Source: Takakia lepidozioides (Eukaryota > Plantae > Bryophyta). Taken from it: a DNA stretch of 64,000 bases. The notes beneath the pieces are model-generated. The model was not told the DNA's origin. It was given only the letters and a program-made list of their open reading frames with translations, and searched no databases. Both the position numbers and the translations under genes were made by a program. The stretch spans positions 39,308,001 to 39,372,000 of the forward strand of contig CM060731.1 in the NCBI GenBank assembly GCA_030704615.1, written 5' to 3'. Of the stretch, positions 1-64,000 are shown one piece after another. The stretch's first letter is position 1. Every line of letters starts with the position of its first letter.

Positions 1-593
1 GTATGCCGAATGTGTTTGTGCGAATGTCTTTACATGCTCTTTTTTAAAATAAAGTTGGTTTGTGTAATCTACTACGTAAAGCAGCTATATATGTTTTTTC
101 ATCAATATGTAACAATGAAAGAAACTCATTAAATGTAATATCTAAACCCATATCCATTTTGTCCAACTCAGTAAATATTACAGTTGATATTTGATTCAAA
201 TGCATCAATTCTTGTTTGTTTAATTGTTCTGTTAAAGGTTCCAAAATTGTGGTAGAATTCATTGGGGGCAATGGATAATGAAAACGACATATAGCTTGAT
301 TCTTTTTCCTGCATGTTCGTTTGTGCCGATGGGTTTGAGCTTCACGTAGAATGGGTGGAAGAACATTACTATCGGATGTTATATATTTATCTACGGATTG
401 TTCAATTATATATTTTTATCAACCCCGTAAATTGGTGCATTAGCTATCCATAACATACCATGATCATGCTCACTGCCTCGGCTTTGAAATTTCGTTACAA
501 AGAAGAAATCATGGAGTGCTCCAAAAATGGTATGATCTTTCATACATAGATGTCTAAATGCACCCATTCGATGATCATAATATCGAGCACATG
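1..593 (-). pseudogene. Helitron Rep (HUH) domain, downstream part
   Basis: HUH motif FQSRGSEHDHGMLW, then QTHRHKRTCRKK..CRFHYPLPPM. Removing the LTR element and one ACATG copy restores DPVTCARYYDHRM with 7545 onward. The helicase would lie left of the window. Confidence 0.85.
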
Positions 594-1306
594 TGTCGCG
601 CACCTCACTTCGGTAAACTCCCCTTCAAGTCATAGTTACTCGCTTTGATACGCGCGCCTGACTCCCAACCTGGCCGCCGGGCCAACTTGGAGCTTCGGTT
701 GCTCACCGGGACATAACGGTCCCCTTTCGCTTCCATCTAAAACCCTCCACCTAATTGGGACTAGGAGAATTCCCTTTGGTAGATGGCAGTCCGGAACAGC
801 TCCCCACTCTTTGGTCGCTTTCCGGCTCGCTCGCTTACTCACTAGTTTTTGGTCACCAACGGGCTTGCACCGTTCTCGGGGTTACTACTCCCTATATATA
901 CTTCTGTAGCTGTCCGCGGGGGTTTCACAACCAGCCATGCCATTTTATGGCGAACCACCACGAAGACCCTCGATTCCCGGTGGTGAGTCGCGGTGAGTCT
1001 TGGCCCGCTCACCACGGCCCTATGGACCGTGATGAGTCCCAAGACTCCCCACGACTCCCACCACGAGGTCTCCGCCCCCATGGTGAGTCCTATGCCACCC
1101 CCACTAAGTCCCACTAAGCAACCACCACCCCTTGTGGAGCCACCCCCACCGCAACCCGGTGTGCGGGGCTCCACCTAGTGAGCGCCTCCGCCTTGGGCAC
1201 TCAAGGGTGCTTCAGCCCCCGTACCTATCGCTGCTACTGCCCCCACCACAGAGGCAGCCCCTCTTGTGTCCCGACCTCCCTACCCTCAAGGCAAAGGGCC
1301 GCGACA
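594..1306 (-). repeat. 3' LTR of chromovirus
   Basis: Near-identical to 6826-7544 (a few SNPs and small indels); purine tract GGTAGGGG immediately internal on the minus strand. Confidence 0.95.
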
Positions 1307-2212
1307 CACACCCCTACCAACAGGGAGTCGATGTCCTCATCGACTTGTCCATTTTGTAGAAACGAACATCCAAGTTGTGGCGTCCCACATCAAGGAGTTT
1401 GTTTCCGTACCATGGCGTCCCATGGCAAAGAACCAAACCCCATACTTGACTCTACTCTCCACTAGCTAGTTCGGCCGACTTCCTCCAAGTCCCGGCCAAG
1501 GGTGGAGCTTCTCCAGCTCCTCCCAGTGCACTCTTCTTGGCCTACTTCAAGGCCAAGGAACGATCCTCCCCGAGGATCGAATCGCCTTACTGCAACAACA
1601 TTGCTTGCGATCGCTCATGATGCCGCTTTTGGCATCACCTTGAGCAAGGGTTCACCTGGAACCCTCTTTGACTAGGAAGATAACCTTGAACCAACCGTGC
1701 GCCCCAATCACTACAATTGGGTCCGCCTTGGAATGCTGGCCTGAGGTACGGGAACACGCCGAAGCCGCACTACGACTTCGTCCCGAGGCTACACGATTAT
1801 AGTACGTGAACGGAAGCACGTAGCTTCCGCGTTAGCCCGCACTACAAGGCAACCCCCTCGGTAGCGCAGTTATAGTACGCGCACGCGCGCCAGGTGCGCA
1901 CTAGCACGTGAACTCCCAAAGAAGGCGCAAGTTTCCTTGCCCCTTGGATGGGAGTCACCCGATTTCGGCACTGCGCAAACACACGATTAACCCAATTTAC
2001 CTCTCCCACTTTTGTAAGCTAGCATGCATTCTACACACTAGCCAACCAACCATGCATCACCATTCCAAACACAATAGGACGCACAATATTTGGAACCCAT
2101 TTCTTTTATAACAAATTTTTGTACAATACAAGTTTTTGCAATCGGATTCCTGAGCTAGCTAAACCGGGCTAAGCATGCATTTCCTCCCCCACGCTCCAAG
2201 GTTGATGTCCCA

Positions 2213-5200
2213 TCAACGCGTCTTCCGCTTTTGAGGTCGCCCTTCGAAAGCTGCAACCGCCTCGGATGCGTTTCCCATTTCTGAGGCACGTACCCAAGAT
2301 GCCTCCACATGATGATAGCCCTTCCATTTGACGAGATACTCTTTTCTCGGTTCCTGAACCTCCTCGACTTAAGTATTGCCTCCACCTCGTACTCAGGTTC
2401 ATTTTCATGATCCAACAGCATAGGTGGCGGACGCAACACTTGATGCCGATTCGGACGCGCTTCATCTTTGAAGTAAGGCTTCAAAAGGGAGACATGGAAT
2501 ACTGGATGCACCTTGCTGTTTGCCGGCAGCTCCAATTCATACACATCCTCATTCATAACCTTCCGAATGCGAAAGGGTCCCGCATACGGAGGCACGAACT
2601 TCGGACTCACTTCCGGAGGTAGTCGGAAATTCTTGATGTTCAACCAGACCTCTGTGCCTGCCTCAAACTTCACTTCCCTCCGCTTCCGATTTGCCTGCCT
2701 TTCATACCGTTTCCTAGCTTTGGCAATATTGTACTTTGCGAGCTTCAACAAACGCTCGCGTTCTTCCAGTACCGCCGCTACTGCCGGTTCCTCAACGTCC
2801 TGGGCGGCCCAACTTGTCGGCACCAGAGGTGCTTTACCATAGACCAACACAAAAGGGGAAACTCCCGTTGTGGAGTGTTCTGTGTTATTATAACAGAACT
2901 CTGCCGCATCTAAGTGTTCCATCCAGTCTGATTGGTCTGCCGACACGTAATTCCGCAAGAATTGCTTCACTACGGAATTCACTCTTTCCGTTTGGCCGTC
3001 CGTCGTAGGTCAGAAGGCGGTGCTCATCTTCAGCCTTGTCCCCATCTTCTTCCAAAGTGCTCTCCAGAATTTACTCGTAAACTTTGGATCGCGGTCCGAG
3101 ACAATATCCTTCGGGACTCCATGATGCTTTAAGACGTGGGCGAAGTAAAGTCGCCCTGTCTCCTGCGCCGTTGCCGTCTCCTTGGTGGGGATGAAATGGC
3201 CCATTTTACTGAACCTATCTACCACCACCATGATTGCATCGAATCCTTTTGACAGCGGCATAGCAGTCATGAAATCCATCGAGACGCTTTCCCAAGTCCC
3301 CTCTGGAATCGGCAAGGGTTGTAACAGCCCCGCTTGCTTTTTGTACTCGCTCCGATTTTGTTGGCATGTGGTGCATGTCTTGATATACTCCTCTGCCTCC
3401 TCCCTCAGTTTGGGCCAGAAATACTCTTTCTTCAAGAGTGCCGCAGTGCGCTTGGCTCCACCGTGGCCCGCAAGCGGGCTATCATGGCATTCTCTCAAGA
3501 GAGTATCCCTGATCCCTCCCTTCGGCACGTAGAGACGCTTTTGCTTATACCGGAGCAGTCCATTTTGCAAGTGGAACTGCGATTTAACCCCCATCCTCAA
3601 GTCCTGCATCACGGACTTCGCCAGCTCATCCTTCCGGCAAGCCTTCCGGATCTTCTTGGAGTGCCGTCTCGCCCTTGTACACCAACAAGAGCTGCTGCTT
3701 TCTACTTAAAGCATCGGCCACCACATTGTCCCGTCCCGGTTTGTACTGGATATCCACGTCGAACACTACCAAAGTATCTTGTCACCTAAGTTGTTTTGGG
3801 GACAACTTGGGCTGCGTGGTAAAATACTTCACCGTGACATTGTCCGTGAACACCTTCACTGGGTTGGAACCAACATAGTGGCGCCAGAGCTCAAGGCAAT
3901 GCACCACCGCCTTCATCTTTTTTTCGTGCGTCGGCCACCGTCGCTCCACTTCATTCAGTTTCTTACTTTCGTAAGCCACTGGACGTCCATCTTGCATAAG
4001 TACACCCCCAATCGCGAAGTCCGATGCATCTGTATGAATCTCAAACGGACGATCGAACTCCGGGATTTTCAAGACTGGAGCTTCCGTCATCCGCTGCTTC
4101 AATTCAGCAAAAGCTTGGCCACAAAATGTGTTCCATACCCAGACTTTGGATTTACACAGAAGGTCCGACAGCGGCCCCGCGATCTTGGCGAAATTTCTCA
4201 CATACTTCCGGTAATAGGAGGCGAGTCCTAGGAAGGATCGCACTCCCGGGACCGAAGTCGGAGGCTCCCAGTCCAAGATCGCCCTCACCTTTCTGTCATC
4301 CATTTTGATCTCATCCTGTGTAATCACATGCCCCAAGAACTCCACTTTTGTGACCCCGAATTCGCACTTTGAAGCTTTGGCATACAGCTTCATTTCTCGC
4401 AATTTTTGGAACACCCTTTTGAGGTGCTCCAGGTGCTCCTCCTTTGTTTTCGAGTACACCAAGATGTCGTCGATGTACACGATCACAAAGTCATCCAACC
4501 ACTCCTGGAAAAGGCTGTTCATCAGCGTGCTAAATGTCGCTGGTGCATTGGTGAGCCCAAAAGGCATCACCAAGAACTCATATGAACCATACCTTGTCCT
4601 GCACGTGGTCTTCTCCTCATCTCCTTCCGCCACCCGAATTTGGTGATAGCCGGAGCGCAAGTCGATCCGGCTGAAATACTTCGCTCCTGCCAACTGATCG
4701 AAGAGGTCGTCGATCCTTGGCAAAGGGTACCGGTTTTTGATAGTCACCTTATTCAGAGCCCTGTAATCGACACACATCCGCAGCGTCCCATCCTTCTTGT
4801 CTGCAAATAGCACCGGGGCTCCGTAAGGTGACTTACTCGGCCGGATGTACCCCTTTGACATTAGATCCTTGAGCTGAGTCTTCAGCTCGACCAACTCTCT
4901 GTGGCTCAACCGGTAGGGCGCCTTGGCAGGCGGTTCCGATCCTGGTATCACCTCAATCTTGTGGTCAACTCCTCTTCGCGGTGGCAAACCGCTTGGTAAT
5001 TCCTCCGGCATCACATCCTGGTATTTCTCCAAAATCCCCTTGATCCAATCTGGGCTCGGCTCCCCATCGCCTTCTCCCTTCACTTCTCTAATGTTAAGCA
5101 AGAACTGGGGTTCGTGTGCCTCCTCCACGGCCCACTCCCTTGCTGACAGAAGGTTTATTCGCCCTCCCACGGATTTGGGCGTTTCCGACACTCATAAGAC

Positions 5201-6770
5201 CTCGCCACCATTCCCACATGGCAGCGTGACTACTCTCTTGCGGCCATCTATGACCGCTCCGGATTTGCTCAAAAAGGTCATCCCTAAAATGAGATCTACT
5301 CCATCGATCTCGCAGATGGTGAAGTTCTCACGTCCCTCCCAACTCCCCAGTTGAAGAGGAACATCTATCGCCAACCTTGTCGCCAACTGTGGTTCTCTTT
5401 TGGCAGAACGCACCTCAATAGAGGCCCCACGTCACTTGTCGGGAGTCCCAGCTTTTGTGCCGTTGCCGGTGTCATGAAGGAGTGCGACGCTCCTGTGTCC
5501 ACCAACAACGACACATTAGTTCCGGATATTATCCCATCCACGAACAATAACTGACTCTCTTTTCGTAAGGTGCCAGTTTTCTGATACAACTCACAAGAAA
5601 ATTTGCCTACCTTGCAAGTCCTGGCGACCACCGCTTCCACCAAGCGACTGATGGTATCTTCCGATAGCTCCGTGGTCGCCCGAGTCATGTTCAATTGCTG
5701 GGGCTTCGTGCACTTCTTGGCCATGTGTCCGGGCTCCCCGCAATTGAAACACACTCCATCAAAGGTCGCCTTCTGTCCGCCATAAGCCGCTCCACCCGCT
5801 TTTCCTTTCGGAGCACCGGGTGCCGCCTTGACGTGTGAAGGCCCTCCCTTCGATTTGCACGTGCCATTATCGCCGCGTGGCCTATCCCACTTCTTTTCCG
5901 GTCGGAAGGAGTCACCTTCCCGCCGAATCTTCTTGTGGTTCAGCTCCGTACGGCCTTGTCTTTCACCCCTAGGGACATCCGAGAAACATTCAGCCCTCTC
6001 AATTGCCTCGTTCAAAGTCTTGGGTGGCTTCTCCTCCAACTTCCGCCTGGCCCATGGGGCCAGTCCCGCCACAAAGTTGAAGACCATTTATGGTTCTGCC
6101 ATGTCCGCGACTTCGAGCAACAGCACATTGAAAGCCTGGACGTACCCCGAATGTCATCTGTTTGCTTCAAATTCCTCATCTTGTCCCGGGCAAGCCAGGA
6201 CGCGTTGAGGGGCACAAACTGTCTCTTCAACAATTCCTTGAACCCACTCCAGTTCAAGGTTTCCGGACTTGGACCTCGGTCGTGAAGGCGTTTCTGCCAC
6301 CATTGTTGAGCATAGCCCCTCAAATAGGTGGGAGCCACTTCCACGCGATCCTCGTCACTCAACTTGGCCGCCCGGAAGTACTGCTCCAGCTCCAAGAACC
6401 AGGTGTTGAGTGTCTTCTGATTTTGGACGCCCTCGAATGTGCCGGGTTCCTTAGGCTTCACCTTAAACTTTGCCTTAGTGGAAGTGGCATTAGCCGCCTT
6501 CAGCACGTCTTTCAACGTCCCGCCAAACTGCGCCAACAACCCTTCCCAAAAGGCTGCCGGCATGGGAGACATCTCTTGGTTTGTCGGAGCTCTCAAGGAT
6601 TCCTCGGGCTCCGACTCCTCGGATTCCTCCCGCTCTTGGGCGGCCTCGTTTTCGGAAACAAGCATCGCTTCCTCAAACGGCTGCCTCGGTGACACGCCGC
6701 CCCCATCGGGCTCACCGGGATCATCATCTTTTGGGCCGTTCCGCTTTCGCTTCGGCTTGCCCGACCCCAT
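2213..6770 (-). pseudogene. gag-pol polyprotein with C-terminal chromodomain
   Basis: Gag; CFNCGEPGHMAKKC knuckle; protease LVDTGAS; RT YIDD; RNase H TDAS; integrase HHCC, DDE core and GPF motif; chromodomain YEVEAIL..(frameshift)..EYLVKWKGY..ASW. In-frame TGA stops at 3782 and 3010 plus frameshifts. Confidence 0.93.
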
Positions 6771-6811
6771 GATGAGGCCAATCCCAAGGACGAACGCGTA
6801 CTGAACTCTAA

Positions 6812-6823
6812 GCTCTGATACCA
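6812..6823 (-). promoter_or_regulatory. Primer binding site (tRNA-iMet)
   Basis: TGGTATCAGAGC on the minus strand, 2 nt from the 5' LTR. Confidence 0.93.
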
Positions 6824-6825
6824 AG

Positions 6826-7544
6826 TGTCGCGCACCTCACTTCGGTAAACTCCCCTTCAAGTCATAGTTACTCGCTTTGATGCGCGCGCCTGACTCCCAA
6901 CCTGGCTGCCGGGCCAACTTGGAGCTTCGGCTGCTCACCGGGACATAACGGTCCCCTTTCGCTTCCCTCTAAAACCCTCCACCTAATTGGGACTAGGAGA
7001 ATTCCCTTTGGTAGATGGCAGTCCGGAACAGCTCCCCACTCTTTGGTCGCTTTCCGGCTCGCTCGCTTAATTTTTGGTCACTAACGGGCTTGCACCGTTC
7101 TCGGGGTTACTACTCCCTATATATACTTCTGTAGCTGTCCGCGGGGGTTTCACAACCAGCCATGCCATTTTATGGCGAACCACCACGAAGACCCTCGATT
7201 CCCGGTGGTGAGTCGCGGTGAGTTTTGGCCCGCTCACCACGGCCCCTATGGACCGTGATGAGTCCCAAGACTCCCCACGACTCCCACCACGAGGTCTCCG
7301 CCCCCATGGTGAGTCCTATGCCACCCCCACTAAGTCCCACTAAGCTACCACCACCCCTTGTGGAGCCACCCCCACCGCAACCCGGTGTGCGGGGCTCCAC
7401 CTAGTGAGCGCCTCCGCCTCCTTGAGTGCCTTGGGCACTCAAGGGTGCTTCAGCCCCCGTACCTATCGCTGCTACTGCCCCCACCACAGAGGCAGCCCCT
7501 CTTGTGTCCCGACCTCCCTGCCCTCAAGGCAAAGGGCCGCGACA
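6826..7544 (-). repeat. 5' LTR of chromovirus
   Basis: TG...CA termini, next to the PBS, followed by TSD ACATG. Confidence 0.95.
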
Positions 7545-7952
7545 ACATGTAACTGGATCCGATCTTACCAATTCAACAACGTGTTTACTTTCCAAATTTT
7601 GGAATTCCCAAATTTTTATGATTGAGTGAATGGATGGTTTGCAGTAAAGATGGTCATTTACTTTCTGCACTTGTAAATGTGACAAAGAAAGTTGGTGGTC
7701 CTAGTTGTCGAATCATTGCAAAGGCCTCTTTTCGGAGACGAGCCAAATAATCTGGCGATGTTCGTAATCTTTCCAAATCCCTATAGCCTAGATCCGAATG
7801 TAATAATTTATCTAAATTTGGTTTTTCAGTAAGCTCGTCCGCTTTCAATTATCTACCAAGAAGTTTACCTTTACGAATACGAATCCATGAAGATGATGTA
7901 ACACCATGAATTAATACTTTGATAGCTTTAAAAAAAAAAATTGGAATATGTC
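7545..7952 (-). pseudogene. Helitron Rep, motif 1 region
   Basis: HIPIFFFKAIK...LRTSPDY...AFAMIRQLGPPTFFVTFTSAE, typical Helitron Rep motif 1. Confidence 0.85.
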
Positions 7953-8313
7953 TCTTTACATCACCTCGCCTTCCACTCCACACTTCAAACGAGTGTGTGC
8001 CACATGTGGCCTCGAGGACATAGCACGTCAGGATGACGGCTTGTTCTTTTGTAATGCTTGCAAAATAACAAGTCACTGTGCCCTTCATGTTTGTATAGCT
8101 GGTAGCATTCAGGGTGTGGATGGAATTGTGCAGGTGTATGTCAATTCAGATTGGGTGGAGGCCATAGTGGGCATGACCGAGGAAGATCTGAAAAATGCTC
8201 ATAGAACAAACAGGTTTTCCATTATCAAGGCGTTCTCTAGCGTGTGTCATGTGGGATGGTTTTCTTTGAACCCTGTGGGGGATTTGGTTGGATTCGAAGA
8301 ACATGCAGCATAG
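7951..8313 (+). pseudogene. C-terminal Zn-ribbon/OB-fold part of an RPA70-like gene (in the inverted segment)
   Basis: CATC...CNAC zinc ribbon; joins in frame to the minus-strand ...VMISFYFQ ending at 10895. Confidence 0.6.
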
Positions 8314-8977
8314 TTTTTTTGCTGCATTCAAGTGCATGCTAGACTAGAGGGCTGCTTTCAGGTGTATCAGGCTTTACAATAGTTTAGTGTATGCTCGGAT
8401 TTCCTCGGATTAACTTGGACTTCCTACATCTATAGGCTATTTGGTTTCATGGTGCTGCTTCATATGTGAAGCATTTTTCCTGAGCATCTCTACTTAGTCA
8501 AAGTAGTTCTTACCATGACAATATAGCCCACACAGCATGATTGGATTTTGATAATCCATTTTTGTGAGTTGTGTGTGGTTTATGGTTGCAATATATGAGT
8601 ACTTTGACAATATTGTGCTATTCTTGTGTGTTCTTTCAGTTTTACAGACTTCAGCCTTTCAATTTACAGCTACATTTTCAGCCAGTCCCTCAGTTAATCA
8701 GCCAGTCTCTCACTTAATTTTTCCATTCAGATTTATCTACTACAATATTTATGAAATTTAATTCATCCAAACATATAATTTACTATTACTATTGTTCAAC
8801 AACTCTTTATTCAACGTTCATTGCTTTGTACATTGTTTGTTTGTGTTCTTATAAGATTTTCAAAATCTATCTAATCTGGCCAACCTCCATTAATATTATT
8901 TTCTGTTATAATACAACTTGAACCTTAATTCAGTTTTTTTACAACCTTATTTTTATATCTAATTTACTCTCTTAATA

Positions 8978-9460
8978 ATGGATACAGAGATAGACTTAAT
9001 ATTACAATCTCAGGATTTGCATCGTGTACACGATTACCATTATGTTGTTGGAGACTGTTTATTTGATTCGGTTGCTTATTTGCTGCATTATGAAATATCA
9101 TCTACAGATCTCCGTCGTCAAACCATGAAACATTTTCTGCAAACTTTACAATTGTCCACTGATAAGGTGGCCGAAATGATTCAAATCCACTTTTCTTCGG
9201 ACGACCTCTATGAGTTACATGGTGTTCGCACAATTGATGAATTTGTTTAACAAATGTCTCAAAGTGTTGTTTGTGGAGGTTTAGAAGGTGATAATCGTGC
9301 CATTTTTTGTTTAGCAAATTATTTACAAAGACCCATTTGGTTATGGTCTCGAGTAAATAAAAGAATAATGTTTTCTGTGGGTGATCAATTTGTTGCGCAT
9401 ACCCCTCTCCAACTACTTTATGACGATAGACACGCTACGAAGATGGACATTTTGAACCTA
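8978..9460 (+). pseudogene. OTU-like cysteine protease domain of the Helitron
   Basis: GDCLFDSVAYLL, GDNRAIFCLANYLQRPIWLWS, LLYDD..GHFEP (His in a shifted frame); internal stop at 9250. Confidence 0.65.
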
Positions 9461-9949
9461 TTATTTTTAAAAGAACTCATTGCACTTCAAATGTTATGCC
9501 GTTGCTTTCGATTTCGAATTCTCAGTTGCTTTCGATTTCGGGATTTGCAACATCGGTACAACCTTCTTTGATATCACAACATGTCACTAAAAAAATATGT
9601 CAACAACAAAATGATATTATGAACAACACCAATGTAACCCCGAAAACACCTCGTTTTCAATGGCTACCAACTCATGATGAACACATGTTCAATTAGATGG
9701 TCGAGTTTCCGTCGTCCACTCTCAAAGACATAGCGTAGATCTTCTCCCGTCATTATGCAACTTTGAATCTCACATTTACTCAAATTTATTCTCATTTGCG
9801 ACGAATTAATAATGAAAGAAAGTATATCGCAAAACAAAATACACCGCAAATTGATTCTCCCATTGCTCCTGAAAGTTCAGTCCAACCAATACCTCTTCAT
9901 TCATTGCATCATTCCAACAATAATCCCATTGAAATTCATGTCAACTCTG

Positions 9950-10894
9950 CTCATCGCAGTAAATACATAGAAAAATTGTCTGATACACCGGTGCATCCAT
10001 GTATGTGTTGTCATTGACTATGTTTTAAAAAACAAATTGTTACACCGACAAAAAAATTGTTAAAAAAATTAGCCGTGTATATTCCTATTGTAACAACGGA
10101 ACAAAATCATGGACAAATGTTTATATGTCGAAGTTGTAAATTAATATTTGTCCACGATAAATCTCCTAAATATGTAGTTCATAACATAATTCATTTAAAT
10201 GCTCCTATTAATAATGTTCAAAACCTCAAAGCGTTTGAGGAAATATTAATTGCACCACGTATGGCATTTGCCCAAATATATCAATTGCAAGGTTATGGCC
10301 AATATGGTATACGTGGTAGCATTATGAACGTTCCATCAAATGTTAACAATACACAATCAGTTTTACCTCGCATGTTGAATGACGATACCATTGGAGTACT
10401 TTTAAAACGTCGTCTGGAATATAAATCTCCATATTTATCAGGAACTATTCGTCCCAATTTTATTATGTTGGCTTTACATGATCTTGTTACTACTCTATTA
10501 TACATAGAAGCTAATGTTACCATTCGACCACAATGGTTAGGATTATTTGCACTGTCCCATCAAACAGAACAAAATTATATAAATATCGATGAACCATTAG
10601 AAGAATTTAATGAAATATCTCAAGATGAGTTTGAGGAAGTTGTCGAAAATACTACTAGCGATACTCTGGTATAAAATATCCTCACTTCAGAGCAAATACA
10701 AGTATTTCATGATGGTCTATTAACAGTAGCTCATTCTCAAGACTTTAAACCATTGGGTCTTTTCCAAGATACTCATAGTGAAGAATTGAATTTTCCTACT
10801 TTGTTTTTTGGACATCCTCGATCAAACACTGGTTCATTGTCTTATCAAGCCATTGCATAATGGGAACTATTACATAAAGATCATGATTTCGCGA
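9950..10894 (+). pseudogene. Helitron RepHel N-terminal region (DUF6570-like), inverted
   Basis: CMCCH, CRSC, EEILIAPR, GQYGIRGSIMNVP, LKRRLEYKS, EELNFPTLF, WELLHKDHDFA. Confidence 0.75.
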
Positions 10895-11855
10895 TTGAAA
10901 ATAAAAAGAGATCATTACCTAGGTAGCTATGTCATGTCCTCCATGGGCTGTGTGGGCATTATACACTTGCTGCAAAGCGGCACATGTGTCATCATCCAAA
11001 ACAGGAGCGAAAATGGTACAAGGGAATTTGACCAGCCGCACGTCACCGCTCTGAGTTGCCCCAATGTTTTTGAAAAGTGCATATGTAGCACCTCCCCTAT
11101 GAAACTGCTGGACTAACCGCTCATATTCTGCATGGAATGCTGGCAGAAAAATGACCTTCATACACTCAAACAATACCATTACTACTCCATAATAAATTTA
11201 AAATAATATAACAAAGAAAAGACCAAAAACAAACAAATGGTAAGAGACTTACAATCTGAACATCCAGCTGAGAAGGTTCATCCGCCACTGTCAGCTCGAA
11301 ATGTTGTTCCACATGACCACATACTCCTATAACCACCACAATAATAGTGGCGGTAGCAAACTTTTCATAGATTTTTTTTGAGAAAGCACTTATGGTGTCT
11401 TTGCAAAAGAAGTTGAGTATTGGAGGGCTCTGAAATGGTGCTATGACCTGCACAAGGGTGGCGGAGGTAATCTTCAAACAGTACATCAAATCATCTCTCT
11501 CGAACTTAAGCTTAGGACGCACGGAGAAATTCTCCAAGCGCACATAAGCGCATTTGCAGAACTTCTCTGAGTGTGTTTGGACCAATGACCCGGACACAGT
11601 AACACTGACCGTTGTGAAACCAAGCCTGTCTGTGAGATCACAATGCAAATATGACCATGTGCTGGGAGACTCCTGAATAGAGGGCTTGTTCACATTGCCA
11701 TACCTACTCAGTATAAGACCCTCAAAAGCTGTATCTCGGACTGTAAGATCTAGGTCGTCTACACACAGCAGAGGGCGTTCTCGCTTCACTGAACCTGCTA
11801 TAGCTTCAAACTTAAAGAGACCAGGTAGCTGAGAATGAAGGAAGAGGGAGAACAA
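10895..11855 (-). pseudogene. RPA70-like OB-fold ssDNA-binding gene, N-terminal part
   Basis: OB-fold-like strands (YLHCDLTD, YVRLENFSV, IIVVVIGV); Helitron context; continues across the inversion breakpoint. Confidence 0.5.
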
Positions 11856-12289
11856 GAAGAAAGCAAGTGAGGTTGAGAGAAAGAGAAGTGCACCTTTATA
11901 CTATGGAGTCGTGCTCTTCTTGTGTTCTTCTTTGATGATGAGTAGTTATGAATGTGGCAGAGGAAGGGAGACACATCGCCGTCGTTGCAGCAGACCAAAG
12001 TGGCAGAGGTTGAAAGTGTTCGAGTTGACTCTAAGTGCGTCGTGCGCCGTAGAAGTCATAAATGAAGAAGAGAATGAAAGAGATTTTTTTTATAAAAATA
12101 AATTATAAATATTAAAAAATAAATAAAAAATAAAATTCTAAGTCCTAAACTTTGCGACATGTGTCCTTTCATCCAAAACTGAATGAAAAACAGTCATTTT
12201 CGTTTGTTTTTGGGTCACTCTGCCACCCTTTTATATTTCATCCCCCTCCGTGGCCACCTTATCATCCTCCTCCGTCGCCACCTTTTTCA

Positions 12290-12770
12290 TTTTACTTGAA
12301 CTTTTCAATTAAAGGCACTACTTTCTGCAAAAGCCAATAGCAAAAGTTCGTACCCAAAACCTTCGCAATTGTTAATCAGTGCTCTATACCACCAAATCCA
12401 AGCCAATTATTGAAAATAGTTGCGCACTACAATATATATATTATAAATTTTGTTCCACTAGTTTTAATCTCTGTTTTGCTCTTTGGTACACATAGTTGGG
12501 CTTTTTTCCCTTGCCCATTTGTTGCTACCTTCTTCATTTTAAGTTAACTTTTCCATCCAAGGCACTACTTTCTGCAAAAGTGAAAAGTACAGGTTCGATC
12601 CCACAACCTTTGCCATCCTACACCATCAAGTCCATACCAATTATTAAGTATCACTTACTACTACAATCTTTATATTGTAAGATATGATCGAGTAGTTTCA
12701 TATTAAATTCTGTTTTACGCTATGGTACTCATACTTGGACTTTTTTCCCTTCCCCATTTTACAGGTCATC
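12290..12770. repeat. Degenerate tandem duplication, period about 245 bp
   Basis: AAGGCACTACTTTCTGCAAAAG near 12312 and 12559; TTGGRCTTTTTTCCCTT near 12496 and 12735. Confidence 0.6.
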
Positions 12771-14329
12771 TTTATTTAACGCAGCTCCAATATCTCCAAG
12801 CTTTGGGTGTATGCACTTCATCATTCCGCTTCAGTGACTGATATACCACCAAGATAATTATATAATATTTTAAAATATATAACTATAAATTACACCTCCA
12901 ATGTACAATGTCTAGCCTAATCTCTTAAACTTTGCCATGACATTGACATTTATTGCACCTCTTTTAGTGCTTTTATGGTTGCATTTAACATCATATTCAT
13001 TACATTAAAAATTTAGTATCACATATATTGGTAACTAGTGGAGGTACATCTTCAACATTCGGGTGTTTTCTGGTGTAGGTACATCAGGATCGCCACTCTT
13101 TTCAGCACTTATGCGTGGTCTCCTCTTGAGGGAGGAACCAATAAAAACTATGTGGACGTATACTCTATAGTTTTTCAGTTTGTTTGTAATACTTAGAATT
13201 CTTGTATTATCAGGTACGCAATAAATATTTTCAATTAAAAAATCACAAAGATGTGACAGATCTCTATTATATAACAGCCTTATTAAATGCAGATAGAATA
13301 TCATAATCCAGTGTTCATTCTTACATGTACCTTCTATTATTATATTGATCATTTATGTGTACGAAGTCTTCTAAGTAGAATATCTTAATTGTAGTGCAAT
13401 AGGTTATTTTTAATTAAAAATAACATGGATGTGAGAGATCAAATTTCTTAAAATGAATAATAATATCATTTTAAAATGCAGATAAGATTTCATAATTCAT
13501 TATTCATTCTTACCTCCTAAATTTATTATATAGATCATTTATGAGTATCCCATGAATTCAAGACTATTATGAGTAACCTATGCATAGGCTGTACGATTTA
13601 TAGATGATATATAGATATATACTTAATATATATGTCTGTACTTAAATAAACAATGAACAAATGTATTTCAAAGTTCAATCGATAACATGCCACTTATAAA
13701 TGTTTGAAATATTGTATTCGTAAAACTTAGAATGTTTGTATTAGTGGGCTTCAACACCCACATAAAACCTCTCCTCCTGGTAAGGCATATTTGGTGGTAC
13801 TATGTCTCCAGGCATTCTTAGGCTGGACTTTACCATCAGAGCTTTAAGATTAGAAATGCAATACAATGTTTTTAATTAAAAATCACAAGGTGTGACAGAT
13901 CAAATATAAAATATAATATAGCATCATTTTAAATACATACAACACTTCACAATTTCAATATATAAACTCCTATTAGCATAGGTTTCAGATTTGTAGACGG
14001 TGTATACATCTATAATTAATATATTTAAGTATTGATATAAACAATCAACATCACGAAAAAAAATAAAAAATTGCAAATGACAACATGCCTCTCGGCCTTG
14101 CTTGGACTCTTATACCTAACGGTTTCTCTATGGATACAAAACTAGCATCTTCCTCCCTCTGCTGCTGTCATCATTTTTCAAATGATCATACGGCTACGAT
14201 TACCTTGATGCTCCACCCTTCACAATATATCTCCCTCTGTAAAATCCACGACCTTACCAATGACCCAAAAGTGGTGATCACGTCTACCATCAAACATTAA
14301 ATTTCTAGACAACACATCTCCAGCTTCGG

Positions 14330-14644
14330 GTATTTTATGCAACTCGGCTAACTTAAGAACTATAGCTATATATGTAGCTACATTTATGAAAAACGGCTCA
14401 CCTATATCCTAATTCTTAATGCTTATATACCCTAATTAGATATAGCTTAACATATACCCTTCAAAAAATAGGGTATACCTATTGGACGTCTTGATGCAGG
14501 GTAAATATAAGGGTACGGGTATATCATAAAGATTTATCCTAATATAAGGGCATACATGTAAGTACTATACTTGCCACACCATGGTATATATACTTGATAT
14601 ACCCTCCGGGTATATCAGGGGAATCAATATACCCGCCCAACACT
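14330..14644. mobile_element. Truncated hAT-type MITE end
   Basis: Ends CCGCCCAACACTA, like the TIR at 37784-37798, with GGGTAT/ATACCC subterminal motifs; no partner TIR seen. Confidence 0.4.
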
Positions 14645-15155
14645 AGTCGCATCGTCCTTTAGGGGTTAAGCTAGAATAAACATTAACGATCTCAAAAATC
14701 AAGAAATGCTATGAAATACGAAACATGAAATATGAGGTGTATAATTTTTTCAAGAAGATTATTATCTTAAACGTATTTTGAATCAGTGAGAATCAATTAA
14801 TTTATATTCCCCCTATCATCACAATTAATTAAACATATTGTTACTTCTGAAATTGTAACTTTCAATATTCTTAAAATCATGTACGCAAAAGAAACAAATG
14901 AGTTATAGTGACGGTTTTGGTAATGTAAAAGTTGAGTTGACCAATTTGAAGTCATATGGTTAAACTCCACAAAGAAAAAACACACAATATTTACAATATC
15001 AACTGCTTTGCTTACAATTTCATGACTAATTTTGTTTTCCGGTTCGATTAGACTAAGTAAGAGTAGAAGTTTGTTGATCGAGTTATCAAGTGATTAATAA
15101 AGAATATATAAACAGTCACAATTTCACAATGACTAGTCCTTCAGGAGTTGATGTA

Positions 15156-15440
15156 CCTTTTGGTGGTAGAGAGAGTGGGGACGTACTGAACTAGATTGAG
15201 AGAATACAAATGGCACGAAATGTACATGATATGAATGCTGACAAAATGTTCAAAATCGCCCGCCTTAACTTGAAAAGAAAGGCCGACGATTGGTATTGGT
15301 AGCAAAATCCGAAGCTTGCCACTTGGCCTCAATTTCAAGTAGCGATCACAACAAAATTTGATCATGTCGATCCAGTTGAACTAAAGATGAGACTAGATGA
15401 GATCAAGCAAGAAGGAAAACAAAGAGTTCAAGCTATGGAC
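15156..15440 (+). pseudogene. Ty3/gypsy gag remnant
   Basis: Manual translation PFGGRESGDVLN*IERIQMA...MFKIARLNLKRKADDWY...LKMRLDEIKQEGKQRVQ, with stops. Confidence 0.65.
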
Positions 15441-18400
15441 TTATGGACGAGAGCCCAAGTGAAAGCCGCATAGAGTACCATTACTTGAATCGATAGAGCA
15501 TGAAAGGTTGATCCCATCTTACCATTTCATCATTTATGTATGTGATTCATTTATTTTCCAAGCAAAGCTTGAAGTTGAAAATCTGATTTAGGCTCTTCAA
15601 AAGAGGAGTGTGCATTGTGGAATCCCACTATTTCATGTCTAGAATTGACAAGGGGAAGAACCCCATAGCCTATTGGAAAGGGTACCAATAGAGGCTTGTA
15701 TTTGAATTGTTTGAAGAAGGAATCTTTGTGTTTTTGGTTACTAATTTGGAGTATATCCGGCGCTGGAAAAGGAAGGCCAGCAAGCTGGATCTATGATATA
15801 AGGCCACTATGTGCTAATTTCCCCCCCTCCCCACTAGCAAGCCATAGAGGCCTAGGAGGGTGGGGGTTTTTTTTTTTTTTTTTTTTTTTTTTTGGGGGGG
15901 TTTGGGTGGACTGAATTTGCTTGACAGCAGCTGCCCCAAAGTCGCGAGCAGCCTGTGAGGAGCCCGGGTGCTGCGCCTAGAGAGTAGGCACTCGATTACT
16001 TAGCGTGGAGGCAGCCCTGGCCCAACCACGACGTATGGGAAGTGGGGCCCCATTGCTGACCGTAAGTCGTATTGAAATCAAGTACATTAGCCGCGTGGCT
16101 CAGACGTGAGGCCCTGAAGCGTGCGAGCAGGGTACGGGTCTTTACCTGCGGGATAACCAAAAGCTGAGACGGACCGGCGGACGCCGGCGTTAACCGCAAC
16201 GGTCCGTGGCTTGGACCGCTACGCGTGGATCTGCGCCGTGCCACAGACAATAAAACAAAAGACTTGGAATGCAGTTACTGAGTAGATTGTAGAATATCGT
16301 AAGACTTAGAAAAGCAAACTTGCCCTGTGAAGAGGAGTACGTGACTTCTCTTTGTCGGTAGGACTTAGATTTTGATCATAGCTATCATGTACGACCACGG
16401 ACCCCTTGCACTAACCGCAGTCGGGTAGGCGGTTTAGTGAGCCCAACCTACACTGCAACTTACCACGACCCCCCTAGCTAATATGCCGTCACCCTAACTG
16501 CGCGCGCTCAGGGCTCGTCAATGTCTCTACTATCAAAAGGAGCTTGGTGCCCGCCCCCCCCCCTCAATGGCATCCGCAAGCAAGGCCTCTGGCAAGAAGT
16601 AGCTGACATTCTTAGTGAACTTGGGCATAACCCTGGGTAACTACGTTCATCACAGGAACCCCCATTAGGGCTGATCAACCTTGGGGTCACTTGCTGTATT
16701 GCCTATATATGACCAGGTAGTCATCATAATTAACTAATCAAACATAATATTATCACTTCTAAAATCATAATTTTCAATGTATTTTAAAACCATGTATACA
16801 AAAGAAACATTAGAGTACAAATGAGTTATAACATTTTGAGGTAATGTAAAAGTTTAGTTGACCAATTTGAAGTCGTTAGGTTAAACTCCACGAAGAAAAA
16901 ACACACAAGATCTACTAGTGGCATGTTGTCATTTGTAATACTGTTTTTTTTTGTGATGTTGATTGTTTATGTAAGTACTTAAATATATTGATTATAAATG
17001 TATACACCGTCTACAAATCTGACAACCTATGCTAATATGAGGTTATATATAAGGTCTTCTTGGTTATATGATATACTTATAAATGACCTACATAATGTTG
17101 GGGGGTACATGTACATTGTAAAATTATCTCCGTGCGCCGCTACACTCTTTCTCCCGAATTTGAAAGGGACATTAACTGGAAGCATCTGAAGCCCCCCTTG
17201 ACGGCTTCCAAGCTACACTACAGATAGATCGCAATCTCCATCGTGGAGAAGGTCAATGGACTATTTACTCTCATTGCCACTCCTCCCCTGCCCTTCTAGA
17301 CAGTCTTAGAAAGTCCAACAAGACACTCGTCTCTCCTAAGCTTCGTTTCAGGTCTAGGGCAGTGTGCCCGGTTTTTTGGTCCCCTGGATTAGCCCGCACA
17401 GTGGCTGTTTGGTTCGTAGAAACAATCTTTGCTCTTTTTGCATTTACTGTAGAGTCAGATAAGAGTTATTTTCGTATCTTGGACTTTATCTCTGTTCGGA
17501 GAGGCTGGCTCGAACTACACTGATCACAGTGGGTGTACCTCATGGTGTAACGGGGTTTTAATTTTTTTCCCCATCAAATATTTTATAATAAATATATCAG
17601 GGATATAACCCCCTGTTCCTTTATAAATAAATAAATACATAATTAATTAAAGTCTTGTATGTATTTATAAGTGATGCTACATAATAATTTGTATTTGATC
17701 TGTCACATCATTGTGATTTTTAATTGAAAACATTCTTTTGCATTTCTAATAATACAAAACATTTTAAGTTTTACTAATACAACATTTCAAACATCTATAA
17801 ATGGCAGGTTATTGTATGAACTTTGAAATACGTTTGTTCATTGTTTATTTAAGTATAAAAATACATTAATCATATATCTATACATCATCTATAAATCGTA
17901 CAGCCTATGCATAGGTTACTCATAATAGTCTTGAATTCATGGGAAACACATAAATTATCTATGTAATAAATTTAGGAGGTGCATGGACATCTCAACTCTA
18001 CAAAACAAAACAAAACAAAACAAAACAAACATCTTGCTTCATATAATGATTGGACACTTGGGCCAAAGGCACAGGCTACCCTAGAGGTCGCACTTGGGCC
18101 TCGACATAGAAGACGCACTTGGATACATAAGGATTGCACTTGGACTTAGATGACAAGTTGGACACTTGGGCCAACGGCACAAGCTACCCTAGTATCATTT
18201 TAAAATGCAGATAAGATTTCATAATTCAATGGGGTCCGAACCCTGGTGCTGCTGGTGTCCAAGTGCATCAATATATGAAGCAAGCCATATCTAATCATTT
18301 TTTTCCCGCAGAGCCTACGACTAGATTTGAACCGGAGACCTTGTCCTTGATATCTCTCCTGTCAAGGCTCCAACCACTGTCCCAGGAATGCCCACTTTGC

Positions 18401-18769
18401 AATTTTTTGTGAATTTCTAGCGACCCAAAGTACTTGAAATTCCACATCTCCTACACCTCAGGTCCAAAAATCATGGGACCAAGCCCATGCACCCCCTCCT
18501 CGTCGAGGGCTTTCCAATGGTACCAAGCACCAGGGCTCGGGCCCCGCAGTTTGGGACATCTCAACTCTACATAACAAAACAAACAAAACAAACGTCTCGC
18601 TTTATATATTTAAAAATATTATTATTCATTTTTAAAATTTTGATCTCTCACATCCATGTGAGTTTTAATTAAAATAACTTATTACACTACAATAAAAAAA
18701 TTCTTCTTATGAGACTAATCAATATAATAATAGAAGGTACACGTAAGAATGAACCAATGTTGTACTGGT

Positions 18770-19345
18770 ATGACTTTAGCGAAAGAAGAAGGTTTTGTCT
18801 GGAACAAAAAGGGCCTCATTTCACACCAGGCAGCCCATATGGTTTGCCAGGCCAAGGAGCCTATCCCAGGATTTGCATTGTCATTGCCACCTTGAACTGT
18901 CCATCTCAGAGATTGGCCACATGAAGTTGGTCTTAGGGATGGCTGTAGTCAAGTGGTGCCTGACCAGCTTACTCCAAGGGCTTGAAAGATGTGTGAAGCC
19001 ATGAGGAACCCATTTAGCAAGTAACGCAGTGATCTGAGCTTGAGGATCAATGACTCCAAGCCCTCAATACTTCTTTTTCTGGCAAATTTGTCCTAATTGA
19101 AATTTCTAATGACGGATTTTATTTTCCTGATATTGGTAGCACCGGGGGACCATACGGATGAGTACCCAAAACAGGATGAAGCAAAGAGAACTTGATTGGC
19201 CACCAACGCTTTGCCCACCACAATTAGATGCAACGAGCTCCAATATGATAACTTTCTTTTCAGCTTTGTAAGAACAACAACAAAGCGACTGTCTCCACTT
19301 AGGCCAATCCCAACCTGATGCCCCAAGGTTTCATGCGCTTTAACT
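18770..19345 (-). pseudogene. L1-like LINE ORF2 remnant (post-RT region)
   Basis: KLSYWSSLHL..GKALVANQVL..IRNF and GLGVIDP..ALLAKW. Confidence 0.65.
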
Positions 19346-19379
19346 GCTAAATGCGCGGAAAAAAAAAAAAAAAAAAAAA

Positions 19380-19700
19380 CAGAAGTGATCATCACATCCA
19401 AAATAAAAAGCACCAGAAGTGATGATCGGCACCGATCATCACATCTACCCAAATGCCAAAAATAAAAAACTATAAGTCATTATCACATCCAAAATAAAAA
19501 ACACCAGAAGTGATGATCGGCGCCGATCATCACATCCACCCAAAAGCCAAATGTAAATGCAAATGCGCAAAAATAAAATAAAATAACAAAAGTGTTGATC
19601 ATCACATACCTAAAAATGCCAAATGTCAAATGCAAGGGGAAAAAAAAAACCTAGAAATCAGAGAAGAAGTGATGATTGTCCACGATCATCACTCCATCTA
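19380..19700. repeat. Cluster of GTGATGAT..ATCATCAC palindromes
   Basis: 19419-19442 (11-bp stem), 19510-19533 (perfect 24-bp palindrome), 19669-19692, plus partial copies. Confidence 0.85.
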
Positions 19701-19769
19701 CCCAAATATGAAGGGAAAAAAAACTATCCTCGGAAATAGAAACAAAATCTTTGTAGAATGAATTTTCCT

Positions 19770-21117
19770 TCTAGATGTTGCATGTCTCCACGGATATAGG
19801 TGTGCACCTACGGTATTAGGCTCAGCATCTTCCACGATTCCATCCGTGGCTGGGCTGGGTTGTGCGCCATGTGGCGTGAGCGTAGGCTCACACGCTCACG
19901 TGAAGACATCCTCCTGCCAAGAAAGATAATTTTTACTTCACACGTGAATGCAGGCACGCAAAGAACATGGTCATATATTTCTCCTGTAGCAGAGAGACTG
20001 TCCTCGAGCAAATGATGGCGAATGGAGTGGTTGGTGAGAAAAAAAGAAAGCTCGTGCCACAGTTTTCCACAATCTTCAGCAAGGTAGACCCATGACTGAG
20101 TATGAATCTATGCGAGGTCTTTTTCAGTACTTGCATGTTCCTCGGAATCCAAAGAAACATTGGTCTGATATCTCTGGGTGGAGCATGGCTGATCACATGC
20201 ATGCTCAGATATTGCAAGCTACTAGGGAGGTTGTGTCTGGGTATCTATGTTAAGTCCAGCTAGACGGGTCATGGCTGAATATTGAACTTTTCTGGTGAAA
20301 ATGACGATTGATAGTCCTACCAACCAGCAAGCCAAGGTTTACTATGAGCACATGTGTGACTTGCAGATCTTGCTTGATTTGGCTTGTGTTTTGCCTTTGC
20401 TGGAGTCAGTCCATGCTCTGATCAAATTTGCACAAATGAAAGATATTTTTGTGTGTGATAGTTTTCATGCTTTGTAATAGACAAATGGTGACTGATGGGG
20501 TGGTTCGTGGGACTTCAGGGGCTGCAGAGGCTTTGGTTCGAGAGCTGGAGACCCGTTTTCCAGCCCCTGGTATCATGGATGCACTTGGGATTGTCTACCC
20601 ACAATATTGGCTTCAGCCAAATTGTGTTGAAACCTTTAGTAGGCACCTAAATGTCATCAAATGTGCTTATTGTTATCCCAAAACAATAGGGGAGGGGGAG
20701 AAGAAGATAGATGTCCATGAGGTGCTTTGCTCCACATCTTTGGACTCCCAAAAAGACATGTTCAAGCTCACAATGAAGAGCTATGCAACTGCAGCCATGG
20801 CCCCACCTTTTGATACCAATCCCTTGACACGTATGTGACGAACCGTGATTGCCTCGAGGGTCTTGGTGAACAGTTGTCCAGAGTATATTAAATTGGCATA
20901 GATTGCAATGGTGCGGGTATTGGGAAGCGTTGAACACGAGCGATGCTTCAGTACCCTTGCTTTCATGAAATCCAAGCTGCGGAACAGACTCACAACCCAC
21001 TTGCCATTAGTTGTGAGAATGTTTGCACAACGGTTCTACACGCTGGAAACCTTTCCCTATGCTGAATGCATTGACCAGTGGAAAGCAGCTCGTGTGCGTT
21101 ATAATTTTTATGCCTGA
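19770..21117 (+). pseudogene. hAT-family (ZNF862-like) transposase remnant
   Basis: RPMTEYE...KKHWSD.SGW, LPLLESVHALIKFAQ, ELETRFP, dimerisation motif GSVEHERCFSTLAFMKSKLRNRL; internally deleted, with stops. Confidence 0.8.
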
Positions 21118-22607
21118 TTTTTGTGGTTCATATTATGGTATAGGGCAGACAACTTGCAGGAATTTTTCCAGTTTCGTGGTGCATATTTCAGCGACAAGCC
21201 TCTCAGTGAGGCTACATAATAACCCTTGGAATGAACTCCAGTTCTGAGAACCTCTTTGTTTCCACGATCTTGGCAAGTTCTGTGTATTTTATTGTATTTT
21301 GGAGCCTTACTACTTAGCTGAATTGTCTTGTTGTTGTGTGGTGTCTTTTGTGTATGTGTGTGCAGATCACTCGTGTTGCAATGGGCAGTTTTAGGGGTTC
21401 AATTCCCCCATGAGTGATTGTCCCTTCATGTGGTCTTGGATGTGGTGTGCTTTTGCATGTTGGACTTGAATGAGGTGTTTATGGTCTGGACTTTGTCCTA
21501 CAGTTCATGGTTGAATCTGCACCAAGCCCTTTGTTTCAGTTTTGCAAGCTTGCGATTTCGCCCAAAATTGTATATACCATTACTGGTAGTCGCCATTTCA
21601 CTGCCCAAAAAATATACTTTCGCCAAAGTAACCACGTCCAGAATGTAAAGGAAGCCAAAACCTTTCTCCCACATTGTAGAACTAATCGCCTGCTATAACA
21701 ACTACACATTTTCAAGCGTTGCCTCCCTGCGACATGCTTCTTCTCAAATGAGCCACCCCATTTACACTCCCATAGCACTGACGTCGCCACATTGGCACCA
21801 TCCGCCAGTCCTAAGGAGCCTTGGTGGCTACTTCTCAAAACCAAAAAAAAAACACTGATGTAGATGTCTTGCAAATCTGCACATTGAATATGAGGATATC
21901 TCTGATCTTAATGTGATGGACAATTAGATGGAGTGATCGTGATGATTAGGGATGATGATCAATATGATGACATTGCGGAGTCCATGCAGTGGCCGGCTTT
22001 GGAAGTTACATGAAGCTTTTGTACGTAAATTGGGATTTGTACGAATTGGGATTGTTCCGTCCGCATATGTGTATATTGATTTTTGTTCAATGAATTTTCT
22101 TCTTATTCCAAACGACATGAGAAAGGTTTGAAATTTTTTGCTCAAATTTTGAAGAATCAGGTACTTTCGTACGGGAATCGGGCCAAAATTTGACAAATTC
22201 CCAAAATGTGTAAGACACTTTGAATTTGAGTTAATTATTGCATAATCGGCTATACGGGTACGATAGTCTTCATCGAATCTATTTACGGTCATCTAATATT
22301 TTCTTGCTCCACCATTGAAGATTTAATGCTCACCACAGCTAGTTGATGAACATGAGATTTTTAAAACAAAAAAAATGATACAAAATATTCTCCATTGTGT
22401 TGGAAAGTGATCGAACCTTACATTAATCTAATATAAAATCAGTGTAGTGGCATATCGCGTCGTAATGGAATACATAATACAACATCAAAGATTGGATCTT
22501 GGGCAGAAAATTCACCCTTGATTTCTGATAGCGTAATAAAAATACAAGTGGCATAGAACTCATCGGTCATTATACCAGCTCGTATACCAGCCATATGATA
22601 CTGCTAA

Positions 22608-22941
22608 GAGCATCTCCACCGGGGTTCCTAAATGCCCCGACAATGGCAAATGAGCCCTCGGCCCTGGTATCCGCACCCCCGAGGCCCGTACTTTCGTGCA
22701 GGATACAGGCCCTCTAGGCCCGGTCGGTACGTGCTGGAGTGACTAAAAAACTCCACTACCTGCATTTATGGCGTGAGGGTAAGGCGGCGTGTGTCAAGTG
22801 GTCCCTCCGGAGCAAGGCATGTCAGCCAAAAAGACATGTGCAAGGTAGTTTGATGGGGTTGCCGCTGGGGGAGGGGAGTGTTGGAGGCCGCAGGAGGTTA
22901 CTGTTGCAGGGTTGTTTGGTGTACCCTCGGTGGAGATGCTC
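22608..22941. mobile_element. PIF/Harbinger (Tourist-like) MITE
   Basis: 14-bp TIR GAGCATCTCCACCG; TAA TSD (22605-22607, 22942-22944); right end duplicated in tandem with a 52-bp period. Confidence 0.85.
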
Positions 22942-23852
22942 TAAGAAGGTTACAGTTGCAGGGTTGTTTGGTGTACCCTCGGTGGAGATGCTCTAAGAAG
23001 GTTACAATGAAGACCAATCCACCTATCCACCTCTACACTGCAACTTCAAGAAATAGGTCATGTACAGCCGGACCTAAAACATAGTTGGATCCCATGCCAA
23101 TGGGCCCTTGCTGTTGCCCTGGTGCGTGCCCTGCCCACCTTGCCGCAATTAATCAACCCCCTTTCTCCTCTTGCACTTCCTCGATCTTGCCTCTTATGCG
23201 CTCCCTACTGCACCCTCCATCACTTCCAAGCTCCTCTTTTGCTATAGCTTGCCAAAATGACCTAGCCACATCTCTAGAACCTCCTCCAATCTAGAACCTT
23301 CCCTAGTCAATTTTGGCATGTATTCCATATGGTCCCAACATGCAATTGCCCCTTTCACATGCCCCTTTCACATGGCATGCAGTAGCCATGTGGGCCCGCA
23401 TGCTATTGCCACCTTTCTTCGGACAGCTTGTTAGATGTCCAGTTTTCTTTGCATAATTTTTTTGAACGATCCAAGTACATATTTGGTTTGGGCAAATTGT
23501 GCAAAATGCCACCGTTGAAAGTGGGGCCCATTTTTGGGCCTTTTCAGTTAAAAATACAAATTCTACCGTATATTTATGTAAGTATTTGAGTGCCTGAATC
23601 TGCTCCCACTTCATCCACACAAGTTCCAGCGCCATGCCAAGGAAAACAATTTGGGAAAAAAAAACCCTCGTGCTCAAACTTGGTCAAACAATGTGGTAAC
23701 CAACGGCAGCCTGCCTGCATGGGAGATGTCACAAACACCGAGCGGTAAGCTATACATGGATAAGCAAGACAAAAACGCGACTCCCCTGCGGCTCCAGCCC
23801 AAATCTTTCAACCTTAAGTCAGATCTGGGGCAATCCCACCAGACACGCGTGT

Positions 23853-24034
23853 GTGTCAACTGCCATACATGAGCATATGTGAAGGATACAAAAAAGTTAT
23901 TAAGGGAAAAACAAAAGCGAATGCCCAAAACAGGCTCAGAGGGGTGTCAACTGCCATACATGAGCATATGTGAAGGATACAAAAAAGTTATTAAGGGAAA
24001 AACAAAAGCGAATGCCCAAAACAGGCTCAGAGGG
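23853..24034. repeat. Perfect 2 x 91-bp tandem duplication
   Basis: GTGTCAACTGCC...GGCTCAGAGGG at 23853-23943 and 23944-24034. Confidence 0.9.
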
Positions 24035-24099
24035 CGCATCCTAATTTGATTGATTGCTGGGTGCAGGATGGCAGATGGGTAAATGGGTAAAAGCTTGAA

Positions 24100-24280
24100 A
24101 ATATATATATATATGATGTCTCCCGAAGGAGCGTAACTTATGGTGTCTCTTCCACCACAGGGGCTACTACCTTCCAGCTGAAAGGTGTGGACACCTACCT
24201 TTCATGACCCACCAGACTGTGGTTTGAACCCTCAACCACATCCAACGTTGTATGGGTCCATTACCACTGGGCTACATGCT
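24100..24280 (-). mobile_element. Putative tRNA-derived SINE
   Basis: A-box TAGCCCAGTGG (24264-24274), B-box GGTTCAAACC (24221-24230), (TA)n tail near 24101-24114; no TSD found. Confidence 0.45.
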
Positions 24281-25037
24281 GGTAGTCGCTCAAATGGATA
24301 CTATGGACGGCATTATGATGGAAAAACACAGGAGAGAGAAGGTGAATACAGAAGAATTCAGAGAAGGAGCGTGTAGAGCAACAACATTTCCTGCAGTGAT
24401 TAAGACAGTTTATATGTCAAACGGCTCGCACCTTACATACAGAGATGACGGCAATCTCTGACGGCAAGCTCTCTTGCACACAGTGTAGCACTCCCGAATT
24501 TCCATCAGAAGAACCAGGAATTGCAGGCAGCACAATGGTCGGTAGCTGGGAAACAAGAGCGCGTGTACCGGCCTGTTTAGGGTATAGGTTAGCTGAAGAC
24601 CTCACACACCATCTGCGTCATATCCCAAGGCAAGCATGCCTCTGACAGGGACTCATTGCACTGCATCTTTATCCGACGACACCAACATGATCCACCACCC
24701 CACACAGGTGAGCTCAACAATTCTCAGGCGAGTTGTGGAAAATTCCTGCAAACCATTTTGCGATGTTTTGATTTGTATACATGTCTTCGTAATGTACAAA
24801 TGGTCAGCAGGCAGGCTGATTCGTGTAGCAGTAGATTGCCGCCGCGTCTGAATGTTGAAAATGAACAATCTAGGTGGCACGGGTCTCACCGCCCTCTACC
24901 CCAAAGGACAGCAGAATGGCTTAGGGAGAGAGGTCCTACAGAGAAGATTTTGTAGCATGAGAGATACCAACGGCTACGGTACGGAATGCTCTTGCTGAGT
25001 TAAAACAATGCTAGTTAGGGAGAAGGGATTGCGAGAT

Positions 25038-28000
25038 TTAGGATGTAGCAGAGTGGCCACGCAACGACGAATGTTGTGATGGGGCAGGAGCGCAGTTCTT
25101 CATGCCCAAGGGAACCAGAGCAGAGGCCTGAAAATCCCTGACATCAACCACTACCTCGTCAACCTTCAGTTCAGTGTTACCTTTCGGCCTCGCCTTGCCA
25201 AAATCTTGGTCCCCGTCGATCTTCCAATCCCAATCCCTGGCAGCAGATGGGGCACTCTCCTTCAGGGTGGCACGTCCACCTACACTGCCGTCGTCACATT
25301 GGTTCAAAACAGAGGGACCGGGCAAAGGACCAGGAGGGCGTTGCTGGAAACCTTTGCAGGATGGTTGTGGAGCAATAGGGGAAAGCTCAAAGTTTTCGAC
25401 CACAGAACAGGATGGGTCAGACCCTTGGGGGGATTGTTGCAGACTTGCTGGAATGCTGTATGCAGTTTGTAGATTTACTGATGAATGCAAGTCATCCTTG
25501 TAGCCAAAGCTGGAAGTTCCTGGGTTCTGAACAATCACCAACACTGGCCACTTGCCTCCTGCCTCTTGTCCAGCAGAAGTTGCCTGCAATACCCAACAGG
25601 TCACCAAAGCTCACAGTCAGTCGACATGAGACACAATTTGATGGCTGGGATCACTATTTGATGAATGACTTGTGTGTAGAGAGAGAGGGATAGGAACTTT
25701 AGAATGTTCATGGGAAGCCCAAAGAGCTCAATGGACAAAGAAAGGACAGGATGAGCAGATAGTCTGGCACATTGCCACCACACGAGTCAACATGGAGTGA
25801 GTATTTGAATTGGAGACCGTTGTGAAAACCCATAAGGCATTTCTGATCCTCGTAATGGAACCTTGCGGCAACAGTTGGCTGTCTATAGAAATGCAGTAAT
25901 GACCCCTTATCTCACATGGAGAGGACAATAAAAGAAGAGATGCTCTTCTACAGCCTGCCCTACCCTGTTTAGCAAGCATTGGAACGAGAGAATGTACTCA
26001 TAAGACGACGTTTGTCGTAGACTTGTGGCCATTGACCCTGCGCTCAGTTTGAGCGGAACACAAAGGGACAGAAACTACCTTTGTCAGGGGCTGACGCTGG
26101 TAGTTATGACTTACCTTGGAACAGACTTAATCTAAATTTTCCAGATATCCTCTAGAAATCCCTTAACACAAGCGTCAATCTGCTGTGAGTGGTTTGCCCG
26201 ATAACTAGGCCTGGGCTTTTGGCTCAGCCTCGAGACTTTCAAAGTTGGTAAACAGAGGTTCAGGCACAATATTCTTGATGGATTTGAAGAGGGCGTCTCT
26301 CTGATGAGAGTACCCCAGGACAATGAATCAGAAATTGAATATTGTCTTCAGGTTGCCCACACAACGGGCATTTGCAATCCCTCTTTCCTCTCTGCATCTG
26401 TTTGCTGTTCAAAGGTAGGCTTCCTGCCCTGAGTTTAAATTGCAGTCTAGTGTCAAGGGTGGGTAAACCCTTGAGGTCATCCATGATGGGCTCTCCCATG
26501 TCACAGACTGGAAACAGTCAGGGAAGTTTTCTGCCTAACTTCATTTCCATCAAACAATTTCCTGCCAACAGACATGGCTTTGGACACTACAGCCTCTAAG
26601 TCAGATTTATCCAACAGGGTCAAGACTTGCGGGAGAGAGAGAGAGAAAATGTACTCATAAGACGTTGTTTGCCGTAGCCTTGTGGCCATTGACCCCGCGC
26701 CCAGTTTGAGCGGGAACGAAAGGGACAGAACCTACCTCTGTCAGGGGCTGACGTTGGTAGTAAGACTTACCTCCATATAAAGAATTAATCCGGGTTTTCC
26801 AGATATCCTCTAGAAATCCCTTCACACAAGCATCAATCTGCTGTGTGTGATTTGCCCAAAAACTAGGCCTCAGGAGGGCCTGGGCTTTTGGCTCAGCCTC
26901 GAGACTTTCAAAGTTGGTAAACAGGGGTACAGACACAATTCCCTTAATAGATTTGAAGAGAGCGTCTCTTTGGTGAGAGAACCCCGGACACTGTATCAGA
27001 AAATGAATACTGTCTTCAGATTGCCCACACAACGGGCAATTGCACTCTCCCTTTCCTCTCTGCTTCTGTTTGCTGTTCAAAGGTAGGCTTCCTGCTCTGA
27101 GTTTAAATTTCAGTCTAGTGCCGAGAGTGGGTAGACCCTTGAGGTCATCCAAGATGTCCTCCCCCATGTCACAGACTGGAAACAAGTTCAGGGAAGTTTT
27201 CTGCCTAACTTCATTTTCATCAGACAATCTCATGGCAACAGACATGGCTGAGGACACTACAGCCTCCAAGTCAGATTTATCCAGCAGGGTCAAGACTTGC
27301 GGATCCAGGTCCAGGTCCTTGAGGATCTCTTCTACTCTCTTCTGCCAGGACTTAGCCTGTTTGACAGGGCGGTCCTGTTTCCAAGATATAGAGTCGATTA
27401 ACTTAGGATATCTGGTGTTGGGCATATGTTGCAGCTGACCCCACCATCTGACCTTGAATTCATCTCGTTGGGAGCTTAAGGACGGAATGCCAAACTCACC
27501 CCGAACAGCCACATTGGCTGTTTTGGAGCATGCTGACATACACTCCTTAAGCACCCCCACTTGAATGGATTCTAGAGACTTAGCCTGGTTGGAGTTATCA
27601 ACCCATACAGCAGATCCGTACTCCAAGGCAGGTCTAATAACGCGACAAAGCATGGTTTCCTTAACCTCAGAGTTGATCCCTCTGATTTAGTGAGCCCCAG
27701 AGCTTTGCCACATAGGATGGAAGTCTATGGTACCAAGAGAAACATCCTCATGACATTTCCAAAACAGGCTTCAGAGTTTGGTGAAATAAGACTCCAATTC
27801 TTGTGGACGCAGTAGAGAAGGAGAAGAAAAATAGGCTCCCAAAGAGGTGTAGGGGGAGAGCTATCAGTGGAATATGAAGAAGCCTCTGAACAACACTTAC
27901 CACTCCAATGTGCCACTCTTTGTAGTCCAGATCGTTGAAGTCCTTCTCATTCATTTCCTGGTGCCCAGACAAACAAGTACCCGTCAGCACAGTTCTGTCT

Positions 28001-31000
28001 TGCTGCGTGGTTGGTTTCCTTGCTACAGCTTTGGGCTGATTACCAGTTACCAGATGTTATCTGTTTATCACACTTCGCTTGACTATTCAGCCCTGGCTGC
28101 CCATGCTTGTTAGAATGTGCATTGGTTACTTCATTTTTTTGCATTTTGTCTTTGTCTCTCAAGGCATGAAGTAACTTACAACACTGTAAATGGGGGGCAG
28201 TTTGTGTTGCCCTGGTGAATGTAGGGTTGGAATGACTGTGAAAAAGGGAGTCGGCTCTCTTGATCTGAAGATCCATCTGCAATAGCAAAAACGTGTTCTG
28301 TCAGTCTCTCTTTCTCTCCAAATATACTTTCTTTCTTCCTACTTCCTTGCTCCACACTGCACAATAGTTTAGTTGGAGCTCTTTAGAGGCGGCTGAGGCC
28401 TTAAGCTATGGATATCTGAAATTAAAACCTTGACTCCTGCCTCCATGGGACACTCACTTAGAAGGCCAAATGTGAGTAGTTCTTTGGTTGTTTCGTACTG
28501 GTTCCTGAGTAGTTTTAGGGTTGTCTGGTCCTTTGGGCCTTGTGTGGACATAATAATTCTCACATTCACTTGGACTTGGATATCAGAATTTTGTTTCATC
28601 TGGTCTCTCTCGGTAAAGATACTTCATTTCTCTGGCCTTCCCATGTTGGGCACTATGCTGATTTGTAAATTCACAGCAGTCTGCCTAGCTTTCCACTGGA
28701 AGTTAATCTTGATAAATCCTTCCTACCTCTCAGAGATATTTTCTACCGCCCTCACAGAGGCCCTGGGTGCCTTCCGACTCTTACAGGGAAACACTCTCTT
28801 GCAGTGGTTCCTCAGGATTTTGTACCCTGTGGAGAAGGGGAGACAGATGGGGTGAGGGCAAAGTCAAGAAAAAGGAGTATGTGACGCACCCCATGTAGAA
28901 AAAGATGATAACTTCCACGGATTCTCGCACTAGAAGGCGCATCCAGTACTCACTGGCCACACCCTGTGGTCTGGCTTGCATCTGTTAAATGAAATATAGC
29001 ACGGTCAAATGCTCGTTGACACCCCCAATCTTCAAGGAACCATAAACTATTTCCAATAGAAGCCAAGACTAGGAGACCGCCAAGAGCTGCAGACCTCCTC
29101 AGGGCTACATTGCGGGTTAAACAACTAGTTAAATGCAGAAGCGCTCTCTTGACAACGTGTAGAAGGGTAGATCTGTTCTAACACTGCCACACTAACCTGC
29201 TTTATATTATAGCGATTGCACTACAGTCAAATGTGGAAAGGGTGAGTGGGGAGGTATTGAGATGGTGATGAGCTTTGTGAGGTGCATCGTACCAAAATTT
29301 GTGCAGCCGCCATTATCAGCATGGCTCCTTGAAACCTCCTGCATTAATCCAGGACCGCAATTTTTAATCAAGTCAGCTACTGACAATAATAGAGCTTCCC
29401 GACCCATAACTCTTAAGGCAAACCCAATGAATCATTCTATCCATTGGAAAGCGCAGGGGATCCGCAGCAGGGGAAGCGATGTGGGACGTCTGGATGTACC
29501 TGAACATTGTGTATTTGGTGTATACAGCCGTGTGCATCATGTGGACGCCCTCGTCCTGAATCTGTTGCAATTGCTCCCGTAGCAACGTCAAATTGCGCCA
29601 CACTTGCGCCATTATAACGTAGAGCAACACCCCATACATCAGCATCACCAGCCCCTGCAATAGAGAGCATTCCGCTTTAGAATTCAGACCAGCTTGCACT
29701 CAGATTGGGAGGACGGGGGGCAACGAAAGGTCGGCTTTTGAGCTGGGAAAGAAACAAACGCACGCGAAGAGGCTGATAGATTGCACCTGCCAAAATCTCA
29801 GTTTACTAGCCAGAAATCGCCTTACTACGACACGCCCGAAGCAAGGAAGAGACCGGAGTTGATGAGTTGTAGTAGAAAGTAAGAAGTACTGACAGTGAAT
29901 CGAGGGAAAGCAGCCTTGTAGCCGATCAGAGCAAAGTACAAAACAGAGGCAAGGCCGGCGATGCTGCGGCGGTCTGTCACCGAGAGTTGCTCGTGCATGA
30001 TGCAATATCCATGTGAAATCAGGAGGAAGCTCACAAAGCACGCCGTTTCGAAGAAAACCCGTGACACGAATACGCCAAATCCCATCCAAAACGAGCATGT
30101 GTCGAGGTTAATGCAGGAGTACCTACGACCCACAAGATCAATGGTGCTTACAACATGTTCAACCAACAACAGGAACCATTCCAGGCGCGAGGGAGGTTTA
30201 TCATAAGCTTTTTGCACCTGGGGTTTATATCACCTAGCTTCATAGTGACACAATAATTGCTAAGGGATGATTCGAACACGTATGAAGTTTTGAACAGCTC
30301 TACCGCTCCATCTCTCTGCTAAGACCAGACCCTGTTCCTCTTTACCTTCCCCACGCTCATTTCGTTTTCCTCTCTTCTTACTGGATGTATCAATTCTTAC
30401 ATAAGAGAGGACGGGAAGGACTCAGGCAAATTGGGCGCTGGCCCGTTTGGCAGTGGATCTCATCGTCTTCATTGCAGTTCCCCTGCTTGTATAGGCTTGA
30501 AACTGATCGAAGATTTCCATTAACAACCCCCAAGTCAGTGCCGGTCACGAGGCACTATTTAAGAACTCCAAGAACGTTAACGCAGTTATAGCATCGATGC
30601 TTACCAAAACTCAAAGGAGAGGCATAGCACAAGTGCCTTTAGGACTGGGACGGCCGTCAACACCCACTGCAATTTACACGCCTGTTTCCCAGAGATAAAC
30701 AACAGTTCACATTAGAATCTATGCACATTTGGTTGTCGGAGTGGGCGGAGTGCAAAGTCGGATTATCAAGTTTCTCCGAGTATGCACGCTGAAGCCTCTT
30801 AGGAATACATGAGAGCGGAAACGAGGAAAATTAGAGTACGGGTCCCACCTGCGTGCATCTCCATTTCATCCAAGTGTTCAATGTCCAAACAAAGGCCAGA
30901 ATTGTCCAAACAATCATAAGCCCCAAGAAGAGATACGGAAGCGGCCTGTAAGATTGTTTCCAGTAGCTTTGCATCTGAACATGCTCACCTGCAGACTCAT

Positions 31001-31004
31001 CCAT
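25038..31004 (-). CDS. Conserved plant multi-pass membrane protein (GPR107/TMEM87-like family suspected), 9 exons, about 484 aa
   Basis: Exons 30849-31004, 30605-30681, 29894-30122, 29500-29654, 29293-29338, 28890-28981, 28180-28276, 27901-27957, 25038-25583. All introns GT-AG, phases consistent, 1455 nt open. Motifs SYRPLP, FLLISHGYCIM, FQGAM, PPIYS, EWHIGV resemble an uncharacterised angiosperm protein family (from memory). Confidence 0.85.
25987..27725 (-). mobile_element. 5'-truncated non-LTR retrotransposon (RTE/RTEX-like) in the last intron, 3' part duplicated
   Basis: RPALEYGSAVW, AVRGEFG, CPLC..ED..HFLIQCP finger; (CT)n-like tail; second diverged copy of the 3' part at 25987-26632 (offset about 670 bp). 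Confidence 0.8.
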
Positions 31005-31399
31005 TTCGGCCCACCCTTCTCACCTTGAAGTCCCAGTCGGACCCCCTTCCTCTTATGCAATTATTGAGTTTACAACTGTGTCCATGCCAAGCTGTTTTGA
31101 GACCGGAGAAGACACAAGTGGAGTTTCTTAGCCTGCCCCTTTCCTTTCCACGTCAATTGCTATCAATTGAGCTCCAATAGCCCTCCGGAAGACGATTTAC
31201 CTCCGGGCTGGGAGGGTTCAAATTAGTGTGCCAGTTATTTGCTTTGGCCCGCGCAAGTATCAATCGCCGAGTCCGTTTGTTCAGTATGTCCAATGTAGAC
31301 TTGTTCCCTTGCCGTTTGAACAAGCTCTTCGAATCCCCACACAAATCTGTACTTCGACGCCTCACCCTGTTGGTGCCCACTTCGCTGGAAATCAGCTTC

Positions 31400-31600
31400 T
31401 CAGAACGGGAAAAATATTTGAATCTCAACTTCCTTTTCTATTTCTTTTGCCTCCTCCGGGCATCTGTCTGTTCCCGATGTCAGATGGGATCAGTCCAAGC
31501 CTCCTCTAAATTCTGGAAGGATAATACGTCGTCTGATTTTTGTGTACGAGCGAAGTAAGGAATCCAAGGCCCCGACACTTCCAACTGAAGATGCAGATGT
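31400..31600 (-). pseudogene. Possible L1 endonuclease start remnant
   Basis: IFSWKCRGLG at 31563-31592 resembles SWNCRGLG; little other support. Confidence 0.3.
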
Positions 31601-34600
31601 CTAATTTGTGGAAAGGCCCACATCAACCCCCCTCAATAACAAGTGACGATCATCTGAGATAAGGTCGGCCTTAAGCGAATCCCCGCCTCAATGCTATTGG
31701 GAGGGAAAAAGATCCTTGCCAGAGTAGGATGAAAACTCACCACACACTTGTTCACATGAGCTCAGACTACGACGAACTGGTCGTGCCCCCTGAAATTAAT
31801 ATCCAGAGACTCCCAGGAGACTCAGAGATGAATAACGACTCTTTCTCTCTCACTCTCACTAGAAAGAGCCCACCAAGGAAAAAAATTCTAAAAGCTACAC
31901 TCTCTCTTAACGTTTCTGCAAATTTAAAGGACAAGCTGACAAGAGAGAGCGGGCGCTGGCTGGGGAGGGGAGGGGAGGGGGTGCTTAACCGTTTGGGCCT
32001 GGGTCCACCAAAGGATTCCAACCGGTCTTCCGCTGGACACGACAGGCCAGGCCAGGGTCCACAAGACGATGTGCACGTAGTTTATAATCCAACAAGGTCA
32101 ACCTTCTGCAGCTCATCACTCCTCCTGCAACACTTGTATTCAGCCTCGCCTTCCGTTTGTCAAGGTCCCATTCTTGCTTTGTGAATTGTTCTTGATTCCC
32201 TAACTCTCGTCATCGGATCATCCTCCCGACCAGCCTCATCTCATCTGCTTCTGAACCTTGGCTCACCAGCGAGATGATGCGCTTGATCCACACAGACAAC
32301 ATCCCGCACATCCGGATACGAATAAAAAGCTGGCGCCCTCCTGGTGCCCAACACACACACACTAGTTACTCACTATATTCTTTGCTTACTTGTCACACTC
32401 TGCTCGACTGTCGCCCAACGAGATATGCGATGCCCACAAAATGCGTGATGGATAACAAGATAACGAACATGCCTCTGTTATTCGGAATGTTTTGTGTCTG
32501 CGTTGAAATGCTGCGAAGTCGTCTCACTATTCTCGGGTCCTAAACTCGCACTGTTTTGTTTGTATGATGCCCTGCTCGTGCTGATTGTGTGCAATGTCAA
32601 CTATCTACATGTTTCTCTTACGAGGAGTTTTCACCATTAAATGGTTTTTGGAGATGTCGGTAAACCTTTTTTTGGGACAGAATGAAGATGACATCTAACA
32701 TTCAGGCCTGCAGATTCCTTACTAAATGCTGAAAATTCTCGTGCATGCGCTATCCCTGTACCGCTGGAGCTACTATGAAACGGGTCCTCGCGGTACTGGC
32801 TCTGTGTCAACGTAGCACAGATGCTGCCAGAGTGGGTGCTGCAGCTCCAATGACTGAACTGTCGCAGGCAAGGATCCTGCGGAGCAAACGCAAGGCGTTG
32901 GAGTTTTTGCAGCATCTCAACGAACAGGAATCTGTTTATCTCTTGGCTGTGGGAGAGTGCATTAGACAAGGATGATTGATTCTCTACTCTTCGAACATCC
33001 TATGCAATTCAACAGCTGCCTTAAAGGATTTGAAGGGAATGCCAAGCTGTTGTTCTGCATGGCTTTGCAGCAGCTCTTCATACACATCTGCACCACTAGT
33101 AATCACATCATGCCAGATGTGCAGATGAGCTTTGCAATGTCTGTGCTCCGGACGACAATCAGTCTGCCTGAACCAACGTTACTACTTGTGGCTATTCTTT
33201 CCTGGTGCATGCATCCCGAGGTTTGGCGGACTCGTGCAGCGAAGACTTGAAGTGGCTGTGGGTCACTGATGAGGTGAGTAGAAAAGGCTTTGGTTCTTGA
33301 CCTAAATTTTAGTGCTCACCACCATGGGATGAGTGAGATGATCCACTAGTCATTGACAATTCCCTGGTTGTGTTGACTTTGATGTATTGTTATGAGCATT
33401 AAATGCAAGGGTAATTGTGTACAATGAAACAGAATATTCCACAGGGTGTAGAGGCTGGTGTACTTATTATGCTACAGAAACACAGTCAATTGGAGCATTG
33501 GTGCTATGCTGGTTTGCATTGCAGGTCATTCAACCTGAATGCCTCTGTAGCCATGAGCAGTTGTGGAAGAGACAATAATAGTAGGATTCTTCTAGGAGAA
33601 AACAGTACTCCATCTTGACCATTTACAGGGGGTGCATGCCGGGCACATTCTATTCTCGCTCTGTGCTGGCTTGCACTTTTACTGCCTCCTTGTGGGAAAG
33701 TGACCATAGTCACCACTCTCCTTGGCTTGTTTACACTTGCTGTGTTTCTCTGCTGCTGGCCCTGCCATGGTCAGCTTGCCAAGATTGTTTGTTAGAATTG
33801 ATAGCAACAAAGACTGTCAACTCAACCTTTAAAAAACTCCAACTGATAGAACTTTTTGGCAAGACCAATGGTGAGTCAACACCCTTCACAAGTTCATTGC
33901 TTGCTGCCACTGATTGCCCACTTGCTATGCTGGGTAACCACCCCCTTGCTGCCGCTCATAAGGAACTTGTTGACTCTGCGGCTGCTGATGGCAAATAATT
34001 TCTTGATTCACCACATTCTGCTGCTCCTCTGCTTGCTGTCGTTGCTCAGTAAACACTACCTGCCACCCAATCCATTAGTGGTTGTAAAGCCATACAAGAT
34101 TGTTCACAAAGACTCCAAGAAAAAGCTCGTTCTTTCAATCTCTTTGGAGGGTACGGGAATCTGCTCATGTGTTTCACTTAGCCATTATGACAAAATTTCA
34201 TCACAAATTTGCCTGAGGGAGCGCAGCATTTGCCGACCGTATTTTCAGAGCTCCCTCAGGGCCCTGCTTTTGCCAAAATAAGCAAGGCTCAGAAAAGGAG
34301 GACTATACATGTACAAGACTCTCATCATGGCAGCCTCTCCGTTGTCTTGACTTTCAAAATCATGAGACCGCGAGATCCCCCCTTCCTTTTGAAACTCCCG
34401 GAAGAAGTAGTTCTTCCACACGATAGCTTTCCACCTCCAAATATATGCCTCTAGGGACACTGTGGGGGTGGACAACATTATCTTGTAGTCCACCAACTGT
34501 TTTCTCCAATGAACTGGGTAGGCACCTGGAGAAGGTTCCCAAAGAAGGAGCAGTACTGTGGTTCCAAGGGCTGGAGTGTTAACCGGGAGGAGACATTGAG

Positions 34601-36997
34601 GATAGACTGCAGCGTGCTTGCAGAACTTCTTTCCCAAAGTGGAAAAGCCCTTGCTGCTGTGGACAGGGTGCTTTGAATAGCTTTTCAGCACTGAATTCAG
34701 ATTTTCTGTAGCACACAGCTGTGATTCATGAAATACATCCAATGTGTTAGATGTCACATACATCACCATCATCAAATATATGTTGGGGTCCTTCACTGTG
34801 AGTTAAAATACATGCAGTTTTCAATGAGGTCTGCCCAATGGCTATGAGGCACCAAGCATAATCCTTGAGTATGATCCCACAAACTCACATGGGCTCCCCA
34901 GAGGTACGAAAGTCAGAACAAAGTTGTAAAAAGGTTTGGCAAGAGCCAAAGATAATTCATTTACAGTGATGAGTGCTAATTGATAGCTGGCACTGACATA
35001 CAGTGCACCATGTTCATATTAACACTCCTACTTTCCTCTGCCTTTTACAGATCCCTGTGAATGTTGGCCAGGACAAACCCCAAGGGCAAAGACATCAACA
35101 CGTAGCTGGATGTAAACGTACCCATCATGGTAGGGGATCTTAGACTGCAGTATAGAAACTGGGGTACCCTAAAGTGCCATCCGTTGCCCATATACAGTTG
35201 ATGGCAATCCACTTACAATGAATTGTGAGCTGATTTGAGGACAATGAGCAACGTATTATTACAAAGTATGGTGTTGATTTCAGCACTGCTCGTATAGCCT
35301 CCTACCTTATCAAGATTTCACGAGAGAGAAAGAGACCAACAGCATCTCGACAGACAAATGCCCTGCCAACCCACCCATCTCTCATTAATGCATCTGTTAA
35401 TCAAATGCCTTCATGGGAGACCGAGCTGATTAACCCTGGAATACCTGCAACTAATAGCCAACCAAAGTTTATAGCACAGTTTTAGCAGGGTACTTCAGTG
35501 GGTCAACTTCCTAACCATAATTGACTTGATCAGTCACAATTTGTTGACAAAACTGACAATCTTTGTACCTTTTTCTGCCACACTCCCTTTATAATTGTTA
35601 TAAGCAAATTTTAGCTATCAATGTGCCCAGCACATCTGGATGTATTTAACCCTGATGACGGCCTAAATATTCAGGTTACAGATCTGGTATCTAACCTAAT
35701 TCAAGTGTTTGTCAAGCAGAGAGCTCACCCAGCCTTCTTCAGGGCCCAGTGCAATTTGCCTCACAGCATACCACACTCGTCGAAAGGCATTATAGAGTCT
35801 AGATTCCTTGGCCAAGCCCTCAGCAATACCCTTTATCCTTTAGCAGCCACCACTTCGCTGCCACAGCACCACACTCTGAAACATTTCAAGCATCCAGACC
35901 CTTCCGTCCCTTGCTCATCCTTACCTTGATCACTAGAAAGATCAACTGATCGGGATGTCTTTGATAGCCTACACTTTCGAAGTCCACGATTTTAACAACA
36001 ACAACAATTGTTTTCGTGTATGGGTAATAACGTCTGTGTGGTTAGTAAAATAAGCTACTTTATGAATACTCAATGAATAACAAAGCAAAGAAGTTGCATT
36101 TGTGATGAGAAGTAACCCACCAAACTGGCATGAAGCTAAATAAAACCTAAAATCAGCTCGTGATGGACAATGGATGGCTTCTCAGACTTCGTCTTCAGCC
36201 CGACTGTCTCTCATACGGTTATCAGCACTCTAAAGCAATTCCAGCCCCTGCAATCTACATATTGATTGTTTAGTGGCAGAAGGGAACAGCTCAAAGGACG
36301 CACCACAAGCTCGTCATCAATGCGAAAAAGATAACTGCTGCTGTCGCTGCTTCCAGTTGACCATCTACCGACGCAGGTTTCTTTTAGCTACCGATTCACA
36401 GGAAATCATATCATAATCTTGTGTTACAAATGTGGCCTTCTCGGATGAGTCTACTCTACACCCCACACCCCACATGGTCCCTCAAGTAAATCAACCTACA
36501 TATTGGCACAATCTAATTTTCCTTAAACACGTATATGTATGTACATATCAGTGTTTTTTTGTTAAACTTAAAAAATAACAGGAGTGGCTAGTGAGTTTTG
36601 CAAGAAATAGCCATATTGTCTGTTCATCCACCAAAATTTGGATAGAATCATTCTCCTTTGTATATCATCCCTATCATCCCTATTTGGCAAATTCATCCAT
36701 CATCTATGTTTTTTTTTTGGAGAAAATTGGCCCTGAGAAAATAAGAAATTTACAAAAAAAAAATCCATTTTATTTTTTGAGGTCGAACTATAATTGCGAA
36801 ATTTTACCAGAAATAAAAATACTATTTGACAGACGCCGAAGGCACACGGCCCTCGTTAAGTGTCTTAGGCATTGTCAGAAGACTGGAAAATGGCTGCTTG
36901 GCTCACGTCACTATGGACTCCTACTTAACTGCTAAGCGCAAGAGGATGACGATGCTACAGGATGACTTATGTCATCCATAGCAATTAGGGTAAATAC

Positions 36998-37798
36998 CAG
37001 TGTTGGGCGGTTCTTGCATTTGTGAAGGAACCTTCGGTTCGGTTCCACAATTATTTCAAGAGACGGTTCCGGATCCGGTTCCGGTTTTTTTTTTATTGAG
37101 CCGGTTCCGGTCCGGTTCCAGATCCAACTTTTAAACATGGGGGCGGTTCCAGTTACCGGTTAGTTGCTGATAAAAACCACAGTTCCGGTTTTTTAAAAAT
37201 ACATATATATTTTAATTTAATTATATTTAAAATATTTTATCAATCCGGGAGATTAAATAGCAATGTATTCACATATTTGAATTAAAATCCAACGATTTTA
37301 TTAGTGTTCACTAACACAAAAAAAACAAAAACAAAAACAAAAACAAAAACAAACAAAAACACTCTAAATAAACTGGTAGAAAAAAATGGGTAACATTTTA
37401 TGGGTTGAAATTACTACTCAGCTATCTGGCAAGTATTGGCATCTTCTAACATTTTCATTAATGAACTTAGCAAGGATATCATGGAGCTGGAGATTGAACC
37501 CCAGATCTCATGGCGTTGAAGCATGGAACATAGAATGTCATGGCCTTCAAGCATTCAACCCATGATCTCTTCAGAGCATTAAAGAAGTTTTGTCATGGGC
37601 CCACCAGCTTATGCCATGTTATGCCAAGGGCCCACCAAGGGTTCAAAAACCTGAACCTGTTTTTATCCCAATGCGCCCTCCGGATCTCACACCGAGCACG
37701 AACCGCCGATTCAGTTCTGCAGGAATGGCCCGGTTCCGGTTAACCTGTACCTGAATCGGCGGTTAACCTGGGTCTCGGCGGGTAACCGCCCAACACTG
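36998..37798. mobile_element. Non-autonomous hAT element (MITE)
   Basis: 15-bp TIR CAGTGTTGGGCGGTT; 8-bp TSD GTAAATAC (36990-36997, 37799-37806); GGTTCC subterminal repeats. Confidence 0.92.
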
Positions 37799-38569
37799 GT
37801 AAATACACGTGGTGTTATGAACAGAGGTAAGAGAGAATATAAATAGGTAAAATTATTTGTTAACATATGCATATGTGTGAACGAAAATAGAATAAGTTTC
37901 ATGCATAAGTATAACTCGAATATAAGAAGGTCAAAGAGTTTTATTTGCCATGAAAATATTCGCTCTTAAGTTGGTAGACATCTGGATGCTACTTATGAGT
38001 CTGAATGTACCTCACATATAGCACCCCTCCTCAAATCCAGTAGAAACACGCCACATCAGCGAGTTTGCTCTAAAAATCGGTTATGGTATTGGAACATTAA
38101 CTTATGTGTCTGTTTGTTTTTTTAATAATTACTAGACGTAGAAATGCCTCATCGGCTATAGGGCTACAATATACAGTATATTTTGCCACCCTCTTCAGAT
38201 ATCCTTTTAGATATTCTCAAACTTCAAATGAACACTATGATGTAGCAAGTATCATTAATGCACTCCCCATGTGTTACGCCTTCATGACCCCAAAGGTTAT
38301 TTTTTACCTCATGTATCTTTTCTACATATTAAAATATGGAAGATAATAGGAATAATGTAAGAACTTAATGTTTGCTCGTCAAGACGGGTCCAGCCATGAC
38401 ACCCCGTACCGCCGGTTCTCCGCCTCCGGCAGCCATCGAAAAGCAGCCGGCTGGGCTCGGTCAATCCCTTCCCACCCCCGCTCTCATCCCATCGGCATCG
38501 TCGTCGCCTGCGTCGTCGTTCTGCGACACCAGTCCGCTACTTCCACCAGTCCGCCAGTTCCCTGTAATC

Positions 38570-40150
38570 CCCTGCACGTCAGCCCCTATAACCCCGCCCC
38601 GGGTTTAACCCTCACCCCCATGTAACCCTCTGTAATTCCGCCGAGTGTAACCCACACCACCATGTAACCCTCTGTAACCCATGTAACCCCATGACCCTCT
38701 GTAACCCTCACCACCATGTAACCCTCTATAACACCGCAGGGTGTCACCCCCACCCCTATGTAACCCCCGCCCCTATGTAACCCTCACTCCATGTAACCCT
38801 TTGTAACCCTGTGTAAAACCGCAGAGTGTCACCCTCACCCCTATGTAACCCTCTGTAACCCATGTAACCCTTTGTGACCCTCTGTAACCCATGTAACCCA
38901 TGTAACCCTCTGTAACACCGCAGAGTGTCACCCTCACCCCTATGTAACCCTCACTCCATGCAACCCTCTGTAACCCTTTGTAACCCATGTAACCCTCTGT
39001 GACCCTTTGTAACCCATGTAAACCCTCTATGACCCTTGTAACCCTCACCACCATGTAGCCCATATAACCCTCTATAACACTGAAGAGTGTCACCCTCACC
39101 CCTATGTAACCCTCTGTAACCCTCTGTAACCCGTTGTAATCCATGTAGCCCTCCGTGACCCTCTGTAACCTATATAACCCTCTATGACCCTCACCACCAT
39201 GTAAACCCTCTGTAACACCGCATAGTGTCCCCCTCACCCCCATATAACCCTCTATGACCCTCTGTAACCCTCACCACCATGTAACCCTCTGTAACCCATG
39301 TAACCCTCTGTAACACCGCAGAGTGTCACCCTCACCCCCATGTAACCCTCTGTGACCCTCTGTTACCCTCACCACCATGTAACCCTTTGTAACCCATGTA
39401 ACCCATGTAACCCTCTGTAACCAGGTATAACCCTCACCACCATGTAACCCTCTGTAATCCGTGTATCCCTCTGTAACACCACAGAGTGTCACCCTCACCC
39501 CTATGTAACCCTCACTCCATGCAACCCTCTGTGACCCTCTGTAACCCTCACCACCATGTAACCCTCTGTAATCCGTGTATCCCTCTGTAACACCGCTGAG
39601 TGTCACCCTCACCCCTATGTAACCCTCACTCCATGTAACCCTCTGTAACCCATGTAACCCCATGACCCTCTGTAACCCTTTGTAACCCATGTAACCCTTT
39701 GTTACTCCGCGGGGTGTAACCCTCACTCCATGTTATCCCGTATCATGTAACCCTTCCATTATGTGATCCCATGTAATCCCCACCATATGTAACCCGCATC
39801 GTGTAACCCCAATGCAAGCTTGTATCATGTTATCCCATGTACCCCTCTCCGTGTAACTCCAGTTCCTCGTGTAACCCCATCATCCCTGTAACCCTCTGCA
39901 CGTCAGCTCTTATAACTCCGCCTCGTGTAACCCTCATTGTGTAACTCTCACATTGTAACCCCACCATGTAACCCGGATACTGTGTCAATCCCCTCCGTGT
40001 AACCCCCGATCGTGTCACTCCTAGCTCGTGTCACCCCGGATCTTTATCCCCAATGCATGTCACCCCTGTTCGTGTAGCCCCTTGGTGCCCGGCAAAAATT
40101 GGTGGGCTCCGAGAGGTGTCAGATATTTTGAATTCAAACCTGGGTTACAC
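38570..40150 (+). repeat. TGTAACCC-based complex minisatellite
   Basis: Dozens of (A/C)TGTAACCC units arranged in higher-order blocks such as ACACCGCAGAGTGTCACCCTCACCCC. Confidence 0.95.
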
Positions 40151-40387
40151 GATTCGGTGACATCAAAACCCACGTGTAACTCCATCATCACGCGTCATTT
40201 CCACCAGGTGCGCACACGTCGTGCGGTCCCGAGGGCTCCGCTGCGTTGCCTGTGTGTGTTCTGCGATTTGTACTGTACTGGTGGTACTGTTGCCGCTAAT
40301 GGCGTGTGCTACCACGAAGATGCTAGACGAGGAACGCAAAGCAACATTGGAATCAAATGGTTTGAAAGACGAGGTGGGAGAACTCTG

Positions 40388-40700
40388 CACTACAAGATAT
40401 GAGCGTTTTTAGGACTACGACTTTTGCGGAGTCATAAAAACGACATTAGGTACACGACTACAGAACGCTGAAATGCGTTGCAGTCATAGTTTTATTACTC
40501 TATAGTAATGGATATCACTACATGACTCCGGAAAGGTAGGGAGCATTGGTCAAACATTGTTGACCACGATGACAGGGATGGTTTATATGACTCGCGTCAT
40601 ATGGAGGACTACACGTGGATGATTTTTCCTAGAATCGTATGACTTCATGACTGAATTTGGTTTCACAACTCTAGTTATACGACTGCGTCACTACACGTAC
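40388..40700 (+). mobile_element. CACTA (En/Spm) left terminus
   Basis: Starts CACTACAAGA, followed by TACGACT/AGTCATA-type subterminal repeats; right TIR not found. Confidence 0.6.
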
Positions 40701-41459
40701 ATGAATGTATTCATTCATTGGGTAAGTTCATTCATCAATGATCAAAATGCAAAATGTTAAATTTTTTCAAAAAGTTGCTTATAGGGTTGCTCATTAGGGT
40801 GCCAGCCGTGAACAGAGGGCTGGGACTTGGCCTCCTTTTGGGCTCTTTTTTGTCTCCCGCCATACCATATGTTTTCTTAGTATCCACGAGCCTAGAGCAT
40901 GGAACGCGATGATCGCAAGATGTGCAGGGGCGTGGGATGGAGGCTTTGCAGACCTATTCTTGAGCAAATGATGCAGGAAGGCGCGAGGGTAGGCACAGCG
41001 AGGCACAACACACTATGGTTTTCAGCACCGTCGGTATTTCACTATGAATTTCACTATTTGCCACTTTTCACTATTTCTTGCCACACCATGTAGCCGAGGG
41101 ATGGAACGCGATAATAGCAAGATATGCAGGGGCGTGGGATGGAGGCGTTGAGCAAATGATGCGGGAAGGAGAAGAGGAGGAGGAGATGAAACGAGGAGAA
41201 GCTCGCAACATTCTTGCGAGCTCGCTGTTCTTGGGAGAGTCAGCTTGGTCTTAGCAGGCCATGTTTCAAGCTCTGCCTACTTAGGTGCATCGTGGTGGTT
41301 CGATCTCACAGACCAATCCGACATTACCTGACTACAGGCACAAGCAGCACATACAAGAGGTCCTTTTGGGTTGATGGTCAGTCAAGTCATGACACAAGCT
41401 CAAGGACAATGTGGTGAGGGCACCTTCTTCTTTGACCTATTTCAGCCTGTTTTGCCCTC

Positions 41460-41740
41460 TCATATCATGTTTGTGTGCATTGCAATGCTTGTGCAAGCCT
41501 GGCAGCCCTTGAGAATGGCAAAGAGGTGCATGGGGATATCATCAAAGCTGGAATTGTACCTAATGTCATTCTAAACACTACCCTGGCAGCTTTGGAAAGG
41601 GGGAAAGAGGTCCATGGTGACATCTTCAGAGCTGGAATTGTACCAAATGTCATTCTAAACAATACCCTAGTGGACATGTATGCAAAATGTGGGTGCATCG
41701 AGGATGCAAAGGGAGTGTTCAACACTATGGCTGAACGAGA
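41460..41740 (+). pseudogene. PLS-class PPR fragment (5' half, split by the retroelement)
   Basis: GKEVHGDI..NTLVDMYAKCGCIEDAKGVFNTMAER; rejoins DVVS at 52907 onward. Confidence 0.85.
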
Positions 41741-42067
41741 TGTCAAGTTATTTTACCACTAGTGTGAAACTAGCTAGGAAATAGCTAGCTTTTACATATT
41801 GACATTTGGGATTGGCCCAAGTGTCAATCCAGGGGTCAAGGCAGATTTAGGCCCTGGAGTGGTTATCTTCACGGCAAGCGCGGGAGGCTCATCTTTCTCG
41901 AGTTGAGCCTCACCGCGCCTAGCTATGGCGCCGTAGTGTGGATTCCCCATGGCGTGGGGTGCACTTGGCTTGACTTGTATTTGAGTGATGAGGTTATATA
42001 TGCATGAGTTTATGCTTCAGCTTTGTGAGCTCGCATGAGCTTGTGCTTGTATTCTTCTTCTTTATCA
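41741..42067 (+). repeat. Terminal repeat A (327 bp)
   Basis: Appears identical by eye to 52391-52717. Confidence 0.95.
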
Positions 42068-42779
42068 CTCGAGAAAGATCAGCTCGTATCTGTGAGTGCC
42101 AGATACGAGTTAGTTGTAGCACTTGTGGTTTTTGCTTGAGAATGAGAGAAACCAAGTTGTTATGCAAGGAGCACCGTGGAGCTCTTGGTTGTTAGAAGCG
42201 GAGGCGATGTGGGTTACGAGGTGGTAAACCTTGGCATTCGATCTTCAGCTTCAGAGATGAAAGCACCATACTGTAGGTAATTCCAGAGCACCTTGATGGT
42301 TTCAGATTGTGTACATGCATGAGCAAGCACGATTGGGAAGAGGACCAGTCAAGAGCAGGTTATAGTGGCTTTGGTGGCAAAGCTGAGAACTGGACTTGGG
42401 AATGCGAGCTGTCATTGTGTGAAGGATTGCAAGACCAAGCGAAAGGGCTGATTTGGCTTGGGGCAAATCAGTGCACTTTGTGGAGTATGGTGAGATTGGG
42501 TTTCAATCTCGAGCTTCAGCATTGAGAGGGCTCTTGTCATGGCGAGAGCAGGGCTGGAACAGGAGCTAAGAGGTGCGGCAAGGCCATGGAATGTGCACCT
42601 AGGGTTACAGAGCTTGGAAGAAGAGCTCTTGCACCACAAGAGAAGTGTCTTGTGGCTGGAAATGTAAGCCTTAGGGTTTCAGGAGCTTGGCAAAGGCTAT
42701 GGAGTGCTTAGTCTTGTCTTAGAGAGCATCAAAGAGCCAAGGAGCCAAGATAGGGGGCTGATATCTCTTGTGTGAAGAG

Positions 42780-43170
42780 GTTGCATGTGTGGAGCATGTA
42801 TTCAGCTCATTGAAGCTTCCATCTTCAAGCTTGGAGGGCAAGCAAGGAAGAGGGAAGGGCTAACTTCCCTTATGTGAGGGCAATGCATGTGTGGAGCATG
42901 CTATCAGCCTGGTGAAGGCTTGCACTTTCAGGTGTGGGAGTGCAAGAAAGGAAGGAAGGGGCTGGTTTCCCTGTAGGGCATGTGGAGCATGCTTTCAGCA
43001 TGCTGAAGCTTGTATTTTCAGGTTTGTGGGTGCAAGAAATGAAGCAAAGGAGCTGATTCTTTTATGGTGAGAGTGGGGCATGTGTGGAGCATGCCTTCAG
43101 CCCATTGAGGCTCTTGTTTTCAAGCTTTAGAGAGCTAGAACGGAAGGTCTAGGGCTGGTTTCCACTTGGA
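42780..43170 (+). repeat. Diverged repeats of about 100 bp in the retroelement leader
   Basis: Recurrent GCATGTG(TG)GAGCATG near 42783, 42885, 42978 and 43078. Confidence 0.7.
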
Positions 43171-43604
43171 GTGAAAGAAAATCACTTGTAGGGCCTATGT
43201 GAGTTGGGGTTTCAACTTCAAGCTTGAAGGGAGCGCAACTCTTGAAGCAGCAGGTGTAGGGGGCTGGAAGAGGTTCTAAGACAGATGCTATGGCCAAGGA
43301 GAGTGCTTGAATGAGTGCTCACAAGGGCTGGGAACCAGCAGGGCTTGGTTGTTTGCCATTGAGTTTAGTGGCGTGTTTGGGTAGGCTAAGTGAGAAAGAA
43401 GGCTTGGTTTGTGGCAACCACCTCATGGCTTAGGGCTACTATGGTGGTGTGTGGGAGCCGAAAGAGCAAGGATACCTTGCTGATTTCCTCACAGCCACCA
43501 TAGCTCGGTGGAAAGAAGCCTAGAGTCCAAGAGACACAAACCCTAGCTTGGCGTGGCTAAACCCCTTGGAGAAATGGCTAAACTGCCAGAGCGGCCATGT
43601 GTGG

Positions 43605-44360
43605 GGCTGTGACAGGCTGTGGCGAGCTGTGACGGGCTGTGACGGGCTGTGACAGGCTGTGGCAAGCTGTGACAGGCTGTGATGGGCTGTGACAGGCTGT
43701 GCCCTGTGCCCTGTGGGGCTGTGACGGGCTGTGTCAGGCTGTGACAGGCTGTGCCCAGTGGCCTTTTGGGGCTGTGACGGGCTGTGCGGGGCTGTGACAG
43801 GCTGTGCTGAGCCTGTGGGGCTGTGACGGGCTGTGACAGGCTGTGCCCATGGCCTTGGGGCTGTGATGGGCTGTGAGGGGCTGTGACAGGCCGTGCCTGA
43901 GCCTTTGAGGCTGTGATGGGCTGTGACAGGCTGTGCCCTGTGCCCTATGGGGCTGTGCGGGGCTGTGACAGGCTGTGCCCTGAGGCCTGTGGGGCTGTGA
44001 CGGGCTGTGACAGGCTGTGCCCATGGCCTTTGGGGCTGTGATGGGCTGTGAGGGGCTGTGACAGGCCGTGCCTGAGGCCTTTGCGGCTGTGACGGGCTGT
44101 GAGGGGCTGTGACAGGCCGTGTGGCCGAGGCCTTTGGGGCTGTGACGGGCTGTGAGGGGCTGTGACAGGCCGTGCCCATGGCCTTTGGGGCTGTGACGGG
44201 CTGTGACGGGCTGTGACAGGCCGCGCCTGAGGCCTTTGGGGCTGTGACGGGCTGTGAGGGGCTGTGACAGGCTGTGCCTGAGGCCTTTGAGGCTGTGACG
44301 AGCTGTGAGGGGCTGTGACAGGCTGTGCCCAGTGGCCTGTGGGACTGTGATGGCTGTGAC
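43605..44360 (+). repeat. GGCTGTGACR 10-bp minisatellite in the retroelement leader
   Basis: Tandem GGCTGTGACA/GGCTGTGACG/GGCTGTGAGG units. Confidence 0.95.
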
Positions 44361-44648
44361 CAGTGAGCTGTGTGGGCCTGTGCTGGTCTGTGGTGGCCCG
44401 TGTTGACCTGTGGATGGCCTGTGCTGACTCGTGGAGGCACTGGTGGACTAAGGACTGGCATGTGGTCTGGAAGGCCGAATTTTGAAGCTCGTGGAGGGCG
44501 GTTTGAGGAGTATCTTCATGATATTCCCATGGTCATGCAAGTTCAAGTGTAGGCTATGTTAGGAACTTAGTATTCCAAACCATAAGCCGCAACAGGTTCT
44601 CTACCCGGTTACCTTGTGGAGAGGGATTAGGGACATGTTCATGACCGG

Positions 44649-46724
44649 TTGAGTGTCAACACGGAGGTGCCACTAGTTGCTGGGGACAGTGCCGGTTCGA
44701 GCACTAGCGATACTAGTGGGTACACGAGACGAGGTGTGCGGTTTAGGCCACCTTCACCTCCTGTGTCTTCCACGGAAGGTTCTGATTCGGATTGTGAATC
44801 AGGAGGGCTCATACCGGCGGTGCAAGTTGTTTCTTTGCCATTATTGTGGGACACAATGGAGGAGATGTATGGAGCTACCAAGGGGCCACGAAGGTACTCT
44901 GGGGCGGTGGGCACCATTGAGTTGGATGATTTTATCCAAGAGTTTGATAGTTGGTGTGATTTGCAGCAAATGCGCAATCCACAACTATTTACGCCGTTCA
45001 TGGCATGGAAAGGGCTGTTTCAGCACCTTGAGGGGCCGCCTATGGATGATTACCATGAGTTCAGGCGGGGGCATGAGGTTGAGATCGAGGAGTGGAGGAT
45101 GTACTGGTCACCCGACTATGTCTCCATCACTAGGGGCACTAGAGCCACGAGGGCAGTGGCTACACCTGCCGCTGCACCGGCAGCTTCAGCAAGCAGCAGT
45201 GGGACTGGTGGTACAGTAGCTACGACGTCCACCCAAGCCACTACCGCACCAGCACTAGCACCCGTGCCTGCCTTCAACCCTGTTGTGGAGTTCTTCGAAG
45301 AGTTGAGAGGGAACTACCAAGGGGTGAGGACAGAGAAGTTGCGGAGCTTGCAAGAGTTCCAACGGAAGCCGACCGAGAGCTTGAGGGAGGCTTTCACTCG
45401 CATGAGGCGCTTGATAAATGTAACCCAAGGGGTTACGGAAGCTCAGGCAGTCCAATTCTGGTATGGGATATTGGACAAGGAGCTGAGGAGAAGGGTGCGG
45501 GATGCAACTCTCCTACAAGCGGCCCAACCCACCTTAGCAAATGTGTTTTTGCTGGCAGAGCGGATAGAGCTCAACATGGTGGAGGAACGAGTGGTCATGG
45601 TGGGATTTGCTAAGGAGACACCACGGGGTAGTGGTGCTCCTAGCCAACCACTACCTCAACGTGCTCAAGGCAACAAGGGGGCTCAGGTGAAGCTCAGGGA
45701 AGGGCAGAGAGGACCTCAAATGCAGGGGTCTCTCCCTTCATTTGCTGGCCAACAACGGGCGGATGTGGTGTGCTGGACATGTGGAGGACCCCATGTCAAG
45801 AAGGATTGCCCAGAGGGAGGCAAAGGGTCGGCACATGCACAGCCTGCACAGTTGCAGTGTGGGCATTGTGGCAAGCACGGGCATGGAGAGGCCCAGTGTT
45901 ATAGTTTGCATCCTGAGTTGCGCCCAGGCCAGTTCCAAGGGAACAATGGTGGCCGGGGGCGAGGTGGAGCAGCCCAGAGAGGACGAGGTGGCCAGCCACG
46001 AGGTGTAGGCCAAGGGCAAGCTCAACGTGGCCAAGGACGCGGAGGTCAGGGTGTTGACCAAGGCATGGCCAACCGGCTTCAGCAGCTAGAGCAGAGGCTC
46101 GCTGCCATGGCTACAGCTCAGGTGGTACCGGCTCTAAGGCCGGATGGTCCACCTCCTGCTCCTGAGGGAGGAGATATGGGAGGCATGGGATTCATGTGTG
46201 GAGCAGCACTACCACTAGTGCAGGTGGAGTCTGCTGCAGCCGTGACTCGAGGAGCAGCACGAGTTCCTGAGCCACGAGGTGCAGAGGTGGAGTTGGATCC
46301 ACAGCGTGGGGAGGCAAGCCGTCAGGCTAGGCTTCCTCAGTCATTCACATTGGCGGAGACAGTGTCGACGCCATCCATGGCACCTAGTTCTCGCCCGACT
46401 GTTACCGAGGCGGAGGTTACTATGCCATTGGGGAGAGCTACACGGGTAGCACCACTACCTAGTGTTGCCAAGGCTACGGCAGCTAGTGTGCTGCTAGGAG
46501 CGGCCACATCTGTGTGCCAGGCTCCATTGTTCTCGGCTACCATGATTGCGACGCCGGGGGTAAGACCAGCTGAGGTGTTCAGGCTGGCAGCTACACTCTG
46601 TGAGAGTGGGGAGGTTACTTCATCTTCTGCGGAGATAGTGGGAGGTGTAGTGCCGGAGGGATCCTCGGATTTGAGGGTCAAGACTGCCACGGCGGCGCCA
46701 TGGCAAGCTGCAGCTGCCAGTTGA
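44649..46724 (+). CDS. Gag with two zinc knuckles
   Basis: Capsid-like region (FQRKPTESLREAFTRM), CWTCGGPHVKKDC and CGHCGKHGHGEAQC, RGG-rich tract; first ATG near 44856. Confidence 0.85.
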   Translation: MSVNTEVPLVAGDSAGSSTSDTSGYTRRGVRFRPPSPPVSSTEGSDSDCESGGLIPAVQVVSLPLLWDTMEEMYGATKGPRRYSGAVGTIELDDFIQEFDSWCDLQQMRNPQLFTPFMAWKGLFQHLEGPPMDDYHEFRRGHEVEIEEWRMYWSPDYVSITRGTRATRAVATPAAAPAASASSSGTGGTVATTSTQATTAPALAPVPAFNPVVEFFEELRGNYQGVRTEKLRSLQEFQRKPTESLREAFTRMRRLINVTQGVTEAQAVQFWYGILDKELRRRVRDATLLQAAQPTLANVFLLAERIELNMVEERVVMVGFAKETPRGSGAPSQPLPQRAQGNKGAQVKLREGQRGPQMQGSLPSFAGQQRADVVCWTCGGPHVKKDCPEGGKGSAHAQPAQLQCGHCGKHGHGEAQCYSLHPELRPGQFQGNNGGRGRGGAAQRGRGGQPRGVGQGQAQRGQGRGGQGVDQGMANRLQQLEQRLAAMATAQVVPALRPDGPPPAPEGGDMGGMGFMCGAALPLVQVESAAAVTRGAARVPEPRGAEVELDPQRGEASRQARLPQSFTLAETVSTPSMAPSSRPTVTEAEVTMPLGRATRVAPLPSVAKATAASVLLGAATSVCQAPLFSATMIATPGVRPAEVFRLAATLCESGEVTSSSAEIVGGVVPEGSSDLRVKTATAAPWQAAAAS

Positions 46725-47209
46725 TGGAGCTGCCAGCTAGGCCAGCCATTGAGCGCGCCATGGTGACACCTGGAGTTGTCATGTTAGACAACCAGGATGG
46801 CATTTTCTGTTTGAGTGGACCGGCAGGCAAGAGGTACCGGCCACTGCGAGTCTTGTTGGACTCGGGAGCTCAGCCACTGATGCTGGGCAGAGCTGCTATT
46901 GCAGGCTTGGGCCTCACGGAGGCGGATATGGAGCCTTGTCCTTTCCAGATACAGACGTCTCTGGGAGGATCGGAGCAGGCTCGGGGCATGACACGGCATG
47001 AGTTGGCTATCAGACTACGGCCGGATCACCCTACAGATGGCTCAGTGATGCGAGCCAAGGCCATTGTGACAGACGCAGTCTCATACGATGTCCTGGTTGG
47101 TGGGGCAGTGTTGTACCCCATGGGCTTCACCCTGGATTTTGGGAGGAGTCAGCTTCCTATAGGCCTGCATGGCAGTCAGGGGAGGGCCGGTGTGCGCAGC
47201 TCCCTGTGA
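46700..47209 (+). CDS. Aspartic protease
   Basis: VLLDSGAQ catalytic motif; YDVLVG. Confidence 0.85.
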   Translation: MASCSCQLMELPARPAIERAMVTPGVVMLDNQDGIFCLSGPAGKRYRPLRVLLDSGAQPLMLGRAAIAGLGLTEADMEPCPFQIQTSLGGSEQARGMTRHELAIRLRPDHPTDGSVMRAKAIVTDAVSYDVLVGGAVLYPMGFTLDFGRSQLPIGLHGSQGRAGVRSSL

Positions 47210-48819
47210 CGTTCATAGGAGGAGTTGCGGTTGCCCAGCGAGGCAAGATGCCGACACTAGCAGCATTCACAGCGGCAGTGAGTTGGCCTAGAGAGTTGCT
47301 TGAGGGCAATGCTCATTCAGAGGATGTACCACCTCCGGGAGAGCAGGATGACATGTATGGTATGGCGGAGTTGCCTACCATGGTTGCTCAGACTCCATTG
47401 TGGGGCACGAGCAAGGATTTGCAGCGGGATGCTGATCGACGGGTGCAACAAGCCTGGGTGGAGGCTTTTGTACCGTCAGGAGAGGAGGAGAGTGTGGGGA
47501 TTGCACCAGGACCACCTCAATTGTCTCCATTGGACACCACACCTATTGTGTGGCAGTCTCCGGATGAAGGCATTTGTCTTCTGGACTTGTTTGGCGGGAT
47601 CAGCACCGGATTGGCTGCTGTGTTACAGGCAGGTGTACGAGTTCGGCGTTACCTGTATGTGGAGAGGGATGAGACTGCACGACGCGTTTCACTTCGCCAT
47701 GTTGCTCAGTTGGTGCAGCGGTACCCTGAGTTGTTGTCGGTGTCTGCAATTCGTGGATATCAGCAGGCCTTGCCAGCAGACATTTCGTTGCTGGGGGCGC
47801 AGGATTTGGAGCGGGTTGGCTCCATTGATCTGGTAGTGGCAGGTTGGCCCTGCCAAGGGCATTCATCAGCCGGGCATGGCAATGGATTGCGAGACTCGAG
47901 GTCGGGTCTGTTTTGGGAGATGGTGCGGGTTTTGCGCCACTTGCAGCTTCATCAAGCTGTATCTCCAGCATACATCTTGGAGAATGTGCCACTGATGGGC
48001 GATTCTCGGGCCAGGGTGATGGCCAGTGTGCATCAAGTCCGGTCGTGGCTTGGGTCAGCAGTGTTGCTAGATGCAGCTACAGTGGGGTCACGGGCTCATC
48101 GTCCACGGCTATGGTGGACTAACATGATGCCACCCGCACTGCTCAAGCGTGCATTTGATGGGGTGCAGCGGCCAGCACATCTCACAGTGGATAACATTCT
48201 GGACACAGGGAGGCAGTCTCAACGTGTGAGACACGATGACCGTTCGCCTTTGGCAGTGGTCAACAAGGTGGGTCAACCACGAGCAGCATTACCTACACTG
48301 CTCAGCTTCCCAGGATCGCATGCTTTCCGGGATAGTGGACCTGGCCTCCTGTGGGATGCTCAGTTGCAGCAGTTAGTGGAGCCTAATGCTGACGAGCGTG
48401 AGCGGGCAATGGGTTTTACCACTGGTACCACGGCGGTGTCGTCTCTTTCTGAGGCATCACGTCGTCAAGTGTTGGGGCAAGCAATGGATCTCAATTGCTT
48501 GACCTGGATTATCAGCTTGGCTCTAGCTGAGCAACGCAGAGTGCGGAATACACTTCCCTCAATGGTCTCTCTGCCTACCGAGACGGTACAGGCAGTGAGT
48601 GGGGGCGAGCATATGAGGACCACGGGGTGCATGCATCCATGGCACACGTGGGAGGTGCTCGAGGTTCAGAGGGAGTTGGCAGCCAAGGCGGCTGTGATGG
48701 ATGAGGTTGGGGATTCTTCTCGAGTTGAGGAGGTCCTCAAGGATGAGATGATGGGGCAGGATGATGCCTTGTCATTGACTGAGCAGGTAGGGAGTACTGC
48801 TCAAGAGGTTGCAGCATAG
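47206..48819 (+). CDS. C5 cytosine DNA methyltransferase, DNMT3-like
   Basis: Motifs in canonical order: I LDLFGGIS, II YVERD, IV GWPCQ (Cys at 47851), V SGLF, VI ENV, VIII HRPRLWWTN, IX ERAMGF, X RRQVLGQAM. Confidence 0.92.
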   Translation: MTFIGGVAVAQRGKMPTLAAFTAAVSWPRELLEGNAHSEDVPPPGEQDDMYGMAELPTMVAQTPLWGTSKDLQRDADRRVQQAWVEAFVPSGEEESVGIAPGPPQLSPLDTTPIVWQSPDEGICLLDLFGGISTGLAAVLQAGVRVRRYLYVERDETARRVSLRHVAQLVQRYPELLSVSAIRGYQQALPADISLLGAQDLERVGSIDLVVAGWPCQGHSSAGHGNGLRDSRSGLFWEMVRVLRHLQLHQAVSPAYILENVPLMGDSRARVMASVHQVRSWLGSAVLLDAATVGSRAHRPRLWWTNMMPPALLKRAFDGVQRPAHLTVDNILDTGRQSQRVRHDDRSPLAVVNKVGQPRAALPTLLSFPGSHAFRDSGPGLLWDAQLQQLVEPNADERERAMGFTTGTTAVSSLSEASRRQVLGQAMDLNCLTWIISLALAEQRRVRNTLPSMVSLPTETVQAVSGGEHMRTTGCMHPWHTWEVLEVQRELAAKAAVMDEVGDSSRVEEVLKDEMMGQDDALSLTEQVGSTAQEVAA

Positions 48820-51800
48820 CAACCACGGGACGCGTCCTCTACCTCTAAGCCCACTGGACTTAAGGTTGTAGTTACGGAGGACAATTGGGAGCCTGACATT
48901 GGACCCATTGTCACCGGAGGAGAGAGACGACGTATACGGCGGTTCCTGAGGGCTTACAGGAATTGCTTTGCCTTCAGTTTGAAGGACTTGGGAGCACTGA
49001 AGGGTCAAGAGATCCGTATTGAGTTGGCCACTGACACGCCAATCTTTCGGAGACCCTATAGATACAGTGACATGGAGAGGTCTTTGATTCAGATGAGGAC
49101 TCAAGATCTCTGGAGGCAGGTTTGGTGGAGCTCTCTGGTGGAGAGTATGCTTCAGCCACAGTGATGCCAGCCCAAGAGGATGTCTATGGCAATTGGACGG
49201 AGAGACGTATGTGCGGTGATTACCGGCCTGTAAATCGTCAGACCAAGTCCGATAAGTATGCCATGCCAACACCAGAGGAGATCTTTGATGCCATCGGGCA
49301 TGCTAAGGCCTTTAGCACTTTGGATTTACGATCCGGATATCACCAGTTGCCAATCAAGGAGGCGGACAAGCAGAAGACGGCATTCTGGGGGATCAATGAG
49401 CACGGCAAGGATTGCCTATATCAGTGGCGGTTCTTACCATTTGGGCTTAAGAATGCTCCTGCAGAGTTTCAGAGAGTCATGGATAGGATTCTAGCAGGGG
49501 TGGACTTTGCTCGGTGCTACATAGATGACATCATCATCTTTAGTGTTACGATGGAGGAGCATGAGAGACACCTTCAGGTGGTATTGGAGCGCTTGAGAGC
49601 GCACGGATTGAAGTTGCATCCGGGGAAGTGCAAGTTTTTCCACAACCAGATTGAGTATCTGGGTCACATGATATATCCTGGAGGATTGGGGGTACAGCAG
49701 ACTAAGGTAGAGGCCATTGCACAAATTCCAGGCCCCACGGATGTGAGCCGAGTTCGAGCTTTCATGGGGTTGGCAAACTATTATAGACGGTTTGTCAAGG
49801 GATTTAGTACCATTGCAAAGGCTCTAACCAAGCTGACCAAGGTGGACCAGGAGTGGCAGTGGGAAGATGAGCAGGAACGAGCTTTTCAAGAGCTCAAGGC
49901 GAGGTTGACCTCGGCGCCTATCTTGAGACGACCTATCAGGGGGCGTCCCTTTCAGCTGCATACGGATTGGAGCATGCTGGGGCTTGGAGCGGTGCTCACA
50001 CAGGTGGATGATGAGGGAAGAGAGTTCGTAGTGGCTTACGCTAGCCGCTCGAACAACGCTGCAGAGGCTAAGTACAGCTCATATGAGGGAGAGTGCTTAG
50101 CTGCAGTGTGGGCCGTGGCACACTTCAGGTGCTATCTATACGGCAATCTTTTCACCCTTGTCACGGATCACCAGCCACTCAAGTGGTTGATGGAGTCAGA
50201 CAAGCTTACGGGGAAGCTTGCACGGTGGGCACTTATACTCCAGGAGTATGACTTTCAGGTTGTGCATCGACCGGGTTTGGTCAATCGGGATGCGGATGGA
50301 TTGAGTCGCAATCCATGCATGAGCCAGCAGGATGACACTGGAGCTCGGTGGCATGGTGAGACGGACGAGGAGATGGTGCCGGGATGGCACGCATCTGCAT
50401 TTTTGTGTATCTTGGCATCGGGAGGTCAGATTGGACCTACAACAGGGATGACTGTAGACGGAGTGTCTGAGGACCCTGAGGCTAGTGATGAGCTAGGTGG
50501 TGCCAGAGATATACATGAGGATTTGGCTGTGTTGGACTACCTCCGCACGGGAGACACGGCAGCCATTGTGACTGCCAGGGAGAGGGATCGGATCCTGCAA
50601 CGAGCCAAGAGGTTCAAGTGGGAGGGGATACACCTACTTCGAGTGTGGGAGGATGGTCGGGTGAGGATTGTGCCTCACCCCACACAGCGTGCACGGTTAG
50701 TGCGGCATGCCCATGAGGAGTTGGGGCATTTTGGAGTGCGACGCACTCACAGTTTACTGCAGGGGCAGTATTGGTGGCGTGGTATGCATACAGAGGTGCA
50801 ACAGTTTGTGGCTAGGTGCATGGTGTGTGACAGGGTGCGTGCTTCATTCAACGCCCCTACACCACAGTTGCATCCTTTACCTATCATGGGATTGGGCTAC
50901 AGGTGGAGTCTTGACTTCGCAGGACCGTTGCCACTGACTATGCGCCACCACAGATATGTGTTGGTGATGGTGGAGCACTTCTCCAAGTGGATTGAGTTGG
51001 TTCCATTGCCTGACAAGGCTAGTGAGGGGGCTGCGTATGCATTCTTGGATCGTGTGCTTAGCCGATTTGGTGCTCCAGCTGAGGTACTCACGGACCAAGG
51101 GAGAGAGTTCTTGGGGGAGTTTCAGGCTTTGTGTGATAAAGCCTTGATAGACCACCGCACCACTTCTCGGGATCATCCTGAGGCCGATGGCTTAGCAGAG
51201 AGAGTTGTTCAGACGGTGAAGAGGGGTTTGCGCAAGTATGGCTTGCAAAGGGACACCTAGGAGATTGGGATCTTCAGGTTCCTTGGTTAGCCATGGGCTA
51301 CAGATTCAGCAAACAAGCATCACTTGCCTCCTTCTCACCATATTTCCTTCTCTTTGGCCGAGAGCCGGATTTGCCTGCAGCCATTCGTAGGGACACTGCT
51401 CAAGTCCTTAACCTTGACGATCCGGACGTGTGGGTACGTGCATGTGATCAGCGTGCAGAGTTGTTCAAGAAAGTCATGCCCATGGCTTTTGAGAACCTTG
51501 CCATTGCACAGCACCGTGATACGTTGAGGTATGCCACTATACGTGGTGGAGGATATCGTCCTGGGGTTCGGAGGTTTAGCCCTGGTGACTATGTTTATTT
51601 GCAGCAGACTGCTCCTATGACTCTGGATGTTACTGCAGGGCGTGTTATTCTGAGGGTTCGAGAGGTGTTGCCCTCAGGGGTCCTGATCTTGGAGGGTCGG
51701 GATGGCATGACTTGGAAGGACCATGTGCGTAATTGTGCGCCATGTCACCTTCCCAATGTCGATGGCAGAGTTGACCCAAACTTGGCAGTGGTACCTGCAG

Positions 51801-51952
51801 GTTTGAGGTGCATGCTCTGTGGGTCTGCCAAAGGGGCAGCCACCATGCTAGTGTGTGATCGATGCTCAAGGGGTTGGCATATGGGATGCTTGACACCACC
51901 TCTTGAGAAGGTTCCTGACGGAGATTGGTTGTGTCCACACTGCTTGGGATAG
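48820..51952 (+). CDS. RT-RNase H-integrase-PHD finger
   Basis: LPFGLKNAP, YIDD, HTDWS, TDHQPL, HHCC, DDE core (SLDF, TDQG, AER), C4HC3 PHD at 51809-51943; two single-base frameshifts (about 49110 and 51248). Confidence 0.92.
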
Positions 51953-52201
51953 TGGCAGTGGACATGACTGGAGGCAGCTAACAAGACATGGGAGGCCAAG
52001 CTCATAGGAGTCAATACATGAGATCCCAAGCTCAAGTTCACAGGTTGCAAGACGGCGACTAACGATGGGGCAACTCTTGCACCCGGCCTCTTGATCTATC
52101 GAGTTTGAGTGTAGTAGGGATAGTGGTGGAGGACTTAGTGAGGCTATGGTCACTATCACATCTTGTGGCTACCTGGACTTAGAGGGACCTAAGCACCAGC
52201 T

Positions 52202-52210
52202 AGGGGGGCG
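52202..52210 (+). promoter_or_regulatory. Polypurine tract
   Basis: AGGGGGGCG, then AT, then the TG start of repeat B. Confidence 0.75.
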
Positions 52211-52212
52211 AT

Positions 52213-52906
52213 TGTGTGGACTAGTGACTGCCATAGTGGGCAGAGTAGTGGCAGCCTAGTGACTGACTAGTTGTAGCCTAGTGGTTGGACTAGTGGTAGA
52301 CTAGTGGTATACTAGTGTGTGGTGTGCACATGTGTTGTGTGGTTTTGGACAGCGATGTAGTTGTGTAGCGATATGTATGCGCACGACAGCTGTCAAGTTA
52401 TTTTACCACTAGTGTGAAACTAGCTAGGAAATAGCTAGCTTTTACATATTGACATTTGGGATTGGCCCAAGTGTCAATCCAGGGGTCAAGGCAGATTTAG
52501 GCCCTGGAGTGGTTATCTTCACGGCAAGCGCGGGAGGCTCATCTTTCTCGAGTTGAGCCTCACCGCGCCTAGCTATGGCGCCGTAGTGTGGATTCCCCAT
52601 GGCGTGGGGTGCACTTGGCTTGACTTGTATTTGAGTGATGAGGTTATATATGCATGAGTTTATGCTTCAGCTTTGTGAGCTCGCATGAGCTTGTGCTTGT
52701 ATTCTTCTTCTTTATCATTGTGTGGACTAGTGACTGCCATAGTGGGCAGCGTAGTGGCAGCCTAGTGACTGACTAGTTGTAGCCTAGTGGTTGGACTAGT
52801 GGCTGGACTAGTGGTAGACTAGTGGTATACTAGTGTGTGGTGTGCACATGTGTTGTGTGGTTTTGGACAGCGATGTAGTTGTGTAGCGATATGTATGCGC
52901 ACGACA
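52213..52906 (+). repeat. B-GC-A-T-B terminal repeat block
   Basis: B 52213-52388 (176 bp), GC, A 52391-52717, T, B' 52719-52906 (188 bp; one SNP and one extra 12-bp unit). Confidence 0.93.
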
Positions 52907-55710
52907 GAGATGTGGTGTCGTAGAGTGCGATGCTTGCAGGGTATGCACAACAGGGATGTGGGATGGAGGCTTTGGAGACCTATGAGCAAATGATGGGGGA
53001 AGGGGTTCAGCCCGGCCACATCATGTTTGTGTGCATTGTAGGCCTTGCAGCCCTGGAGAAGGGCAAAGAGGTGCATGGGGATATCATCAAAGCTAGAATT
53101 GTACCTAATGTCATTCTAAACACTGCCCTGGCAGCTTTGGAAAGGGGGAAAGAGGTCCATGGTGACATCTTCAGAGCTGGAATTGTACCAAATGTCATTC
53201 TAAACAATACCCTAGTGGACATGTATGCAAAATGTGGGTGCATCGAGGATGCAAAAGGAGTGTTCAACACTATGGCTGAACGAGATGTGGTGTCGTGGAG
53301 TGCGATGCTTGCAGGGTATGCACAGCAGGGACGTGGGATGGAGGCTTTGGAGACCTATGAGCAAATGATGGGGGAAGGGGTTCAGCCCCACCACATCATG
53401 TTTGTGTGCATTGCAGGCCTGGCAGCACTAGAGAAGGTGCATGGGGATATCATCAAAGCTGGAATTGTACCTAATGTCATTCTAAACAATGCCTTGGCAG
53501 CTTTGGAAATGGGGAAGGAGGTCCATGATGACATCTTTAGAGCTGGAATTGTACCAAATGTCATTCTAAACAACAGTATGGCTGAACGAGATGTGGTGTC
53601 GTGGAGTGCGATGCTTGCAGGGTATGCACAACAGGGACGTGGGATGGAGGCTTTGGAGACCTATAAGCAAATGATGCGGGAAGGGGTTCAGCCCGGCCAC
53701 ATCATGTTTGTGTGCATTGCAGGCCTGGCAACCCTGATTTAAATCAGGCACCTCAACCATGACCACAGCTTCTAAAAGAGGGAGAGAGAGTCCATAATGC
53801 CTGTTCTGGCTCTTCTGGGCATGTGAAGATTCTTTGTGAGGCAGGCAGACTGAAAGAGGCTCTACAACCTTTAAACCAAGGAGCATTTCAGCAGATTCAG
53901 ATACATGTATGTCTATCTCTTGCTTAAGTGCATCAAAATGAAGGGTCTGGAAGCTGGAAATCAGATTCACGCCAAGTGTTTTTCTCCTCAACACCCTTGT
54001 GAACGTGTATGTTAAGTGCAGGAGCATCATGAATGCACACCAAGTGTTCAACGGACTTTGATCACGTTGAATATAATGTTGGCAGGATTTAACATGGATG
54101 TGGTAGGAATGCTTTGGAGACCTACGAGCAAATGTTGCGCGAAGGGCCAATGAAGCCCAACCACATCACCTTTGTTGGTGTTTGCAATGCGTGTGCAAGC
54201 CTGGGAGCCCTGGAAAAGGGGAAAGAGGTCCATGCTGACATCGTCAAAGCTGGAATTGTACCAGATGTCATCCTAAACTGATAGGTTTGCCAAATGTGGG
54301 TGCATTCAGGATGTGAAGGGTGAAAGCATGAAAGAGATAGACCAAAATACTGTCACAAATGGATTTTGACAGACTGTGGTCTTCAAAGTACTCTAGTGCA
54401 TTCTTATCTTACATTGAACTTCCTTGAAAATGACATGGGAAGAAAGATGATGTTGTAAGGAAAACAAAACACTTTCAATCTGCAAACGGGTATGTTTTGA
54501 TGGTACCTGTGAAGTATTGTGCGAGGCGGTCGTAGATGTAGCACGCTACATCCTCGAACATGAAAAGCCAAAAGTACCCCTAAAACGTACCAATTGCACG
54601 CATGAATTTTTTTCATGCATGCTTGAATACCTGCAAAATAGTCTCAGAAGGAGCCGTCGAGTACCTGCTATGTATGAAAGGTCTAATGATTTTTGTATAT
54701 GCAACTACTAATTTATAAAGGCCATGGATTTAAGTACCTGAGAATGTTATTATTTAAGAGTGACTCCTGAAGAAGATGTGTTCCAAACCACAGTACCTAG
54801 TGCTACGTGCAATTGAAACCTCCAAACAATGGTGAAATTTTGAACTAGATTGTTTTCGCCGGCAGGTTTATTTCCATTTTTTTTAATTTTCTTATTTTTT
54901 TCGTTTAATCTTGGACTGTTGGATGCGGGACTCGGACTTATGGCACGATTGTGTTTTGCCATTATTTTTATATTATCATCTACCACCACTACACTACGCC
55001 ACAAAACTACTCCCAAGTACCCATTATCCGCCAGTTTTGGCCTACCTCTATCATGCTTACACCCTGAAGGGAGTATTCCACACTCTGGCTGAACGAGATG
55101 TGGTGTCGTGGAATGCGATGCTTGCAGGGTATGCACAGCAGGGGCACGGGATGGAGGCTTTGGAGACCTATGAGCAAATGATGTGGGAAGGGTGAAGCCC
55201 GACCACATCAAGTTTGTGTGCGTTTGCAGTGCGTGTGCAAGCCTGGCAGCCCTGGAAAAAGCAAAGAGGTGCATGGTTGCATCGCCAAAGCTAGAATTGT
55301 ACCAGATGCGATTCCCTGTGGAAGAAAAACTTGCATGGATAGATGGTCAACTAAAGGCTGCAGCTGCAGCGGCACAGTTTATAAAACCAGGCACCTCAAC
55401 CATGACCACAGCTTCTTAAAGATGATCAAGAGAGGGAGTCCACAATGCCTCTTCTGGCTGCACTTCTAGGCATGTGAAGATGCTTTGTGGCAGGCAGACT
55501 GACAGAGGCTCTACAGACTTTAGACCAATGAGGCATTTCAGCAGATTCAGGTACGTATGTCTGTCTCTTGCTTAAGTGCATCAAGATGGAAGGTCTGGAA
55601 GCTGGAAAGCAGATGCACACTCACATTATCCAAAGTGGATTCACGCCAAATATTTTTCTACTCAACACCTTAAGTGCAGGAGCATCATGGATGCATACCA
55701 AGTGTTTAAC
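52907..55710 (+). pseudogene. Tandemly shuffled PLS-class PPR fragments
   Basis: Repeated DVVSWSAMLAGYAQQG/GKEVH motifs; TAG at 52921; duplicated N-terminal LCEAGRL piece (about 53745-54050 and 55390-55705). Confidence 0.85.
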
Positions 55711-55718
55711 GTTTTATT

Positions 55719-56675
55719 ATGGCAATGCCTTCTTGGCTTCTACCCCGTTACAGTTTTACTTGGAAGAGACAGATTTTTGAGCCAATGTATAAAATAAGAG
55801 CAACTGTCACAGATGCATTGCTCTCGGGTTACAACAAACTTCTGGAGGCCAAATTGTTTAAGGCTATCGCACCTGAGTTTGTAATCTGTGTTCCTTTCCA
55901 GTGGCATGTCATGCGTACCAATGGTAACGATCTGCAGACGCTATTCGGGTTGGTGCAAGAATGGTACACTCAGGACGCCCGAGGGATGGTGTTCACAGAG
56001 AATCGAGATCTTGTGGACGTGGTTGTCATCCCTATTGTCTTCAAGTAAGTAATTTGAGCGTTGACTAATCATGTTGGGTTACACTCCTCTGTTCTACACT
56101 GAGTTGCACTAGTTTGGAGTTGCACTACTGACTAGTTGTGTTACACCGTTTAGAGTTACATAACAAAGGGTTACACTACTGGGTTACACCACAATGGGTT
56201 TCATTGGAGAGTTTTTTTTTCTATTCTGACGTTACGGCTTTGTTTGTGTTACAGTGATCACTAGAGTGTTGTTGTTTTAGAGCGTCGAGGTCGGATAGTA
56301 CATTTGGACTCCCATAAAACCATGGCCCGACCCAAACTCATTGAAGGAATTTTGCAAAATTTTGCCATAACGTTCTTTGATTGCATGCCTGGATCTAATG
56401 ACTTCAGTTACGTCATGGAGAGGATGGAATGGTTTGAGGCCAGTGTCCCCCAGCAACGGAGCTGTTGGGAGTGCGGCTATTACGCACTTTGTTTTGTGCA
56501 ATTTTACTTGGAGTGGAAGTTCAATGTGAAAACCACAGAAGATCGAACCCATCATAGGCGGGCGTTTACTGCAAGTTGGTTCGACGAGTCAACCATGATA
56601 GCTTCCCATACTCATATGATTAGTTGGCTGTGCGACGAGATAGACAAAGACTTGGTCAAATGGCCAAAGAAATAA
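55719..56675 (+). pseudogene. Ulp1-like (C48) SUMO protease, transposon-type
   Basis: Splicing intron 56045-56254 gives VVIPIVFNDH*SVVVL..HLDS..VPQQRSCWECGYYAL (His-Asp-Gln-Cys); TAG at 56262 where Trp is expected. Confidence 0.8.
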
Positions 56676-56699
56676 ATAGCGTCTCTTGATGCATTTTTT

Positions 56700-58000
56700 G
56701 CTTCTATGTGGTTTGTTCGTAACACTTCACAGTTTGGGTTTCATGAAATGGGCTTACATGGGGTTACACCTTATTGGGTTACATGAAGTGGAGTCATAGA
56801 CAAGTACTTGGGTACACCTTGGGGCCCTGGGGCCCTGGGGCAATGGGCTTACACTCTGTGGGTTCACACATAAGTGATGGGTTACACCGTGCCGGGTCTC
56901 ACAATGTGGGGTTACACTTATGGGTTACATGCAATGGGCCTCTCAGGGTTACATGGTTGGGCCTTCCTGGCTATGTCAGGGTCACGTAGATGAAACAGTA
57001 TAGTTTCGTGGCATGTAACCCCACCTCGACTATGCGCACTTGTTTTTTTTTTTCTTTGTTTTTTCGCACTGAAGTTTTTGTGCACTGAAGTTCTTGGAGT
57101 TATACTACATGGGGTTACATACATGAGGGCTATGTACAATGGGTTACATACGATGGGGTCACAATAGTGGGGGTAACATCTGGTCGGGCTACATACTTCT
57201 TGGAGTTACAACACTCTGGGTTACACTCACTCAAGAGGGTTACACAATTCTTAGTTACACTGTGCACAGTGACAGTGGGCAGGGTTGCCTATACAAGGGC
57301 TACGTGTCGTGGGGATACATAAGATGGGGTGATGTAGCATCGGGGTTTACAACATGCACCCAAATTGTACAATGGGTTACATGCGATGGGGTGACAACAG
57401 TGGGGGTTACATGTGGTCGGGATACATACTTCTTGGGGTTACACAACAACAAGTTACACTCCGGAGGGCTACACTGGTCCATAACATAGGTTGAACGGAA
57501 TGATTATCTATCTCATGGATTACACGTCCATGGGTTACATATACAGGGTGGGTTACACACAAATTGGGTTACACATAGAGGGGTTACACATACAAGGTGG
57601 GATACACCTAAATTGGTTACACATAGAGGGGTTACACATATATGGGTTACACATGCAGGGTGGGTTACACATAGAGGGGTTGCACATACAAGGGCTAGTG
57701 TTGGCGACTAAAGGTGCTCGACTTCAGCGTCTTCCCACTCTGTATTGAAGGGTCGTGTAACCGCGACATACTAACCCAGACCCTGTAGTCACACTGTAGC
57801 CATCGACTTATAATTCTCAGAGTTACACCACTGACAACAATATTCTATGGGGTTACATACTGGGTTACACTGTTGATAGTTACATTGGAGTTACACCACA
57901 ACTGAAGAGGGTCACACTATGTTACGTTATGGAACCCCAGATGGTGTAACCCTACGTTGTGTCACCCCGGCCCATGGGTGTCCCATTGAGTGGGTTACAT
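56700..58000 (-). repeat. Dispersed GGGTTACA array (reverse orientation of 38570-40150)
   Basis: Many GGGTTACA(C/T) motifs; also present in the Ulp1 intron at about 56075-56190. Confidence 0.9.
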
Positions 58001-58111
58001 AGGTTGAATGTGGATGGAATGGCAAAGTGAATAACAACCCATGAACAGACATGTACTTCATATTAAACCTGGTGATCACAAAATAAGTGTCATTGCCAAT
58101 GGACTCCATGG

Positions 58112-59272
58112 TCACTTACTATGGAGTCGGTCTACAAAATCTATTTTCCTGGCAAGGGACATGTTGTTTCCATCATCATTTTTTATGAATGGAACTGCCT
58201 GAAGAGGGTGCAACAGACCTTTGTCGATTCTGACTTGTAAAGTGGACAACCTCCCACGAACACAACGAAGCTCAGCAAGCAGATGTTTGCGCATTGTTTC
58301 ACTCTCATTGCCAAGAAGCGACAGGGACTTCATCTCAGATTCAATTGATGAAACATCCGACGGCTCCTGCGGACCACGCTGGGATGATGCTAAGCACTCC
58401 GTAGGCTCTGCTAGATTCACAACTTCCTCCTCTGCATCAATATCTGGAAGTTCCGATTTCATCAACATGTCAAGACCTCCATGAATGGTCCCGAGCTTTG
58501 TGCCACAGAGCTTCACAATAAGCCCTTCCTTCAGATTTGGCTTCATCAAATGAAGAATGCGGATTTGATGTTTGCACAAGTTACCCTTCAAAGCCCATGA
58601 ACAATCACAACAAACCAAGGTGGTTGCAGGTGCATAGATTGTGTAGCTTCGACCGGCCGTTTGAACACTATCCACAATCGCCGGATGACCAGGAACAGTG
58701 GGCAAATGAACATTGACGTCAGGGATCTCCCTCGCAGTCCAAACAACATTGCTGATAAATTCCTCCTGTCGTACATTCTTTTTGAAGCCTTTCGATTTCA
58801 AGTTATCTCTATACCAATAGTGGGTTAGAACAGGACCCACGAGTTTGCTGATCAGCCAATCAATTTTACTGCCATCAAGCCTTTGCTTTCCCGAGCGTAA
58901 ACGAGCCTTCAAATTTCCGTGCCAAGATTCAATTGCGGCATTAGTATCCTGACTTGCATGGGGAATATTACGAGCCCTCGTGATCCACATGCTCAGTTTT
59001 GGGACCCATTCCATTCTGATGTAATGTAGGAAGTCACGCGCAAGTAGATAGGAATAATGCAAATCTTCCAGTCGCTCCAACGCCCACTCTTCTGGGGTGA
59101 CTCCCACACAGGCGTTAATGCCGTACATTACGTCGCCAAGCTGTTTCAAAACAGCATTGCGAGTGTATGGATCGGGCATCTTACGCCACGAATGTTTCAG
59201 CCAAGCGCGGCGAACATGCCAAAAGCATAGAAATATCGCTACGTCCCCAAACGATTCCCTGCACGCACGCAC
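58112..59272 (-). pseudogene. Mutator-like (MULE) transposase, 5'-truncated
   Basis: CFWHVRRAW, TNAAIESWH (catalytic Glu region), SWIM finger CDC...CKH. Confidence 0.88.
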
Positions 59273-60220
59273 ATCAAGAGGTAGCCTATACTATATGCGC
59301 ACACAAATGCATGCATATGGAGGAATGTATGCGTGCATACAAATTTTAGATATGCATAGGAACAATTTTATATGCACAACACTTAAATAAGGGTACCAAA
59401 AATAAAAATAAAAATTGTGATTCATCTAATCTTAGGGTCCATAGTCAAAATATCAAAGGACGGAATAAGAATATTCTATATAAAATATTCCATATTCATT
59501 GTATTATTATTCCACATGGGTGAGTGTAGGAATGGGAGAGGAACATGTTGCTTTTATGGCTTTCCAACATGAGAAAAAAGGTCAAAAAAATTAAAAAGTG
59601 ACGAGGCACGGCTCCTTGTTAGATACAAATGGTGAAGGTACGGGCTCTTCCAATGGTGGGAGTCTAGTTTGAAGTTCAGAATGGAGCAATGCTAAGGGAA
59701 TGCTAGGGAGCTTGACAATGCTAGGGAGCTTGTTACATAGGTTTTGCAGTATCTATATATCTATCTTCTGAAACATTTTTATTTTACAAAAACATAATGT
59801 CCATCAGAGATAGAACCCACAACCTATCGGGTATCAAGCCTAGTTCATACCACTACACTACCCATTCAGACTTGAAACACTAATGAAATGAAACACTAAT
59901 GAGATAAAGATAGTCACCCTGTGTGTACATAACATGCCACAATACTCATAAGGGTTGATCTTACTAATGATGAAATTTGATAGTGCTGAAGTGCATGTCG
60001 AACTTGCATTCAGGTAAAGGGATCTATGAAATGCAGTAGAGATCTATGTACAAACTATTACATAGATAAATCAAATGACATGAAGATAACATGAAATCTG
60101 ATTTCAACTTGCCCCATTTGTTTTACCTTACACTAGAGAGAAATACATGTATCATAAAAAATAACAAAAAATTCGGACTGACAATGAGGACAATGTATTG
60201 TATATGTAATTTCTAATTAC

Positions 60221-63200
60221 CTACATAACATCATCAGCTGATACTTCATCATCCGTGTCATAAGCCTGTGATTCAGAGGCATACACATCCATGAAAGCCT
60301 CAACTCTACGCAACCTATCCACGGATTGTCCAACAATAGCTGCTCTTCGGTCAAACAACAGATCATTGGAAAGACCTACATCACGTTGTTGATGTATTGA
60401 ATGCAAAGCTTGGGATTCGACATACGAAGGTAGATAAAACGATGAAAGAGGACTTTGGGGTAGACTATCGTAGATGGTCCGCACAATCCCATCACTGCAT
60501 CACACATACATGTATACTTATGTTAACAAATCAAATGGGAATGGTTTGCTTTGCAAATAATATAGAGATTGCAACAAAGGGAATGGAGGCGAGACATACT
60601 CACTAGGAAGTACTGCCGAGATGAAGACCAAGCTTGCGCGCCACCTTAGGAGCGGGGGGTTCCAACAAACTCACAGGACGTTGAATGGTTGGAGTTACCA
60701 CAGATGAAACCAAAACGGGTTGAGTATTTTGAAGTGCAGAGAGACGTGCTGCATACAACGTCTGGTCCCCCTCAAGACCAAATACGTGACGTCCAGACTC
60801 GCGGGCAGCAATAAATGTAGAACCTGCAGGAAAAAAACATGCAATGATGATATTATATCGGATAACAGTTAATGATCATGAATCAGCTCAGAAGATTTTA
60901 ATTACAAAATGGAGACCAATGCAAACCTGTGCCAGCTGTGAGATCCAAAATGCGGGAGCCAGGAGGTGAGCATGTCTCCAACAACACTTGCATGAAGGCG
61001 GGACTACGGTCTCGCGCACCCCTCCAGGCTTGTTGAGGAGTTTGCATGGGTAGTGCAACATCTGGAATGTGGTTGTAGATGGCATCCAACTCAACAGGGT
61101 CTGCAAGGGGGTCCACAACTTTGCCAGACTCACGCAGTTTGAATAGTCCTCCTTGCTTGGTGAGGACATGGGCGTGGAAGAACATGGTCTGTTAGACGTG
61201 CCATTTCCACAAAAACAGTGCACCCGGATGGTTTAATAATATGTATGAGAGTAGGAAGATGAAACATCAAACAATGAGATATTGAAGAGGGATGATTTTT
61301 ACCTTTCCTGTCTGAGTGTGTAGAGGGGTGGTATTGATGCAAGTATATTTCCTTGATAATACGGAAATAGAGCTGCCCCTGGAGTAAGAAAAGAGCTCCA
61401 ATGCAAAGGAATCATCGGAGCCCTGCAAGAACACCAAGCATCCATTGTCATCCAACAGGTCATTAGCAATGGAGAATGCATACTCCCAATACCGTTTATC
61501 AAAAGCATTTCAGAGGCAGGAGATCCACAATGAACCATTTCAGGGAGGAACCTGTACACCATCCAAACAGCCCTGTACAGGCATTCCTGTTGGGCAGTCC
61601 ACGATGATCATGTCCACAGCCACAGGCACGCTTTTTCCATCCACAACACTAGACCAAGTTCCTGGCAACTGCAAACAACATACAGAAAATGTAGGAGTCA
61701 ATAGCCGGATGATGAGGATATAAAAACATCGAAGAATTCCTTACATTCAAGTTTGTTTGTTGGGGGAAACTCACATTTTTTAAGAACTCCATGAGCTCTT
61801 TCAAGGTCGCATCAGGAGATGTACTTGAGGCCTCCACCATATCAATGAAATGAGTAGGCATGATCTTCATGCGATACATGCTAGGTGCACCACCAGAAAA
61901 TGACACTGCACTGTAAGGATGTTCGCCTGCCTTTGGCTTGTTTCCTCGAGTAGTAGGTGCAGGCACTACAACCAACTGATTTGAAGGATGTGAAGAACTA
62001 CCAATAGGACCAGCAATAGAAGCCACACCTGCATTGACATCCGCACCTTTTCTTTTTCGTGATTTGCGTTTTGGTACACCCACAACGGCAGGGACCACTT
62101 GGGCTACAGCGTCAGCGGCCTGTGTAGCAATCTGTTCTGCATGCTCCAGATCAAGAACAGGGACTTCAGTGGAGATACCCCCTTCATCACTCACTGACTG
62201 CCTGCGAACACATTCCTTATGAAGTCCCATTTCTGCATAGGGGATAGTACCCTTGGGCATATCCAAATACCAACCCCCCCTTCCCGGTGTTCCACACCCC
62301 AATCTTCCTCAATTGCAGGTGTGTACATGGAAGCTTGTTGAGCACCAAACTTCCAGGCCATCAAAACTTGGGCTCAGCCTTAAGTCGATCACTCGGTACA
62401 AGCACAAATCTCATGTACCTAAAATACAAACACATTCAAAGTTATTGTGGAGACAAATATTTATGCAACCTGTTCAACAATTGAACAAGCACATTAAGAA
62501 ACATGTATATCCCAATGTACTAGAAAAATACTTGAAGCATAGACATTTTTGACTTACAAGGTGTATACACTATCCATGTACAATGCAATGGAAAGATGGT
62601 ACCTGAATAAAATCCGTCTCACCACCTTCTCCCCACCTGTTTGTTGTTCCCAATCATTGCCTCTGAATGGCCCCTTTGGCAATGAGAACTCTCTATGAAA
62701 CAACTCATTGAAATGAGTCATCTTCCATGTATCCATGTAGTCTCCCAGACTCTCACTCTCTCCTTCCTCCAAGGCAACATGAAATTGGCCAAGCTGAGTG
62801 GTGTACAAGGCAAACTGAGCCAAGGCAACCTTGCGAAGCTGCCAGAAAATACAGTCAGTTAAATAACTATGTTAATGTGTCATCAACAAAATGAATTAAT
62901 TGCATTGAGAAGATAGTGATTGTATATGTACCTGCCACCAAAAAGTCCTTCTATTCAGCCAAGGATCAAGTGTTGGCCCACTGATAGGCCCGGGTGGAAA
63001 AAAATTACGGTCGTGAAGTGTTTGGTCTCCATTCCATATATGTAGCCATTCCACCTTTTCTTCAGGATCCACCCGGGCGGTAGCAATGTTCACCATTTTC
63101 TCTTGGGTCATTTCCTCTGATCCTGCCTTTACACGTGACCAATGCAGTTTAAGTTCTTGGAGAAACCCCTCTCCAAGGGTTGGATCAGCAATAGGAAGCA

Positions 63201-64000
63201 ACTTCACAAGCTGACTCTTGTGTTGCTCCCTTGCTTTCAATCCAGCCTGTCTCATTGTATCTTCAAGGCCCTCTTGACTCTTTGGCCCCTCAGCAAGTTT
63301 GTAAGCTTCCCCCGCCATGCGTTGGGCCTCAACAATATCATGCTGCCAAAAGAACCAAAACAGTTCATAACATGAACCAGAGGTGAATCTTGTCTATGGA
63401 TGCAAAGAATGAAACTTGGTTAAGACATGATGTTACCTTGTACAAAATCTCTGTCATTGCATGGACTGTCAGGTTATACCAAGTCTTTCCTGCTTTCTTG
63501 ATGCATTCGTCGTATTGCTCTTTCCTCAATACATTCTTCCATTCAGAGACAGGTGTAAGGCCAATCATATTGACCTTGCAAACCAAGTGCACAAATTTGG
63601 ATGTAACATGTGCCCTCTCTGTTGCCCTGCACATATAAAATATGATCATTAGAAAGAAGATGTGTATATGTACATCCATTGAGCAAGAACATGACAACAT
63701 TGAACATGAAAGTAAATGAAGAATAGAAAGAAACTCACACATTCACTCCATCCATGATGGACCTGAGGGAACCACGATTTTCAATGTCCGCATTGAGCAC
63801 CCAACTTGTCACACAGACATGTCTTGACAAGTTGGCCCCATGAACTTCATTGATATAGGGATACCATGCTTGAAGCCTATGATTCCCATCCCAGACATGA
63901 AACATCTTCCCCCGAAGATGATGCAACTTTGGCTTGGACTCAAGATACTTCTCAAACTCATCATTGACTGTTTTCCAATGACTATCCCATGTAGAGATGA
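60221..64000 (-). pseudogene. Intron-containing ParB-like plus beta-class amino (N4C/N6A) DNA methyltransferase-like gene, 5' end beyond the window
   Basis: Exons 63739-64000+, 63437-63626, 62932-63342, 62603-62838, 61745-62418, 61303-61668, 60927-61188, 60604-60823, 60221-60494 with GT-AG introns and matching phases. VWDGNHRL; DMIIVDCPTG; RSPAFMQVLLETCSPPGSRILDLTAGTG|STFIAARESGRHVFGLE. Stops at 61510 and 61540; frameshift and stop near 62300-62365. Confidence 0.75.

Follow-up and report, generated by a model that had tools for sequence, protein, structure and literature searches.

The role of retrotransposon-borne methylases has been a standing question since 2018, and the hosts known earlier were hard to work with. 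The closest described system is KnitGypsy-Dnmt3 of the alga Klebsormidium nitens, a Gypsy element with DIRS-like repeats that carries a Dnmt3 domain within its Pol ORF under purifying selection (PMC5890265); the domain showed no detectable methylation in yeast, a result that its authors call inconclusive. SymbioDIRS-Dnmt3 of Symbiodinium methylates CG de novo in yeast, and the repeat layout A-body-B-A-B is also found in tyrosine-recombinase elements (PMC5890265, legends to Fig. 1e and 4c). Streptophyte Gypsy-DNMT3 is mentioned in papers of 2025-26 (PMC12344493; bioRxiv 10.64898/2026.05.21.726589). Among further systems, plant Tcn1 and TAR are predicted self-primers (PMC6317226), foamy virus integrase cleaves palindromic 2-LTR circle junctions (PMC1180852), and the host moss gene PpDNMT3b encodes a de novo heterochromatin methylase (PMC6453930).

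The window, the whole 64,000-nucleotide stretch of Takakia lepidozioides DNA analysed here, contains a defective Ty3/gypsy element of the Gypsy-DNMT3 kind, a copy from a family of bryophytes. Since the A-body-B-A-B layout together with a Dnmt3 domain was already described for KnitGypsy-Dnmt3, the kind itself is known, and the two share domain order, an intronless unpermuted Dnmt3-like domain, the repeats, a Gypsy integrase and purifying selection. They differ in that the algal DNMT lies within the Pol ORF whereas here it ends a Gag-PR ORF before a conserved stop, and in that the hosts here are land plants; the PHD finger, the self-priming and the explanation of the repeats reported below were not found in the accessible account of KnitGypsy-Dnmt3 (PMC5890265). 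The expectation of the sequence-only reading, that novelty would fall if the element nested within known streptophyte elements, holds in part, given the domain order and repeats shared with KnitGypsy-Dnmt3 and the streptophyte Gypsy-DNMT3 of the 2025-26 papers. The K. nitens protein P0182 has the order PR-DNMT-RT-RH-IN and a DNMT 45% identical to that of the window; we infer from its domains that it is one of the KnitGypsy-Dnmt3 elements, its identifier being absent from the supplements of PMC5890265. SymbioDIRS-Dnmt3 likewise combines a Dnmt3 domain with A-body-B-A-B repeats, but it has a tyrosine recombinase and a DIRS RT, lacks a DDE integrase and represents an independent acquisition (PMC5890265). 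No tyrosine recombinase was found among the six element frames scanned, in which the rve and H2C2 integrase domains are present, so that the element is not of the DIRS/Ngaro type. The Tf1/Sushi and Tcn1 chromoviruses resemble it in lacking a tRNA primer site and in predicted self-priming from the transcript 5' end, but they lack a methylase, and their LTRs are of the ordinary terminal sort and accompanied by a chromodomain, in place of the split repeats and PHD finger seen here. With foamy virus it shares a DDE integrase and, by prediction only, a conserved palindrome in circular cDNA; the foamy virus cut at joined ends restores the usual linear form, whereas the cut predicted here falls inside the LTR and makes a permuted insertion the normal one. 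PpDNMT3b has an unpermuted DNMT3-type catalytic domain in a non-seed plant too, but it is a host gene, and the window domain is intronless and inside a retroelement.

The sequence-only reading knew of no characterised land-plant case, and our literature search agrees with it: neither an account of a land-plant Gypsy-DNMT3 nor an explanation of the repeats was found, with Repbase, most subscription journals and some supplements outside its scope. Marchantia is not mentioned in the text of PMC5890265, and the accessible portions of PMC6317226, PMC11244446, PMC6453930 and PMC11982613 describe no such land-plant elements. Relative to the papers found, what is new is the spread to Marchantia, Calypogeia and Sphagnum, the capsid-side DNMT with likely readthrough, a covarying self-priming signal, the polypurine tract before repeat B and the loss of CpG at silent sites.

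Ends and split repeats of the element

The element occupies positions 41741-52906, starts with TGTC, finishes with GACA and is flanked by a 4-bp target-site duplication (TSD). Its ends, repeats and predicted replication signals are as follows.

41737-41740, + strand: left TSD, GAGA, inside a PPR-like repeat
41741-42067, + strand: repeat A1, second half of the true LTR; starts TGTC, finishes TCA
41891-41903, + strand: candidate self-primer, situated in the loop of a hairpin close to where the transcript is predicted to start; 13-bp complement of 42067-42079
42067-42079, + strand: primer-binding site for predicted self-priming, directly after A1
43590-44370, + strand: tandem array of a 10-bp unit in the leader (families D1, D2, D4)
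52202-52211, + strand: polypurine tract AGGGGGGCGA, directly before B1
52212-52388, + strand: repeat B1, first half of the true LTR; finishes GACA
52385-52394, no strand: palindrome GACA-GC-TGTC at the B/A joint (GACAGCTGTC), predicted integrase cut site
52391-52717, + strand: repeat A2, 327 bp identical to A1
52718-52906, + strand: repeat B2, differing from B1 by 1 mismatch and a 12-bp indel
52907-52910, + strand: right TSD, GAGA

The insertion site was confirmed by uninterrupted paralogues of the PPR-like repeat at 53274, 53580 and 55087, and the empty-site joint 41736>52907 is present in contigs of runs X1, X2 and X12. Besides the window copy, all six full-length relatives tested (6/6, at 5 distinct sites) carry a 4-bp TSD, for which reason a 3-bp reading (AGA) was dropped. 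The TG..CA ends with a TSD of 4-6 bp and the order gag, PR, RT, RH, IN are those of Ty3/gypsy; two complete direct terminal LTRs are not present, the repeats being split in the form A-body-B-A-B. One contig of run X6 exits at 52906 into a different flank, and both the depth and the number of variant contigs show that the family is multi-copy in the host. The near-identity of the repeats indicates a young copy. Scanning 41500-53000 against Rfam at E<=1 yielded 0 matches, and hence no sign of a known ribozyme in the repeats.

Because the polypurine tract lies directly before B1, the true LTR would be B followed by A, and insertions would start and end at its internal palindrome, the halves of which are the two ends of the element. 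A closely similar polypurine tract precedes B1 in moss-associated loci; the palindrome is exact in L003 and L016 and takes variant forms in L009, L049, L051, L055 and L059. We found the complete A-body-B-A-B arrangement in L049, L055 and L059 and its 3' part in L009, L016 and L051, and the A2/B2 joint (52717/52718), where the LTR end is fused to the LTR start, is exact in L009, L016, L055 and L059 and ragged in L049 and L051. Every full-length copy tested looks like an opened circle. In the more distant 40-50% loci the split repeats were not recognised.

No tRNA-type primer site was found after A1. The 13-bp pairing between 41891-41903 and 42067-42079 has a length that none of 5000 shuffles reached (0/5000), and sister contigs exit A2 at 52717 into the sequence of the primer-binding site. 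In the moss-associated family both pairing sites differ in sequence from those of the window yet still pair, five positions having changed on both sides, and the self-primer, which has a TATA box upstream of it, precedes the end of A by ~170 nt; a complement of at least 10 bp was present in just 7 of 17 A1 copies, 5 of them at that position. Pairing of the 5' part of the predicted transcript with a site after A1 matches the geometry of Tf1-type self-priming.

Nine loci stop at B1 without A2-B2, three of them with a TSD; the idea that they derive from one-LTR circles was set aside and they were not counted. One locus of the form A-body-B (L035) shares its right flank with L051, which has B-A-B, so that at least one of them is accounted for by a collapsed assembly or by recombination between B1 and B2.

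The methyltransferase domain and the conserved stop

The coding region of the window copy is spread across six frames and comprises the following features.

44856-46724, + strand: gag, with CCHC knuckles at 45771 and 45858 and a break in the frame near 46719
46604-47209, + strand: aspartic protease frame, LLDSGA at 46853, broken near 47136
47560-48520, + strand: DNMT3-like C5-cytosine methyltransferase domain, uninterrupted
48817-48825, + strand: TAG stop, conserved and with CAA CCA after it, probably a signal for readthrough from Gag-PR-DNMT into Pol (from the 58-sequence comparison and protein C-termini)
48820-51952, + strand: pol, with RT (YIDD 49518), RNase H and integrase (HHCC 50712-50828; DDE core 50910-51212)
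51809-51943, + strand: PHD finger at the integrase C-terminus (PF00628, E 3.6e-11)

The gag begins where Marchantia P0122 begins. Four frame breaks interrupt the copy, near 46719 and 47136 and, within pol, near 49111 and 51247; all are located at short base runs. At each of them an indel sets the copy apart from many contigs, both from its own sample and, given coverage, from others, in the best-supported rows of a comparison made against contigs. These breaks may be real mutations or assembly errors. The placement of the methyltransferase between protease and RT in the sequence-only reading is borne out by the flanking LLDSGA and YIDD motifs, but its embedding in an intact gag-pol is contradicted by the six frames, the four breaks and the TAG at 48817.

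The frame 47002-48819 contains FGG (47590), PCQ (47848), ENV (47980), RPRLWW(TN) (48100), ERAMGF (48400) and LGQA (48472), that is, all six methyltransferase motifs, uninterrupted and in canonical unpermuted order. A search with PF00145, proposed in the sequence-only reading as a check, matched this frame at E 9e-13. The best solved relative by single sequence was DNMT3A (1.7e-11), and a profile of 63 sequences ranked DNMT3A (1.3e-23) above DRM2 (3e-9) and HhaI (2e-6) among solved structures. An alignment-based structure model (pLDDT 94.7; a single-sequence fold with pLDDT 37 was discarded) matched DNMT3A in Foldseek at E 3.3e-19, and VIA-align gave DNMT3B with Z 28.4 (rmsd 2.6, 277 aligned), then M.MpeI with Z 25.1, compared with Z 9.7 over just 131 aligned residues for DRM2. 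The fold is thus nearest to DNMT3 and the CpG methylase M.MpeI, ahead of DNMT2. The circularly permuted motifs that mark DRM are absent, and the motif order I-X and the fold of DNMT3 are present. With DNMT3 enzymes leading in the sequence, profile and fold comparisons, the domain is therefore DNMT3-like and not DRM-like, in agreement with the sequence-only reading; this assignment is one of score ranks against solved structures, our trees being composed without host DNMT3, DRM and DNMT1 sequences. A Pfam scan detected no chromatin reader belonging to the methyltransferase itself.

DNMT and RT are kept apart by the TAG at 48817, which is in frame; the best-supported indel rows list none at this place. 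In a comparison of 58 sequences (the window and 57 of 80 loci, one further locus being too far apart to include), the span from DNMT to RT was without a stop in none (0/58) and had exactly one stop in 21/58, and TAR-CAA-Y was present at the homologous place in 45/58; on these counts the reading of the stop as a decay mutation was rejected. At the protein level, 44 of 383 were Gag-PR-DNMT proteins without RT, most of which terminate 80-150 aa past the domain; Marchantia P0122 (1278 aa, from a cluster of 18) terminates at the position of the window's stop, and among the closest relatives of pol, RT-RH-IN-PHD makes up an ORF of its own, about 1030-1080 aa long. These comparisons indicate that the stop is a family trait and that the natural layout is Gag-PR-DNMT3, stop, RT-RH-IN-PHD. 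In Gypsy-DNMT3 elements the DNMT is in frame with RT, which it is in none of the 58 sequences, and the element is therefore a variant of Gypsy-DNMT3 and not a plain member. The description as a Ty3/gypsy polyprotein is accordingly right as to the order gag, PR, RT, RH, IN and wrong as to a single polyprotein, since the conserved stop splits Gag-PR-DNMT from Pol. In the sequence-only reading neither the conserved stop nor the PHD finger had been noticed, nor had the split repeats and the signal for self-priming.

The conserved stop is likely read through occasionally to yield RT-RNase H-integrase-PHD. In plants the TMV-type context CAA-UYA gives about 10% readthrough (PMC2754532), and the window context TAG-CAA-CCA resembles it. 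In most moss-associated copies the stop is followed by CAA-CCC-ATG, a deviation from the TMV hexamer that also supplies a restart codon; in these copies pol could, as a rival to readthrough, be made by restart at the ATG after the stop. The window copy has no ATG restart codon there.

Distribution and sequence constraint

Homologues of the DNMT that are 58-77% identical were found in Marchantia, Calypogeia, Sphagnum and Riccia, and at E<=1e-30 the homologues amount to 262 representatives at 50% clustering. In a quick DNMT tree of 49 rows the window groups with the bryophyte homologues (support 100); a larger DNMT tree kept 171 of 243 segments, the window row not among them, and P0182 was removed from both trees by the length filter. 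In the RT-RH tree the window falls together with Marchantia and Calypogeia (support 96), and an 81-row group adds Closterium and other Klebsormidium proteins (support 88); P0182 falls outside, on a long branch and with a thin outgroup. Fused forms occur as PR-DNMT-RT in Klebsormidium P0182, as DNMT-RT in Closterium and in further contigs, and a clade of 90 proteins (support 99) has the DNMT between RNase H and integrase. In Marchantia, 18 member records, of which several are full length, form a cluster of open Gag-PR-DNMT frames that are nearly identical, and the question of what such methylases do thus becomes testable in a genetic model.

Between families, purifying selection on the DNMT is indicated by the comparison of the window with moss-associated loci (61 of 80 kept, at pN<0.3), which gave pN 0.20, pS 0.74 and a dN/dS of about 0.07; the RT values were similar (pN 0.16, pS 0.79). 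Among moss-associated copies the dN/dS was higher for DNMT than for RT, 0.60 vs 0.40 at dS 0.1-0.3 and 0.66 vs 0.27 at dS 0.3-1, and PCQ was intact in just 41/68 loci. The higher values may reflect decay of dead copies at CpG-rich Arg codons, and weaker constraint would look alike. The 80 loci were drawn from a few related metagenomes, with repeated sampling of the same insertion among them. Across 249 homologous segments, a set biased toward open frames, the catalytic Cys was retained in 242, the Glu in 243 and the two Arg in 239 and 237. The sequence-only reading would have been undermined by sister copies that lack the domain or let it decay neutrally; sister copies do carry it, and neutral decay was not seen between families, the signal being weaker among close copies.

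At fourfold sites of the window element, C stood before G in 23/435 and before H in 176/721, a ratio of 0.22 (4.6-fold rarer), as compared with 34/189 and 105/431 in a neighbouring Gypsy without DNMT (ratio 0.74, 1.35-fold rarer); the window ratio is about 0.34 when the comparison is with C before C/T alone, and the host background CpG o/e is 0.55. This loss of silent-site CpG fits CG self-methylation, in a comparison of one element with one other in which host methylation could produce the same.

A proposed replication cycle and its alternatives

On balance, and with modest confidence, we favour an explanation in which Gag-PR-DNMT3 and a readthrough Pol yield CpG-methylated cDNA, and the cDNA, as an end-joined circle, is cut at the LTR palindrome; enzyme activity, packaging and circle integration are what we infer here from the sequence features. 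The transcript would start in A1, and its 5' end would pair with the sequence after A1 and prime its own reverse transcription. Plus-strand priming at the polypurine tract would then give a linear cDNA B-A-body-B-A, the ends of which would join to form an A/B joint such as that at 52717/52718. Integrase would cut GACA/GC/TGTC in one LTR, lose two bases and insert A-body-B-A-B, duplicating 4 bp of the target. Two cDNAs joined as a dimer, if cut at two palindromes, would lead to the same product as the circle. With DNMT in the first reading frame together with Gag, and Pol made by occasional readthrough, the methylase would be produced with Gag in excess over RT and integrase, so that each particle would hold about as much methylase as capsid. 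The protease would free the DNMT, which would methylate the cDNA at CpG, so that the new copy would resemble host heterochromatin on arrival. PHD classes include readers of unmodified H3 tails, and the PHD finger would likely steer the intasome to such tails. A more tentative generalisation, possible but somewhat short of probable, is that a green-lineage Ty3/gypsy clade including that of Marchantia has as its normal substrate a circular cDNA opened inside the LTR, with self-priming, a Gag-fused DNMT3 at capsid stoichiometry and copies that insert CpG-methylated.

The methylase could instead act on chromatin, entering the nucleus with the intasome or freely, methylating the insertion site or resident copies and so limiting the activity of the family. 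Such roles, for host benefit or at the insertion site, are among those listed by de Mendoza et al. (PMC5890265), and the PHD finger on the integrase as well as the heterochromatin function of the host moss DNMT3b (PMC6453930) would suit them; but the conserved stop places the domain with Gag and not with integrase, and Pfam detects no chromatin reader within it, so that we think this reading unlikely. It is distinctly improbable that some function other than DNA methylation, such as binding or methylating element RNA or shielding cDNA by binding it, maintains the domain. Abundance at the level of Gag would suit a structural function, the Klebsormidium domain was without activity in yeast (PMC5890265), and dN/dS among copies is higher for DNMT than for RT; against this, the catalytic Cys, Glu and both Arg are retained in >95% of the 249 segments, the fold is nearest to DNMT3 and M.MpeI ahead of DNMT2, CpG has been lost at silent sites, and the related DIRS-borne Dnmt3 methylates CG (PMC5890265). 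Scarcely credible is a captured host passenger now decaying, a reading largely refuted by the comparisons between families, where synonymous divergence is saturated and non-synonymous divergence low, and by retention of the domain in elements of Marchantia, Calypogeia, Sphagnum, Closterium and Klebsormidium and in the large RH-DNMT-IN clade, even though the window copy is broken and many moss-associated copies have lost catalytic residues.

As regards the repeats, they could be of the DIRS/Ngaro type, with a transcript from A1 to B2, an internal B/A joint that templates the ends, and a polypurine tract and self-priming that are incidental or vestigial. The same A-body-B-A-B layout does occur in tyrosine-recombinase elements (PMC5890265), but the tract lies exactly at the start of B1 and the pairing exactly at the end of A1 in two families with different sequences, the A2/B2 joints are sometimes ragged (L049, L051), as end-joining gives, and 4-bp TSDs go together with a DDE integrase and no recombinase found in six frames; we hold the DIRS/Ngaro-type course unlikely. 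The preferred explanation, opening of an end-joined circle, gives the layout a bearing on the old question whether two-LTR circles are real integration precursors, and two open questions become testable through the capsid-side DNMT, an integration that likely opens a circle, and the occurrence of the family in Marchantia. Split repeats of this kind are likely missed by ordinary LTR finders, and because copies of the element carry annotations as 'hypothetical' or methyltransferase genes of the host, counts of DNMT come out too high.

Position of the DNMT domain in related elements

Related elements of the Gypsy-PHD type (homologous proteins P0160, P0168-P0170, P0248-P0377 and others) form a large clade in which the DNMT lies between RNase H and integrase; one distant match is from Monoraphidium. 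Judged from this domain order, the domain has either moved or been captured twice. Full-length Gag-PR-DNMT frames (1278-1281 aa) in the Marchantia records of cluster 1 carry annotation as hypothetical host genes, and several are located on the V sex chromosome.

A methylase-free Ty3/gypsy neighbour

As the CpG control for the main element, the Ty3/gypsy copy with the Gag-fused methylase, we used its ordinary neighbour in the window:

592-7419, minus strand: Ty3/gypsy element with LTRs, domains and primer site

No methylase is present in this element, which has LTRs of 98-99% identity, an SH3_Tf2-1 domain, a chromodomain-like tail, a primer site of the tRNA type and several frame breaks.

Surroundings of the insertion and other repeats

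The following features flank the main element, lie within it or stand elsewhere in the window:

40900-41740 and 52907-55320: PPR repeats of the PLS type, arranged in tandem and broken in part, on both sides of the insertion site
42080-42110: perfect 10 bp hairpin, directly 3' of the primer-binding site
38595-39744 and 56846-57691: satellite arrays rich in TGTAACCC, both degenerate, one on each strand
13200-18700: several long arms of inverted repeats (length 40-129 bp, complementarity 77-93%, spacing 3-5 kb)
10018-10674: DUF6570 fragment
26655-27686: LINE-like C-terminal frame, recognized by eye
56265-56675: Ulp1 protease fragment, a weak match

The hairpin had no match in Rfam (E<=1, window 41500-53000), and the LINE-like frame had none in Pfam.

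Copies in related loci

Two related loci from moss-associated metagenome contigs, L035 (13482) and L051 (8171), have a common right flank, which is preceded by A-body-B in L035 and by B-A-B in L051 (A and B being the split repeats); this is either assembly collapse or recombination between B repeats. In five further loci (L057, L060, L066, L072 and L078) a more distant DNMT-RT fragment lies within an inverted DNMT-bearing element, apparently as a nested insertion.
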